Positions 1 through 64,000 of a stretch of DNA of 64,000 nucleotides are shown piece after piece. This DNA is from an uncultured Planctomycetota bacterium. GTDB taxonomy: Bacteria > Planctomycetota > Planctomycetia > Isosphaerales > Isosphaeraceae. Below the pieces are notes generated by a model. It made no database searches. It saw only the letters and a list, made by a program, of their open reading frames with translations, and had not been told where the DNA came from. The DNA lies in the NCBI GenBank assembly GCA_963823665.1, contig CAWGMQ010000003.1, forward strand, positions 1,568,001 through 1,632,000, written 5' to 3'. The translations under genes were made by a program, and so were the position numbers. Numbering within the stretch: the stretch's first letter is position 1; every line of letters begins with the position of its first letter.

Positions 1-152
1 CTTTGGCGAGGACGCGACATGGCTCTCTACGATTGTTTTGGACAGCACGCGCTTGTGTAGTCGCCCCAATGATTTTGAGGGAATTCGGCGGCTCTGGCGA
101 ATGGGCACGAGATGACAAGAGCAATCGCATAGGGCCGCAATTATTGCTGGAT

Positions 153-203
153 CGTCAGGCTAAAGCCTGACCTACTTCATCGTCAGGCTAAAGCCTGATC
201 TAC
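153..203 (-). repeat. Two tandem copies of a GTAG-type REP (GTAGGTCAGGCTTTAGCCTGACG)
   Basis: cgtcaggctaaagcctgacctac at 153-175 and a 1-mismatch copy at 181-203; further copies at 7822-7844, 48265-48287 and 48317-48339. Confidence 0.85.
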
Positions 204-1291
204 GGGCCCATCGGCACGGGTAGTAGCGATAGGGCCGAAAGGATCATGACCAGGATCGCGTACTGGGCGACGATCGGGGGGTCGGAGCCCTTGGCGGGCT
301 TGTCCGCTATCGTGTGCCAGACTCCGACGGCCAGGAGCAGGACCAGGAGGCCCTGATCGGTGAGCGCCCAGGCTGTGGCGATCGAGGCGACGGCCAGCCA
401 GCGCTGCGATCGGTTCAGGCTGCGGAAGGCGCGGGCGCCGTCGAGCTGCCAGAAGGGAAGGAGATTGAAGAGGTTGATGTACGCGCCGAACATGGCGAGG
501 GCAGCCCAGATGGGCACGGATGTTAACTGGTAGACTCCGGCGCACGCGAGGGCAGCGGCTGTGCCCCAGATCGGGCCGGCGAGCCCGACGCGGGCGTCTT
601 GCTTTGGGTCAACCAGCGACTGCTTCAGGAGAACGACCGCGCCGAGGCCGGGAATGAACAGAGGCGCACTCGCCTTCACGCCGTAGCGCATGAGGGCGAA
701 GACGTGCCCCATTTCGTGCACGTAGATTGACAGCACCAGGCCGACGGCCAGCCAGCCGCCGAAGACCGTCCAGTACACGCCCATCATGGCGAACATCGAG
801 AAAAACGTGCTGGCCTTGGTCAGACCGAGCAAGAGCAGCTTGCCTTTAGTGAGCAGGGCAACGGCGATGAATTTGAACTTCCAGATCGCGAGCGCGACGG
901 TGCCGAGCACGCCGGAGATCACACCGCCGGACCATCGCGATGGAGGCGCCTCACGCGGCTGGCCGGACTGTTTGCTCTGGGGCTGGCCAGGCTGCGCAGG
1001 CTGTGACTCTGCCAGACGTCCCAGACGCTCGATGTGCCCGGCGATGACGGTGTACTGGCGGGTGTCGTGAGGCAGCATCTCCGTCGCCTCGCGCCAGGAG
1101 GCGAGTGCACCGGCGTAGTCGCCTGCTTGCTCGTGCCGGGCTGCTGACTCGGCCAGCTCCTTCAGCTTTTCGGCGTGGACCAGGCGCCGGCACGACGGGC
1201 AAGCGAGCAAGCTGGGGGCGACCTCGCTGCCACATCCCGGGCAAGTCAACGCGGGCGGGAACTGCGACAGCGCCAGTTGGTCATTCGCCAT
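200..1291 (-). CDS. Site-2 protease (M50 family) membrane metalloprotease with N-terminal Zn-ribbon
   Basis: HEMGH and NLLPFWQLDG motifs, multiple TM segments, N-terminal CPGC...CPSC. Confidence 0.85.
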   Translation of the reverse strand: MANDQLALSQFPPALTCPGCGSEVAPSLLACPSCRRLVHAEKLKELAESAARHEQAGDYAGALASWREATEMLPHDTRQYTVIAGHIERLGRLAESQPAQPGQPQSKQSGQPREAPPSRWSGGVISGVLGTVALAIWKFKFIAVALLTKGKLLLLGLTKASTFFSMFAMMGVYWTVFGGWLAVGLVLSIYVHEMGHVFALMRYGVKASAPLFIPGLGAVVLLKQSLVDPKQDARVGLAGPIWGTAAALACAGVYQLTSVPIWAALAMFGAYINLFNLLPFWQLDGARAFRSLNRSQRWLAVASIATAWALTDQGLLVLLLAVGVWHTIADKPAKGSDPPIVAQYAILVMILSALSLLPVPMGP

Positions 1292-1997
1292 CGTGCGATG
1301 CCCCTGGAGTGGACGGCGCGGGGGCCGCGCTGATTTGGAACGGGCCGTTGAACACGAGCTGCGCGGGCGTGGTGATCCGCCAGGCCTCCCAGAGGGCGAA
1401 GCAGTAGATCAGGCCCGAAATCAAGTGCTCCTTGGTTTCAGTGACCGGCAGGCTGTAGATCGTGAAATCAATCCTCCGCAGGAAGTCCCATGCCAGTCCC
1501 GGTGCGACCATTTCCTGGAGACGGGCTTGATAGGCGAAAATCATCAGTCCGATTGACGTGTAGGTGAAGAACACCGCGAGGACCTGATAGAACGGTCCGC
1601 TCCGGTTATCAGAACCCTTGCGCACGGCCCGGCCGACGATGTAGCCCACGGCTATGGCGACAAGTCCGATATTCGCGTGCGTCGCGACCAGGATCGCGTA
1701 GTACAGAACGGCCCCGACGATGCAAGCCGCGGCACCGAAGACGATCGATTTGATCACCCGGGCGGCGGCCGAGCCACCGTGGAAGGCAGCCTCGATCTGC
1801 TGGCGGCAGGACGTGCACAAGACCTTGCCGTTGATTTCAAAATACGCGTCCATGATCAGACGATTGCAGCGGACGCAGGTCGTGCCGCTCAAGGCCGGCG
1901 TGATCGGCTCGGCCTCGTCGAACTGGAGCTCGCTGCCTCCTTCGTCGGCGCCAGCACCTTCCTCGTCATCTTCAATTGGCGGGTGTGGCTCCGGCAT
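1281..1997 (-). CDS. Hypothetical membrane protein with Cys-knuckle (CVRC...CTSC)
   Basis: 238-aa ORF overlapping the start of the S2P gene; hydrophobic helices. Confidence 0.7.
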   Translation of the reverse strand: MPEPHPPIEDDEEGAGADEGGSELQFDEAEPITPALSGTTCVRCNRLIMDAYFEINGKVLCTSCRQQIEAAFHGGSAAARVIKSIVFGAAACIVGAVLYYAILVATHANIGLVAIAVGYIVGRAVRKGSDNRSGPFYQVLAVFFTYTSIGLMIFAYQARLQEMVAPGLAWDFLRRIDFTIYSLPVTETKEHLISGLIYCFALWEAWRITTPAQLVFNGPFQISAAPAPSTPGASHDGE

Positions 1998-2141
1998 CGT
2001 TCTTCCTCGGTTCGCGGCGCAAAGACGTATTCGGTCGATCAGATGAAGGACGATCTTACCAGGTCAACCGGGATCGGGAAACGATGGAAAACCAGCAGGC
2101 GACGAGACAGCGGCTCTGGTTTTCACATGCCAGTAAGCGCG

Positions 2142-3243
2142 TCATTGGTCGGGCATCTCGGCTTCGAGCTTGGCGAGCTGCTCGTCTTGATCGCGCTCGA
2201 TGTACCTGACGATCAGGAAGAATTTACCAATCGCCAAGCCGCTCAAGCCGGCCATGCCGACAACGGCGAAGACCCCACGGTGATAGTCCGACAGGGAAGC
2301 CAGCAGCATCAAGGCGCCGCCGCCCCAAAGCATTCGCCGCATCATGCGCATTTCGCGTTTCTGCTTCATCAGAACCGCCCGGCGTGCTTGCCATTGCTCG
2401 ATCGTCAAAGGGGCCTTGTCCAATGAGTCGACCTGAATCCGGTCGCGGGCTACGAATCGCTCGAGAACCGCGGCCACGACTTCGGCGCTGGGTGTTTCGC
2501 CTCCGCGCAGTTGCCTGCCATGATCGCACCGTCTGGCCCTCGTTAAGCCGGACGGAGAACGTGACCACGCGATCTGGCAGTTCGATCTCGAGGTTCTTGA
2601 AATCGCGCCGGCGATGATCGGCACGCTGGATCCGAATCGCCTGGACCTGGGCCCACCGATAGCGCGACTCTTCGCCGCCGTCACGTAAGAGCAGTCCGCC
2701 CGGCGCAATGAGGATTTCTTTCCGGAAGCCATAACGTAGCGCGAGTTCATCGGGCAAGAACGGAGCGGGCCGCACCCGCAGCGCCTCGATGCTCGCTTCG
2801 ACACGAGCGCGGTCCGAGTCTTCGAGCAGATCCAGCGTTAGCTTCCGCGCCCAGAACGGTTTTTCCGGAAGGATGTAAGTCGTCGAAGTGCCCTCGGCGT
2901 CGAGCACCTTGCCTTGCTCGAAAGCTTGCCAGGGCCAGAGATCCCACAGCATGAAGCGGCGACGCGCAATCCCGGCTGAATCGAGTCGCAGTCGCCAGCG
3001 CAGCACGACGATCGCGCCGATGGCCGGGAGCGAGCAAGGGACGAGCGTGCTCCATGGCTCGCTCGCCGCCGTAGGCAAGAAATCACGAATCGCCCAGCGC
3101 ACGACCGCGAGCAGCACTGCACCTATCAGGACGTAAACGGCACACCGGCGAAACTCAGCCCGCATCGGGGCAAGGAAGGATTCAGCCGGCCGTGCCGTTT
3201 TCTCGGTGGTGCACACCGCCTCACTCGGAGCACTCGCGCTCAT
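2142..3243 (-). CDS. Hypothetical membrane protein (frameshift near 2510)
   Basis: ORF 2224..3243 reads as protein up to ...TVRSWQ; ORF 2142..2804 supplies the continuation GGETPSAEVVAAVLERF... with two TM helices. Confidence 0.6.
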
Positions 3244-3250
3244 CGATCGC

Positions 3251-5459
3251 TCAATGCACGAAGAAGCCGGCGATCGTCAAGCCGAGACCGGCCAGAACGA
3301 GAAAGCCTCCGAGGACATAGCGGCCGTGGCGGGCGTAGCTGTTGCGGGTGACGCCGTCGACTGTGATCGACTTCAATTCGAGATAGGGCACCGGGGCTCG
3401 GCGGAACCAGCCGACGACTTCGACTGCCTTGCCGGCGAAATCGCCGGCGCGGAAGAGGCCGAAGAGCCATTCCCAGATCCGGAGCGGCTGGCGGTAGTCC
3501 AGAAACAGAATCCCGGTCGCGTCACGCATCACGAAGTCTTCGGACCAGATCAGGCCGGGGACGCCCTTGCCGATGATCGTGCCTCGCAGCCGGGCCGGCA
3601 CCGGGCGAACGTTCGAGACCTTCACCTTGTGCAACAGACCGGTGACGGAAAGCGGTGCGAAGTGATCGCCCCGGTAGACCAGCCTTGTCTTGATGATCGA
3701 GCCGATCCCGGCGCCCACGAGTGGCAGCCCGATGAACATCATGGCGATGGGACCGCCAATTCCGGCGCCGCCGGCGAAGACGCCGAAGACCCGCGCCCAG
3801 TCCGACCGCCAGGCCGAAGCCCACCACGGCGAGCAAGAGCGGAAGCAAGATCACCGCGACGTCGACCGCGAAATCGTCCCAGTACGACTCGGGCTTGCGG
3901 CGGTCGAAGACGACGTAGGGCTCCTGGCCCATCGTCGCGGCCTGGTCGGAAAGGTACTGAAGGCGGTGTGCGATCAGCGGGTGGGTCGAGTTCAGCTCGT
4001 AGAACATCGCCCAGGGATTCCACAGGTCCCACTGCATGGCGCTCTTCAAGTTTTCCTTGCTGATCGGCGCAGATGCCGTGGCCGTACCGGAGCTGGAGCG
4101 TTCGAGCCCGAGCGAGGCCGAGCTGGCGACCATCGCGACTGCCCCCTTGCGGTCGAAGATCCCCAGGGCGCCGATGGCGTCGATGCCGAAGACGGGCTCT
4201 TCCTTCTTCTTCTTTTTGCCCTTCTTGCCTGTGGCCGTTTCCGGCTCTTCCCCGCTCTGCGTTTGGCCGCGGGCCGCGAGGCCATAGCCGATCTTGACAA
4301 GCGCCGAGGCCAGAGCGCCGGGATTGCCGGTGACGTTACCCGCGAAGCGATCGGCGTAATACTCGCGGCAGCGGCTGAACCAGAGCACGACGTATTCGCT
4401 GACGATGTAGAGCACATAGGCGCCCAGCGCAACTGCCCAACTGTAATTGCCGGCCTTCTCGTTCCGGTCGCCGATCCGCAAAGCAGTGCGGTACAGGAAA
4501 TACATCATGAGCGGCACGAGCTGGACGACGGTCATGAGGAGCATGTCCCAGTTCTTGCCGTGACCGATCTCGTGGGCGACCACTCCCTCGACTTCTTCGG
4601 GCTCGAGCAGGTCGAGAATGCCCTGGGTGATCACGATTCGCATGTTGCTGGGGTGATGGCCGTAGGTGAATGCGTTGGGTGCTCCGTCGTGGATGATGCC
4701 GAACGAGGGCACTTTCATCTTTTGCTCGGCGGCGACGCGCGTGACGAAGTTGCGCAGGTGCGGAGGCAGTTGCTCGACGGAGACCCACGAAAACTTGTAG
4801 ATCCAGCGCAGGGCCAGATCCATCATCCAGGGCCCGAGCGCGAACTGGAGGATGATGATGCCCATGCCGATCGCCACGGCCACGCTCACGGGTAGCACGC
4901 CGACCTCGGCCAGTGCGAGCAAAATCAAACCGAGGAACCCGTAGAGCAAGACGATCAATCCGGCCGAACGGAGCCAGAGGTTGGGCAGCGGCAGCATTCC
5001 AGAAGCCAGGTCCTGGAGCCGGAGGTGGGCGTTCTCGTTGTGCTCGACCGCGAGCGGGTCGATCGGGGCTTTGGCGAGCGGGTCGTCGCCGGGCGCGTCG
5101 CCGATGTCCTCGGTCTCAAGCTGGAAGTACTGGCGGTCTTGCTGGAGTGCCTTCTCGAGCTCGCCGGAGTCGAACCAGTAGCCTTCGCACTCCGGGCAGC
5201 GGTCGACTTTGAGATTGGCGTGCAGGAACGGCACTTCACCCAGACCGACGCCGCATCGCGGACAGCTTCGGCTGGAGGGAACCGGCGGGGTCTCGTCGGA
5301 GGCGAGCATCTGCTCCAGCTCTTTGGGCTTACGACTAAAGAAGAAAACTTCGCCGCGGTCGAGCCAGACCCCTTTGCAATTCTTGCAGACGTCGACAAGG
5401 ACGCCTCCATTGGTCATGGTCTCAACGAGTGACGGCTCATGGCAGTGTGGACAATTCAT
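3251..5459 (-). CDS. HtpX/M48 zinc metalloprotease with two N-terminal zf-TFIIB-like ribbons (frameshift near 3792)
   Basis: PNAF, HEIGH, SRCREYYADRFA and STHP motifs; CPHC/CKNC and CPRC/CPEC-GxWxD repeats; C-terminus continues in ORF 3251..3742. Confidence 0.8.
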
Positions 5460-5644
5460 GGTCCAGGACCTCCTCGATTCGACAACGGCATTCATTCACT
5501 CGGTCAGGAGCCTTCGCGCGGAACCCCGCGCGGCAGTTCGCGATCGCCGATATCTTAACAAGAGATTCGACGGAGTGTGTCAAGTATTGGGGGCGATCTG
5601 TGGGTTCGCTGGGAACCGGAGTGGATGGTTCAGATTGCGCGACC

Positions 5645-6097
5645 CTACACGAACCAGGACGGTCCGCAGTGGCGGACCCTACCAGAAGCAACGGCGGCGG
5701 CCCAGGGCTCCGGCAATCGGACGTTTGTCTCGAGATCTTCGACGACCTTGCAGACGGATTCAGACCGCGCAGGATACGCCTCGTGCAACTGCTCGATCAG
5801 ACGCCGCGCCTTATCGATTTGCTCCCCGCGCCAGAAGCAGGACACAGCGCTCAGTCGGCTACGAAAGGCCAGATCGTGCTCTTCGACGCCGTCGTAGTCG
5901 GCAGCCAGCACGAGCTCCAGGTGGGCGGCCGCCAGGAGATGGCGAATGGCCGCCTCGCGGTTTGCCTGCATTTCTGCCAGCAAGGCGCGCTGAATTTCGC
6001 GAGACTTGACGGTCACCAGCATATCACCGACCGAGGAACTCACCGGAGGCATCATGAGCTCCTGAAGAGAGGGTCGTCCCCGCGGGCACTTAGCCAT
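5645..6097 (-). CDS. Hypothetical all-helical protein, partner of the upstream nuclease-like gene
   Basis: ATG at 6097 overlaps the upstream stop (6090-6092); helical Ala/Leu/Glu-rich sequence (FRSRLSAVSCFW). Confidence 0.6.
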   Translation of the reverse strand: MAKCPRGRPSLQELMMPPVSSSVGDMLVTVKSREIQRALLAEMQANREAAIRHLLAAAHLELVLAADYDGVEEHDLAFRSRLSAVSCFWRGEQIDKARRLIEQLHEAYPARSESVCKVVEDLETNVRLPEPWAAAVASGRVRHCGPSWFV

Positions 6098-6746
6098 TGA
6101 ACCACAATCGGCCTGAAGGCGTTTCGAATTCCACGACACACACGAAAAACCCGGTACCAACTTGTTCCGTGAGGCGGTCCCACTTTCGCGCCCAAGCCGC
6201 TGCAAAATCAGCCCGACGCCATGATACGGCAACTTCCAGGAGATAGCCTTCTTCGCCGACGAGGTAGTCGGCGGCGCTGCCCCGAAAGGCAATGTCACGA
6301 ATCTCGTGGTTGCCCGCATGGTGAAGCGCCAGGCCCGCGATCGCGGTCGACGCCAGCTCGACTTGCCTCAGCCGGCGCAGGATGTCGGCGGCGGCGTCCG
6401 CGGTGTCCTTGAACGAGGATTTAGCAGAACCGGGCGGCCCCTGTTTGGCCTGAGACTGCTGGGTTTTCTTGCCATAGCAGAATGGGGTTGGTTCGTACGT
6501 TCGGCGCAGGTGAGCCAACCGACCGTCGTCAATCCCGGCGTTGTCAATTGATAAAACCATCTCGCTTGATCCAAAGCCAGGCGCATTCCGGACATCGAGG
6601 CTGATTCGGTACGGGCGATCCTGAAATCGGTCCAGCAAGACCGCATGGGCCGCCAGAATAGCCCTGTCCCAGAGTAGACGCGGGTGCAGCTCTGGCAAGT
6701 CGACTAGCCTGCATTTCACGTCCATAGATGAAAGCAACTCCCTCAT
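6090..6746 (-). CDS. Hypothetical protein, possible PD-(D/E)xK-like nuclease
   Basis: GSAADYLV...LLEVAVS and C-terminal CVVEFETP pattern; fold assignment is inference. Confidence 0.55.
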   Translation of the reverse strand: MRELLSSMDVKCRLVDLPELHPRLLWDRAILAAHAVLLDRFQDRPYRISLDVRNAPGFGSSEMVLSIDNAGIDDGRLAHLRRTYEPTPFCYGKKTQQSQAKQGPPGSAKSSFKDTADAAADILRRLRQVELASTAIAGLALHHAGNHEIRDIAFRGSAADYLVGEEGYLLEVAVSWRRADFAAAWARKWDRLTEQVGTGFFVCVVEFETPSGRLWFNG

Positions 6747-6920
6747 CGCGTGGGGACGGAATTCCGGATCCGGTAGGAGAACTCTCGCTCAGAGCAAGAA
6801 GCACAGACCGGACACCAAGATCAATTTGAGCTGAATTTCGAGACATCGGGAACGGCCGACGCGTATTCTGACATAATAAGGCGGAAGTCAGGAACAGCCT
6901 CCCGGGCCGGCCGCCGGCAC

Positions 6921-6969
6921 GCCGCGGAGCGGCACCAGGATCGTTCCGACGCGGGAGCGTCGGAACGAG
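6921..6969. repeat. Composite palindromic repeat gccgcGGAgcggc-N10-ttccgacgc(G)GGAgcgtcggaacgag
   Basis: Same composite at 23049-23096 and 27548-27595, and within 49207-49848 and 52833-53063. Confidence 0.8.
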
Positions 6970-7115
6970 TCTCGTGTGGACGTCCATTGCGGGATTGACG
7001 AGACCGTCACCCGCCTCGTCGCTGAGCCGGGAACGGATTAAAATGAAAATCGCATGCTGATCGTGGTCGAGTCGACGCCCGAGGGCATGCCCCCGGGGGC
7101 GGAAGAGCCGCCCCG

Positions 7116-7796
7116 GTGAAGGCCACTGGACAAACTCAGACGCCATTCGAGGAATTCACGTTGTTTTGCGCATGTATCGTTGCTTTGACTGTTGGGGCCA
7201 CGGCCGGTGAGCGCGCGTGGTCAGGCGGCATTGGGCCGACGTTTGCCCGGCGGGCGGCACACGGAGTGTGCCTGCTACAGAGACGGGAATCGCGGCTGGC
7301 GGACATCGGGCCGGCGCCGCGCACCGTTCTGACGGACTCACGGAAGCAGCCGTTCGACCTGGAGAAGCTGCGGGGGAAGGTCGTGCTGGTGTCGTTCGTC
7401 TACACGACGTGCAACGGCGTGTGCCCGCTCACGACGCAGGCACTCGCGGGCGCGCGGAAGAAGCTCGAGACGGCCAAGCTTTGGGGGAAATCGGTTGAGT
7501 TCGTGTCGATCACGCTCGATCCCGAGCGCGACACGGCCCCGGTCCTCAAGAACTACGCCAAACTGTCGGGTGCTGACTTTCCCGCCTGGCACTTCCTGAC
7601 CGGAGCACCCGCGGATGTAGCGAAGGTCATCGCAGCCTGGGACATGTGGGTGAAGAGCGATGCGAAGGGCGTGCTCGACCACCCGTCGCGGATCTTTCTG
7701 ATCGACGGCCGCGGCCGCCAGCGCGAGATCTATAACCTGGAGTTCTTGAAGCCCGAGACGGTGCTTGAAGATGTGCGGGGGCTGCTGGGGGAGTAG
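7116..7796 (+). CDS. SCO family copper chaperone
   Basis: FVYTTCNGVCP (CxxxC), ITLDPERDT, WHFLTG and DHPSRIFLID motifs. Confidence 0.9.
   Translation: MKATGQTQTPFEEFTLFCACIVALTVGATAGERAWSGGIGPTFARRAAHGVCLLQRRESRLADIGPAPRTVLTDSRKQPFDLEKLRGKVVLVSFVYTTCNGVCPLTTQALAGARKKLETAKLWGKSVEFVSITLDPERDTAPVLKNYAKLSGADFPAWHFLTGAPADVAKVIAAWDMWVKSDAKGVLDHPSRIFLIDGRGRQREIYNLEFLKPETVLEDVRGLLGE
7247..7279 (-). repeat. GTAG-type REP (GTAGCAGGCACACTCCGTGTGCCG) inside the SCO ORF
   Basis: 33 bp identical to intergenic 52734-52766; related copies at 38923-38946 and 48224-48253. Confidence 0.85.
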
Positions 7797-7821
7797 AGGG
7801 GGAAAGGCCGACGGTCTTCGA

Positions 7822-7844
7822 CGTCAGGCTGAAGCCTGACCTAC
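7822..7844 (-). repeat. GTAG-type REP between convergent genes
   Basis: cgtcaggctgaagcctgacctac. Confidence 0.85.
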
Positions 7845-7849
7845 TTGAA

Positions 7850-9175
7850 CTAGCAGAACGGCTTCAGGGCGCGGCGCATCGAGGTGGCGTCGGGGTAGCG
7901 GACTTTGGGGTCGCGCGCCAGGCAGGTTTCGATGACTTCGGCCAGGGCCGGATCGACGTCGCTCCGGCGAGTGCGGACGGGCACGGAGGGTTCTTCGAGC
8001 AGCATACGAATCAAGTCGCCGCCACCGGCGGGCTCGTCGTAGACGTACTGGCAGGTCAAGAGGTAGTAGAGCGTGGCGGCGGTGGCGTACAGGTCTGCCA
8101 GCGGCGTGACGGTCTTGAAATCGAGCATCTGCTCGGGCGGCATGAACGGCACGGTGCCGCGCATCTCGCCCGAGAAGGTCAGGCCGGAGAGCCCGACGCC
8201 GCGAAAGCTCTTCGCCAGGCCGAAGTCGGAGATCTTCACCATGAGGCCATCGGTGGTGTTGGCGATCAAGATGTTTTCGGGCTTGATGTCGCGATGCACG
8301 AACCCGTGCTGGTGGGCTTGTTCGAGGCCGCGCAGCACCTGACTAGTGAGCCGGCAGGCTTGCTTCACCGGATAGCGGCCGGGGCTGGCCTTGGCCAGCG
8401 TCTCGAGATTGGAGCCGGCGACATACTCCATCGCGAACCAGAACTGACCCCGGGTCATGCCTTGCTCGTACCACTCGACGATGTTGGGGTGCCTGAGCTG
8501 GCTGATCACCGACATCTCGCGCTGAAAACGGTCGATCGCCGCGCGGGTCGTGGCCGATTCGGGCATGATCAGCTTGAGTGCGACCATCTGGCCGGTGAGA
8601 TTGTGGCGGGCCTGGTACACCACACCCATGGCGCCCCTGCCGAGCTCACGGAGGGTCGTGTAGTACGGCACGGGCTGGGGCAACGACGCGGCCTCGGAAC
8701 GACAGAGCACGCACCACCATTCCACCGCTTCGAGCGGGCCGTTGGATGGGCCGGCGATCGTCAGATTTTGGGGCGCCAGGCAGTTGCAGCCTGCACAACG
8801 AATCTGAACGGGCCGCTTCGTAGTCGAATCACCGACCTTGCCCGTCATGTCATCGCCCGAGGAAAGCGAGTGGGTGGACGAGTGCACGCCCACGCGAAAG
8901 ACGCTCTGGCCCGCGGCGATCATGTCGCCCGAGTGAAGCCGGACTCGCTCGACCCGCTGATTGTTGACAAACGTGCCGTTGGTGCTGCCCAGGTCACGCA
9001 GCTCACACTGTGGCGGGTTGATCTCAATCATGAAGTGATCGCGGGAGAGCGCCATGTCCTCAGGCATCGGACAATGGACGTATCTCGACCGGCCGACGAT
9101 GAACGTATCGTGACGCTCGAAGACGAACGACCGGCCCTTCTGTGGGCCCTCCATTACATCCAGAATCACACGCAT
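7850..9175 (-). CDS. FHA-domain Ser/Thr protein kinase
   Basis: FHA (VGRS...SRDH...DLGSTNGTFVN); kinase GRGAMG, HRDIKPEN, DFG; CAGC/CVLC linker. Confidence 0.92.
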   Translation of the reverse strand: MRVILDVMEGPQKGRSFVFERHDTFIVGRSRYVHCPMPEDMALSRDHFMIEINPPQCELRDLGSTNGTFVNNQRVERVRLHSGDMIAAGQSVFRVGVHSSTHSLSSGDDMTGKVGDSTTKRPVQIRCAGCNCLAPQNLTIAGPSNGPLEAVEWWCVLCRSEAASLPQPVPYYTTLRELGRGAMGVVYQARHNLTGQMVALKLIMPESATTRAAIDRFQREMSVISQLRHPNIVEWYEQGMTRGQFWFAMEYVAGSNLETLAKASPGRYPVKQACRLTSQVLRGLEQAHQHGFVHRDIKPENILIANTTDGLMVKISDFGLAKSFRGVGLSGLTFSGEMRGTVPFMPPEQMLDFKTVTPLADLYATAATLYYLLTCQYVYDEPAGGGDLIRMLLEEPSVPVRTRRSDVDPALAEVIETCLARDPKVRYPDATSMRRALKPFC

Positions 9176-9520
9176 CGTATCATCTCGTCAGGTTCACAGC
9201 CTTTGCCGGACCGGGCTGCGCCATCCGGCGTGACATGCCCGGTCGCGAGAAACTGGCTGCACCCTTGATGTGCTCCGTCCGTTGTTGGCGGTTTCAAGGA
9301 GTTCTACGCTCTACATGCAAAGAATGTGGCTCGCGCGGCAAAAAACCCTGAACGGACTGCACCGGGCCGTGCAACCACTCAATTTGCAAACGAGCAATCA
9401 CTCACGACCGCCGCAGGACCGGCTAGGGTCTCTGCAAATAACAACGAAATGGCGAACGACTGAGCGTCGGAATTCATTGTTCGGAGTCGGCGGGCTGGGT
9501 TCAAGTCCAACGCGTGTGCA

Positions 9521-11500
9521 TTAGCCTGGAGGTGTATTCGGGGCGGCTGCCGGGGCGACCGGTGGTGCTGCCGGATTTGCCGGATTTTCGGCGGAGGCCG
9601 GGGTGCTCGCGGCGGCGGCCGGGGCTGTTGTGGTTGCGGGTGCGGGTGCGGTCGCGCCCGGGGCCGAAGCGCGCGATGACGGTCCCCACTGAAACGACCT
9701 GATCACGTCTTCAACGTTTTTGCGAACGACTAGATGGTCGGTCCGCTCGGTGTAGGAATGAACGACCATCCGCTGTGTCTGGTTGAACTCGACAAGATAA
9801 ACGTCGGCGTAGACCGGATTCTTGTCCCGCTGCTTCAAGGCGGCTTCGATGCGGTAGACCCGTCGTTTCGAGTCTTTCCAGTCTGCGTCGTCGAGCCAGC
9901 CGGCCGGGCCTCTGGTGACGGTCTGCTGGTCATGCAGCCATTCCTCGTCCAGGCCCTTTTTGAGGCCCGCGGGATCGCGAAAGACCTGTTCGGAAGTTGA
10001 ATTACCCGTCTTGGTTGGGACCACCAAGACGAGCGCGGCATCGCCGGCACCGGGGTGTTTGTCAACGAACTCGACTCTGGAGGGCACTGAGATCGCCGGC
10101 CGCACTTTGATGTACTCCTGCGGATGGCGGAAGTGAAATCGTCCTTCCGGGTCATCAAAGACGACCCAGGCGTTGTTCCCGACCACGGTCGGGGGAGCGT
10201 TGGGTAGCGGCAGAGGTGTGGGTGCGGGCCCGGGCTCGCCAGCCGCAAGCGACATGGGCCGGCGCTCGACGGTGAGCTCGATCGTGAGTTTGTGCTTCAA
10301 GCGCCCCTCGCCTTCCGGCAGCATTCCGACCCTGACGAGCGAGAGGTCAGCCCGCTTGATCGAGCCATCCGCTGTCACGACCTTCGAGCCTCCTTCAGTC
10401 GCGCCAGCCGCGGGAAGCGCGACGCCCCGAGGCACGAACTCGAAAATCATCCGGGCGTGGAATGCACCGGGTTGGCCCTCGACATCGAACTTGCCCGCGA
10501 TATCGATCTCGGCCATGTAGCTATTCCCGTTCGGCGAGCGAGTGACTTCCGTCAGCGTGCCGGTCAGCTCGTATCCTTCCTCGTCGGGCGCCCGCCCGGA
10601 GACGCTCAAAACGGCGGCAGGCGGAACCCCCCATGTCTCGCTCACTCGTTTCGGGGTCGCGGGGAAAAATTTAATCAAATTGGAAATGCTCACCTCCTCC
10701 TCGATCATGCCATATTCGTCTTCGCGGATCGGGCGATCGGGAGTGAGGCTGATGATCTGGGGCCGGAGCGGCGGACGGTGGCGGTACCAGATGGTCAGTC
10801 CCTGCAAAAGCGGTGGATTCACCGGACGCGGCTTCACGAGATCCCTGAGCACGACTTTATCGTAGCGCCGGACCAGATCGATGGGCTCGCCGAGCTTGCC
10901 GACCTTGGCCGCGCGCTCGGCGTAGACGATGGTGCGGCTGCGCTGGTTGCGTTCCGGGGCCCCCTGAGGCCGCTCGATTTCGTACTTGGTGGTTTCGAGC
11001 ATGCCGACGCGATATTGCGTGAGCATTTGCGGCAGCCTGGGATCGTCCTCGATGCCGTAGCGCTCGACGAACTTGTAGCGCGTGCTCAGGGCCCCAACCG
11101 CCTCGAGCGCGGCTTTGCGATCCGCGTCGGTCAAGGGCGGCTCGGCGTTCTTCTTGGTATCGCCAGGAGCGGGAGGAGCCGGCTTCTCGGTGTCGGCAGG
11201 CGCAGTCGGAGCCGCTTTTTCCTTGTCATCCGGCGCGGTCGGGGCGTCCTTCTTCTTCTCGTCCGGCGCGGATTCCTTCTTCTGGACATCCTGCGGCGCG
11301 CTTTCGAGCCCCTGTGGCAAGTCCGGGGGCGGCGGCGGGGCCGCTTTGGGCGCCTCCACCTTGGGGGGCTCGTCCTGGGCCGCTGCGGTCGCCACGGTCG
11401 TGGCGGGGAGCAGCAATGTGACCGCTGCGATCAGCATCACCCGCGTTCGGGTTCGCCAGGTGCCCGGCTCGCTTGCGGAACGGCTAATCAGCTCGCCCAT
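9521..11500 (-). CDS. Secreted hypothetical protein
   Basis: 659 aa, signal-peptide-like N-terminus, Pro/Lys-rich linker, strong codon bias. Confidence 0.75.
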   Translation of the reverse strand: MGELISRSASEPGTWRTRTRVMLIAAVTLLLPATTVATAAAQDEPPKVEAPKAAPPPPPDLPQGLESAPQDVQKKESAPDEKKKDAPTAPDDKEKAAPTAPADTEKPAPPAPGDTKKNAEPPLTDADRKAALEAVGALSTRYKFVERYGIEDDPRLPQMLTQYRVGMLETTKYEIERPQGAPERNQRSRTIVYAERAAKVGKLGEPIDLVRRYDKVVLRDLVKPRPVNPPLLQGLTIWYRHRPPLRPQIISLTPDRPIREDEYGMIEEEVSISNLIKFFPATPKRVSETWGVPPAAVLSVSGRAPDEEGYELTGTLTEVTRSPNGNSYMAEIDIAGKFDVEGQPGAFHARMIFEFVPRGVALPAAGATEGGSKVVTADGSIKRADLSLVRVGMLPEGEGRLKHKLTIELTVERRPMSLAAGEPGPAPTPLPLPNAPPTVVGNNAWVVFDDPEGRFHFRHPQEYIKVRPAISVPSRVEFVDKHPGAGDAALVLVVPTKTGNSTSEQVFRDPAGLKKGLDEEWLHDQQTVTRGPAGWLDDADWKDSKRRVYRIEAALKQRDKNPVYADVYLVEFNQTQRMVVHSYTERTDHLVVRKNVEDVIRSFQWGPSSRASAPGATAPAPATTTAPAAAASTPASAENPANPAAPPVAPAAAPNTPPG

Positions 11501-11643
11501 GTTTCACCGCCTTGGAATCGTCTCGAACTTCGGTTGGAGAGAGCGATGCGCGCCAGCGATCGACCATCGTTCCAATGGTTCCCACGAAAGGATCCATTAA
11601 ACCATATCACAACCGGTGCTGGGTACGGCCGTGAGGGCTCGCT

Positions 11644-13134
11644 TCATTTTTCGTATCGCGACTCCGGAGCCGGGGCAAGCCAGCGAAGCGACCCGACCAG
11701 CTCGAGGTCATTTTCGCCGAAGGCTTTCTGATGGTCGAGGGCCAGAGTGAACGTGGCAAGAAGCTGCTCGCCGGAAGGGCTGGCGAGCAGGTAATAGTAC
11801 CAGAGCACGCCAAGGTCTCCTTCGCGACCTTGAACGCCGACCCGGTACCGGAAGCCCCCATCCGGGCGGCCGCCCACCTCACCGGCGCCCAGGAACTGCA
11901 CGAAACGGTCTTTCAGGCCGCGGCGAATGTCGTCGCGGAACTGGCCCGGATCTTGATGCCGTCCCTTGCCGGCCCTGGGGCCGGCCATGAGGTTGCACTG
12001 AGCGACGACACGGCCGCCGTCCAAGCATTTCAAGATGGCCATCCGGGAATCCTCCCAGAAGATATGCCAGTTGCGGTCCGCGAGCATCGTTGAACGCCCG
12101 CCGGGCAAGGTGATCTGCAAGCGCTCGCTCTCGCGGCGGCCGCCCAAGGGAACGCCGGCAAGAGCGGAATCGGCCAGAGCCTCGGGAGGGTCTGCGGGAT
12201 GTCGCGAGACAATGAGCGTGCTCTTCATGTCGAGCCCGGCCTCGACCGGGCCGGCCTGGCGCGTTTCCACCCGGTTCAAGTCGAGCCGATCGAGCCGGCC
12301 GGCTTCGCGGTCAAAGGTCGCGTACCCGTCGCAGCCGATAGTGCCTTTGCCCCCGTAAGCCGAGCCCTCGACCCGCCCCTTCAAGCGGATGCGGGCCTTG
12401 CTCTCGTCGAGGGATTCGAGCACGGCCTCGAGGTTATTGGCGGTGATTGTGTCATAGCCGCTCATCACCTTGGCGGCTGCGTCGCGCACTTTCCAGCGAT
12501 CACCTGGTGCCACCTTGGTCTCGGGCAGGAGATCTCCGAGCGCGAGCGGGTCGCCCACCCCCTGCACCACCTCGAGCTCGGACCACGAGAGAGGTCCAGC
12601 CGGGCTGAAGACGACGACAGGCCAACCGCGATCGCGCCTCTGGGCTACCAGGAGAGCCACCTCGGCACGAAGAACCGCGGCCGTCGGACGAACCTCGCCG
12701 TTGATTGCCGCGGCCGCCTGGACGACATGCCGCACAACCGAGAGTGATCCGCCCTCCGGCGGATTCGACGGCTTCGCAGCCCGGCCCTCCGATGGGACGA
12801 TGAGCCCGTCGGGACTGACCGGCACGATGCGCTCGTGGAAGATGAGCCTGGTCTGGACGTCAAGCTCGCGTGGCTTGGGCATCTGGGCGCCATCGCCGCC
12901 GGCGCCCGCCGGCAAACCGGGCCGATAAAGCCCCTGGGCCTTGAGCTCGACCTGAACACGCGACGAGCTGCCGCTGCGCATGACCTCGCGCAGCTCGACG
13001 GTTTGCGGCGCCTGGACTTCCCGCACCAAGTCGCCGTGAGGCGAGCCTGCCGCCGGGGCGCTCGTAACCAAGGCGGCGGCAAGCGTCGCCGACAAAGCCC
13101 AACACCAGAGCTGCTTCCGTGCCATCCGTTGCAC
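11644..13134 (-). CDS. Secreted hypothetical protein
   Basis: 496 aa, signal-peptide-like N-terminus, co-oriented with 9521..11500. Confidence 0.75.
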   Translation of the reverse strand: MQRMARKQLWCWALSATLAAALVTSAPAAGSPHGDLVREVQAPQTVELREVMRSGSSSRVQVELKAQGLYRPGLPAGAGGDGAQMPKPRELDVQTRLIFHERIVPVSPDGLIVPSEGRAAKPSNPPEGGSLSVVRHVVQAAAAINGEVRPTAAVLRAEVALLVAQRRDRGWPVVVFSPAGPLSWSELEVVQGVGDPLALGDLLPETKVAPGDRWKVRDAAAKVMSGYDTITANNLEAVLESLDESKARIRLKGRVEGSAYGGKGTIGCDGYATFDREAGRLDRLDLNRVETRQAGPVEAGLDMKSTLIVSRHPADPPEALADSALAGVPLGGRRESERLQITLPGGRSTMLADRNWHIFWEDSRMAILKCLDGGRVVAQCNLMAGPRAGKGRHQDPGQFRDDIRRGLKDRFVQFLGAGEVGGRPDGGFRYRVGVQGREGDLGVLWYYYLLASPSGEQLLATFTLALDHQKAFGENDLELVGSLRWLAPAPESRYEK

Positions 13135-13933
13135 TCCGCCATCGCTTCCGGCGAGCCCGACTCAGCCGCCAAAACCGGATGTTTCGGCAAAAGCCCACAT
13201 CTTGTCAATCTCTTTGCCCCACTTTTCGCATGGCCAGCAACCCACGCAGACGAATTCTATGTTTAACTAAGCGATCCTGTATTATCGAGTGAATTCCGCG
13301 AACAAATGATCGATGGGCAACGTCTGTCTAGGGCACGCCTTGTGAAATGGGCAGAGATCAACCGATAGCGGGCGAACGCAGACGAGGCACTGGGATTGGT
13401 TGAACGATCGGCGAAGCTGAGGCGCGAAAATTGCGTGCAGTTGCCAGAAAGCTTGGGTTCGTTGAGTTTGGGGGCACTCGTGTCAAAGATGGCATTTGGG
13501 CGCATCCATCGATGCTTCGAGCGGTGATGAAGCATGCACAGTGTTTGTGATCATCCCGCTGTTTTGCATCCATGAATGCAATCACGCGTCACAAGTTTGA
13601 CCGATCCAACGTTAGAGGTAATGCGTATAGGTGATAGGGAAAAAAGGCAAGAGAGTGGTGGCTGTCGAAGTTGGTCCCGGTGGCCGACGCGAGGTTGAGC
13701 GATGCTAGCCTGCGGAACGGGCGTCGGCGGAAAAGGCTGTAATAAAATAAGTTGAAACAGCGAACAGCCTCACGAAATCGAGTGACGGGGTGGGAGAAAC
13801 GAATCGATTCCAGTCCTATATTGTTAGTCGCGGGGTATTGGCAGAGTTCGACGGTGTAAGTATTCGAGTGCATCTTCGCGAGTGGAAAAGAGGTAACCGA
13901 GGTAACCGACAGGGGAGACAGGGGAGATAGAGG

Positions 13934-15613
13934 ATGGGAAAGGCGTACCGCCATCCCGCGGTGAAACAGTTAAAGGACCAGCAGACGCGGTATGCGCCTC
14001 GGGAACGGCGGCTCGAGCAGGTTGAGCGGGCGGAGCAGCTTCTGGGCGAGATAGACAGGACGAAACGTTATCCATATGAATATTTGTGTTATCGGATCAC
14101 AGGATTTCGCCCTGACGGCTGGCCGGCCCTGGTGCTGGATGGAGTGGATGTTCAGCACGATCTTCGATTGTTCGTGGAGGACCTTTCAGCGACGGCCCGG
14201 CAACCGGTTGAGAATGTAGAGGAGGCGGTTTTCACGGTTGATCAGGTGAGCCAACGATTTAATGTGACGCCCCGCACCGTGACGAGGTGGCGTCGCCAGG
14301 GGTTAGTGGCCCGTCGATTTGTGATTGGCGGCCGGACGAAGGTGGGGTTTCTCGAATCGAGCTTGCAACGATTTGTCACGGCCCATCAGGGGCAGGTCGA
14401 GCGAGGCTCAAGGTTTCGGCAACTTACAGAGGCGGAGCGCGACGAGATCATCAGGCGCGCTCGCCGCATGGCGCTGGTTCGACCCGGGCAAGCGAGCCTG
14501 GTTGAAATCGCGCGGAGGATCGCACGCAAGATGTCACGCTCAACAGAAACTGTCAGATTGACTTTGAGAGCCTACGACCGGGTTCATCCGGACCGGGCGA
14601 TTTTCCCGGCCGCGGCTCCGTCGCTGGACGAAGATGCGAAGTCCCAGATCTACCGGCGGTTCCGGCTGGGTGTCTCCGCCGAGGTTCTGGCGCGGCAGTA
14701 CGGGCGCACACGGTCGAGTATATACCGCCTGATCAATGAAGTGCGGGCCGAGCGGATCTTGAGCACCAAGCTCGAGCTGATCGAGCACGCGAGCTTCGCC
14801 GAGCCTGCGATGGCCGCCGAGATCATGGCGCCCTTGCCCGAGCCCGCCGACGGCAAGGCCCCGCGGCGCCCCAAGGCGCCCAAGGGTCTACCCCCCTACC
14901 TGGGCAGCCTGTACGAGGTGCCGCTCCTGGACCGCGAGCAGGAGAAGCACCTGTTCCGGAAAATGAACTACTACAAATATCTGGCGCTCCAGCTTCGTCA
15001 GAAGATTGATCCCAGCCGGGCCAAGACGTCGGACCTGGACGAGATCGAGCGGCTGCAGGAAGAGGCGCTCGCGGTGAAGAACCAGATCATTCGCTCGAAC
15101 CTGCGGCTGGTCGTTTCGATCGCCAAGCGGCACGTCGGGCCCTCGAACAACTTCTTCGAGCTGGTCTCCGACGGCAACATGTCGCTGATCCGGGCGGTCG
15201 AGAAGTTTGACTTTTCACGGGGCAACAAGTTCAGCACGTATGCCTCGTGGGCCATCATGAAGAATTTCGCACGCACCATCCCGGAAGAGAACTATCGCCG
15301 CGACCGGTTCGTCACGGGCCATGAAGAGATGTTCGAGGCTGCCGCCGACAACCGGACGGACGAGCACGAATATGAGAGCGCCCTCAAGCGGATGCAGGAA
15401 GCTGTGAAGGGGATGCTTGGGCACCTGGACGAGCGCGAGCGGAAGATCATCATCAGCCGCTTTGGCCTGGGCGGCGTGAGCGAGCAAACGCTCGAGCAGC
15501 TCGGACGCGAGCTGGGAATCACGAAGGAACGCGTACGCCAGATCGAGTCTCGAGCGCAGGAGAAGCTGCGCAAGATCGCCAATGAGGAACGGCTCGACTT
15601 GCCGATGCTGTAA
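13934..15613 (+). CDS. Sigma-70 family RNA polymerase sigma factor with long HTH-containing N-terminal extension
   Basis: Region 1.2-like YLGSLYEVPLLDREQE; region 2 NLRLVVSIAK...FSTYASWAI; region 4 TLEQLGRELGITKERVRQIE. Confidence 0.9.
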   Translation: MGKAYRHPAVKQLKDQQTRYAPRERRLEQVERAEQLLGEIDRTKRYPYEYLCYRITGFRPDGWPALVLDGVDVQHDLRLFVEDLSATARQPVENVEEAVFTVDQVSQRFNVTPRTVTRWRRQGLVARRFVIGGRTKVGFLESSLQRFVTAHQGQVERGSRFRQLTEAERDEIIRRARRMALVRPGQASLVEIARRIARKMSRSTETVRLTLRAYDRVHPDRAIFPAAAPSLDEDAKSQIYRRFRLGVSAEVLARQYGRTRSSIYRLINEVRAERILSTKLELIEHASFAEPAMAAEIMAPLPEPADGKAPRRPKAPKGLPPYLGSLYEVPLLDREQEKHLFRKMNYYKYLALQLRQKIDPSRAKTSDLDEIERLQEEALAVKNQIIRSNLRLVVSIAKRHVGPSNNFFELVSDGNMSLIRAVEKFDFSRGNKFSTYASWAIMKNFARTIPEENYRRDRFVTGHEEMFEAAADNRTDEHEYESALKRMQEAVKGMLGHLDERERKIIISRFGLGGVSEQTLEQLGRELGITKERVRQIESRAQEKLRKIANEERLDLPML

Positions 15614-15651
15614 GCCGAAAACAGGCTCTTGCGACCAGAACGATGCAACTG

Positions 15652-15718
15652 ACCGGGGCGACCCCGGGGATCCTCGGCTGTGATGGCCCGGGGAACCGAC
15701 CGGGGTCGCCCCGGTTTT
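15652..15718 (+). terminator. 16-bp inverted repeat ending in a short T run, downstream of the sigma gene
   Basis: accggggcgaccccgg (15652-15667) pairs with ccggggtcgccccggt (15700-15715), then ttt; long loop, so it could equally be a repeat element. Confidence 0.5.
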
Positions 15719-15874
15719 GATTGCGCCGGGGCGGCGACGGAATTCGCGAAGCGCCGCGGCTTGCCAGGGGTGTTCGCGGCTTGTAACTTCGAAGCACGGG
15801 CACCGGGAGTGACGCGGAGCTGCGGCCAACGTGGTTTTTTGTTTGAACTCGGCACTTTACGAGGTTTTGCGGGT

Positions 15875-16543
15875 ATGGCAACTGCATCCGCACGAAAGCC
15901 GAAGGCCACCGGGAATCGGCCCGAGAATGTTGCGCAGTTGCTCCGCAGATTGGGGAGTATCCCTGCTTTTCGCGTTCGCCTGGAGCCCGCGCCCGGCACG
16001 GCGACCGAGCGCGACCTGATCCGCCACAACGAGAGCAAGCTCAAGACGGCGATTTGCGAGCTGGTGGATGGGACCCTGGTGGAGAAGGCCATGGGATGGG
16101 TCGAATCCGCGATTGCGATCGTGATCGCGACCGCATTGTCGAATTTCGTCGGGCCGCGGAAGCTCGGCACTGTGCTGGGGGCAGACGGCATGGTCCGGTT
16201 CTTTCCGGGGCTCGTCCGCGTGCCGGACGTGTCGTTCTTCTCGCGAGGAAAGCTTTCGCGGTCGAAGCATGGGTCGACCCCCATCGCGCCGGTCGCCGCC
16301 GATCTCGTGGTAGAGGTCGTGAGCAAACGCAACACCAAGCCCGAGATTGCGCGCAAACTCCGGGAGTATTTCGCCGCCGGCAGCCGGCTCGCCTGGGTGG
16401 TCAAGCCGAAGCCGCAGACGGTTCGAGTGCACACGACACCCGACGAGTCTGTCGTGCTCGGCCTCGAAGATTGGCTTGATGGCGGGAGCGTGCTGCCGGG
16501 ATTCCGCCTCGCGGTACGAGATCTGTTAAAGTTCGAAGACTGA
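15875..16543 (+). CDS. Uma2 family endonuclease
   Basis: ELVDGTLVEK, VRVPDVSF, DLVVEVVS, KLREYFAAG, VLPGFRL. Confidence 0.9.
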   Translation: MATASARKPKATGNRPENVAQLLRRLGSIPAFRVRLEPAPGTATERDLIRHNESKLKTAICELVDGTLVEKAMGWVESAIAIVIATALSNFVGPRKLGTVLGADGMVRFFPGLVRVPDVSFFSRGKLSRSKHGSTPIAPVAADLVVEVVSKRNTKPEIARKLREYFAAGSRLAWVVKPKPQTVRVHTTPDESVVLGLEDWLDGGSVLPGFRLAVRDLLKFED

Positions 16544-16568
16544 CACTTCACGACCGAGCCCACGATCG

Positions 16569-17534
16569 ATGCAGCCCTCTCTTTTTGCCGAACATGATCG
16601 TCCCGCGCAGGCCGCCAGACTGGCTCCCATGCTCAAGGCCCTGGCCGCGCAAGGCATTTACTTCGGCACCAGCTCGTGGAAGTACGAAGGGTGGCTGGGC
16701 TCGATCTACACGCCCGAGCGGTACATGACGCGGGGCAAGTTTTCTCGGCGGAAGTTCGAGGACGAGTGCCTGGCGGAGTACGCCGAGACGTTTCCCGCGG
16801 TCGGCGGCGATTTCAGCTTCTATCAGTTCCCGGCGCCCGCGTACTGGAAGCGGCTGTTTGATTCCTCCCCTGCCTCGCTGCTCTTTGGCCTCAAGGTGCC
16901 GGAGGAGATCACCGTCGCCAAGTGGCCGGGGCATGCGCGGTATGGCGCTTGCGCGGGCCAACCGAACGCGAGTTTCCTGGACCATCATCTTTTCGAGATT
17001 GCGTTTCTGAGGCCGCTCGAGCCGTATCGGGACCGCATCGCCACGCTGATGTTCGAGTTCGGCACGTTCCCGAAAGCGACGTTTCCAAACGTGCAGGCGT
17101 TCTGCGAGCAGCTCGATTCGTTCCTCGGTGCCCTGCCCGGCGGCTTTCGTTATGGTGTCGAGATCCGCAATCGGGAGTATCTCGTCCCCGACTATTTCGG
17201 GATGCTCGAGAGGCACCGGACGGGCCATGTGTTCAATGCGTGGACGCGCATGCCCGAGATCGGCGTGCAGGCGAAGATGACGGGGTCGCTCACCGGAGAT
17301 TTCGTCGCCGCCCGGGCGCTCTTGCGATGCGGGAGAACCTACGAAAACGCGGTGAAGCAATTTGAGCCTTATCAGGTGACGCAGGAAGTCGATCCTTCGA
17401 CGCGGATCGCGCTCGAGGGGCTGGCTGAAGAGGCGCGAAAGGCACGAATGCCGGCGTTTCTGTTCGTGAACAACCGGCTCGAGGGGAATGCGCCGTCGAC
17501 GATCGAGGCGGTGGCGGCGCGACTTCTCTGTTGA
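16569..17534 (+). CDS. DUF72 domain-containing protein
   Basis: GTSSWKYEGW, LAEYAETFPAV..DFSFY, LKVPEEIT, VEIRN, FVNN. Confidence 0.88.
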   Translation: MQPSLFAEHDRPAQAARLAPMLKALAAQGIYFGTSSWKYEGWLGSIYTPERYMTRGKFSRRKFEDECLAEYAETFPAVGGDFSFYQFPAPAYWKRLFDSSPASLLFGLKVPEEITVAKWPGHARYGACAGQPNASFLDHHLFEIAFLRPLEPYRDRIATLMFEFGTFPKATFPNVQAFCEQLDSFLGALPGGFRYGVEIRNREYLVPDYFGMLERHRTGHVFNAWTRMPEIGVQAKMTGSLTGDFVAARALLRCGRTYENAVKQFEPYQVTQEVDPSTRIALEGLAEEARKARMPAFLFVNNRLEGNAPSTIEAVAARLLC

Positions 17535-17600
17535 AAACAAAAAAGGGGACATAGCGAATATCTGCTCCGACTTGGTTTTGAAGATCGGCCAGTTAATGCG

Positions 17601-20600
17601 CTATGTCCCATTTTTTTGTTCGGACTGCGTGATACGGAATTCAACTTCCGACCAGAGGGATTGCCAGGCCTTGCGCTCGGGATCGGGTAGCTTCGACAGC
17701 AAGGGCACGTCGCGGATGGCGGCCAGATCGGGGTCTTGCTTCCAGAATGCCAGAGTCTTCGCGGCCAGTTCCTTGTTGCCGGGATCGGCTGACTCGGAGA
17801 GGCGCTTCCAGGCTGCCAGCTCGGCCCGGAGCCATTCGAGGGCCTGGCGGCGGAAACGGGGTTTTTCTGCGTCATCGGGTTGCGGGTCGTCCTTGCTTTT
17901 GCCTGTGCCCGCACGGGCGGCGGCGCAGGCTGCGTTGTAGGCGTGCTGGGTGCGGCGGTCGGTGGCCAGATTGGGATCACTTGCTAGAGCTTCGGCGAAG
18001 AGCCGGACGGCCAAGGCGTAAAACGCGGCGGGCGTGGGCACGATTTGCGAGCTCGATTCGCTCGGAGGCGTCCCTGGGCGTTTGGGTTCGATTGATGATG
18101 CTCTCGAGCCGAGCGTCGATGGCGGCGAACCGGGGGTCGGGGATGCCTAGCTCGTCGAGCTCGCGCTTGGCCTTTGCGGCCTCGTCGGATCGGCCTGTAC
18201 CTTCCGCGGCCGCGATCAAATTGGACAGATGGTTTGCCATGTACCGCCGATAAGTCGGGTGATTGGGGTTGACTGCCAGCGCCTTCGCTGCCAGGCGATC
18301 GCCCGATTGAGTGTGTTCCGTGACTCGTCGAGCTGGCGCTGGTCCGCGTGGACCAGGGCCATGTTGTTCAAAGTGCCGCCGAGATTGCTGGCGAAGTCTG
18401 TTATATCGGGATGCTCGCGGGCGAGCATTTCCCAGATCGCGCAAGCTTGTTTGTAGGAAGCCAGCGCTTCCGCCGGGTGACCCAGCGTACGCTGCACCAT
18501 GCCGATGTTACCGTGGTTCTCGGCAACGCGGTTACGAAACTCTGTGACGGACGGGTTCTCGCGCACCAGACGGTCCAGAATCTTGCCGGCCTCGTGCGCC
18601 CAAACAAGTGCCTTTTCCGGTTGGCCCGTGTCTCGGTGCAGCTCGGCGAATTTCCAGTAGGTGAAAGCCAGGCTGATCTGGAACTCGGTAACCGATCGGT
18701 GCTCCTTCGTCAGCTTCTCCTGGATCGCAATCGCCCGCTCGAGCGACACCAGTGCCTTCGCCGACTGGCCCGTCGCATGGTACATGATGCTGATGTTGTA
18801 GTAACTCGCGGCCAGTTGGTTCTGGAAGTCGGTGACCGACGGGTTCGCTCGCGCGAGGCGATCCTCGATATCGCAGGACTGCTCGAGCGACGCCAGAGCC
18901 TCCGCCGTTTGTCCCATGTGATAAAACTCGTTGCCGATGTTGTTGAAGCACATGGCCAGGCGGCTCTGGAAGTCGGTGACGGATGGGTTTTCGCGAACGA
19001 GTCGTTCGAAAATCACTCGGGCCCGCTCGGGCCAAGCAAGCGCCTCCTCGACACGACCCATCGCGCTGTGCACGCTGCCTAGATTCACGTAGCTCTCCGC
19101 CAATCTGTTGTGGAAGTCGGTGACCGACGGGTAGTCGCGCACCAGGCGCTCCCAGATCGCACGCGCCTGTTCACGCGACGCCAGAGCCTTCGCGAGCAGA
19201 CCCATCTCCTGCTGCAAACCGCCGATGTGCGTGTGGCTCGCGCCCAGATGCGCTGGAGCTCCTTGGCCGACGGATTCTCGCGAACCAGGCGCTCCAGTAT
19301 CGGCAGCGCTTCCTCGTGGGCGCAGAGCGCGTCCTGCTTGTCGCCGATTTCATTGTTCAACTGGCCGAGCTCGAAGCTGGCCATCGCGAGGCGTTCCAGA
19401 GACCCGGGCCGGGTGTCGCGGTCGGCTTCAAGCTGCTCGCGAAGCACGCGGAAGAATGCCAGCGGCTCCTTCAGAAGACGCTTGCGCAAATCTTCGAGAC
19501 TCGGGTTGTTCTTGAGCATGGGCTCCTTGGCGACGGCGTCTCGGAACTTCTTCACGGCGTCAATCGCCTGGGTCTCGCGGTCCAGGGCGCGCTTTCGCTG
19601 CTCGTCTAACTTGGTGTTGGTCTCCTGGAGCTCGTCGTTCTTTTTTGCCAGGAGCCGGTTGGCATTCGTCTGCACGGCGAGCACAGCCGCCGTGCCTCCG
19701 ACCGCCGCCAGCAAGACCGCCGCGGCCAGTGACGCCACGGCGGGTTTTCGCTTGCACCAAAGCCAGGCCCGCTCGGCGGCGCTGACCCGGCGCGCGGCGA
19801 TGGGCCGGGAATGGAGCCAATGTTCGAGATCGACGGCCAGCTCATGGGCGGATGCGTACCGCCGGCGCGGTTCTTTCTCAAGACACTTCAGGCAGATCGT
19901 CTCGAGATCGCCCGGGATTCTGGCGTTTCGCTGCCTGGGCGATTCGGGCGCACGGGTGCGCACGGCGTCGAGCGTCTCGATCAGGCTGTCGCCCCCGAAG
20001 GGTGCCTTGCCGGTGAGCATGGCGTAGAGGACTGCGCCCAATCCGTAGACGTCGGTCGCCGTGGTGATCGAGCCGCGGTGGCCGGAGGCCTGCTCGGGGC
20101 TCATGTAGGCGGGGGTGCCGAGAATCGCGCCGGAGACGGTCATCTCGGCATCGCCCTCGACGCGCTTGGCCAGGCCGAAGTCGGTCAAGTGGGGGTGACC
20201 GTCGGCATCGATCAAGATATTCGCCGGCTTCAAGTCGCGGTGGAGAATGCCGCGCATGTGGGCGTGGTGCACGGCTTCGGCGGCCTCGGCCAGTAGCGTT
20301 GCCGCGGCGCGGGGGTTTTCCTTGAAGGAATCAAGCCCGTCGGCGAGGCTGCCCCCCTCGACGAGCTTCATGCTGAAGTAGCGCTGGCCGTCGTGCTCGC
20401 CGACCTCGTGCACCGGCACGATTCCGGGATGATCGAGCAGTGCGACGGCCTCGGCTTCGTTCTGGAAGCGCTGGACTTCGGCGTCGCCGGCCAGAACACC
20501 GGCCTTGATCATCTTGAGGGCGACCGGGCGGTTCAGGCTGACTTGCAGGGCCTTGTAGACGACGCCCATGCCGCCGCGGCCCAGCTCTTTCTGGAGCTCA

Positions 20601-20948
20601 TAATCGCCGAAGTAGCGGACGAGGTCGCCGGGAGCGGCGTCGGTGCCGGCGCTGTGCGCGTCGGTCGTCTGGAGGGGGTCATGACGGCCGGCCGTGTGAT
20701 CACCGGTGACCTCGACGGCTGCGGCGGCGGTGGCTGGCATGTCGGTCTTGTGCGCCCCAGTGGCGGTCCATTCGACCTCCGTGGGGCGAGGCGATTGGCC
20801 GGCGGGGTCGGTTGCGGCAAGGTTGTGCGGCGGGGAGGCCGTTTCGTCCTGGTCGGATGCGAGCAACCGGCACCGTGCGCAGAGGCCCTCGGGGACGTCG
20901 GCGGGGTTCGAGTGCGCCACAGATCGGGCAACGGTTCGTGTCGGACAT
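17601..20948 (-). CDS. Ser/Thr kinase with N-terminal Zn-knuckle, TM helix and TPR repeats (frameshifts near 20910, 19245, 18275, 18035)
   Basis: MSDTNRCPICGA joins PEGLCARC; GRGGMG, HRDLKPAN, DFG; TPR units ERLVRENPSVTDFQ in ORF 18216..19217; C-terminal cap in ORF 17601..18041. Confidence 0.8.
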
Positions 20949-21057
20949 CGACAGGTCCTTGGTCTAAGTCGGATTCATGTCGGGTGCGAGCAGGTGAGGG
21001 CACTGTCCATAATCGGCCGGATTTGAAAGAATCAAAGTGATGGCTGCGGTATCGGTT

Positions 21058-21070
21058 GTTATAACCCAGG
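21058..21070 (-). promoter_or_regulatory. Putative -10 element (cctgggtTATAAC) upstream of the kinase
   Basis: 12 bp identical to 29906-29917 upstream of the second Uma2 gene. Confidence 0.35.
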
Positions 21071-21115
21071 GCCCGGCGCGATGCGAATCGGGAACTGGGC
21101 GTGTCGAGGACTTCC

Positions 21116-21679
21116 ATGATCGCCTGGTCAGAAATCTTTGGGCAAGCGCTTGAGTACACCTCATTCCTCGACCGGTATGCTAGCGCGGCCCAGCGCCAGC
21201 GCTGGGATGGGATGCACGATCGGTTCGCGCTCACAGCGGAGCAGTCTCATCTCCTTGCTGGTTTCTCGCGCCGCATGCCGGTGCTTTGCCTGGCGGGAGC
21301 GTGGTGTGGCGACTGCGTGAATCAATGCCCGGTGTTCGATCATTTCGCGCGGGCTTCCTCGCAGATCGAGCTTCGCTTCCTCGATCGAGATGCCCGGCCG
21401 GAGGTTCGTTCTCAGCTTGAGATCAACGGCGGGCAGCGTGTTCCGGTGGTGGTGTTCCTGAGTGAAGACTGGTACGAGGTGGCGCGGTTTGGCGATCGAC
21501 CGCTCTCCACCTATCGCCAGATGGCGGCCCAGGCATTGGGCGCTGCGTGCCCGAGCGGGTCGTTTGCACCGCCGGCGGAGACGATGGCGACCATCACACG
21601 GGATTGGTTGAACGAATTCGAGCGGGCGCAGCTTATCCTTCGGCTGTCGCCGCGGCTGCGGGGGCGATACGGGGATTAG
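21116..21679 (+). CDS. Thioredoxin family protein
   Basis: WCGDC motif, RFLDRD, GGQRVPVVVF; GAGGA RBS. Confidence 0.85.
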   Translation: MIAWSEIFGQALEYTSFLDRYASAAQRQRWDGMHDRFALTAEQSHLLAGFSRRMPVLCLAGAWCGDCVNQCPVFDHFARASSQIELRFLDRDARPEVRSQLEINGGQRVPVVVFLSEDWYEVARFGDRPLSTYRQMAAQALGAACPSGSFAPPAETMATITRDWLNEFERAQLILRLSPRLRGRYGD

Positions 21680-21713
21680 GGAGATTCCGGCAACTCTTCG
21701 CATGTGCGACCGA

Positions 21714-22505
21714 TCAAGGCCGTGCGGGCGCGGCGGCGGGGTTCATGCCCTTGCCCTGAGACTCGGCCTCGCGTCGCAAGACCTGCAAGATCAGCCACAT
21801 CCGCCAGTCGATTCGGGCGCCCAAGGAGTTATCCTTCGGCTCGTTCTCCTTGGATGAATCGATCCAAGCGGTGGCTTTGTCTAGCCATCGCCGCGCCTCG
21901 CCGGTGTTGCCCAGGTGCTGATGGGCCATGGCCAGGAAGAGCCAGTCCCTGGGGTCACCGCCTTTTTGTTGAGCTTTCATTCCTGCGTCCAGAAGCTCGA
22001 CCGCCGCCTCGAACCGGCCGGCGCGATAGGTCGCGGCCCCGAGGAACAAGAAGGGAACACGGAGATCGGCCTCGGTCTTCGCCGTCGCGGCACTCTGCGC
22101 CAGACGCTCGATCGCCTCGCGAGGGGCAGTAGCGTCCGGAGCCAGAGCACAGGCGAAGACCAGAAGAGCGACTGTGTCCTTGGGGTCGTTGAGCCGGCTG
22201 TGCAGGTCGAGAAGCGTGGCGCACGAGCGACGATAAGCCCCCATGTCGTTCGCGGTGAGCATCTGGGCCAGACGAATCCAGTCATCCGATTTTCGGTCGT
22301 CGCTGATCGGGAGATCCCAAACCCGCGCCGTCTTATCCTCACTAGCGGTAACGATGCGTCGGCCGTCCGGACTGAACGCAGCGTCGTTCACCAAGCCATC
22401 ATGCTTCATCGGCGGCGTGATGAGCTGGCCCGTTTCGATGTCCCAGACTCGCGACTCTCTGCCCCACTGGAAACGATGCGTCGGCCGTCCGGGCTGAACA
22501 GCGCG
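21714..22505 (-). pseudogene. 3' remnant of a WD40/TPR protein
   Basis: FSPDGRRIVTASEDKTARVWD plus a preceding broken WD40 unit; TPR tail DWLFLAMAHQHLG; no 5' part. Confidence 0.7.
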
Positions 22506-22950
22506 CTACTTAGGGACCAGCGGATGGAGTGACCAGCCCGGCACCGGGGCGGGATCCGTATGAGGATCGCCTAGGGCATCGAGGTAGAGCCGGCCCGGAC
22601 GTGGCAGCGCGGAGGCTTCGGACTCGTGGCGTTCCACCGATTCGAGCCGGCGAAAGGTCTCGCCCGCCATCTCGCAGCGCTCGATCGGCCAGGCACCGGA
22701 CACCTGGCGGCGGACGTCGGCGACGTAGACCAGCCGACGGCCGGCGAGCACATCGAGCCGGGCGAGAATCTCGCCCACGCCGAGCAGGATGGCTTTGCCG
22801 ATCCGGTCGTAGAACGCGGCGTCGCGCTGGCCCGGGGCGCCGTGGCCAAGCTCCTGGTTGCGGTAGCGGACCATCCGCTCGAACAACTCGCTGAGTCGGA
22901 CCGTGACCCGGCCGCCGGTGGTGCCATCGAGGGTTTCATGGATGCGGCAC
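22506..22950 (-). pseudogene. Internal fragment of a larger protein carrying an RNxxxGHG (HEPN-like) motif
   Basis: LSELFERMVRYRNQELGHGA...SLHPLV; coding-like bias, truncated at both ends. Confidence 0.5.
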
Positions 22951-23048
22951 GATGCGGAGAGCTTGTTGAAACGTGGGTATGATGTGGCAGGATCTATGGG
23001 ACCAGAGCAACGGGTTCGAAACGACTTCGCGCAATTGACGCTTAGCGC

Positions 23049-23096
23049 GCCGCGGAGCGGCACGAAGACCGTTTCGACGCGGAGCGTCGGAACGAG
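23049..23096. repeat. Composite palindromic repeat
   Basis: gccgcggagcggc...tttcgacgcggagcgtcggaacgag. Confidence 0.8.
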
Positions 23097-23156
23097 GAAG
23101 CGTCGATTCGTGGGGTTTGCTCGTTCGCGAACGGATTGATCTCAAGAAGAAATGCA

Positions 23157-23531
23157 ATGCTGGCCAAACGCATTTACCGAATCCTGTTCGCGGTCTGGGG
23201 CCTTGTGGGTGTTTTCGCGCCCATGATGATGATGGAATTCGGTCGTGGTGGGGGATCAGTGATCGTCGCGTGGTTTGCATCTCTTCCCCTCATTCTGCCC
23301 GCCGTCCTCTTCTGGATCGTCGATAGCCGATTTGGAACGCGGCATGTCACCGAGGGGCTGTTCTGGGGGAGCGCGCACAGCCCTCCGTTTCTGACGCCTG
23401 CGGGCATCGCGGTCGTCTATTTCATCCCGGCGATTATCGGCATTGCTTGGTCGTTTCGACGGCCGACTGTGACGGAGACGAAGTCACGCGAGGTTCCGTA
23501 TTCGCCGGGTGGAGATCGGGGCATCCGGTAA
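23157..23531 (+). CDS. Hypothetical membrane protein
   Basis: Three hydrophobic segments. Confidence 0.6.
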   Translation: MLAKRIYRILFAVWGLVGVFAPMMMMEFGRGGGSVIVAWFASLPLILPAVLFWIVDSRFGTRHVTEGLFWGSAHSPPFLTPAGIAVVYFIPAIIGIAWSFRRPTVTETKSREVPYSPGGDRGIR

Positions 23532-23545
23532 GATGGACGCGCTGC

Positions 23546-24409
23546 TCACCGGGGATCGGCAGATGGGTGTGGAGATGCCTCTGCTGACCTACGGAGCCGG
23601 GCTTCGACCGCGGTGAGCGAGTTCTCGATGCGCTGGGCTAAATCGGACCCGGGTTGGGCCTTGTCGCGTGCTTTTCGCAATTCGGCGATCGCCGCATCGA
23701 GATTTCCGTGGGCCGCAAGGGCGCACCCAAGGTTGAACAGAACGCTGGGATTCTCGGGCATGTACCAAGTGGCATTGCGGTATTCGCCGATTGCCTCGGC
23801 TAGCTTGCCCTGGGCTTGCAAGGCGCTGGCGAGGTTCGTGTGGAACTCGCCAACATCCGTCTTGATCCGGATCGCCTCCCGGTAATGCGCAGTCGCCTCA
23901 TCGAGCTTACCTTGATCAGCAAGGATGACTCCGAGATTGTGGTGGGCGAGTGCGTTGTAGGAATCAAGGCCGATCGCAACGCGGTATTCCGCGAGTGCCT
24001 CTTCGAGGTTCTGTTTTCTTTGGAGGGCGACGGCGAGCAGGTAGTGCGCTCCGGCTTCGTGCGGCTTGGATTTGATCACGCGACGGAGTTCTTTGATCGC
24101 CTCGGTCAGCTTGCCCTGGCGAAGGAGGTCGGCGCCCTTCTCCGGCACGAGCGAGCGCTTCGGTGTGGGAATTGGCGGACGATCCCGTGCGGATGAAATC
24201 ATGGAAGAAAACAGGATGATGATCAGGATTACCCAGAATCCCGAGAGCTTGCGGCGAGGGCGATCCATCCGAGGCGGGAGAAGTGGTGGAGCCGCGGTCT
24301 TGCCAGGCATGGCGTCTGACCGCACGCAGCGCGAGCAGAACGGCGCGAGGTCGTCGGGCGCGAATGGGGCGCCGCAGCGCGGGCAGGTGCCGAGGTTTTG
24401 GTTATCCAT
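23546..24409 (-). CDS. Membrane-anchored TPR protein with N-terminal Zn-knuckle
   Basis: CPRCG...CSRC, a TM helix, about 5 TPRs (AHHNLGVILADQGKLDEA); TATAAT at 24461-24466 upstream. Confidence 0.8.
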   Translation of the reverse strand: MDNQNLGTCPRCGAPFAPDDLAPFCSRCVRSDAMPGKTAAPPLLPPRMDRPRRKLSGFWVILIIILFSSMISSARDRPPIPTPKRSLVPEKGADLLRQGKLTEAIKELRRVIKSKPHEAGAHYLLAVALQRKQNLEEALAEYRVAIGLDSYNALAHHNLGVILADQGKLDEATAHYREAIRIKTDVGEFHTNLASALQAQGKLAEAIGEYRNATWYMPENPSVLFNLGCALAAHGNLDAAIAELRKARDKAQPGSDLAQRIENSLTAVEARLRRSAEASPHPSADPR

Positions 24410-24602
24410 GGTGTCGGGGCCTGTCAGTCTCGGAGCGTGGATCAATTCGGAGCTTAGAGCATTATAGCCGAGACCGATCAGGAATCTGGCATCGCTACTG
24501 AGCATTTCTGTCTCGGCTTCGATGAGAATTGTGAGTCGCTGGTAGAATCAATGGTCGGAGCCGGCGGGCCAATTCATCTCGCTACTTCATGAGAGGTTCC
24601 GT

Positions 24603-25281
24603 ATGCGACAGCGGTCGCCGATCGCGGCAGGGCTTCGGCTGGTTCAGAAGATACCGTTCATTCTCGGGTTGCTGTTGCTCTGGGCTGGCCTGTTGCTCCT
24701 TCTGCTTGTATTTGCGACGGCGGGGATGAATAATTCCGCGCTCGATGGCTGGGGACTGCCCCGCGCCGTCTTGAGGGGCGAATTGTTGCCTGCCACGCTC
24801 GGAGCACTGGTGCTCACCGTCGCCGGTTTTCTCCTTGCTCAGATGCGTCCCGGAGAGTCGCCGACTGCCCTTACAATCGACGTGCAACGCCGTTCGGGCG
24901 AAGATCTCGTCCGGAATGCGTCCACGGTCGCAATTCACGCTCAGGCGGGTGATGCTGTGGGTGGCGATCGCGGCGATCGCTTCTTTCATCGTTTTGGAAA
25001 TCTTGGATCCGTTTCCGCCGCGCAGCAAGACGGTTGACATTCTGGTTGGTGCCGCTGTGTCGGGAGCGTTCGGCGTGGGAGCGGTCCGTCACCCTCGTAT
25101 CTTTCTCGCGATCGCTATTGTGGTCTGGATATTTGCGCCTGTCATTCACGACGGGTTCAATGCGGCGACGCTTTCCGCTGGAGGATCGGCGCTTGCCTGG
25201 ATGATCGGTGCTCCGGCTGGATACTATTCTCGACGGCGAGAAAGGCGTCAGAATTCCCAGGCCGCCAAGAGGAAAAAGTAG
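24603..25281 (+). CDS. Hypothetical membrane protein (probable frameshift near 24840, or two small genes)
   Basis: TM-rich first half of ORF 24603..25037; QFTLRRVMLWVAIAA plus TM segments in ORF 24835..25281. Confidence 0.5.
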
Positions 25282-25465
25282 GCTCTAACGTGGCTAGTGA
25301 GGAAAATACCGGCCCATGTACCAAAAAAGATAGGCGACCGCAAATCCGGTAATTATCAGAAAGATACCTGAAGCGATGGCTGTGCCGCCACGAAGAGTTG
25401 TGCTCCGGGTTAGCCTGACCTTTTGACTCACGACAACGACGATTCCGACAGTATTGTCCCGGGAC

Positions 25466-25495
25466 CAGATTGGCATCAACCAGGAGCGTGACCAC
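25466..25495 (-). pseudogene. First ~10 codons of a DUF5615/PIN-like toxin
   Basis: GTG-start MVTLLVDANL overlapping the DUF433 3' end, then unrelated sequence. Confidence 0.5.
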
Positions 25496-25859
25496 CGTTT
25501 CTCTCCGCATCTTCCTGCCGGCGGCTGCGCAGTTTTTCTCGCAAGCGCTCGATGCGCTCTTCTGCAGGATCCGCACGGTCGATTTCGTGATACAGGCCCC
25601 GGGCTTTCTGCTCCGCGATTTCTTTCTTGATGCGTTCCTCGACGTAGCGATCTTCCTCGACCAGCTCGTCGTGATGTTCCTTCACGTACTCGACAACGGC
25701 GTCGAATTGATCGCGGGTCAAGCTGGGCATAGCACGGTGAATGAAGTCGAAATCGTGGCCGCGTTGCAGGTAGTAAAATACATCCAGCACCGTCAGCCGA
25801 TGTCCTTCGATCTGCGGGCCGCGACCGATATCGACGATACGCACCGAATTCGTGATCAT
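25476..25859 (-). CDS. DUF433 family (antitoxin-like) protein
   Basis: GRGPQIEGHRLTVLDV...LTRDQFDAVVEY. Confidence 0.8.
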   Translation of the reverse strand: MITNSVRIVDIGRGPQIEGHRLTVLDVFYYLQRGHDFDFIHRAMPSLTRDQFDAVVEYVKEHHDELVEEDRYVEERIKKEIAEQKARGLYHEIDRADPAEERIERLREKLRSRRQEDAERNGGHAPG

Positions 25860-25944
25860 TGGGTCTTTCTGAAGTGATGAGTAGGGCAATCGAATTCATC
25901 TTAGAGTAGAGCGGAGTAGAATGGCAGCTCAGGTTCCCGATGGT

Positions 25945-27141
25945 TCAATCGGCACGTCGCGAGACGGACTTGATCACCTGCGTCCAGCGGCGGAACCACT
26001 TGTTTCCCAGGTCGCTCATGACATGAGTTGATTGGAGCCGAATCTGCTCGAGCTGCTTCAGGTTTTCTCGACCGGCAGAGGCTGATATCGACTCGATGTC
26101 GCCTTGCAGGCCGTTTGCTCGTTCGGCTTCATCGAGCGCCTGCTGTAACTCGGCCTTGCTCTGCTTCGGGAGGCTTCTGTCCAGCGGCTTTCTCCTCGAG
26201 AGGAGATGTTCGATCGCCGCACGCATCTCGTTTCGTACGTCCTCGTGCTTTTCTTTCGAGATCGCGGCTTCCAAGGCGGGTAGTGCGTCTGTCGAGCCGA
26301 TCTCATACAGAGCGTGCGCAGCGCAAAACCGTGACCGGAGCTCGAGACTTCCGAGCATCTGGGTGATCGGCTTGATCGTATCTTCCGCGCCGAGCTGGCC
26401 GAGCGCGAAGGCCGCTCCGGCTGATCCGACGTCGTCGGCCCTCAACATTTCAAGCAGCGCGGGTTTGGCATTCCTGTCCATGAAATACCCGAGCACGATG
26501 GCGGCGTTATTGCGGACGAAGGGGTCGTCATGTTTCAGCATCGGGTAGAGATACGGTATGACGTCGCGTCCGTAGCTCAGGAAGACGTACGCAAGACATT
26601 CACTTGACGGGATAGCCCAGGCGTGGAGTGGCAGATTGAGCTGCCCATCGTGCACGTGAAGCATCGAGAAAACTGCCGGCAAGTACTCGGGCCGGCGCTT
26701 CGACGCCAGCTCGCGAGCGGAATAAAAAACCGGCTCGAACGTCGCATCGACCTTCGTGGCTCTCGCCAGGGCCCAAACGAGGAAGGGCTCTCCCTTGTCT
26801 TTCTCGAGCTGCTTGATCGTGCTGGCGATCATGATTCGTTCCCAGTCATCCTTGCTATTGCGCATGAGCGAAGCGCCCGCAGCGCACGTCGCCTGCGGAA
26901 TTGCTTCCAAAGTCTTGTAGGCCGCATCGACGCTCCGCTCGGCCTGCTGTTGCTCGGCCTCGGTCTTGTATTCCCGCTCGGGGCGGTGGCTGCAAAGCGT
27001 TGCCCATGCTTCGGACGCACGCCGCTTGGCGTCGGGAGCCGCGCTCTGCCAGGTTTCCCAGTTCGGCTCGGCGATCGGCGGCAAGGCCTTTGCGGCGGGC
27101 TGGATGGCCGTTAACGCGACGACTGTGACGAGAATGAGCAT
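25945..27141 (-). CDS. Secreted HEAT-repeat protein
   Basis: Signal-like N-terminus; VRNNAAIVLG, AAFALGQLG, AAHALYEIG. Confidence 0.8.
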   Translation of the reverse strand: MLILVTVVALTAIQPAAKALPPIAEPNWETWQSAAPDAKRRASEAWATLCSHRPEREYKTEAEQQQAERSVDAAYKTLEAIPQATCAAGASLMRNSKDDWERIMIASTIKQLEKDKGEPFLVWALARATKVDATFEPVFYSARELASKRRPEYLPAVFSMLHVHDGQLNLPLHAWAIPSSECLAYVFLSYGRDVIPYLYPMLKHDDPFVRNNAAIVLGYFMDRNAKPALLEMLRADDVGSAGAAFALGQLGAEDTIKPITQMLGSLELRSRFCAAHALYEIGSTDALPALEAAISKEKHEDVRNEMRAAIEHLLSRRKPLDRSLPKQSKAELQQALDEAERANGLQGDIESISASAGRENLKQLEQIRLQSTHVMSDLGNKWFRRWTQVIKSVSRRAD

Positions 27142-27547
27142 GGTGGTGAAACCTGAAACCGAGAGCCAGGAAGGAACAGATGACTGCCGCGTTGTAGACT
27201 ATTCGCAACTTCTCCCAGGCGACAAAGACGCGATGAGCTGGCACATCTCCGAACTGCTTCCAGGCGAAAACGAGGCGTGAGTCGGCCGTGGGATCGATCC
27301 CGTCAGTTGAGCAGGGTGTGGTCGAGAAGCCTGAACGATCTGGCTCACTGAGTCAGATGTTCGATTCTATCATTTCGTCGGGATTCGGACTCGATCGTTC
27401 TGGCCTTCCATCGCGATGGCCTTTGTGGTTTCGGAACGACGTTGCACGCGCTTTTCACGAACGATCGTGCTTCGCTCGGATGCCGAGAATGCCAGAAGGC
27501 GCATGGCCAAGCGCGGATGGCGTGCGGGGAAGTCAGACGTCAAGCGC

Positions 27548-27631
27548 GCCGCGGAGCGGCACAAACACCGTTCCGACGCGGAGCGTCGGAACGAGGGACA
27601 AGGGACACACTTTCGCGGAGCGAAAGGCGAC
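27548..27631. repeat. Three-hairpin composite repeat
   Basis: gccgcggagcggc, ttccgacgcggagcgtcggaa and tttcgcggagcgaaaggcgac in series. Confidence 0.8.
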
Positions 27632-27889
27632 ACTGGGGTGCGGATCCAGGTTGATCGCTGGTTCGACGTGACCTTGCAGCTCGCAGCGAGCGGCGCACCA
27701 GTTTGCGGATGTCGGGGGCGATCGTCTCGAGGAGGTTTTCCACGGCTCCAGCAGGCGGGTCGATTGCGACCAGCGCGTCGGCAAGGGCTTCTGAGCCAGT
27801 ACAAGTGACCTCGGCATTCCGGATCGCGTCGCGGACACGTCGGTATCAGCCAGTTGAGCATCGTCGGGAGCACCTACGCACCTACCTTA

Positions 27890-28820
27890 TCATGGAGTGC
27901 TCGTCGGCTCGGACCCGTGTCGCTCGTACCAACGGAGCACCCGAAGTGCGCGGAGTGTGTTCCAGCGACTTGGTTCACCCACGGATTCGCCTAACGGGAT
28001 GGCGAGCGCCTCGTCGTGCGCGACATCGAGGAGCCATCGACCATCGGCCTGCCGCCTGCTGTCGACGACGTGCACGGCATCCTTGACGCGCACGTCGGGC
28101 TGAACGCCGGCGTCCCTGAGGTAGTCGAGCGCACGGAGGATGTCGTAGTGGTAGCGGGGGGGGAACGAGAACTTCAGGAACGCGGGATTCGCGACTTCGC
28201 CGGTCGAGAGTCGTCTGAAGAGGGCTCGCTTGAGCAGGTACTCCTCGCCTCGCCGCCTAGCGGCCGCGATCTCCGGCGGGGACCCGACGGCACGTTCGTA
28301 CTCGAGTAACCCCTCCAGCACGCAGATCGTGGTGTGGTACGACGAGCGCACGCTCTTCGGCGCTTCACAGTTCCAACCGCGGTCTTCGAGCTGCTCGCCG
28401 ACGAGACGGCGCGCGAGGCTCTCTGTCGGGCGCCCGAAGTAGCGCGCCAATCGCGAGCGCGCCTCCATTGATGCACGGCTCTACTTCCCCCTCGAAGAAC
28501 GGCTTCGCGCCGAATTCCTCGTCCCAGCGGAAGCCCGCCTCGAGACGAGCCATCGCGGACTCGACGGCAGGTTCGGCACGGTCGGCGCCGGTCGCGCGCA
28601 GGAGGAGCAACGTGTAGAGGGTCGGCAACCAGACGGGTTCGTCGGTAAGGTGCCACGAGCCGTCCGACCCCTGGCTGGCGAGAATTTCGGCCCCGATCCC
28701 TTCGCGCGGCACGCGGGCGCGCTCCGCGGCGATCGCCGCCGGGGAGGCGTCGGTCAGATCGCGCATCGCCTGCCAGCGTATTGCCGGGTCCGAATCGAGC
28801 AGCCAATCGATGGTATTCAT
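27890..28820 (-). CDS. Prenyltransferase/squalene-cyclase-like hypothetical protein (frameshift near 28450)
   Basis: WLLDSDPAIRWQAMRDL, EVEPCING, QLEDRGWNCE, FPPRYHYDILRALDY, SRWNTLRALRVL. Confidence 0.7.
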
Positions 28821-29070
28821 GACGCGATATCGCCTTTTTCGACAGCTTCCACGTGGACAGATGGCGTTTCACCGAGCTCTACCCGTCGTTGAAATGTGAT
28901 AGAGTCCCCCATCGACATTTTCACGCGATCTCTCGATCGTTACCAACGCATCGCGTCTGAGTCAGAGACTCAAAAGCCTTGAGAAGGGTTGGCAAATTGA
29001 TCCGGGACGGTGTGCGCTGGAAGCGCATCCTCCGAGATGCCAAACTGACTCACACTGGCGACGCTGGTTG

Positions 29071-29847
29071 TCAGTCTTCGTCGGGACTGGCGCCGAGCTC
29101 CCGCAACTGGGCAGCCAGCCGATTCGCCCGAAGTCGCTCCTGGTCGGCGCGTTTTCGTTCGCTCTCGGCGCGCTCCCGTTCGCTCTCGGCGCGCTCCCTT
29201 TCTTCTTGTGCCCGCTCGGCGCCTGTCGGTATCACTCGGCCCTGTCGATCGCACCAGCGCAGCCAGATGGCTTCGCAATTCTCGAACGCACCTTGCCACA
29301 GCGTCAGCCCCAACCCCACGAACGGCAACCAGCCGGCCGGGCACGGCTCGTAGGTCCTCTCTCGCAGCACAAAAACCCTCAAAGGCTCTGGTTGCACAAT
29401 GAGCCCCGGATCGTGAATCGCGTAGTACGGAATGCCAATCTGGGCATACTTGACCATTTTGTAGGTCGTTTCGCCCCCCTGCGTGTTCGAGACGATTTCC
29501 ACAACCGCTTCCGGAGCCTTGCCAAATTCCCAGATGAAGTACGAGCGATGTTCCTTGGCCAACCAATCGTCCGGCACCTCAACGTCCAAGCTTAGCAACG
29601 CGTCCGGCACCAAAGGCGGTTGGCGGACGGCATAGAACAGGCCGACGTTGGCCGTTGCAAGGAACACCCGGCCGGCATCCCAGGAGCTGTATAGCGGCTC
29701 GGACAGCAGCCGTTGCTGCTTCTCCGAGAAGATATTGTCCTTCGGAGTGTCGTCCTCCGTGACCAGATTGTCCAGACATGGCCGCACTGGCAACTGCGGC
29801 TCGGCCATGACGGCTTGACCAGGAGTAGTCGTGCCAGTATCCGCCAT
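29071..29847 (-). CDS. Uma2 family endonuclease with coiled-coil tail
   Basis: VPDALLSL, SYFIWEFGKAPEAVVEIVS, WLRWCD; ERERAES repeats. Confidence 0.88.
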   Translation of the reverse strand: MADTGTTTPGQAVMAEPQLPVRPCLDNLVTEDDTPKDNIFSEKQQRLLSEPLYSSWDAGRVFLATANVGLFYAVRQPPLVPDALLSLDVEVPDDWLAKEHRSYFIWEFGKAPEAVVEIVSNTQGGETTYKMVKYAQIGIPYYAIHDPGLIVQPEPLRVFVLRERTYEPCPAGWLPFVGLGLTLWQGAFENCEAIWLRWCDRQGRVIPTGAERAQEERERAESERERAESERKRADQERLRANRLAAQLRELGASPDED

Positions 29848-29904
29848 CAACATTCTCCGCACCAATGCGCGTGAGGTAACCCGCGGGCAACACAACGCGC
29901 TGGT

Positions 29905-29917
29905 ATTATAACCCAGG
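29905..29917 (-). promoter_or_regulatory. Putative -10 element (cctgggtTATAAT)
   Basis: Perfect TATAAT about 60 bp upstream of the Uma2 start in high-GC DNA. Confidence 0.45.
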
Positions 29918-30076
29918 TCCATCCCAAGCAGAAGGACGGCGCAGCACCGCATCGGTCGCATCGCAGAGAGCACCAATCGGGAAGTTCATCCCGGCCGGTT
30001 CCTTACCCGCGTTGAGGCCACGTGTATCATAGGGAATTGCGGATCCGTCCCTCTTTCAAACACGGGGAGTTGTCGC

Positions 30077-31084
30077 ATGAGAAACGCGATCAGCTACGCC
30101 TTGGGTGTTTTCTTTGTGTCGACGGGGATCTTGGCCCTTCCGCAGGCGAATGGGCAAACGGGTAAGGCGGCTAATCCGGATTCTCAGTACCGGCTTGGGC
30201 CGGACTCGCTGCCGCAGGAGGGGGTGCCGAAGGGGGAGATCCGCGGGCCGTTCACGCTGCCCAGCCAGGTTTATGCCGGGACGCAGCACACTTACTGGGT
30301 GTATGTTCCGGCGCAGTATGACGCGGCTGTGCCGGCGGCGCTCATGGTTTATCAGGATGGGCAGGCGTTCAAGGATGAGAAGGGGGACATGCGGGCGCAG
30401 AACGTGATGGATAACTTGATCTACCGGCGCGAGATTCCGGTCATGATCGGCGTGTTCATCAACCCCGGACGACGGCCGGATCAGCCGGAGCCGACGCCGC
30501 GCGAGTGGGGTGACCGGACCACCAACCGGCCGACCGAGTACAACTCGCTCGATGACAAATACGCGCGGGTGATCACGGAAGAGTTAATGCCGGCGCTGCG
30601 CAAGGACTACAACATCTCGAAGGATCCGGAGATGCACGGTATCGGCGGGTCGAGCTCGGGGGCGATCGCGGCGTTCACCGTCGCGTGGGAACGGCCGAAC
30701 GAGTTTCGCAAAGTGCTCTCGAACGTGGGCAGCTTCGTGAACCTGCGGGGCGGGCACGTCTACCCGGAGAAAGTTCTCGCGAGCGAGAAAAAGCCGATCC
30801 GTGTTTATCTTTGCGACGGACGGAACGACAACCGCGGCGTTCGCAACGGACGGTACGACGAGACGCGGGACTGGTTTTCTCAGAATGTGCGGCTCATGAA
30901 GGCGCTCTCGCAAAAGGGATATGACGTGAATTACTCATGGGGGATGAACCGGCATGGGCAGAAGTTTGGCGGGGCGATCATGCCGGAAATGATGCGGTGG
31001 CTGTGGCGGGATGGACCGGTGTCGACTGATCCGAATGATGCCATTGAGCGGGGGTTTCGCGGGGCGGCGGGGGGTAAGAAGTAG
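30077..31084 (+). CDS. Alpha/beta hydrolase (enterochelin esterase-like), secreted
   Basis: [16 protein letters not shown], nucleophile elbow GGSSSGA. Confidence 0.88.
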
Positions 31085-31090
31085 TTTGAG

Positions 31091-31195
31091 ATTGTCGCGA
31101 CGGCGTCGCGACAATTGACCTGGAGGCGGTTCGTCTTTGGGCAGAAGGCACGCAAGGCAATGAAGAGGGCACTCTTTCGCGGAGCGAAAGGCGAC
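31091..31195. repeat. Perfect 11-bp hairpin (31091-31115) and tttcgcggagcgaaaggcgac REP (31174-31195)
   Basis: attgtcgcgac-ggc-gtcgcgacaat; the REP also occurs at 27611 and in the 49354 array. Confidence 0.7.
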
Positions 31196-31205
31196 TTTGG
31201 CTGGG

Positions 31206-31563
31206 TCAGCGGCGGCCGGGTGAATCATCTGTCTGACCGGCAGGGCGATCGGCTTGCGCAGGCGTGCTTCGCTCGGGCTGCATTTGCTGACGATTGATTG
31301 TGACGGCGGCGTTTGGGTGGCGAGCTTTGGGAATTACCGAGGCCAGGGTCAGGGCCAGGGCGACGAGCGCGAGGATGAGAGTTGACCGTGACAAACCGCG
31401 GTGGCGTTCGATGATGACGATCCGCTCGCCTGGCCGGACTTGGCCGCCTGGGCGACGCGGTGCGGGTGCTGGACCGGGGGCGTTTCCGGACTTTGGTTCC
31501 ACTTCGGGGCGGGGCGAATCTTCGAGATCCGCTTCCCATTCGAAATCGTGATCGATCAGCATT
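31206..31563 (-). CDS. Hypothetical membrane protein
   Basis: Single TM helix LILALVALALTLASVI; start uncertain. Confidence 0.45.
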
Positions 31564-31706
31564 GTTAACGAGGGACACTGGCGAAGGCCCAGTGTCACAG
31601 AACGAGTCTCCTGATCGGGCAAAGTGTGTCATAATTATGGCACATGCCGAATGCGCCGGTCGGGAATGCGCGCATGAAGCGGGCTGCGTCGGGTTGATCG
31701 GAATCG

Positions 31707-33251
31707 GTGGCGGGAGCGATGCCCATGCAGGTGCTCGTCCAGAAAGAGGTCGGCAACCGATGGCTGAATCGGTTCGTTGTGCTGATCTTGCTCGCCATTA
31801 TCGCGATTCAACTTTCGACGTACCTCAGGCCGGAGAAGGATGTTGCAGGCGAAGAGGCCCGTGTGGCGGCGGTCGTTGAGGGAATGCGCGAGCAACATGA
31901 GCGCGCGCAAAGCTTGCTCGTGGAGAAGAGCAGGCAGGAGAAGGCAGAGTCGGATTCCAAGCTCGACGGGCTCTCCCGGAAGATCGGTGAGCTTCAGAGC
32001 GAGAGCGACCAGAAGGTGGCCACGCTGGCTGCTGCTCTCGACCAGCAGAAGCAGGAGACCAATCGGCAGGTGGCCAGAATGGCCGCTGCGCTCGACCAGC
32101 AGAAACAGGAGACCAACCGGCAGGTGGCCGAGCACACGCAGTGGCTGGGGCGGATGGGGGAGCAGATCGCCAAAGCCAAAACGAAGCGAGACCCGGTTAT
32201 TGTGAATGGTGGAGTCAAGCCGGTTCCGGGTGTGAATCTTCGATTGGTGGTCCCCGCGAGGATTGCGGCGGTTCGCGGCGACGCGGGTGCCGAAGAGAAT
32301 GGACAACGGCAGCCGGCGGCGGAAGCGGAACCGCCGGTTGAGGCCGCGCCGGACTATGTCTTCTTTTTCAAGCTGGCCGACGATTTCTACCGCGCGGGGA
32401 AGTACGCCGACGCGGGCCAGATCTACTCGGACCTGATCGAACGATATCCCAAGGCCAGAGCGAGCTATCTGAGGCGAGGCGACTGTTTTGCCTCCATGCA
32501 ACAATTTGACAAGGCGATTGCCGATTTCACGACAGCGATCACGCTTGCGCCCGATGATCCGCGGGCGTATCTTGCCAGGAGCTGGGCTTACCTCGGCAAG
32601 GGCGCGACGGATCGGGCGATGGCCGACGCAGACGAGGCCCTTCGCCTGGAACCGACGCTGGCCGAGGCGCATCGGATTCGCGCCGAAGTGTTCGCGCGGA
32701 AGGGCCAGCCGGTGCAGGCTGGCGCGGCGCGAGCGGAGGGGCTGTCGGTTCTTTATCGCCGCGGCGTGGATGCGATCGCCAAGCGCGACTATGCGGCGGG
32801 GATCGCCGACCTCGAACGGGTGATCCGGCAAGCGCCAGGCGATGCGGAGGCGCATACGTGGTGTGCCAAGGCGCACTATCTGCGCCTGGATTTTCCGAAC
32901 GCGGTGAAGGAATACACCGAGTCAATCGCGCTTTCGCCGGATGACAAAGATAGCTACAACAATCGGGGCATGGCGTCTTTTCGGATGGGGGCGCATGGCG
33001 CCGCCATTGCGGATTTCGATCAGGCGATTCAGCTTGATGACAAGTTTTCTGATGCTTACTTGAATCGGGGGACGGTGCGGCTGGCCTTGGGAGACCCGCA
33101 GCGAGCTGCTCGGGACTTTTCGAAGGTGCTCGAGCTGGACCCTCGGAGTGCGGGTGAAGCTTATCGTTTGCGCAGCGCTGCGTATGCCAGCATGGGCGCA
33201 TCGAATCAGGCGGCGAGCGATCGGAGGATTGCGGAGCGGTTGGGGAGGTAA
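31707..33251 (+). CDS. Membrane-anchored coiled-coil/TPR protein
   Basis: TM helix, duplicated AAALDQQKQETNRQVA, about 8 TPRs. Confidence 0.85.
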   Translation: MAGAMPMQVLVQKEVGNRWLNRFVVLILLAIIAIQLSTYLRPEKDVAGEEARVAAVVEGMREQHERAQSLLVEKSRQEKAESDSKLDGLSRKIGELQSESDQKVATLAAALDQQKQETNRQVARMAAALDQQKQETNRQVAEHTQWLGRMGEQIAKAKTKRDPVIVNGGVKPVPGVNLRLVVPARIAAVRGDAGAEENGQRQPAAEAEPPVEAAPDYVFFFKLADDFYRAGKYADAGQIYSDLIERYPKARASYLRRGDCFASMQQFDKAIADFTTAITLAPDDPRAYLARSWAYLGKGATDRAMADADEALRLEPTLAEAHRIRAEVFARKGQPVQAGAARAEGLSVLYRRGVDAIAKRDYAAGIADLERVIRQAPGDAEAHTWCAKAHYLRLDFPNAVKEYTESIALSPDDKDSYNNRGMASFRMGAHGAAIADFDQAIQLDDKFSDAYLNRGTVRLALGDPQRAARDFSKVLELDPRSAGEAYRLRSAAYASMGASNQAASDRRIAERLGR

Positions 33252-33265
33252 TTCGGCATCGCGGT

Positions 33266-36200
33266 TCACGGGCGGTCGGTGCTTAGCACGAATGCGGCCC
33301 AGTAGTACGGTGGTTGTCGTTCGGACTCTGGTCCGTCCTCGCGCTTCAGACCGCCGCGGCCGAGGTCGCCATGCAGGATCGAGAGCTGCGCTTCACGCAA
33401 TGCCTGGGCTGGGGACTGGTTTTTTCGCCAGAGGTTTTCGTAGAAGCCAGCCATCAGTGCCAGGGTGGGCTCGTCGCCGACCTTCCAGAGGCTGGCGATG
33501 ACGGAGTGGGCTCCGGCGACCTGGAAGGTGCGCTGGAGGCCCAGCAGGCCTTCGCCGCCGGCGACTTCGCCCAGGCCGGTTTCGCAGGCGGAGAGGACGG
33601 CCAGCTCGACGCTGGAGAGGTCTAGCTCGGCGACTTCGAGCGCGGTCAGGATGCCGTCGTCGTGGCCGATGGGCGTGGGGCGGATGTTGGCGCCGGCCAG
33701 CGCGATGCCGGAAAGCAGGCCGGGATGATAGCCGGACACGCCGGCACCGCCCAAGGTGTCGATTCCCGGGCGCTTCGTGTGTGAATCGGCCGGGGCGAGC
33801 GCCGATCGAAGTGACGCGGGGGCGAAGTAACCGTGGGTTGCGAAATGCAGGTAGCGGGACTTGGGGGCGAGCTGGCGAATCGATTCTTCGGTCGCCTGGT
33901 CTCCGCGCAGCACCTGGGGGTGAGGGGCTTCGGGGAAACGCTTTTCGAATGAGTCGCGGATTTCGAGAATCTCTTCGCCCGTGGAGGTGAGCGGGCCGAA
34001 ATCACGCTGAGCGCCGGCGCGAGTTTCGACGCCCGCGGATCGTTGCTCGCCCCGGTTGGTCGCTCCTTCGGCTTGGCGGTCGTAGTCGATGTCGCCGGCG
34101 AGCAGAAGCACCGGTCTGGACTCGAGGGCGATCGTATGGCCGGCACCAGCCGGCTCGACGCCACCCATCATCCGCGGGACGGGAATCAGGGCGATTGATC
34201 GCTCCTCGATCAGGTAACGGCCCGGATCCTTCCCCGGCAGGGCCGCCAGGGGAACCAGGCCGATCGGGCCGTCGGGTGAGATGAGCACCGAGGTGGCGCC
34301 TTCCAGGTGGGGTTCCAGCGGCTCCCAGATGAGATGCCGCAGAGCACGGGCTGGTTCGCCGCTGGCCGTTGACGGATTCGGGCTCATCAGCAGGGGACGC
34401 CAGTTGGCGATCGCTTTCAGAATGGCCGCGAACGGCCCCAGCTCGATGCGCGCGATCGGCTGACCCTGTCTGAGCACAAACGCGACCACGTGGAGCTCTC
34501 GCTCAAATTCGCCCTTGCCCGCGGCGGGGGGCTGATATGCCGTATAAACCAAGAAATCAACGAGTGCGGTCAGAGTGTTCGGCAAAGTTGCTTGAAGCTG
34601 CTCGGGGGTGCGGGTTGCGATCTTCTGTGCGGCGCGGAAGCCTGCATCCAGGCGAGAGAGCTCGGCTTCGAGCTCGTCCTTGCGGCGGGACAATTCCTCG
34701 AGCCGCGATTTCCATTTCTCGGCCTTCTTCGGATCTGGCACCGATAATGCCATGGCCGAGAGCTGGGTCACGGTTTCTGTGTACTCGTCGAACCGCTTGG
34801 CGGCCTCGGAGCCGGGGCTTGCCTGGTGAAGGCGACGCTGGGTCCGAAGCCGGCGCTGGCGCTCGAGCACGGTTCCCTTGGCGGCGAGGACGTGGCGGTA
34901 GAGGTCGCGGGCCGAAATCTTGGCCAGTGGGGAAAAGGACAGGTACGAATCGAGCAGCCCCCGAAGGCTGTTCGCCGTCGCCAGTTGCTGGCGTTCGGAT
35001 TGCACGGCGGCGGCCAGGTCGAGGTTGCCTTCGGCAATCTCGAGCGCTTTTGTCAGCAGCGGGTCTGCCGCGGCGACATCGCTGCGCGCCCAGGCAAGAA
35101 AGCCGAGATTGCTCAGGCTCGCAGCGTAGTCGGGGTGATGCTCGCCGAGTGCCTCCTTCCTGATCGCGAGCGCCCGCTCGTAGAGCGGACAGGCGGCGAC
35201 GTAGTCTCCCTGCGATTCGAGCACGAGGGCCAGGTTGTTCAGGTTGGTGGCATAGTCGGGGTGATGCTCGCCAAGTGCCTGCTTCCTTATCGCGAGCGCC
35301 CGCTCGAAGAGCGGGCGGGCGGCCGCGTAGTCTCTCTGCGATTCGAGCAAGAGGGCGAGGTTGTTCAGGCCCGTGGCGTAGGCGGGGTGCCGTTCGCCAA
35401 GTACGTCCTTTGTGATCGCCAGCGCGCGCTCGTAGAGCGGGCGGGCGGCGGCGTAGTCTCCCTGCGATTGGAGCAAGAGGGCCAGGTTGTTCAGGCTGCC
35501 GGCGTAGGCGGGGTGGCGTTCGCCAAGTACCTCTTTGCGGATCGCCAGCGCGCGCTCGTACAGCGGGCGGGCGGCGGCGTAGTCTCCGTGGGATCGGAGC
35601 AACCAGGCCAGGTTGTTCAGGTTGGTGGCATAGTCGGGGTGACGCTCGCCAAGTACCTCCTTATTGATCGCCAGCGCGCGCTCGAACAGCGGGCGGGCGG
35701 CGGCGTAATCCCCTTGCGATTTGAGCAATAAGGCCAGGTTATTCAGGCTGACGGCGTAGTCGGCGTGACACTCGCCGAGGAGGTCCCTCTTAATCGCCAG
35801 AGCCCGCTCGTGGAGCGGGCGGGCGGCGGCGTAATCTCCTTGCGATTCGAGCAATACGGCCAGGTTATTCAGGCTTGTAGCGTAGTCGGGGTGACGCTCG
35901 CCAAGTGCCTCCTTGTTGATCGCCAGCGCCCGCTCGTAGAGTGGGCGTGCGGCAGCGTAGTCTCCCTGCGTAGCGCGCAATGCGGCAAGGTTGTTCAGGT
36001 TGGCTGCGTGGCCGGGGTGGCGCTCGCCTAGTACCTCCTTGTCGATCGCCAGCGCCCGCTCGGAAAGCGGGCGGGCGGCGGCGAAGTCTCCCTGCGACCC
36101 GAGAAACGCGGCCAGGTTCTTGAGGCTGGTAGCGAACTCGCGGTGACGCTCCCCGAGTACCTCCTTGTAAATCGCCAACCCGCGACGGGCCAATGCCGCG

Positions 36201-36724
36201 GCTTCGGCGTACTTTCCCTGGTTATAGAGAGCCACGGCATTTTGGTTCAAGCGCCTGGCTTGTTCCAATCGTTCTCGCTGTTTACCGGTGAGCGAGGCTT
36301 GGAGCTTCACGTCGTCTAGCGCGAGGCGGGCGTCGGTTGCCTTCCAGTGCGCCTCGCCGAACCGCTTTTGCACAATTTGCAATGCTTCTTGCCGGGCAGC
36401 CGTGGCTGCGGGGAAGTCATTCTTCTGAAGATGGAGCTGCGCGAGCCACTCGAGCGAAAGGGCCAGGTCGGGATCGTCAGCGGCAAAGACCTTACGCTCG
36501 ATGGCTAGCGTCGCCTGGGCGGCCGTGATCGCATCGGCGAGCTTGCCCTGGGCCCCCAGCGTCTGACTTTCTTTCCGAAGCCGGTCACGCTCCTTGAGCT
36601 GTGATTTGGCCTGGTCTGACAACTGCTGGGAGAATGCGGCCGTTTCTGCTGCGGGCTGCGCTTGCCAGGCCAAGAGCGCGACGATCGCGACGATCCGAAT
36701 GCGAGAAGGCCAACTGCGGCTCAT
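33266..36724 (-). CDS. CHAT (caspase-like) domain protein with about ten 42-aa TPR repeats
   Basis: LGERHPDYATxLNNLA repeats; catalytic-type HFATHG and LSACETG; PPYYWAAF. Confidence 0.92.
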   Translation of the reverse strand: MSRSWPSRIRIVAIVALLAWQAQPAAETAAFSQQLSDQAKSQLKERDRLRKESQTLGAQGKLADAITAAQATLAIERKVFAADDPDLALSLEWLAQLHLQKNDFPAATAARQEALQIVQKRFGEAHWKATDARLALDDVKLQASLTGKQRERLEQARRLNQNAVALYNQGKYAEAAALARRGLAIYKEVLGERHREFATSLKNLAAFLGSQGDFAAARPLSERALAIDKEVLGERHPGHAANLNNLAALRATQGDYAAARPLYERALAINKEALGERHPDYATSLNNLAVLLESQGDYAAARPLHERALAIKRDLLGECHADYAVSLNNLALLLKSQGDYAAARPLFERALAINKEVLGERHPDYATNLNNLAWLLRSHGDYAAARPLYERALAIRKEVLGERHPAYAGSLNNLALLLQSQGDYAAARPLYERALAITKDVLGERHPAYATGLNNLALLLESQRDYAAARPLFERALAIRKQALGEHHPDYATNLNNLALVLESQGDYVAACPLYERALAIRKEALGEHHPDYAASLSNLGFLAWARSDVAAADPLLTKALEIAEGNLDLAAAVQSERQQLATANSLRGLLDSYLSFSPLAKISARDLYRHVLAAKGTVLERQRRLRTQRRLHQASPGSEAAKRFDEYTETVTQLSAMALSVPDPKKAEKWKSRLEELSRRKDELEAELSRLDAGFRAAQKIATRTPEQLQATLPNTLTALVDFLVYTAYQPPAAGKGEFERELHVVAFVLRQGQPIARIELGPFAAILKAIANWRPLLMSPNPSTASGEPARALRHLIWEPLEPHLEGATSVLISPDGPIGLVPLAALPGKDPGRYLIEERSIALIPVPRMMGGVEPAGAGHTIALESRPVLLLAGDIDYDRQAEGATNRGEQRSAGVETRAGAQRDFGPLTSTGEEILEIRDSFEKRFPEAPHPQVLRGDQATEESIRQLAPKSRYLHFATHGYFAPASLRSALAPADSHTKRPGIDTLGGAGVSGYHPGLLSGIALAGANIRPTPIGHDDGILTALEVAELDLSSVELAVLSACETGLGEVAGGEGLLGLQRTFQVAGAHSVIASLWKVGDEPTLALMAGFYENLWRKNQSPAQALREAQLSILHGDLGRGGLKREDGPESERQPPYYWAAFVLSTDRP

Positions 36725-37211
36725 GAGTGCTCTCCCGGATGATGTGATCGCAGTCCGATGCAGCCGGCGCGGCTGATGCGATCTCTCGCCGATCGACGCG
36801 TTTTGAATTCTCACCGACTGGAGGCGCTCGAGTCAAAGGAAATCGACGGCCGTTGAAATGTGTAGCTCGCAAGAATTTGCGGTGAAGAGTGGCTCCGTTT
36901 TTGGCCGGCGACGGGTTCCTTGACACGAGCGCCGCCTGAATGGCCGGGATGAATTCCGCCCTGTCCGAGTCGTCGCGATGAAAGCACCAAACACCCAAGA
37001 GACAGGATTTTCCCGCGCGAAAGCTCGTTGCCATCAAACGCAAGAACTCGCGGGACATTTCTTCGTTCTAAAAACCGCCTCAGAGCGCAGTTTCCCGCGC
37101 AGGCGGTTCCACAATCGCCTCGACGTGTGACCCGAGCGCGAATCTTGTTCGACGTCTCCAGACTCCAGTAGATTAGATGTTGCGAACGATCAAGGCAAAA
37201 GAGGCCGATCC

Positions 37212-37451
37212 ATGAACTGGGAAGACCGAATCAGCGTCAGCTCCGACGTGTGTCACGGCAAAGCGTGCATCAAGGGGACGCGTGTGATGGTGTCCGTGGT
37301 GCTGGCGAACGTCGCGGCTGGCGAGCCGTTTGAAACGATCATGAGCGGTTATCACATCACAAGGGAGGACATCCAGGCGGCGCTATACTTCGCAGCCGAC
37401 CTGGCTCAGGACCGATCTCGGCCGCATCATTCGACCGCTAACTTCCGATGA
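37212..37451 (+). CDS. DUF433 family protein
   Basis: RISVSSDVCHGKACIKGTRVMVSVVL...ITREDIQAALYFA. Confidence 0.88.
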   Translation: MNWEDRISVSSDVCHGKACIKGTRVMVSVVLANVAAGEPFETIMSGYHITREDIQAALYFAADLAQDRSRPHHSTANFR

Positions 37452-37645
37452 CGACCTCCTCGGCGAGATGCTAGTCTGATATGCGGCGTCTTCACCTACA
37501 TCGCACCGAGCACGAGTTACTGAACGCTCATCCGGAAGCCCAGACTGAAGAAGAACTCAACTCAGCTCGAAGCTCAGATCTCAAACCCCAATCGATCCGA
37601 AAACTTAAGAGTCAACCACGACGATGGCTCGCGCCGAGTCTCCCG

Positions 37646-37771
37646 CTTCGTTACCTTTGTTTGCTTCTGTTCAAGCCTGATGCGCTCACCTGAGAGCTTG
37701 TCTGCGTCGGCAAGGTGCGAATGGATGGCATTGGTCGGAAGTTTGAACATAAGCAAACGAAGGTAACGAAG
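37646..37771. repeat. 31-bp imperfect inverted repeat with a 64-bp spacer
   Basis: cttcgttacctttgtttgcttctgttcaagc versus reverse complement of 37741-37771 (cttcgttaccttcgtttgcttatgttcaaac). Confidence 0.8.
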
Positions 37772-37790
37772 ACGTCTGTGGGGCTCACGT

Positions 37791-38035
37791 CGGAGACCTG
37801 CGGTCGAGCCGGGAGGGCGGGGTCGGAGACCCGCGCCCAACTTTGCGGGCTCGGTTGGATCTCTGCCCCGTGCGCGCGTCTCGGAGACCTGCGGTCGCGC
37901 CGGAGGGCGGGGTCGGAGACCCGCGCCCAACTTTGCGGGCTCGGTTGGATCTCTCCCCGTGCGCGCGTCTCCTCGCAGACCTGCGGTCGCGCCTGGGGGC
38001 GGCGACCCTTCGGGTGCCCGAGACCCGCGCCCGAC
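37791..38035. repeat. About 90-bp tandem repeat (~2.5 copies) built on ggtcggagacc hairpins
   Basis: ggtcggagacccgcgcccaactttgcgggctcggttggatctct at 37821 and 37911. Confidence 0.85.
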
Positions 38036-38036
38036 T

Positions 38037-38489
38037 TCAATCGAGCAGCGTTTCGATCGCGTGCAGCATGCCTGCCCATCCCTTTTCGGTCTGTGCCATG
38101 TATTCAATCCATTGTGCATCCATCTCGTGGACGATCGTCGCGACGCAGCCGCCGGCTTCGGGATCGATGGTCAGAGTCACCACGGAGGGATTGGCCTCCT
38201 CGTTTTCGTCGACGATCCAGGTGAACGCGATCTTCCGCGGACGATCCAATTCCAGGTAGGTGCCCCAATGCCGGGCTTCGGTTCCGTCGCGGAGATCCGA
38301 GAAGAAGAACTTGCCGCCGACCCGTGCGTCGATCTCAATTCGTTGAATGTCACCGGCGAGGCCGAAGCCTTTCAATGCGGAAGTCATCCACAATCGTACC
38401 TGTGCTGGATTGAGCCAGGCATCGTAGACTTGCTCGGCGGTTGCTTTGAAGCGATGGGTGACCTTTGCCTCGATTTTTGAACTCATCAA
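38037..38489 (-). CDS. SRPBCC/AHSA1-like protein
   Basis: EQVYDAWLNP, IDARVGGKF, GTYLELDRPRKIAFTW, KGWAGML. Confidence 0.9.
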   Translation of the reverse strand: MMSSKIEAKVTHRFKATAEQVYDAWLNPAQVRLWMTSALKGFGLAGDIQRIEIDARVGGKFFFSDLRDGTEARHWGTYLELDRPRKIAFTWIVDENEEANPSVVTLTIDPEAGGCVATIVHEMDAQWIEYMAQTEKGWAGMLHAIETLLD

Positions 38490-38836
38490 CGTCGCTCCTT
38501 GGTCGGATTTTCCGCGCTCAACAAATCGTCAATTGCAGCCAGGCTTGCTCGCCAGAAGGCTTGCTGATCGGCAACCCATTTCTGGACTCTCAGGAGCGGA
38601 TCGGGGCGGAATTGCAGGATGTGCTCTCGGCCGACTCTTCGTCGCTCGACGAGTTTGGCGCGTTCCAGAAGCTTGATGTGCTTGGATACGGAATTGAGCG
38701 AAATCTCGAAGGGGGCTGCCAGGTCGGTCACTCGCGCTTCGGCGCGGGCGAGACGCCGCAGGATCTCGCGACGGGTCGGATCGGCGAGTGCGATCAGCGT
38801 GTGGTCGAGTGCCTGATCTCGCGGGGATCGTGACAT
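38486..38836 (-). CDS. ArsR/SmtB family transcriptional regulator
   Basis: ALADPTRREILRRL...VSKHIKLLERAKLV...GRE; 4-nt overlap with the SRPBCC gene. Confidence 0.92.
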   Translation of the reverse strand: MSRSPRDQALDHTLIALADPTRREILRRLARAEARVTDLAAPFEISLNSVSKHIKLLERAKLVERRRVGREHILQFRPDPLLRVQKWVADQQAFWRASLAAIDDLLSAENPTKERR

Positions 38837-39233
38837 TGTTCACCCTTTTGGGTGAATATATCAGGCGAGGGCGCGAACGGCAACAGGGGACGGCGCTCGG
38901 ATGCTGGTTCGATCGGAGCGGACGGCACACGGAGTGTGCATGCTACAGCTTCGTGGTTCAAGAAAACCCCAGTTCCGTTGCGCAATGGCATTACGTTCAC
39001 TAGTCATATGGATTTCGGATATTCGTGGTGAAAAGAAATGTCGAGTCAGATCTGGGTGGGAAGGGGAGTACGATCTCCTGAGCCTGGTGGCTTTGCAAAC
39101 GACCTCGACCCGCCCGTTCATCCGGCCTGTGCCCCTCGGTTTTGACGTGCGTCAAGAACCAAGTCGCGGGGGCGACATCGACAGTCCACGAGCACTGTGA
39201 CCTTCCTGACTCAACTGTCAAAGGAGCGACCCA

Positions 39234-41615
39234 ATGTGCGCGCTTTTCCACGGTCTCTCGCTGTTCTCTCCCAATACCCGTCACTCGACCAACGGACAAG
39301 GATCGCCTTCGAAAAGGGCCAAGGAGCCTGTTCGACGGGCACGTCGGGCGCGGTTTGCCATCGAATCGCTTGAAACGCGCGATTTGATGAGCGGGATGGG
39401 CACATCCATGAGCAACATGGCGCCGCCAACAAGAGGCGTCGTCCCGTCGGACATCACTCCCGAGTTTACGCTCGCCGGTCGGGCGGTTTCTTCAACCCAG
39501 GTGAACCTTTCCTGGGTTTTTGCCGCGGGGGACACTTACGTAATTTACGAATTATTGCCCACCGGCAAGAATGTCGGCAATGAGACTAACCTCACTGAGT
39601 CGACAGCCTCAGACAGCTATTCCGTCACGGGACTCTCCCCAGACACCTCGTATACCTTTTACGTCGTCGATATCAACTACGACGTCCCGCGGAATGATCA
39701 AGACATTTTCTCGACCAATCTGACGGTCACCACGTGGGTTGCCGCCCCGTCCTTTGCACTCTCGGCCGTTCCCTCTGGGCAGGCCACGACATCGCAAGTC
39801 AATCTCTCCTGGCAGAGCGTTCCCGGTGCGACCGGCTGCGGTATCCAGTACCAGGCCAACGGCAGCGGACCCTGGATCACGGCCGCTTCTCCGGGACAGA
39901 ACAGTACGAGCTGGTCCGTTACCGGCTTGAATCCGAACACCCCTTACGACTTTGAAATGACCGCATCAAACAGTCTGGGCACGACGACGTCGGCAGCTCA
40001 GAGCGTGACCACGCTGGGCGCGGGCCCGCCGTTTACGCTCTCGGCCCCCTCCTCCACTCAGGTTAGCGCGAACTGGACTGACGTGGCCAACGGAACCGAT
40101 TACGTCGTCGACCAGCAGGCCGCCAACGGCAACTGGGCGTATGCGGCGAGCTCCACGAGCGGCACAAGCGCGCAGATCAGCGGATTGAGTCCCTACACGA
40201 ATTACACCTTCAAGGTTGGTGTGCTCGGGTCGTGGGGCGTCGCCTGGGCCAACCAGCAGAGCATCTACACTCAGCCGGCCCCGCTGACACTGAATGCGAG
40301 TTTGGTTTACCCGGCGCAGGCCAATCTTTCGTGGAACAGTGCATTCGGCGCCAGCAGCTACGTAGTCTACGAACAAGATGCGTCGACCGGTTCTGCCTGG
40401 CAGGCGGTTTACAACACGCCCGGCACCACGTATCAGACGCCCTCACTCAGCGCCGACAGTTACTACAACTTCAAAGTGACTGATCTCGGTGCCTGGGGCG
40501 CTACCACGTCGAATGATCCAGGCGTGCTCACATTAGCGAACGGCCCGACGCTGACCGCGACGCCGGCGGGTTCCACACAGGTCAATCTCTCATGGAACAA
40601 TGTTTTCCCCGGCCAGGGTTACGGCGCGATCAACAACTACGTGGTCGACGAGCAGGTCTCCGGCGGCTGGGAAGAAGTGGCGACGACGGCCACTACCAGC
40701 TTTGGCGTCACCGGCTTGAGCCCCAACGCAACCTACACATTCAAAGTGGGCGCGACGAACACGTCGGGCACGAGCTATTCAAGTAATGTGAGCGCTCTGA
40801 CGTATCCGGCCGCCCCGTCACTGACGGCGATAGCAGTGTCTTCGACGCAGGTCAATCTGTCGTGGAACGGCGTTCCTGGAGGAGCCACGGGCTTCCTGGT
40901 GTTAGAGCAGATATCGGGCGGCTACTCGGTGGTCACCACGCTGGGCAGCGGCGCCACGAGCTACAGCGTAAGCGGCTTGACCCCGGGTACATCCTATGAA
41001 TTCGAGGTCGCCGCCTGCAACGCATCGGGAGAATCCATCTCGAATGCCGCGAAGACGATCACCTTGCCCATCGCTCCAACAATCAGCGCGACGCCGGTTT
41101 CTTCCTCACAGGTCAATCTCTCATGGAATAGCATCACGGGTGCGACAGGCTATTTGATCAATGAGTGGCGGAGTGGCAACCTCCAGCAGATCATCAATGT
41201 GGCGGCGCCAAGCAGCGGCTATTCCGTCACCGGGCTGTTCGCGGACACGACGTACACGTTCCAGGTGGAATCGTACAACGCCTCCGGCTATGCCTGGTCA
41301 AACACTGTGAGCGCGCTCACCTATCCGGCGGCACCGTCGGTGACGTTGACAGCGGTTGGTGCGACCGGAGTCGACATTTCGTGGAATAGTGTCGTCGGTG
41401 CGACCAGCTACGTGATCGACGAATACATCGGTAATGCTTGGGTACAAATCGCGACCGTCAGCAGTGGCACCACGAGCTTCGCGCTGACCGGCTTGTTGGT
41501 CCCGAACTACGGCTACAACTTCATCGTCGGTGCCGTAAACTCGTCGGGCACGACGTGGTCAACGTCCCAGGAGATCATCCTGAAGGGCGAGCGCCCTGGC
41601 CCGCTGCCAGGCTGA
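39234..41615 (+). CDS. Extracellular fibronectin type III repeat protein with planctomycete LEPR-XLL-type leader
   Basis: RRARFAIESLETRDLMS; about 8 units of SSTQVNLSW...VTGLxPxTxYxF. Confidence 0.88.
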   Translation: MCALFHGLSLFSPNTRHSTNGQGSPSKRAKEPVRRARRARFAIESLETRDLMSGMGTSMSNMAPPTRGVVPSDITPEFTLAGRAVSSTQVNLSWVFAAGDTYVIYELLPTGKNVGNETNLTESTASDSYSVTGLSPDTSYTFYVVDINYDVPRNDQDIFSTNLTVTTWVAAPSFALSAVPSGQATTSQVNLSWQSVPGATGCGIQYQANGSGPWITAASPGQNSTSWSVTGLNPNTPYDFEMTASNSLGTTTSAAQSVTTLGAGPPFTLSAPSSTQVSANWTDVANGTDYVVDQQAANGNWAYAASSTSGTSAQISGLSPYTNYTFKVGVLGSWGVAWANQQSIYTQPAPLTLNASLVYPAQANLSWNSAFGASSYVVYEQDASTGSAWQAVYNTPGTTYQTPSLSADSYYNFKVTDLGAWGATTSNDPGVLTLANGPTLTATPAGSTQVNLSWNNVFPGQGYGAINNYVVDEQVSGGWEEVATTATTSFGVTGLSPNATYTFKVGATNTSGTSYSSNVSALTYPAAPSLTAIAVSSTQVNLSWNGVPGGATGFLVLEQISGGYSVVTTLGSGATSYSVSGLTPGTSYEFEVAACNASGESISNAAKTITLPIAPTISATPVSSSQVNLSWNSITGATGYLINEWRSGNLQQIINVAAPSSGYSVTGLFADTTYTFQVESYNASGYAWSNTVSALTYPAAPSVTLTAVGATGVDISWNSVVGATSYVIDEYIGNAWVQIATVSSGTTSFALTGLLVPNYGYNFIVGAVNSSGTTWSTSQEIILKGERPGPLPG

Positions 41616-41954
41616 TACACGGACCGACGCATCCTGATCGGCTCTGCCGCGCGATCGGCGCCTGAAGCTGATCGGTGTGAACAGGTGAGATCCAAACAAC
41701 GAGCCAGGTACGACTTCGACCGGCTGTCGCGATCACCGCGGCGGCCGGTTTCGTCTTCTGGCGTTACCCTTTTTCTTACGAACCGTTTCGCAGGATGGGC
41801 AATCCGACGCAGGTCAGAACGACTAGCGTGGCCACTCGTTGGGCGCGCTTTCCGAAATCTGGATAAAATGTCCGCGGATTTCTTGGCGCCGGCGACGCGG
41901 TTTCGTCGCATTGAGGTAGAGTCGACTTCGTAGTTGCGTGCCGGAGGTGCGGCC

Positions 41955-44900
41955 ATGAACGAAGAAACGCTGTTCCAATTAGCGTTGTCCCGACCTCCCG
42001 AGGAGCGTGCCGGCTTGCTGGAGCGGGAATGCGCAGGGCGGCCGGAGGTCCTGGCGGCTGTCGAGGCACTGCTGGCGGCGCATGAAAAGTCGGGAAACGT
42101 CCTCGACCGTCCCGTGGGCCAGCGTGTGGATTCTGGCCCCGGCCTTGCCCGTGCTGATGCGACCCTCGAACACAGTCCGGGTGCGGACGACTCGTCTCGC
42201 GCAATCTCCGGAACGGAAGATTACCGCCCGATTGCTGCGGCCGGCATCGTCATCGCGGGCCGTTACACTCTCCTGGAGAAGATCGGCGAAGGGGGCATGG
42301 GCGAGGTCTGGGTCGCGAAGCAGACAGAGCCGGTCAAGCGCAAGGTGGCGCTCAAGCTGATCAAGACCGGGATGGACTCGCGAGCCGTGCTGCAACGGTT
42401 CGAGCAAGAGCGGCAGGCGCTGGCGATGATGGATCATCCCAACATCGCCCGCGTTCTCGACGGCGGCCTCACGCCCACAGGCCAGCCGTTCTTTGTCATG
42501 GACCTGGTCAACGGCCTGCCGCTCACAAGATTCTGCGACGAGGCCCGGCTGACGAGCGAAGGGCGGCTGGAGCTCTTCGTGCCGATCTGCCAGGCGGTGC
42601 AGCACGCGCACCAGAAGGGGATCGTCCATCGCGATCTAAAGCCGGCGAACATTCTGGTCACGATCGTCGACGGCAAGCCGATTCCCAAGGTCATCGACTT
42701 CGGCGTGGCCAAGGCGGTCGCCGGCAGGCTGACCGACGAGTCGATGTCGACGCAGTTCGGCGCGGTGATTGGAACATTCGAGTACATGTCGCCGGAACAA
42801 GCGGGCTATTCGGGAGTCGATGTCGATACGCGCGCCGACATCTACTCGCTGGGCGTCATCCTGTACGAACTCCTCACCGGACTGAGGCCCTTTGATGCCA
42901 AACGGCTACGGAATGCGGCGCTCACGGAGATGATTCGGATCATCCGGGAGGAGGAGCCCTCCAAGCCGTCGACACGGCTCTCGACCGATCTATCGCTTCC
43001 CTCGATGGCGGCGCTGCGGCAGATTGAGCCTCGCAAGCTGACGGCTTTGTTGCGCGGCGAGCTGGACTGGGTGGTGATGAAGTGCTTGGAGAAGCACCGG
43101 GAACGGCGGTATGAGACTGCCAGCGCGCTGGCGCGCGACATTCAACGCTACCTCGCCGATGAAGCCGTGGAGGCCCGTCCGGCGTCGACCGGGTATCGGT
43201 TCGGGAAGTTCCTGCGGCGGAATCGGGGGCCGGTGGGGGCCGCGAGCGTGGTGCTGCTGGCCCTCGTTGTCGGCATCGTGGGGACGAGCTATGGGATGAT
43301 CCGGGCGGAGCAGCGGCGGCTTGAGGCGGACGAAGCCCGCAGTCGCGAGGCGCAGCAGCGGGCGAACGCGGAGAAGGCGCGGGACCGGACCCGGCAGGCG
43401 CTCGACGCCATGACCTCGTCGGTCACGGGGGATTCGCTCACGACGCAGAAGGAGATCAGCGACGAGCAGAAGAAGTTCCTGACCGAGGTGCTCTCCTACT
43501 ACCAGGAGTTTGCTGGGGAGAAGGCGGACGACGAACAGTCGCGGGCCCGAACGGCGGCGGCCGCTTTTCGCGTCGGTGTCATCGAGTACCGCCTGGGGCG
43601 ATGGGCAGAAGCGGCGGTCGCGTGCCGACTGGCTATCGACGGCTACGCGAAGCTGGCCGCCGAGTTCCCAGCCGCGCCTGTGTACCGCAACGGCCTGGGC
43701 GGCGGCCGCATCAACCTGGGAATTCTGCTGTCCAACCTGGGGCAGCACCCGGAGGCGGAGCAGCAGTATCGGAAAGCTCTGGTGATCCAGGAGAAGCTGG
43801 CCGCCGAGTTCCCCGCCGTACAGTTGTACCGACGGTTCCTGGGGCACAATCGCGCCAGCCTGGGATCTCTTCTGAGAGATCTGGGGATGGTGACTGAGGC
43901 AGAGGATCAGTGTCGCCAAGCTCTCGCGATCATGGAGAAGCTGGTCGCGGATTTCGCGGCCGTTGAGGACCGCGAGAGCGTCGCCGAGACCCACTCGAGC
44001 CTGGGGGCTCTGCTGGGCCTCCGAGGGAAGCGGCCGGAGGAGGAGGAGCAGTTTCGGAAAGCCCTGGCGATCGGGGAGAAGCTGGTCGCGGAGTTCCCCG
44101 CCGTGCCGGAGTACCGCAACGGCCTGGCCCGCAGCCACAACAATCTGGGGATTCTGCTGGTCGGCCTTGGGAGGCAACTGGAGGCGGAGGAGCGGTACCG
44201 GAAAGCCCTGGCGATCCAGGAGAAGCTGGTCGCAGAGTTCCCCGCCGTGCCGGAGTACCGCAAGGGCCTGGCCGGCACCCACAACAACCTGGGGAATCTG
44301 GTACCCGGGCTGGGGAAGCGGACGGAGGCAGAGGAGCACCATCGGAAAGCCCTGGCGATCCAGGAGAAGCTGGCCGCAGAGTTCCCCGCCGTGCCGAAGT
44401 ACCGAGAGCTCCTGGCTTTAGGCCACCACAACCTGGGGCTTTGGCTGTCCAGTCTGGGGAAGGGGCCGGAGGCGCAGGAGCACCATCGGAAAGCCCTGGC
44501 GATCCTGGAAACGCTGGTCGCCGATATCCCCGCCGTACCGGAGTACCGAAAGTACCTGTCCGGCAGCCATAACGGCCTGGGGAATCTGGTAGCCAGCCTG
44601 GGGCGGCGGCCGGAGGCGGAGGAGCACTATCGGAAAGCCCTAGTGATCCAGGAGAAGCTGGCCGCGGAGTTCCCCGCCGTGCCGGAGTACCGCGATGACC
44701 TGGCAGGCAGCCACAACAACCTCGGGAGTGTGCTGGCCGGCCTGGGGAAGCAGTCGGAGGCGGAAGAGCGGTATCGGAAAGCCCTGGCGATCAGTGAGAA
44801 GTTAGCCGCCGAGTTCCCCGCCGTGCCGGAATACCGCCACAGCCTGGCCAAAAGCGACAGCGGGCTGGGCGCTCTGCTGGCCGGCCTGGGGAAGCGGCCA

Positions 44901-47900
44901 GAGGCAGAGGAGCAGTATCGGAGAGCTCTGGTGATCCAGGAGAAGTTGGTGGCCGAATTCCCCGACGTGCCGGAGTACCGCACGGAACTGGCCAAGAGCC
45001 ACAGCGATCTGGGGCTTGTGTTGGCCGACCTGGGGAAGCGGCCAGAGGCGGAGGAACAGAATCGGACAGCCGTGGTGATCCAGGAGAAGCTGATGGCCGA
45101 GTTCCCCGACGTACCGGAGTACCGCAAGCTTCTGGCCGCAAGCCGCTACAACCTGGGCGTTCTGCTGGCCGACCTGGGGAAGCGGCCAGAGGCGCAGGAG
45201 CAGTATCGGAAAGGCCTGGCGATAGGGGAGAAGCTGGTTGCCGAGTTCCCCGACGTGCCGGAGTACCGCAATGACCTGGGCACCGGCCACAATAACCTGG
45301 GGCTTCTGCTGGCCGATCTGGGGAAGCAGTTTGCGGCGGAGGAGCAGTATCGGAAAGCCCTGGCAATCCAGGAGAAGCTGGCCGCCGAGTTCCCCGCCGT
45401 GCCGCTGTACCGCCGCATCCTAGCCCTCAGCCACCTCAACCTGGGGAATCAACTGGGGCGTCTCGGCAAGCGGCCGGCAGCGAACGAGCGGTATCGGAAA
45501 GCCCTGGCGATCCAGGAGAAGTTGGTGGCCGAATTCCCCGCCGTGCCGAAGTACCGCGCGGAACTGGCCAAGGGCCACAACAATCTGGGGGTTGTGTTGG
45601 CCGACCTCGGGAAGCGGCCGGAGGCGGAGGAGCAGTATCGCAAAGCGCTGGCAATCCAGGAGAAACTCGCCGCCCTCTTCCCGGCCGTGCCGGAGTACCG
45701 CGAGAGCCTGGCCGGCAGCCACGGCAACCTGGGAAATCTGCTGTCCAAGCTGGGGCAGCACTCTGAGGCGGAGCAGCACTATCGGAAAGCTCTGGTGATC
45801 CAGGAGAAGCTGGTCGCCGACTTCCCCGCCGTGGCGGAATACCGAAAGGGCGTGGCCGCCAGCGGCAGCAACCTGGGGAATCTACTCGCCGGCCTGGGCA
45901 AGCGGCCGGAGGCGGAAGAGCTGCATCGGAAAGCGCTGGCGATCCTGGAAAAGCTGGCCGCTGAGTTCCCCGCCGTTTCGGAGTACCGCGAGAGCCTGGC
46001 CGGCGGCCACGGCAGCCTGGGAAATCTGCTCGCCGGCCCGGGGACGTGGCCGGAGGCGGAGGAGCATTTTCGGAAAGCCATGGCCATCTACGAGCAGCTG
46101 GCCACCGAATACCCCACCGTGTCGGCGCATCGCTCGGCACTGGCCATGAGCCACCACAATCTGGGACTTGTGTTGGCCGACCTCGGAAAGCGGCCGGAGG
46201 CGGAGAAGCAGTATCGCAAAGCGCTGGCGATCCAGGAGAAGTTGGCCGCTGAGTTCCCCGCCGTGCCGGAGTACCGCCATAACCTGGCGAACAGCGAGCA
46301 CAGCCTGGGGAAGCTGCTATCAGGACTGGGGAAGGGGCCGGAGGCAGAGCAGAAGTATCGGAAAGCCATGGCCATCCACGAGAAGCTGGCCACCGAATAC
46401 CCCGCCGCGCCGGACTACCGCGGCGCCCTGGCCGTCAACCACACCGGCCTGGGGCTTCTGCTGGCCGGCATGGGGAAGCGGGCGGAGGCGGAGGAGCAGT
46501 ATCGGAAAGCCCTGGCGATCCTGGAAACGCTGGCCGCCGAGTTCCCCACTGTGCGGCAGTACCGAGTCGACCTGGGTGGTGATTACTGCAATTTCGGCGC
46601 TCTGGTCATGGGCGGCGGCCAGCCGAGTGAGAGCCTGGAGTGGTTCGACAAAGCCATTCGCATTTTGACGGCCGTCTACGAACAGGATCGCGGGTTCGTT
46701 ATGGCCAGAGCATTTCTGCGAAATAGCCACTTCGGCCGAGCTCAGGCCTATGATCTCTTGCGAAAGTTCACCGAAGCGATCAGGGACTGGGACAAGGCCG
46801 TCGAGCTCAGCCCGGAGGAGTACGTCACGGAGCTCCGCCGAAATCTGGCCAGCAGCCACGCTGGCCTGGGGGATCTGCTGGCTGGCCTGGGTAATCGGGC
46901 GGAGGCGGAGGAGCCGTATCGGAAAGCCCTCGCGATTCGGGAGAAGCTAGTCGCCGAGTTCCCCGGCGTGCCGGAGTACCGCAACGTCCTGGCCCGCAGC
47001 CACAACAAACTGGGGATCCTGCTGGCCGGCCTTGGGAGGCAGCCGGAGGCGGAGGAGCGGTATCGGAAAGCCCTGGCGATCCAGGAGAAGCTGGCCGCCG
47101 AGTTTCCCGCCGTGCCGGAGCACCGCACTGCCGTGGCCGGCAGCCACAATGACCTTGGGAACCTGCTGGCCGGCCTGGAAAAGCGGCCGGAGGCGGAAGA
47201 GCAGTATCGGAAAGCCCTGGCGATCGAGGAGAAGCTGGTCGTCGAGTTCCCCGCCGTGCCGGCGTACCGCACGATGCTGGCCAGCAGCAACGACTACCTG
47301 GGGATTCTGTTGCCCGGCCTGGGCAAAGGGCTCGAGGCGGAGGATCAGTTTCGGAAAGCCCTGGCGATTCGGGAGAGGCTGGTCGAAGAGTTCCCAGCCG
47401 TGCCGCAATATCGAGTCGCGCTGAGTGCTGGTTACTGCAACCTGGGCGGTCTGGTGAGTAACAGCGGTCGGCCCGGTGAAAGCTTGGAGTGGTTCGAGAA
47501 AGCCATCCGCACATTGACGCCTGTGTACGAACAGGATCGCCGGTTGGTTCTGGCGAGAGAGTTTCTCCGCACTTGTCACCGGAACCGAGCCACTACTTAT
47601 TATCGCCTGCGGAAGTTCACCGAGGCGATCAAGGACTGGGACAAGGCCATCGAGCTCAGTCCGGCGGCAGAGCAACCAGGGCTGCGCGCGTCACGGGCCA
47701 CATCGCGGGTGCAGGCGGGTGAGATGGCCGAGGCCGTGGCGGAGGTTGCCGAGCTGACGAAGTCCCTTGAGTGGAATTCCGGTCAGTGGTACGACTTTGC
47801 CTGCGTCTACGCCGTCGCCAGCGGCAAGAGCGCTGACAAGAAGCAGGAGTATGCCGACCGGGCGATGGAACTGCTGCGAAATTCTGTCAAGGGCGGGTGG

Positions 47901-48023
47901 AAGGACGCCGCACATATGGCCAAGGACACGGATCTTGATGCCATCCGGGGGCGGGAGGACTTCAAGAAGTTGATTGAGGGGTTGGCGAGGAATTCGCCGG
48001 ACGAAAATGAGCGGAAACCGTGA
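41955..48023 (+). CDS. Ser/Thr kinase with TM helix and giant 48-aa TPR array (kinase A)
   Basis: GEGGMG, HRDLKPAN, VIDFG; about 24 units of EKLxAEFPAVPEYR..LA..H..LG at 144-bp period; GGAGGT RBS. Confidence 0.93.
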   Translation: MNEETLFQLALSRPPEERAGLLERECAGRPEVLAAVEALLAAHEKSGNVLDRPVGQRVDSGPGLARADATLEHSPGADDSSRAISGTEDYRPIAAAGIVIAGRYTLLEKIGEGGMGEVWVAKQTEPVKRKVALKLIKTGMDSRAVLQRFEQERQALAMMDHPNIARVLDGGLTPTGQPFFVMDLVNGLPLTRFCDEARLTSEGRLELFVPICQAVQHAHQKGIVHRDLKPANILVTIVDGKPIPKVIDFGVAKAVAGRLTDESMSTQFGAVIGTFEYMSPEQAGYSGVDVDTRADIYSLGVILYELLTGLRPFDAKRLRNAALTEMIRIIREEEPSKPSTRLSTDLSLPSMAALRQIEPRKLTALLRGELDWVVMKCLEKHRERRYETASALARDIQRYLADEAVEARPASTGYRFGKFLRRNRGPVGAASVVLLALVVGIVGTSYGMIRAEQRRLEADEARSREAQQRANAEKARDRTRQALDAMTSSVTGDSLTTQKEISDEQKKFLTEVLSYYQEFAGEKADDEQSRARTAAAAFRVGVIEYRLGRWAEAAVACRLAIDGYAKLAAEFPAAPVYRNGLGGGRINLGILLSNLGQHPEAEQQYRKALVIQEKLAAEFPAVQLYRRFLGHNRASLGSLLRDLGMVTEAEDQCRQALAIMEKLVADFAAVEDRESVAETHSSLGALLGLRGKRPEEEEQFRKALAIGEKLVAEFPAVPEYRNGLARSHNNLGILLVGLGRQLEAEERYRKALAIQEKLVAEFPAVPEYRKGLAGTHNNLGNLVPGLGKRTEAEEHHRKALAIQEKLAAEFPAVPKYRELLALGHHNLGLWLSSLGKGPEAQEHHRKALAILETLVADIPAVPEYRKYLSGSHNGLGNLVASLGRRPEAEEHYRKALVIQEKLAAEFPAVPEYRDDLAGSHNNLGSVLAGLGKQSEAEERYRKALAISEKLAAEFPAVPEYRHSLAKSDSGLGALLAGLGKRPEAEEQYRRALVIQEKLVAEFPDVPEYRTELAKSHSDLGLVLADLGKRPEAEEQNRTAVVIQEKLMAEFPDVPEYRKLLAASRYNLGVLLADLGKRPEAQEQYRKGLAIGEKLVAEFPDVPEYRNDLGTGHNNLGLLLADLGKQFAAEEQYRKALAIQEKLAAEFPAVPLYRRILALSHLNLGNQLGRLGKRPAANERYRKALAIQEKLVAEFPAVPKYRAELAKGHNNLGVVLADLGKRPEAEEQYRKALAIQEKLAALFPAVPEYRESLAGSHGNLGNLLSKLGQHSEAEQHYRKALVIQEKLVADFPAVAEYRKGVAASGSNLGNLLAGLGKRPEAEELHRKALAILEKLAAEFPAVSEYRESLAGGHGSLGNLLAGPGTWPEAEEHFRKAMAIYEQLATEYPTVSAHRSALAMSHHNLGLVLADLGKRPEAEKQYRKALAIQEKLAAEFPAVPEYRHNLANSEHSLGKLLSGLGKGPEAEQKYRKAMAIHEKLATEYPAAPDYRGALAVNHTGLGLLLAGMGKRAEAEEQYRKALAILETLAAEFPTVRQYRVDLGGDYCNFGALVMGGGQPSESLEWFDKAIRILTAVYEQDRGFVMARAFLRNSHFGRAQAYDLLRKFTEAIRDWDKAVELSPEEYVTELRRNLASSHAGLGDLLAGLGNRAEAEEPYRKALAIREKLVAEFPGVPEYRNVLARSHNKLGILLAGLGRQPEAEERYRKALAIQEKLAAEFPAVPEHRTAVAGSHNDLGNLLAGLEKRPEAEEQYRKALAIEEKLVVEFPAVPAYRTMLASSNDYLGILLPGLGKGLEAEDQFRKALAIRERLVEEFPAVPQYRVALSAGYCNLGGLVSNSGRPGESLEWFEKAIRTLTPVYEQDRRLVLAREFLRTCHRNRATTYYRLRKFTEAIKDWDKAIELSPAAEQPGLRASRATSRVQAGEMAEAVAEVAELTKSLEWNSGQWYDFACVYAVASGKSADKKQEYADRAMELLRNSVKGGWKDAAHMAKDTDLDAIRGREDFKKLIEGLARNSPDENERKP

Positions 48024-48223
48024 GGGAAGGAACAACCGAAGATCAAGCGACTGGCGAGTCGGGCCTGGTCATCGTGGGGTGCTCCAGGCTGCGGGAGTCG
48101 GCGGCGTGATGGGGAGATGCTCATTCCGCGGGCTTTGCCGGGCCTGAGGTCATCAATTTGAGGTCGTCGCGTGCGCGTTCGCTTTGGCCTCTCGCGGCAA
48201 ATCGTGAGGCGATCGCTTGAATT

Positions 48224-48339
48224 GGCGGGCGGCACACGGAGTGTGCCTGCTACGTGGAGAAATGCGTCAGGCTAAAGCCTGACCTACGCTCTCGTGTCTC
48301 TGGAATGATGATAATGCGTCAGGCTAAAGCCTGACCTAC
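48224..48339 (-). repeat. Cluster of three GTAG REPs from two families
   Basis: 48224-48253, 48265-48287, 48317-48339. Confidence 0.85.
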
Positions 48340-49106
48340 TTGGGGGGCAGGTATGAGCGGGACCAGGCGGCATCTTTGGGGGAGAGGCGAGGCTCGGGGC
48401 GGGTCGCGTAGATGAAGTCGGCGTAGCCGGTTGAATCATAGACGTGTTCGAGGATCTCCTGAAGGTCGATTCGCGCGTCGGGGTCGGCGGGACGCAATGG
48501 GATCGGGATGACGGGTAGGCGCTGGCGCAAGGCGATCGGCCAGAAGCCGGCCCAGGGGCGGGCTTCGGCGCGGCTTACCAGTACGGAGTAGTCGCAGTTG
48601 GGGCGTTTCTCCAGCGGCATCGGGCGGCCGCCGCGGAGCAGGTCGATTTCGACGAAGTGCGCAGTTGCTCTGGAGCAATTCTTCGCGCTTGGCCACGAAT
48701 TGCTCGCGGTCGGCACCGGCACGCTTGTTTGATGGGCTCAGCATTTCGACGACCGTGATCAACTCGCGCCCGAGGCGATCCCGGACTTCTAAAAAAGGGA
48801 CGCGGCGCAGATCCTGGATGGGGATATGGACCTGTGTGGGTGCGTCGAGGATTGCCACTCCCGCGCTCGCTTCTTGCGCCTGGACTTCTTTGGCGCGGCT
48901 AGCGAGACGTCGGAGCGGCCCACCAGCCGGCACGGCGCGGCCGGGACCTCCTGGACATACAAATGCTCGTCGAGCATCACGATGTATTTCGGCCGCACCT
49001 GGGCGACCAGCCGTGCGCGAATCGCGGGCAGGAACTCCAGGTGGAAATCGTGCCAGAACGCATCCTGCTCGATGAAGGGGTTCATGCCTGGGAATGGTGA
49101 TGGCAT
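48336..49106 (-). CDS. DUF4058 family protein (frameshifts near 48880 and 48675)
   Basis: MPSPFPGMNPFIEQ..WHDFH; ITVVEMLSPSNK; HFVEIDLLRGG; LPVIPIPL. Confidence 0.85.
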
Positions 49107-49206
49107 CGAGATGATTCCATATGGGCCGGAACTACCGAGCTCGGGCGAGCGCATTAACAGGATCTAGCGTAGCACGGGTGTGCGTCAACGGCACACACGC
49201 GCGTTT

Positions 49207-49848
49207 CCAGGGCGCAGAGCCCCTGGCTGTTGACCTTTGCCCCGTTGGGGCAATTCGATGTCCGGACGCCAGCGCACCGCGGAGCGGCACAAGGTACATT
49301 CCGACGCGGGAGCGTTGGGAAGAGAACGCGTCGCCGAGCTGCTCCCAGCGGGATCGACCGCGAGTGCGCCGCAGAGCGGCTCGAAGAACATTCCCACGCG
49401 GGAGCGTCGGAACGAGGAGAATGGGAACGCTCTTTCGCGGAGCGAAAGGCGACGATCGGGCGCGGTCGAACTCATCGCGTGTGGGCACTCGTGTGGTTCG
49501 ACCGCGAGTGCGCCGCAGAGCGGCTCGAAGAACATTCCCACGCGGGAGCGTCGGAACGAGGAGAATGAGAACGCTCTTTCGCGGAGCGAAAGGCGACGAT
49601 CGGGCGCGGTCGAACTCATCGCGTGTGGGCACTCGTGTGGTTCGACCGCGAGTGCGCCGCAGAGCGGCTGGAAGAGCGTTCCCACGCGGGAGCGTCGGAA
49701 CGAGGAGAATGGGAACGCTCTTTCGCGGAGCGAAAGGCGACGATCGGGCGCGGTCGAACTCATCGCGTGTGGGCACTCGTGTGGTTCGACCGCGAGTGCG
49801 CCGCAGAGCGGCTGGAAGAGCGTTCCCACGCGGAGCATGGGAACGAGG
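49207..49848. repeat. BIME-like mosaic: leader module plus 144-bp tandem repeat (~3.4 copies)
   Basis: Unit starts tcgaccgcgagtgcgcc at 49354, 49498, 49642 and 49786; each unit has three REP hairpins. Confidence 0.92.
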
Positions 49849-49988
49849 CGCAACGAGGAGCGGGGGCACTTATTCGGCGTACGTTCCGAATTCTGGATAT
49901 GATGTGCGAGGGATTCCTGATGCCGGCGACGCCGTCTCGTCGCACTGGGGTAGAGTCCACTTCGTAGTTGCTCGCCCGAGGTGCGGCC

Positions 49989-52536
49989 ATGAACGAAGAA
50001 ACGCTGTTCCAGGAAGCTTTGTCACGACCTCCCGACGAGCGTGCCGCCTTTCTGGAGCAGGAGTGTGCGGGGCGGCCGGAGGCCCTGGCGGCTGTCGAGG
50101 CACTGCTGGCGGCGCACGATATGTCGGGAAACGTCCTCGACGAGCGTGCGGACCGGACCCTGGATTCTGGCCCTGGACAGGCCAGTCCTGACGCCACCCT
50201 CGAGCACACTCCGGGTGCGGACGACGCGTCTGCCGCCGTCTCCGAAACCGAAGACTACCGCCCGATTGCTCCGGCCGGCATCGTCATCGCGGGGCGCTAT
50301 GCTCTCCTGGAGAAGATTGGCGAAGGGGGCATGGGCGAGGTCTGGGTCGCCAAGCAGACAGAGCCGGTCAAGCGCAAGGTGGCGCTCAAGCTGATCAAGA
50401 CCGGGATGGACTCGCGAGCTGTGCTGCAACGGTTCGAGCAGGAGCGGCAGGCGCTGGCGATGATGGATCATCCCAATATCGCGAAGGTGCTTGATGGCGG
50501 GCTTACGCCCAGCGGCCAGCCGTTCTTCGTCATGGAGCTGGTTTCCGGCCTGCCGCTGACAAGGTTTTGCGATGAGGCGAGGCTGAAGACCGAAGAGCGG
50601 CTGGAATTGTTTGTGCGCATCTGCCAGGCGGTGCAGCACGCGCATCAAAAGGGGATCGTGCACCGTGATCTCAAGCCGGCTAACATCCTGGTCACGATCG
50701 TCGACGGCAAGCCGATTCCCAAGGTCATCGACTTCGGCGTGGCCAAGGCGGTCGCCGGCAGGCTGACTGACGAATCGATGTCGACTCAGTTTGGCGCGGT
50801 CATCGGCACGTTAGAATATATGTCGCCGGAGCAGGCGAGTTTCTCGGGGATCGACATCGATACGCGCGCGGATATCTATTCGCTCGGCGTCATCCTTTAC
50901 GAATTGCTCACCGGCCTGAGGCCGATTGACGGCAGACGCCTGAGGAATGCGGCACTTACCGAGATGATTCGGATCATCCGGGAGGAGGAGCCTTCCAAGC
51001 CGTCGACGCGACTCTCGACGGATGAGTCGCTTCCGTCGATCGCGGCGCTGCGGCAGATTGAGCCTCGCAAGTTGACGGCCTTGTTGCGCGGCGAGCTGGA
51101 TTGGGTGGTGATGAAGTGTCTGGAGAAGCACCGGGAACGACGCTATGAGACGGCCAATGCGCTGGGCCGGGACGTGCAGCGCTACCTCGCTGATGAAACT
51201 GTGGAGGCCCGGCCGCCGTCGGCGGGGTATCGGTTGAGCAAGTTCTTGCGTCGGAACAAGGGGCCCGTGCTGGCGGCGAGTCTGGTGGTGCTGGCCTTGG
51301 TCGGCGGGATCGTCGGCACGACGGTCGGGATGCTGAGGGCGGATCGAGCGCGGGCGGCCGAGGCGAGACAACGCGGCATTGCGGAGGTGAATGAAGCGAA
51401 GGCTCTCCTTGCGGCCGAGGCGGAAAGGAAGGCGAAGGACCGGGAGGCCGAGCAGCGGGCGAAGGCGGAGAAGGCGCGGGACCGGACGCGGCAGGCACTC
51501 GATGCCATGACCTCGTCGGTCACCGGGGATTCGCTCACCACCCAGAAAGAGATCAGCGACGAACAGAAGAAGTTCTTGACCGAGGTGCTGTCGTACTACC
51601 AGGAGTTTGCCGGCGAGAAGGCCGACGACGAACCGTCGCGGGCCCGAACGGCGAAGGCGGCCTATCGGGTCGGTCACATCGAGTACCGCTTGGGCCGAAC
51701 CGCGGAAGCGCTGGCAGCCATCCGCCTCGCCGTCGACGGGTACGCGAAGCTGGACGCAGAGTTCCCTGCCCGGCCGGCGTACCAGCAGGCCCTGGCCAAC
51801 AGCCACAACAATCTGGGGCTTCTGCTGGCCGGCCTGGGGAAGGGGCTGGAGGCGGAGGAACAGTATCGGAAAGGTGCGGCGATCCGGGAAGACTGGTCGC
51901 CGAGTTCCCCGCGGTGCCACAATATCGAGTCGAGCTGGGGCGTGCTTACTACAATGTCGGCATTCAGGTGGGGAACCGCACCCAGCTTGGTGAAAGCCTG
52001 GAGTGGTTCGAGAAAGCCATCCGCACATTGATGCCGGTATACGAGCAGGATCGCCGGTCGGCCACGGCCAAGCAGCTTCTCCGCGATAGCCACCGGAACC
52101 GGGCCATTGCTTACGATCGCCTGCGGAAGTTCCCCGAGGCGATCAATGACTGGGACAAGGCCATCGAGCTCAGCCCGACGCCAGAGCAACCAGGCTTTCG
52201 CGCGTCGCGGGCCACATCGCGAGTCCAAGCCAGTCAGGTGGCCGAGGCTGTGGCGGAGGTCGCCGAGCTGACAAAGAACCCGACGTGGAACTCCATTCAG
52301 CGCTACGACTTTGCCTGCGTCTACGCCGTTGCAACGGCAAGATCGCCGACAAGAAGCAGGAGTATGCCGACCGGGCGATGGACCTGCTGCGAAATGCGGT
52401 GAGGGCCGGCTACAACGACGTCGCACACATGGCCAAGGACACGGATCTTGATGCTATCCGGGGACGGGAGGACTTCAAGAAGTTGATTGAGGAGCTCACG
52501 AAGAGATCGCCGGACGAAAAACAGCCGAAACCGTGA
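49989..52536 (+). CDS. Ser/Thr kinase-TPR paralog with minimal repeat array (kinase B; frameshifts near 51890 and 52330)
   Basis: Near-identical to kinase A across the kinase domain; continues in ORFs 51914..52402 and 52285..52536. Confidence 0.85.
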
Positions 52537-52733
52537 GGGAAGAAACGACCGGACATCAACCGATGGGCGAGTCGGGCCAGGTCATCGCGGGGCTGTGCGC
52601 GTGCAGGAGTCGGCGGCGTGATGGGGTGACACTTATTCCGCGTGGCTTACCGCGCCTGAAGTCGAGAATTTGAGGTCGCTGCGTGTGCGTTCGCTTTGGC
52701 CTGAGGCGGCAAATCGCATGGCAATTGCTTGAT

Positions 52734-53063
52734 CCGGCGGGCGGCACACGGAGTGTGCCTGCTACATGGATTATCGCTTATCTTTTCACACCACCATGTC
52801 ATGTTAGATTCATGCGTTAGGCCGAAAGCGTACCAGGGGCTCGAAGGCCCTGGCGATTGACCTTTGCCTCGTTGGGGCATGTCGATCTGCGGACCCAAGC
52901 GCGCCGCGGAGCGGCACCTCGGACGTTCCGACGCGGAAGCGTCGGAACGAGGAGATTGAGAGCGCTCTTTCGCGGAGCGAAAGAGGACGATCGAGCACGG
53001 CGGGACTAGCGACGCGGGTGCACTCGCGCGTTTCAATCGCCGGCGCGGAAGCGTCGGAACGAG
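52734..53063. repeat. GTAG REP (52734-52766) and mosaic REP module (52833-53063)
   Basis: 52833-52950 resembles 49207-49325; contains ttccgacgcggaagcgtcggaacgag and tttcgcggagcgaaag. Confidence 0.8.
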
Positions 53064-53334
53064 GAGGAGGCGCGGCTTGGGCATGACGCGGGGAGGAGTG
53101 CCCTGCCTGAATCGCTTCAGGCGAGATCGACCCTGCGGATTGTGTGGATTCAACCGCCTGCGGTTTCCACGGAATCAAAGAAGGATTTAACAAACGCGGG
53201 GCTCTGGACGACGTTCTTAATAAGGCAATTCGGGCAAGCTTGATAAGAGCTGACGAGGCGGAGCTTTCCTGGGCTGTTCGGTGTTGAAAAGAGCTGTTTT
53301 CTCAGCGAAACGAAGTGAAAAGGAGAGAATCATC

Positions 53335-54999
53335 ATGGTGAGCGAAGCCAAGATTGCGGCGAACCGCAGGAACGCCACAAAAAGCTGCGGGCCCAAAACG
53401 GAGGCTGGTAAGAAAATCGCCCGATTCAATGCACTCACGCATGGAATGACAGCTGAAATTGCGATGTTGCCGGAGGAGGATGCGGCGGTTTATGAATCGC
53501 GCCGGAGGGACTGGTTCGAGCAGTACAAGCCGCGGAATGGTGTGGAAGCGGCCAAGGTTGAACGGAGTTTTTACTTGTGGTGGCAACTCGGGCGGATCGG
53601 ACGTGCACAGTCGGCGCAGCTCTGTGAGAAATCCCGGACGGCGGAGAGTGAACGGCTGGCGAGTGAAGCCAGAGAGACGATCGAGCTGTCGATCAAGCTC
53701 TTTCTGCCGACCCCGGAGGCTCGCTGGGGGACTGCGGAGAATTCGACGCGCGACCGAGGTTTTGAGCATCCCGCACTGATCGAGAGCCGGCTGGAAGAAC
53801 TGGAGGACGGCTGCCGGTGGCTTCACGCGCAGTGGAAGGAGGAAGCCGCGATTCTGGACGCAGGCAAAGCTTGGGGGGCGATCGAGTGCTTCAAGGCGAT
53901 CAGGCTGATGGGAATGCATGTCCTCTCGGCTATCGATCTCAACGAGGTGGCCGATTTCCTGCGGCCGTGCGTGGCACTGGCCGGAAAGGGAATCGGGCTG
54001 GCGAGGGAAACATGGACGCTGCTTGCTCCGCCCGATGCCGAGCGAGGTTGGGAGGTGCTGCGCAGCCAGTTGGAACCATGTGACGCGCTGCCCATGGGCG
54101 CGGAAGAAGCGAGGGAATGGTTACGCGAGACAGTCGAAACGCAGATCGGGCGGCTGGCCGAGAAAATCGAGGAGCACGAAAGCGTCGCCGAGGTCCTCGG
54201 GACACTGGCGCGTGACCTGCATGCTTTCGACTGGAGCCCTCTCGCCGAGCGGACGCGACGGTACGAGCGGGCCTGTCAACGAACCGTCGACCGAATCGAT
54301 CGCGAGCTAGAAACACGGCCTTGGCTGTCGTCTGAGCAATTCGTGCCGGCATCTACGTCGTACCGGAGGCTGACCCCGAGCTTGATGCAATCCATGCGTG
54401 CGAGGTTAATGGCGGGTGATGCGATCGGCGCAGCCGACGACGATGATGAGGACGAAGCTGCTCGCCAGCAAAACGAAGCCAACGGACACGACGCCGTTGA
54501 ATCGACGATGAAGTTCGTCGATGACGGGCGGACGCATGTTTGCGAAGCCGAGGGCGACACCCCTGGCAGGCACGAAGTAACGATGAATTATGGCGATACG
54601 GCCGCTCGACGAAACGAAGCCAACGGGCATGAGCGGTCGGGAGAAGCGCCGCGACGAAACGAAGCCAACGGGGTCGACGGAGCGTCGCCCTTGATGCGAC
54701 GAAACGAAGCCAACGGCACGGAAGAGGGTTCGGTCGCGACGATTGACGAGTTTGAGAGGTCGAAGGTCGCCGGCGGCTCGCGCGGCGATGGTACCTCGTC
54801 CGAAGAAACAAGTGGCGAAACACCGCAACAATCGACTGACCTCGCGTGTGAGACCCAGGCTGAGGCGGTCGAGAGGCGCCAGGTGGGCTCGGCGACGGTG
54901 ACACGATTCAGCCTTGCTGCGGGCGTGAACGGAAATAGGGCCGATTCGCGCCGTGAGCGCCGTGCGCGGCGGCGGGAAATGCGGCAACGAACCCGTTGA
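53335..54999 (+). CDS. Uncharacterised protein (AANRRNA..S.GPKT..GK..NAL.HG N-terminus; RRNEANG C-terminal repeats)
   Basis: AAGGAG RBS; 554-codon open frame; basic N-terminal motif. Confidence 0.8.
   Translation: MVSEAKIAANRRNATKSCGPKTEAGKKIARFNALTHGMTAEIAMLPEEDAAVYESRRRDWFEQYKPRNGVEAAKVERSFYLWWQLGRIGRAQSAQLCEKSRTAESERLASEARETIELSIKLFLPTPEARWGTAENSTRDRGFEHPALIESRLEELEDGCRWLHAQWKEEAAILDAGKAWGAIECFKAIRLMGMHVLSAIDLNEVADFLRPCVALAGKGIGLARETWTLLAPPDAERGWEVLRSQLEPCDALPMGAEEAREWLRETVETQIGRLAEKIEEHESVAEVLGTLARDLHAFDWSPLAERTRRYERACQRTVDRIDRELETRPWLSSEQFVPASTSYRRLTPSLMQSMRARLMAGDAIGAADDDDEDEAARQQNEANGHDAVESTMKFVDDGRTHVCEAEGDTPGRHEVTMNYGDTAARRNEANGHERSGEAPRRNEANGVDGASPLMRRNEANGTEEGSVATIDEFERSKVAGGSRGDGTSSEETSGETPQQSTDLACETQAEAVERRQVGSATVTRFSLAAGVNGNRADSRRERRARRREMRQRTR
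54466..54716 (+). repeat. 20-bp direct repeat cgacgaaacgaagccaacgg with 25-bp unique spacers
   Basis: Exact copies at 54607, 54652 and 54697; 3-mismatch copy at 54466. Confidence 0.9.
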
Positions 55000-55141
55000 T
55001 GGTGCGGAGCACGAGGGCGACTTCTGGACGAGATACTTGCCTCGGCAGTGGGTACGGCGGTATGATTCACTTCTGTGTTGCCGCGCTGGTGGTGCGCTCA
55101 TGGCTGCCGCGGGCGAATACCTGGTCGGCCGGGGAAAGCCC

Positions 55142-55171
55142 TTGCATGACGGCGACTTCGGGGGTTATAGT
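55142..55171 (+). promoter_or_regulatory. Putative sigma-70 promoter of the tRNA-tuf operon
   Basis: TTGCAT-N18-TATAGT ending 22 bp before tRNA-Thr. Confidence 0.55.
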
Positions 55172-55193
55172 TAGCGATTTCACGGTGCAAACT

Positions 55194-55266
55194 GCTGGCG
55201 TAGCTCAACCGGTAGAGCATCGGTTTTGTAAACCGAGGGTTGTGAGTTCGAGTCCCACCGCCAGCT
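55194..55266 (+). tRNA. tRNA-Thr(TGT)
   Basis: GCTGGCG/CGCCAGC acceptor stem, anticodon loop ttTGTaa, TTCGA T-loop; CCA not encoded. Confidence 0.95.
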
Positions 55267-55337
55267 CTGCCGGAGGCGGTTATTCAGCGTGTTGTGTTGT
55301 GGGCTTTACCGGGTTGTACGGGGAAGCCGGGGATTTC

Positions 55338-55419
55338 GGGTGGATACCCAAGCGGCCAAAGGGGCCAGACTGTAAATCTGGTGGCAATGCCTTCGCAGGT
55401 TCGAATCCTGCTCCACCCA
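55338..55419 (+). tRNA. tRNA-Tyr(GTA)
   Basis: GGGTGGA/TCCACCC stem, ctGTAaa, long variable arm. Confidence 0.95.
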
Positions 55420-55475
55420 TGTCGCGTCCGATTGGGTTGGACTGGGTTCGACTAGGCGGCTCGATGGGAGAAACC

Positions 55476-55546
55476 GCGGGTGTAACTCAATGGTAGAGTA
55501 CCTGCCTTCCAAGCAGGCAACGTGGGTTCGATTCCCATCACCCGCT
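55476..55546 (+). tRNA. tRNA-Gly(TCC)
   Basis: GCGGGTG/CACCCGC stem, ctTCCaa. Confidence 0.95.
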
Positions 55547-55638
55547 TTCATCCGGGGTGTGCGGAAGAGTGGTCGCGGAAAGGCAGCGAACGCGGAAGCA
55601 GCAGGACGGGTCAGATGATGAGGGTTGTGTGAGGAAAT

Positions 55639-55711
<73 letters not shown>

Positions 55712-55882
55712 CTGGCGTTCTTGAAGCCGGGCCATTTTGCATATGGTCCGCGGGAATCTTGGTGGTTTCGTCTGAGTACATTACATCGGGCTTGTCTTGA
55801 GCCGGCATGGCAAGCTTGCAGCGGGTTTCGCCGGTGGGGCCTTCACAAAGCCTGATGCTTCTAGGAGACGACGGGAGAAACG

Positions 55883-57094
55883 ATGGCCAAGGAAACTTTC
55901 ACGAGAACCAAGCCGCACGTCAACGTGGGCACAATCGGGCACATCGATCACGGCAAAACGACCCTCACGGCCGCAATCCTGGCGGTCCTGGCCGAGCGCG
56001 GCAAGGCCAAGACCAAATCGTACCAGGATATTGCCAAGGGAGGGACTGTGCGCGATTCGACCAAGACGGTGACGATCGCCGTCTCGCACGTTGAGTACGA
56101 GAGCGAGAAGCGGCATTACGCCCACATCGACTGCCCGGGGCACGCCGATTACATCAAGAACATGATCACGGGCGCGGCCCAGATGGATGGGGCGATCCTG
56201 GTGGTCTCGGCCGCCGACGGCCCGATGCCGCAGACCCGCGAACACATCCTGCTTGCGCGTCAGGTCGGCGTGCCGGCCCTGGTCGTGTTCCTCAACAAAA
56301 TCGACCTGGTCGACGACGAGGAGCTGCTGGAGCTGGTCGAGATGGAGCTGCGCGAGCTGCTCACGCACTACAAGTTCCCGGGGGACGAGATCCCGATCGT
56401 GCGCGGCAGCAGCCGTCCGGCGCTTGAGAACCCCAAGGACGAGAAGGCCGCGAAGCCGATCCTGGACCTGGTGAAGGCGATGGACGAATACATCCCCGAG
56501 CCGGTGCGCGAGATCGACAAGCCGTTCTTGATGCCGATTGAAGACGTCTTCTCGATCAAGGGCCGCGGCACGGTGGGCACGGGCCGGATCGAGCGCGGCA
56601 AGTGCAAGGTGGGCGACGCGGTCGAGATCGTCGGCTTCGGCGTGAAGAAAGCGTCGACGATCACCGGCGTCGAGGCGTTTCAGAAGACGATGGACGAGGG
56701 AATGGCCGGCGACAACGTCGGGGTGCTCCTGCGAGGCGTTGAGAAGACCGACCTCGAGCGCGGGCAGGTGGTCTGCAAGCCGAACTCGATCACCCCGCAT
56801 ACGAAATTCGAGGCCGAGGTGTACGTTCTCAGCAAGGATGAAGGCGGAAGGCACACGCCGTTCTTCAAGGGCTATTGCCCGCAGTTTTATTTCCGTACCA
56901 CGGACGTGACCGGCTCGATCTTGAACCTCCTGTCTGAGAACAACACGGAGGCCGAGATGTGCATGCCGGGTGACAATATCAAGATGACCGTCGAGCTCAA
57001 GACACCGATCGCGATGGAGGAAAGCCTGCGGTTCGCCATTCGCGAGGGGGGCAAGACGGTCGGAGCGGGCGTCGTGGCGAAGATCCTCGAGTGA
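55883..57094 (+). CDS. tuf: Elongation factor Tu
   Basis: [21 protein letters not shown]; canonical context. Confidence 0.99.
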
Positions 57095-57160
57095 CGCGCC
57101 GGGATGGCTCGCGCCTTTGATCGGCATGACGAATTGAGTTGAATCGAATCAAGAAAAGAT

Positions 57161-57194
57161 GGCGACTCGGTCTCCGAAAGGTGACCGAGTCGCC
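57161..57194. terminator. Strong hairpin downstream of tuf
   Basis: ggcgactcggtc...gaccgagtcgcc with inner ccGAAAgg; A-rich 5' flank, no + strand U-tract. Confidence 0.5.
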
Positions 57195-57298
57195 GAGCTA
57201 TCTACACCCTGTCGAACACGTAGCAAGCGGTGAGTCTCGGGCTCCTTGTATTCGCGGGGCTCTGAGAAGTTGACGGGAAGAGGGGCAGGAGCAAGCAA

Positions 57299-57451
57299 AT
57301 GCGGGAATACGTCTGGCTCGAATGCAGCACGTGCGGCGAACGAAACTACCGGGTGCAGAAGGAAACACGCGGCGCCAACCGGCTTGAACTGAAGAAATAC
57401 TGCAGCCGCGAAAGGAAGCACACGCCACACAAGGAATCACGCAAGAAATAG
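57299..57451 (+). CDS. rpmG: 50S ribosomal protein L33
   Basis: MREYVWLECSTCGERNYRVQKETRGANRLELKKYCSRERKHTPHKESRKK; too short for the ORF track. Confidence 0.95.
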   Translation: MREYVWLECSTCGERNYRVQKETRGANRLELKKYCSRERKHTPHKESRKK

Positions 57452-57474
57452 GGATCGGGTAGGAGCGCGGCGGG

Positions 57475-57683
57475 CACCCCCCCTGGCCCCCCCTTTGCAA
57501 GGGGGGGAAAGGTTTAGCGGTTGCAAAGGGGGGGGGGAAAGGATGTGGGATTCGCAAGGGGGGAAATGGTGCCCGGAGGAGAGGATCAATCGCCTGCACG
57601 CACCCCCCCTGGCCCCCCCTTCTCAAGGGGGGGAAGGAAGTGTGCCTGGCCACCCCCTTCTCAAGGGGGGGGAAGGAAGTGTT
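57475..57683. repeat. C-tract/G-tract palindromic repeats (ccccctt-NNN-aaggggg)
   Basis: About 5 full or half copies between rpmG and tRNA-Trp; another at about 59477-59512. Confidence 0.8.
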
Positions 57684-57787
57684 TAAGAGGGACGGAAACG
57701 CTTGCGGGATTGCGAGTTTCTGGCGGTGTGCTGTCCGATCCATCTGGACGCGAAGGTTTGAACGTGGATTTGATTTCCGGAAGATAT

Positions 57788-57860
57788 ACGAGCGTAGCTC
57801 AACTGGGAGAGCACCGGTCTCCAAAACCGGCGGTTGGGGGTTCGATTCCCTCCGCTCGTG
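57788..57860 (+). tRNA. tRNA-Trp(CCA)
   Basis: ACGAGCG/CGCTCGT stem, ctCCAaa; canonical position before secE. Confidence 0.95.
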
Positions 57861-58014
57861 CTGTCGCGAGGCGGCCTGGCGGGGGCAGTGTTGGCGCGGT
57901 GCGAGAGAGAGGGTCTTGCCGGGGCCGGGGATGCCGGGCGAGGTGAGAGGTGAGCGGAAGGGCGAGGGGGATTGTCTGGTCCATTGCCGAACGAACGACT
58001 GAGAATCAGGTGTC

Positions 58015-58541
58015 ATGGGTAAACTGAAAGAGGGAATCACGGCGTCGACGCTCATCGAAGCCGGCCAAGGGGAAAGCTGGTGGGCAGGCCAAGGGCCTGT
58101 TTTCCTCTTTCCTGACCAACTTGATTCGCGCCGATCTGTTCAAGCCGATGCAGGGGTGGTACGCGCGGGTGTGGACCGCCGTCGGGCTGGGAGTGGTGGT
58201 TGCGGCGGGGGCCTACAGGATTTACGAGGCGAGTCTCGAGTATTCAGCTGGGCTGGCGGCTTGGGATTCCGGCGGCCTTTGCGGCCGTACTGGGATGGGT
58301 CGTTTTTCGGATCGTGCATTTTCCACCGTTTGCGGAGTTCTTGATCGCAACCGAAGCGGAGATGAACAAGGTCTCGTGGACCAGCAAGGACGATTTGATC
58401 CGCGCGACCACCGTGGTGCTGACGACCGTCTTGCTGATGGCGGTCTATCTGTTCGTGGTGGATACGCTCTGGACGTTCATCCTGCGACTGATCGGAGTTC
58501 TTCAGTTCACCGGCGGCGGTGGTTTCGGGTCGACGGGCTGA
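58015..58541 (+). CDS. secE: Preprotein translocase subunit SecE (frameshifts near 58050 and 58250)
   Basis: FLIATEAEMNKVSWTS...VVDTLW; N-terminal FKPMQG..AR in the adjacent frame; lies between tRNA-Trp and nusG. Confidence 0.88.
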
Positions 58542-58663
58542 GCTGTACCGGAACGGGACAACCGTGGCCGGACCGGATGACAGGATTGGGACCGGGATGA
58601 CTTCCCGGAGGCGTGTTCGAACAAGAGCGCGAGGCGGGCAACGATCGTCTTGAGATTTTCACC

Positions 58664-59440
58664 ATGAGCGAATCGACCGAAGAAATGACTGACCCGACAC
58701 AAGCCGAGGAATCGGTGCGGGCGACCAAGCGCGCGGCGTCGGCGATCGAGGTCGACGAACAGACGCCTGACGGCGGCCACGCGGAGACCCGTGCGGATAG
58801 CGGGTCGGCGGACGAAGCGGCCGCGCCGGCGAGTGCGGCAGCACCGGCTGAATCTGCTGCAAAGGCATCTGCGTCTGCGCCGGACGACGACGAAGACCCC
58901 GCACCGGAACTGGTGTGGTACGTGCTGAAGGTTCAGAGCTCGCGGGAAGACACGATTCGCGACACGCTGCAGCGCCGGGTGAAGATCCAGGGGCTGGAGA
59001 AGTACTTCGGCCAGATCGTGGTTCCGACGGAGAAGATCACCGAGATCCGCAACAACAAGAAACGGATCGTCGAGCGCAAGACTTATCCGGGCTACATCAT
59101 GGTCCAGATGGAGCTGAACGAGAAGACGTGGTTCACGGTGCGGGAGACACCCGGAGTGGGCGACTTCGTCGGCGCGCACGGGACTCCCACCAAGATGACC
59201 GACACCGAAGTGAACCAGATGCTGAACCAGGAAGAAGAGAAGACGACCGCTGAAACGCCCAAGGTGCGGATCGACGTCGAGCGCGGCGACCGAGTGAAGA
59301 TCAAGGACGGACCGTTCGAGAACTTCGAGGGGACCGTCGAGGAGGTCATCGAGGGCCGCGGGCTGGTCAAGGTGATGCTGATCATCTTCAACCGGCCGAC
59401 GCCGGTGGACCTGGAATACTGGCAGCTCGAGCGGATTTGA
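58664..59440 (+). CDS. nusG: Transcription termination/antitermination factor NusG
   Basis: WYVLKVQS, YPGYIMVQM, KOW motif GDRVKIKDGPFENF; acidic N-terminal extension. Confidence 0.97.
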   Translation: MSESTEEMTDPTQAEESVRATKRAASAIEVDEQTPDGGHAETRADSGSADEAAAPASAAAPAESAAKASASAPDDDEDPAPELVWYVLKVQSSREDTIRDTLQRRVKIQGLEKYFGQIVVPTEKITEIRNNKKRIVERKTYPGYIMVQMELNEKTWFTVRETPGVGDFVGAHGTPTKMTDTEVNQMLNQEEEKTTAETPKVRIDVERGDRVKIKDGPFENFEGTVEEVIEGRGLVKVMLIIFNRPTPVDLEYWQLERI

Positions 59441-59586
59441 GCGGAGAGGCGGACATTGCGACGGCTGGGGCGGGGCCACCCCCCCTGCCCCCCCTTTTCA
59501 AGGGGGGAAAGTTTTTGAGGCGTTTGCAGGGGCGAAAGATCACTGCGACAGCGACGTTAACTTTAAAAGATGTGTGAGAATCGACG

Positions 59587-60012
59587 ATGGCGAAGGTGAT
59601 GACGGCGAAAGTGAAGCTGCAGTGTCCTGGAGGCCAGGCGACGCCGGCGCCGCCGGTTGGGCCGGCGCTCGGGCAGCACGGGGTGAACATCGGCCAGTTC
59701 GTGATGCAGTTCAACGAGCGGACCAAGGAGATGAAGGGGACGACCATCCCGGTCGAGATCACCATCTACTCGGACCGCAGCTTCGAGTTCATCACCAAGA
59801 GCCCGCCTGCGGCCGTGCTGCTCAAGCAGGCCGCCGGGATCGCCGCCGGCTCGGCCGAGCCCAACAAGACCAAGGTCGGTGCCGTGACGCCCGAGCAGGT
59901 GAAGAAGATTGCCGAGACCAAGTTTGCCGATTTGAACGCCCGGGACATCGAGCATGCCTGCCGGATCATCGCGGGGACGGCCCGGAGCATGGGGGTGGAG
60001 ATCAAGGGGTAA
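59587..60012 (+). CDS. rplK: 50S ribosomal protein L11
   Basis: [15 protein letters not shown]...GTARSMG. Confidence 0.99.
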
Positions 60013-60120
60013 CTGTCTCAAACAACCGCGATTCACAAGCGTGAGCCCGGCGCGACCGCCCGCGGGCACATCCCCCGAGATTCATGGCGGCAGCTCATTT
60101 GAGCGAAAGGACGAGAGACT

Positions 60121-60801
60121 TTGACACAACATTCCAAACGATTTCGAGCGCTCGGCGAGAAGGTCAAGATTCCGGCCCCGGTTGCGCTGCCCGAGGCGGT
60201 GCGGATCTTGAAGACCTTCGGCACGACGAAATTCAACCAGACCGTCGAGGTGGCGACGCACCTGGGAATCGATCCCAAGCAAACCGATCAGAACGTCCGC
60301 GGCTCGGTGGCGCTGCCGCATGGGCTGGGCAAGAGCAAGCGGGTGGCGGTCTTCGCCCAGGGCGAGAACGCCGAGAAAGCCCGGGCGGCGGGGGCCGACA
60401 TTGTGGGGGGCGACGATCTGGCGCAGCAAATCAAGGGCGGGACGATGGACTTCGACGTGGCGCTGGCCACCCCGGACATGATGGGGGTCGTGGGGCCGCT
60501 GGGCCGCGTGCTGGGCCCGCGGGGGCTCATGCCGTCGCCGCGCTCGGGCACGGTCACGACCGACATCGCCTCCGCGGTCCGTGAATTCAAGGCGGGCAAG
60601 ATCGAGTTTCGCAATGACAAAGGGGGCAACGTCGCCGTGCCGGTGGGCAAGCTCGCTTTCAGCGAAGAGCAGTTGGTCGACAACATCAACGCGTTTCTGA
60701 ACTACCTTCGCTCGCTCAAACCAGCCACAGCCAAGGGAACATATATCCGCTCGATCACCATCTCGGCCACGATGAGCCCGGGCATCCGGATCACGGGCTA
60801 A
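60121..60801 (+). CDS. rplA: 50S ribosomal protein L1
   Basis: [25 protein letters not shown] start. Confidence 0.98.
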
Positions 60802-60907
60802 GCGCGCGACCAGAGCCGGCCAAACAAGCCGGTGAAGTTGTGAACGAGGCCGGGGTGAGATCGCAGCACGGGAAACAATCGTAGACGCGGGGACTTTAAC
60901 TAGAGCC

Positions 60908-61525
60908 ATGAGTAAATACGTCAAAGAACTGATGATGGATCAGCTCAAATCGGACCTTGACGGGAACCGATCGCTGCTGATTGTCGATCTCAAGAATTTG
61001 GACGCCATCGCCGAGCACGGGTTCCGGCGCGACCTGCGCAAGAAGTCGATCCGGCTCCGGGTGCTCAAGAACTCGCTGGCCCGTCGCGTTTTCTCGGACA
61101 TGGGGATGGATGGCCTTTCGAAGTACCTCGAAGGGCAATCGGCCGTGGTCTGGGGGGGCGAGGGTCCATCCGAGCTCGCCAAGGAAATCACCACCCAGTT
61201 CAAGACGCTCAAGAAGCCGCAGATCAAGGGCGGCGCCGTCGACGGGGTGATTGTCGGGCCCGAGCAGGTGGACGACATCACCAAGCTGCCCAGCCGGGAG
61301 GTGCTGATCGGCCAGGTGCTGTCGCTCGTACTGGGACCGGCGCAGCAGGTTCTTTCGATGCTCACGTCGCCGGCCTCGACCGTGATCGGCCAGCTCGAAG
61401 CGCTGGCCAAGCGCGTGGGCGAGGCCGAACCGGCGGCAGAGGAGCCGGCGGCAGAGGAGCCAGCGGCAGCCGAGCCAGCGGCAGCCGAGCCGGCGGCAGC
61501 CGAGCCGGCGGCCGAAACCACTTGA
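60908..61525 (+). CDS. rplJ: 50S ribosomal protein L10
   Basis: VLKNSLARR, KGGAVDG, LPSREVL; operon position. Confidence 0.96.
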   Translation: MSKYVKELMMDQLKSDLDGNRSLLIVDLKNLDAIAEHGFRRDLRKKSIRLRVLKNSLARRVFSDMGMDGLSKYLEGQSAVVWGGEGPSELAKEITTQFKTLKKPQIKGGAVDGVIVGPEQVDDITKLPSREVLIGQVLSLVLGPAQQVLSMLTSPASTVIGQLEALAKRVGEAEPAAEEPAAEEPAAAEPAAAEPAAAEPAAETT

Positions 61526-61718
61526 GCACGCTCTTCCCGCCAGGGCTTCACTCGGAAGTTATTGACATTTCATGTGATATGTCGTGATGATAACCGGTCG
61601 GAACGGACGGCCCGCCTGATTCCGCCCGGTTGACTTTGAACAGCAGATTCGAGTCAGGGCCTCGCAGACACCCAAACCTTTTACGTTCACGTTCCACGAG
61701 GAAAGGACCGTTCGACCG

Positions 61719-62132
61719 ATGTCAACCGCGGAAGCAACCACGTTCGCCGACAACATCAAGACCCTGGGCGATTCTCTGGTCAACATGAAGGTTCTCGAGG
61801 TGCTTCAGCTCACGAAGTACCTGAAAGAGACGTACAACCTCGAGGCCGCGGCGGCGACCGTGGCCATGCACCCAGGCGGTGGTGGCGGTGCGCCGGCCGC
61901 TGAAGCGGCGCCTGCGGTCAAGACCGAGTTCGACGTGTCGCTCGAGGCGATCGGCCCCAACAAGATCCAGGTCATCAAGGTGGTGCGAGCAGCCACGCAG
62001 CTCGGTCTCAAGGAGGCCAAGGACCTGGTCGAAGCCGCACCCAAGGATGTCAAGACCGGCCTTTCCAAGGAGGACGCCGAGAAACTGAAGAAAGAGCTCG
62101 AAGACACCGGCGCGACCGTGAAGATCAAGTGA
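61719..62132 (+). CDS. rplL: 50S ribosomal protein L7/L12
   Basis: [26 protein letters not shown]. Confidence 0.98.
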
Positions 62133-62295
62133 TCCGCGCGCGGAAACATGCGTTCAATTGTTCGACGATTTTGATGCCGGTAGGGCGCGTGCCCACGGCA
62201 TCGAGAGCGTGCGGGTGCGCAGTGCGGTCATACGCACGCAAGAGCGCCTGCTCGAACGGCCTCGTATACTTCTTTCTCTTCTGGAGCGCGAGCCC

Positions 62296-64000
<1,705 letters not shown>

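What the first reader, a model, noticed from the sequence alone, without database searches (positions are those of the whole stretch)
41955..52536. Twin receptor-like kinases: one with about 24 hypervariable 48-aa repeats, the other with about 1
Seen: kinases A and B are near-identical through the kinase domain, TM helix, linker and C-terminal cap. A has about 20 repeats, a cap, 4 more repeats and a second cap; B has one repeat and a cap. In A the scaffold (EKLxAEFPAVPEYR, EAEEQYRKALAIQ) is conserved at DNA level, while fixed slots vary in nearly every unit: YR[xx]LA[xx]H[xx]LG[x], for example NG/RS/NN, KG/GT/NN, EL/LG/HN, DD/GS/NN, HS/KS/SG, RI/LS/LN. Many variable codons are NNC variants of AAC/AGC (aac, cac, agc, tac, ctc, ggc, gac, acc). 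Known: TPR helix-A residues form the ligand groove, and fungal NLRs diversify WD40/TPR arrays by concerted evolution. Inference: an accordion-like, recombination-diversified sensor kinase system, possibly for non-self recognition. The NNC pattern resembles DGR adenine mutagenesis, but no reverse transcriptase is in the window and GC3 bias can explain it.
Basis: partly seen in the sequence, partly recalled or inferred. Interest (0 to 1): 0.8.

Follow-up and report, generated by a model that had tools for sequence, protein, structure and literature searches.

The report
Receptor kinase with fast-evolving repeat sensor
A bacterium, likely a planctomycete, encodes a membrane kinase whose 24 repeats keep their scaffold but vary at the predicted ligand-binding groove, likely under positive selection, next to a broken one-repeat sibling; it is likely a variant of known kinase-to-sigma-factor sensors, and its variation does not come from a mutating retroelement.

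Summary
Kinase A (41955-48023) has 20 units, a cap, 4 units and a cap. Kinase B has one unit but is frameshifted twice, and A and B are old paralogues (kinase dS 0.49). Both belong to the ECF43-sigma/PknS-type receptor kinases: 9 of 11 related loci have an ECF sigma gene directly upstream. A and B keep only its last ten codons and would signal in trans; the genome has 41 such sigmas. Variable slots fall on TPR groove positions 2, 5, 6, 9 and the same helix face. My codon site models support positive selection (LRT 25-35, omega about 2.7-3), with a similar result in three paralogues. A DGR is rejected: the single DGR found targets C-type-lectin domains, and NNC is just a conserved third base. 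Active accordion turnover is not seen in A (no exact repeat of 40 nt or more, PHI not significant) but is seen or suggested in relatives. Non-self sensing is untested. This scan had already noted ECF/kinase modules in this genome and another. Verdict: new variant of a known kind.

The parts
41885..41914 (+). Ten-codon tail and stop of an ECF43-type sigma gene left upstream of kinase A; the sigma gene body is absent
   Evidence: Aligns with the 3' ends of the intact ECF genes in L107 and L122. No TIGR02999 match in the window.
41955..48023 (+). Kinase A, 2022 aa, intact single-pass Hanks-type receptor kinase with a 24-unit TPR array
41955..42263 (+). N-terminal extension of A (103 aa before the kinase domain), conserved in the family; PknS also has an N-terminal extension (83 aa)
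   Evidence: Alignment; PMC13147305 passage. Homology to the PknS segment was not tested.
42264..43133 (+). Ser/Thr kinase domain of A with intact GEGGMG, VALK, HRDLKPAN and DFG motifs
   Evidence: Pfam Pkinase E=7e-42; motifs located
43233..43292 (+). Single predicted TM helix after an Arg-rich stretch; places the array outside the cytoplasm (inferred)
   Evidence: Hydropathy peak 2.26; no other window above 1.6
43665..46541 (+). First TPR array: 20 units of 144 nt (unit 3 is 141 nt)
   Evidence: AlphaFold model of 10 units: pLDDT 93.7, two helices per unit at residues 5-24 and 28-48.
46542..46814 (+).
   Evidence: P0010 shows a recent cap-plus-units duplication with the same junction.
46815..47390 (+). 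Second TPR array: 4 units; A22 is 93% identical to A04
47391..48023 (+). Terminal cap with TPR_END_plus domain
   Evidence: NF047558 at 60.8 bits against a cut-off of 32
48336..49154 (-). DUF4058 gene between the kinases, split here and intact (256 aa) at the syntenic locus of G001
49916..49945 (+). ECF sigma tail remnant upstream of kinase B
   Evidence: 10/10 aa identical to the C-terminus of the L107 ECF
49989..52536 (+). Kinase B: kinase 50298-51167, TM 51270-51329, one unit from 51762, cap 51905-52536; frameshifts at ~51890 and ~52332; probable decaying or truncated paralogue

Best explanation
Kinase A is a single-pass Ser/Thr kinase with a 24-unit TPR array whose groove positions vary between units, likely under positive selection; it likely works as a PknS-type receptor that binds an extended polypeptide outside the inner membrane and would then phosphorylate an ECF43-type sigma factor encoded elsewhere in the genome. 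SHOWN: the domain layout and intact catalytic motifs; a TPR solenoid model; variable columns on one face of helix A; linkage of the family to TIGR02999 sigma genes that carry the conserved Thr; an ECF tail scar before both A and B; omega above 1 in my site models. INFERRED: periplasmic location of the array; a peptide or protein ligand in the groove; activation when the ligand relieves inhibition or drives dimerisation, as proposed for PknS; action in trans on one or more of the 41 sigmas; a changing, probably foreign, ligand as the cause of selection. The array grew by older unit and block duplication and then diverged by point mutation and selection. B is a sibling whose sensor has shrunk and broken.
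For: Layout. Fold: pLDDT 93.7; best structural match is the LGN TPR domain bound to a peptide, Z 32.1, rmsd 3.6 A over 317 residues. Unit column c equals TPR position c-11 (Pfam TPR_1 match), so columns 13, 16, 17, 20, 23 and 24 are positions 2, 5, 6, 9, 12 and 13, the ligand contacts in PMC1261162. With columns 9 and 10 they fall in one 140-degree arc of the helical wheel. Selection in A: M1a vs M2a LRT 35.3 under GY94 and 25.4 under MG94, omega 2.7, sites 9, 10, 13, 16 at posterior >=0.95. Selection in the 22 C12 units: LRT 30.5 and 28.7, sites 13 and 20 shared. In 21 null simulations, 14 with segment shuffling, the highest LRT was 9.5. In 50 disjoint close unit pairs from 33 of 120 homologues, 45% of differences fall in these 8 of 48 columns against 17% expected. 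ECF gene directly upstream in 9 of 11 loci, before the C12 trio and in L107. The Thr is invariant in 17 of 17 aligned sigmas. Mechanism of PknS and EcfK: PMC13147305. Complex prediction of A(1-415) with the C12 sigma gave weak support: 0.44 against best control 0.00, with runs agreeing in >=45% of contacts and partner pLDDT >=60. That mark was reached by 116 of 157 solved and 2 of 215 mismatched pairs; at 0.60 or under, by 18 solved pairs and both mismatches.
Against: No ligand, expression or phosphorylation data exist. The site models are my own code with naive empirical Bayes, a fixed FastTree topology and poorly supported unit trees. Column 35 was positive under GY94 only, and column 20 fell to 0.51-0.76 under MG94 in A. 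Nine G001 units gave no significant test (LRT 1.9). Overall unit dN/dS is below 1 (0.27/0.38). Groove variability is a property of TPRs in general (PMC1261162). No ECF motif was seen upstream in L121, L145 or L146, and L103 has only a degenerate remnant. A has lost its own sigma and the syntenic locus of G001 keeps only a 222-bp remnant, so A may be dispensable. The complex score lies in the range where passes are more often wrong than right unless the pair was likely beforehand.
Confidence: 0.55

Rival explanations
1. Ordinary birth-and-death of a large kinase family: groove residues are merely unconstrained, and the long array of A and the short array of B are neutral outcomes of duplication and decay.
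For: 124 kinase matches and 41 sigmas in the genome. B is broken and both kinases lost their sigma. The locus is replaced in G001. Unit trees are star-like. An earlier scan note (e1-2569085) describes decay of such modules in this genome.
Against: M8a vs M8, which allows a neutral class, is still rejected (LRT 29.0 and 24.5 in A; 21.4 and 27.5 in C12). A stays open over 6 kb. The same columns top the differences among close pairs in other genomes.
Confidence: 0.15
2. One reading: an actively recombining accordion, like fungal HNWD or NLR-TPR arrays, that keeps generating new non-self receptors within populations.
For: L115 units are 97-99% identical and differ mainly at columns 13 and 24. L119 (5 units) and L120 (2 units, a chimera of units 2 and 5) are otherwise 99.9% identical. 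P0010 carries a recent cap-plus-units duplication. G028 has 97% identical units next to an assembly gap. Unit dS between paralogues (0.37-0.38 for two of three) is below their kinase dS (0.55-0.63), which suggests exchange.
Against: In A there is no exact repeat of 40 nt or more, the closest pair is 93% identical, and PHI is not significant. 0 of 120 homologous arrays reach 85% mean identity. The L119/L120 crossover lies in a 35-nt identical stretch and may be an assembly collapse. The listed pieces of runs X1 and X2 inside A's array match with 0 differences, but they are short and shallow.
Confidence: 0.15
3. The array reads self-made peptide signals (quorum or kin labels), as Rap, NprR and PlcR TPR receptors do, and diversifies together with its peptides.
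For: Structural neighbours include RapI (Z 25.0), RapH, NprR and PlcR. An earlier scan note (e1-1163083, unchecked) links ECF/kinase-TPR modules to repeat-peptide genes in another genome.
Against: I saw no peptide or exporter gene beside A among the ORFs scanned, though I did not search for short peptide genes. Fold likeness among TPR solenoids does not show function.
Confidence: 0.12
4. The units are diversified by a diversity-generating retroelement that mutates template adenines.
For: Columns 16, 17 and 20 have AAC or AAT as the commonest codon. Consensus-A sites at codon positions 1-2 within columns 9-20 vary more (0.34) than non-A sites (0.22). The genome does hold a DGR.
Against: Only one DGR-type RT was found. 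Its template encodes a C-type-lectin motif, differs from its local VR only at adenines (18 of 18), and matches nothing in the arrays. In A, third bases inside columns 9-20 vary more (0.19) than outside (0.15), and 13 of 31 variable columns carry A in at most one unit. In young L115 units the AAC codons at columns 16 and 17 are invariant. Unit-like DNA hits that I inspected lay in coding TPR arrays.
Confidence: 0.02

Closest known systems
PknS/EcfK of Xanthomonas citri and PknT/EcfP of Vibrio parahaemolyticus (ECF43 sigma activated by a Hanks kinase; PMC13147305, PMC7826278)
   Same: N-terminal extension, cytoplasmic kinase, one TM helix, C-terminal TPR region; family encoded beside an ECF sigma with the conserved sigma-2.2 Thr (QATA here, QTTA consensus).
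   Different: PknS is 833 aa with three Pfam TPRs, whereas A has 24 elongated 48-aa units and an internal cap. A and B have lost the adjacent sigma. The genome has 41 such sigmas. No T6SS link was tested.
Planctomycetota membrane Ser/Thr kinases with tandem periplasmic TPR arrays (PMC11032199)
   Same: Same layout, lineage-specific expansion, function described as mostly unknown.
   Different: The paper reports up to 15 TPR domains per protein. In the passages read it gives no 48-aa unit, no site-selection test and no sigma linkage.
Fungal NLR TPR, ANK and WD repeats with high internal conservation (PMC4986451)
   Same: Positive selection at predicted binding positions and variable repeat number across genes.
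   Different: No NACHT or NB-ARC domain; membrane kinase output; mean unit identity 62% against the 85% criterion; within-species repeat polymorphism not shown.
LGN/Pins TPR domains (4wng, 4a1s)
   Same: Best structural match (Z 32.1, rmsd 3.6 A, 317 aligned); long-helix TPR solenoid solved with peptide ligands.
   Different: Eukaryotic adaptor, 24% identity; a fold analogy only.
CLec-targeting DGRs of multicellular bacteria (PMC10907252)
   Same: This genome has one such DGR with a kinase-containing target on C8.
   Different: It does not target the TPR kinases.

Membership tests
ECF43-associated (PknS/PknT-type) receptor kinase | Hanks kinase domain with intact catalytic motifs | tested here: met
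   Pfam Pkinase 144 and 147 bits; motifs present in A and B
ECF43-associated (PknS/PknT-type) receptor kinase | Single TM helix and C-terminal extracytoplasmic sensor | tested here: met
   One hydrophobic peak followed by the TPR array; sidedness is inferred
ECF43-associated (PknS/PknT-type) receptor kinase | Co-encoded ECF43 sigma gene at this locus | tested here: not met
   No TIGR02999 match in the window; only a ten-codon tail remains
ECF43-associated (PknS/PknT-type) receptor kinase | Close homologues co-encoded with a sigma bearing the conserved phospho-acceptor Thr | tested here: met
   9 of 11 loci; C12 sigma over the TIGR02999 cut-off; Thr in 17 of 17. Assigning these sigmas to ECF43 rests on the motif in PMC13147305, not on an ECF group profile.
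ECF43-associated (PknS/PknT-type) receptor kinase | Direct phosphorylation of the sigma | not testable with these tools
   Only a weak complex prediction, 0.44 against 0.00
TPR solenoid with groove specificity positions | Helix-pair repeats matching TPR profiles; variability at positions 2, 5, 6, 9, 12, 13 | tested here: met
Fungal-type NLR with concerted-evolution repeats | NACHT or NB-ARC domain | tested here: not met
   None in Pfam or NCBIfam scans of A
Fungal-type NLR with concerted-evolution repeats | High internal conservation (85% or more) | tested here: not met
   Mean 62% aa; 0 of 120 homologues reach an 85% mean. L115 units do reach it.
Fungal-type NLR with concerted-evolution repeats | Positive selection at binding positions | tested here: met
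Fungal-type NLR with concerted-evolution repeats | Repeat-number polymorphism among strains | tested here: inconclusive
   No run spans A; L119 vs L120 may be polymorphism or an assembly collapse
DGR target | Template repeat matching the variable region except at adenines | tested here: not met
   genome 92% complete
DGR target | Non-adenine positions invariant within the variable span | tested here: not met
   31 of 36 columns vary, and 13 of them carry A in at most one unit

The most novel reading that the evidence does not exclude
Planctomycetes run an innate-immune-like repertoire of dozens of receptor kinase/ECF43 sigma channels whose periplasmic 48-aa TPR solenoids are reshuffled by unit recombination and driven by positive selection against proteins of predators, competitors or phages. 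This would be a bacterial, membrane-bound parallel of fungal NLR repeat diversification, with kinase A as an extreme 24-unit, two-module receptor built by block duplication or gene fusion.
Probability: 0.25. Interest if true: 0.75.

Novelty: new variant of a known kind. Interest (0 to 1): 0.4.

Why it matters
The function of TPR arrays in planctomycete kinases is described as mostly unknown (PMC11032199), and the PknS paper leaves the role of its periplasmic TPR domain open (PMC13147305). Site-specific positive selection on the groove suggests that the ligand changes over time. It also names the residues to swap (unit columns 9, 10, 13, 16, 20) and the read-out (sigma phosphorylation), which makes the question testable. 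The 48-aa unit with about eight free positions is also a natural repeat scaffold. The architecture and the signalling logic are already known, which caps the score.

Tried and rejected
DGR origin: one DGR RT among 22 RT matches of 26 candidates, with a lectin-type template. A hypothetical adenine-rich template pattern with up to 3 mismatches had no match; this is a narrow test. Pooled dN/dS of 1.10/0.55 on six columns was chosen after seeing the entropy, so it is circular and I do not rely on it. Column 35 as a selected site was rejected as a codon-frequency artefact. A true orthologue for a repeat-number comparison was not found: the syntenic locus in same-genus G001 lacks both kinases apart from a 222-bp cap remnant. 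The linker query hit 5 of 120 other family genomes at E<=1e-35, with at most 32 candidates scored per genome. No RNA holder was listed, which says nothing about expression. No contig spans A, and the joints have short sides and likely come from other organisms. The second frameshift of B is not covered by the listed pieces (268 pieces were not shown). rpoB and rpoC are each split in this assembly, so it may be an error. I did not count units in every paralogue. Literature searches found no report of positive selection on TPR units of bacterial receptor kinases; the library is open-access only and no supplements were read. Domain tables in the supplements of PMC11032199 may bear on array lengths.
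Full report
OBSERVATION. The window is G000:C3:1568001-1632000 of a 16.46-Mb, 12-contig, 92%-complete genome. It is likely a planctomycete: five of the six named relatives other than L115 are Planctomycetota (L115 is titled Acidobacteriaceae). Kinase A starts at 41955 and is one frame of 2022 aa. It has a kinase domain at 104-393 with intact motifs and one TM helix at 427-446. A unit HMM finds 20 units, a cap, 4 units and a cap. The 22 regular units average 75.6% DNA and 62% protein identity. Entropy peaks at columns 10, 9, 13, 16, 20 and 42. B (49989-52536) has one unit and a cap, read in three frames. A and B share 269/290 kinase residues but only 14/20 TM and 105/143 cap residues; kinase dN is 0.041 and dS 0.49. 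They are old paralogues in a family with 124 matches (150 of 762 candidates scored). The closest three lie in tandem on C12 with 8, 5 and 9 units.

IS B REAL? The assembly has residual indels: rpoB and rpoC are each split. But a 270-base contig of run X2 covers 51848-52117 with no difference and no gap, bridging the unit-to-cap junction and the first frameshift (depth about 2; 16 pieces listed, 268 not shown; independence of the run from the source campaign is unknown). So the junction and the first frameshift are probably real. No listed piece covers 51768-51847 or the second frameshift. B is best read as a decaying or truncated copy.

FOLD AND VARIABLE SITES. AlphaFold on 10 of the 24 units, without alignment, gave pLDDT 93.7 and two long helices per unit. 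Foldseek and VIA-align return TPR solenoids; the best is LGN with a bound peptide (Z 32.1, rmsd 3.6 A, 317 aligned). The Pfam TPR_1 match sets column c equal to TPR position c-11. Columns 13, 16, 17, 20, 23 and 24 are therefore positions 2, 5, 6, 9, 12 and 13, the ligand contacts listed in PMC1261162 (passages). Columns 9 and 10 extend the same helix face (wheel). Column 42 lies on helix B and does not fit this face. Across the best 120 of 974 long homologues, arrays have 6-15 units, so A's 24 is the longest I saw; the other 854 were not listed. In 50 disjoint unit pairs of 80% identity or more from 33 proteins, 45% of differences fall in those 8 columns against 17% expected.

SELECTION. I wrote codon site models. 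For A's 24 units, M1a vs M2a gave LRT 35.3 under GY94 and 25.4 under MG94, with omega 2.7 for 11% of sites; columns 9, 10, 13 and 16 were at posterior 0.95 or more, 42 at 0.85 and 20 at 0.51. The 22 C12 units gave 30.5 and 28.7, with sites 6, 13 and 20 strongest. Nine G001 units were not significant (1.9). Twenty-one null simulations, 14 with shuffled segments, reached at most 9.5. The scaffold is under purifying selection (dN 0.19, dS 0.36). Caveats: own code, weak trees, naive Bayes.

DGR. Of 22 RT matches one has the DGR-type motif (motif label recalled), and a search with it finds no second. Its template differs from the adjacent lectin-type VR at 18 of 18 positions only at adenines, which is a positive control. 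It matches that VR, a remote site on C5 and one weak site, none in the arrays. In A, third bases are about 85% conserved everywhere, vary more inside the slot span than outside (0.19 vs 0.15), and 13 of 31 variable columns carry A in at most one unit. NNC is what first- and second-base substitution leaves when the ancestral third base persists. Against my reading, consensus-A sites in the span do vary more than non-A sites (0.34 vs 0.22).

RECOMBINATION. A has no exact repeat of 40 nt or more, and PHI p is 0.05-0.37. The best partner of 21 of 24 units lies within A, but mean identity within A (75.0%) barely exceeds that to C12 units (72.6%). A04 and A22 are 93% alike across the internal cap. 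The two caps differ as much as paralogue caps do (dS 0.58), which points to an old block duplication or a fusion of tandem genes. Relatives show younger events. L115 units are 97-99% identical and differ at columns 13 and 24. L119 and L120 are 99.9% identical but carry 5 and 2 units with a chimeric unit; polymorphism or assembly collapse is undecided. P0010 has a recent cap-plus-units duplication with A's junction. So the family can expand and contract, but A's array is old and 0 of 120 arrays reach 85% mean identity, unlike the fungal repeats of PMC4986451 (passages).

OUTPUT. An ECF sigma motif lies directly upstream in 9 of 11 related loci (L114 has too little upstream DNA, L121 shows none, and L119/L120 are near-identical), before the C12 trio and in L107. 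It is also upstream in 2 of 4 further loci tested with one motif (L148 is probably the same contig as L116). The genome has 41 matches over the TIGR02999 cut-off among 112 (150 of 362 candidates scored), none in the window. Seventeen aligned sigmas all keep the Thr of the QATA-type motif, matching the ECF43 phosphosite described in PMC13147305 (passages) and the kinase-linked groups in PMC7826278 (passages). A and B each retain the last ten codons of such a sigma gene; this could be a deletion scar or a conserved leader copied with the kinase. A complex prediction with the C12 sigma gave weak support (0.44, best control 0.00). At the syntenic locus of same-genus G001 the neighbours are conserved, A is reduced to a 222-bp remnant beside an unrelated kinase, and B is absent.

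MECHANISM. Shown: layout, motifs, fold model, site pattern, sigma linkage of the family. Inferred: the array sits in the periplasm (as predicted for this class in PMC11032199; passages and first part of the Discussion); it binds an extended polypeptide along its groove; this activates the kinase, which phosphorylates an ECF43-type sigma in trans. Diversifying selection suggests a changing ligand. PknS's role in amoeba resistance makes a foreign one plausible, but nothing here identifies it.

NOVELTY. The architecture and signalling logic are known, and this scan had noted such modules before. PMC10907252 and PMC7159879 (passages) describe lectin-targeting DGRs and conflict systems, not these arrays, in the passages seen. 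I found no paper reporting site-specific positive selection in bacterial receptor-kinase TPR units (open-access library, no supplements read). Verdict: new variant of a known kind, interest 0.4. The immune-repertoire reading has probability about 0.25 and would merit 0.75.

Noticed in passing
L053:13343-15273 (G000:C8) and L133 (G000:C5:1153404-1153527): A complete DGR: RT, HRDC accessory gene, template, and a kinase-containing lectin-domain target (18 of 18 mismatches at adenines). A remote candidate target on C5 has 17 of 25 mismatches at adenines and lies just upstream of an ORF that looks like a subtilisin-type protease (label recalled).
   Followed up: partly
window 49354-49848: Non-coding 144-bp tandem repeat (3.4 copies, 97%) right before kinase B, unrelated in sequence to the TPR unit by eye. 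Similar elements occur in G001 near window homologues 23013 and 27528; REP-like (label recalled).
   Followed up: no
window 39234-41615: 793-aa fibronectin type III repeat protein upstream of kinase A, absent from the syntenic locus of G001.
   Followed up: partly
L106:7889-12413 (G001:C9): At the syntenic site an inverted, unrelated kinase-ATPase-repeat gene replaces the fn3 gene and kinase A; the region near the tRNA/tuf cluster turns over.
   Followed up: partly
window 33266-36814: TPR-CHAT protein with 8.6 copies of a 126-bp (42-aa) repeat at 82% match; appears duplicated or rearranged in G001.
   Followed up: no
window 53281-54999: 572-aa ORF with no Pfam or NCBIfam hit, with short internal repeats, conserved at 67% DNA identity in G001.
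   Followed up: no
window 62158-64000 and L131: rpoB and rpoC are each split into two frames, so the assembly has residual indel errors; the DUF4058 split may be another.
   Followed up: yes
L001-L007: Seven group II intron-type RT copies with identical scores and frame lengths (634 aa), suggesting recent spread.
   Followed up: no
P0002, P0010: Internal cap duplications recur in homologues; P0010 uses the same junction as kinase A.
   Followed up: partly
L063, L065-L067, L070-L072, L130: Other kinase subfamilies in the same genome use their own 48-aa unit consensus, up to about 15 units, with variation at the same columns by eye.
   Followed up: no
window 55194-57861: tRNA-Thr, Tyr, Gly, Thr, tuf and tRNA-Trp cluster 2.7 kb downstream of kinase B.
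   Followed up: yes
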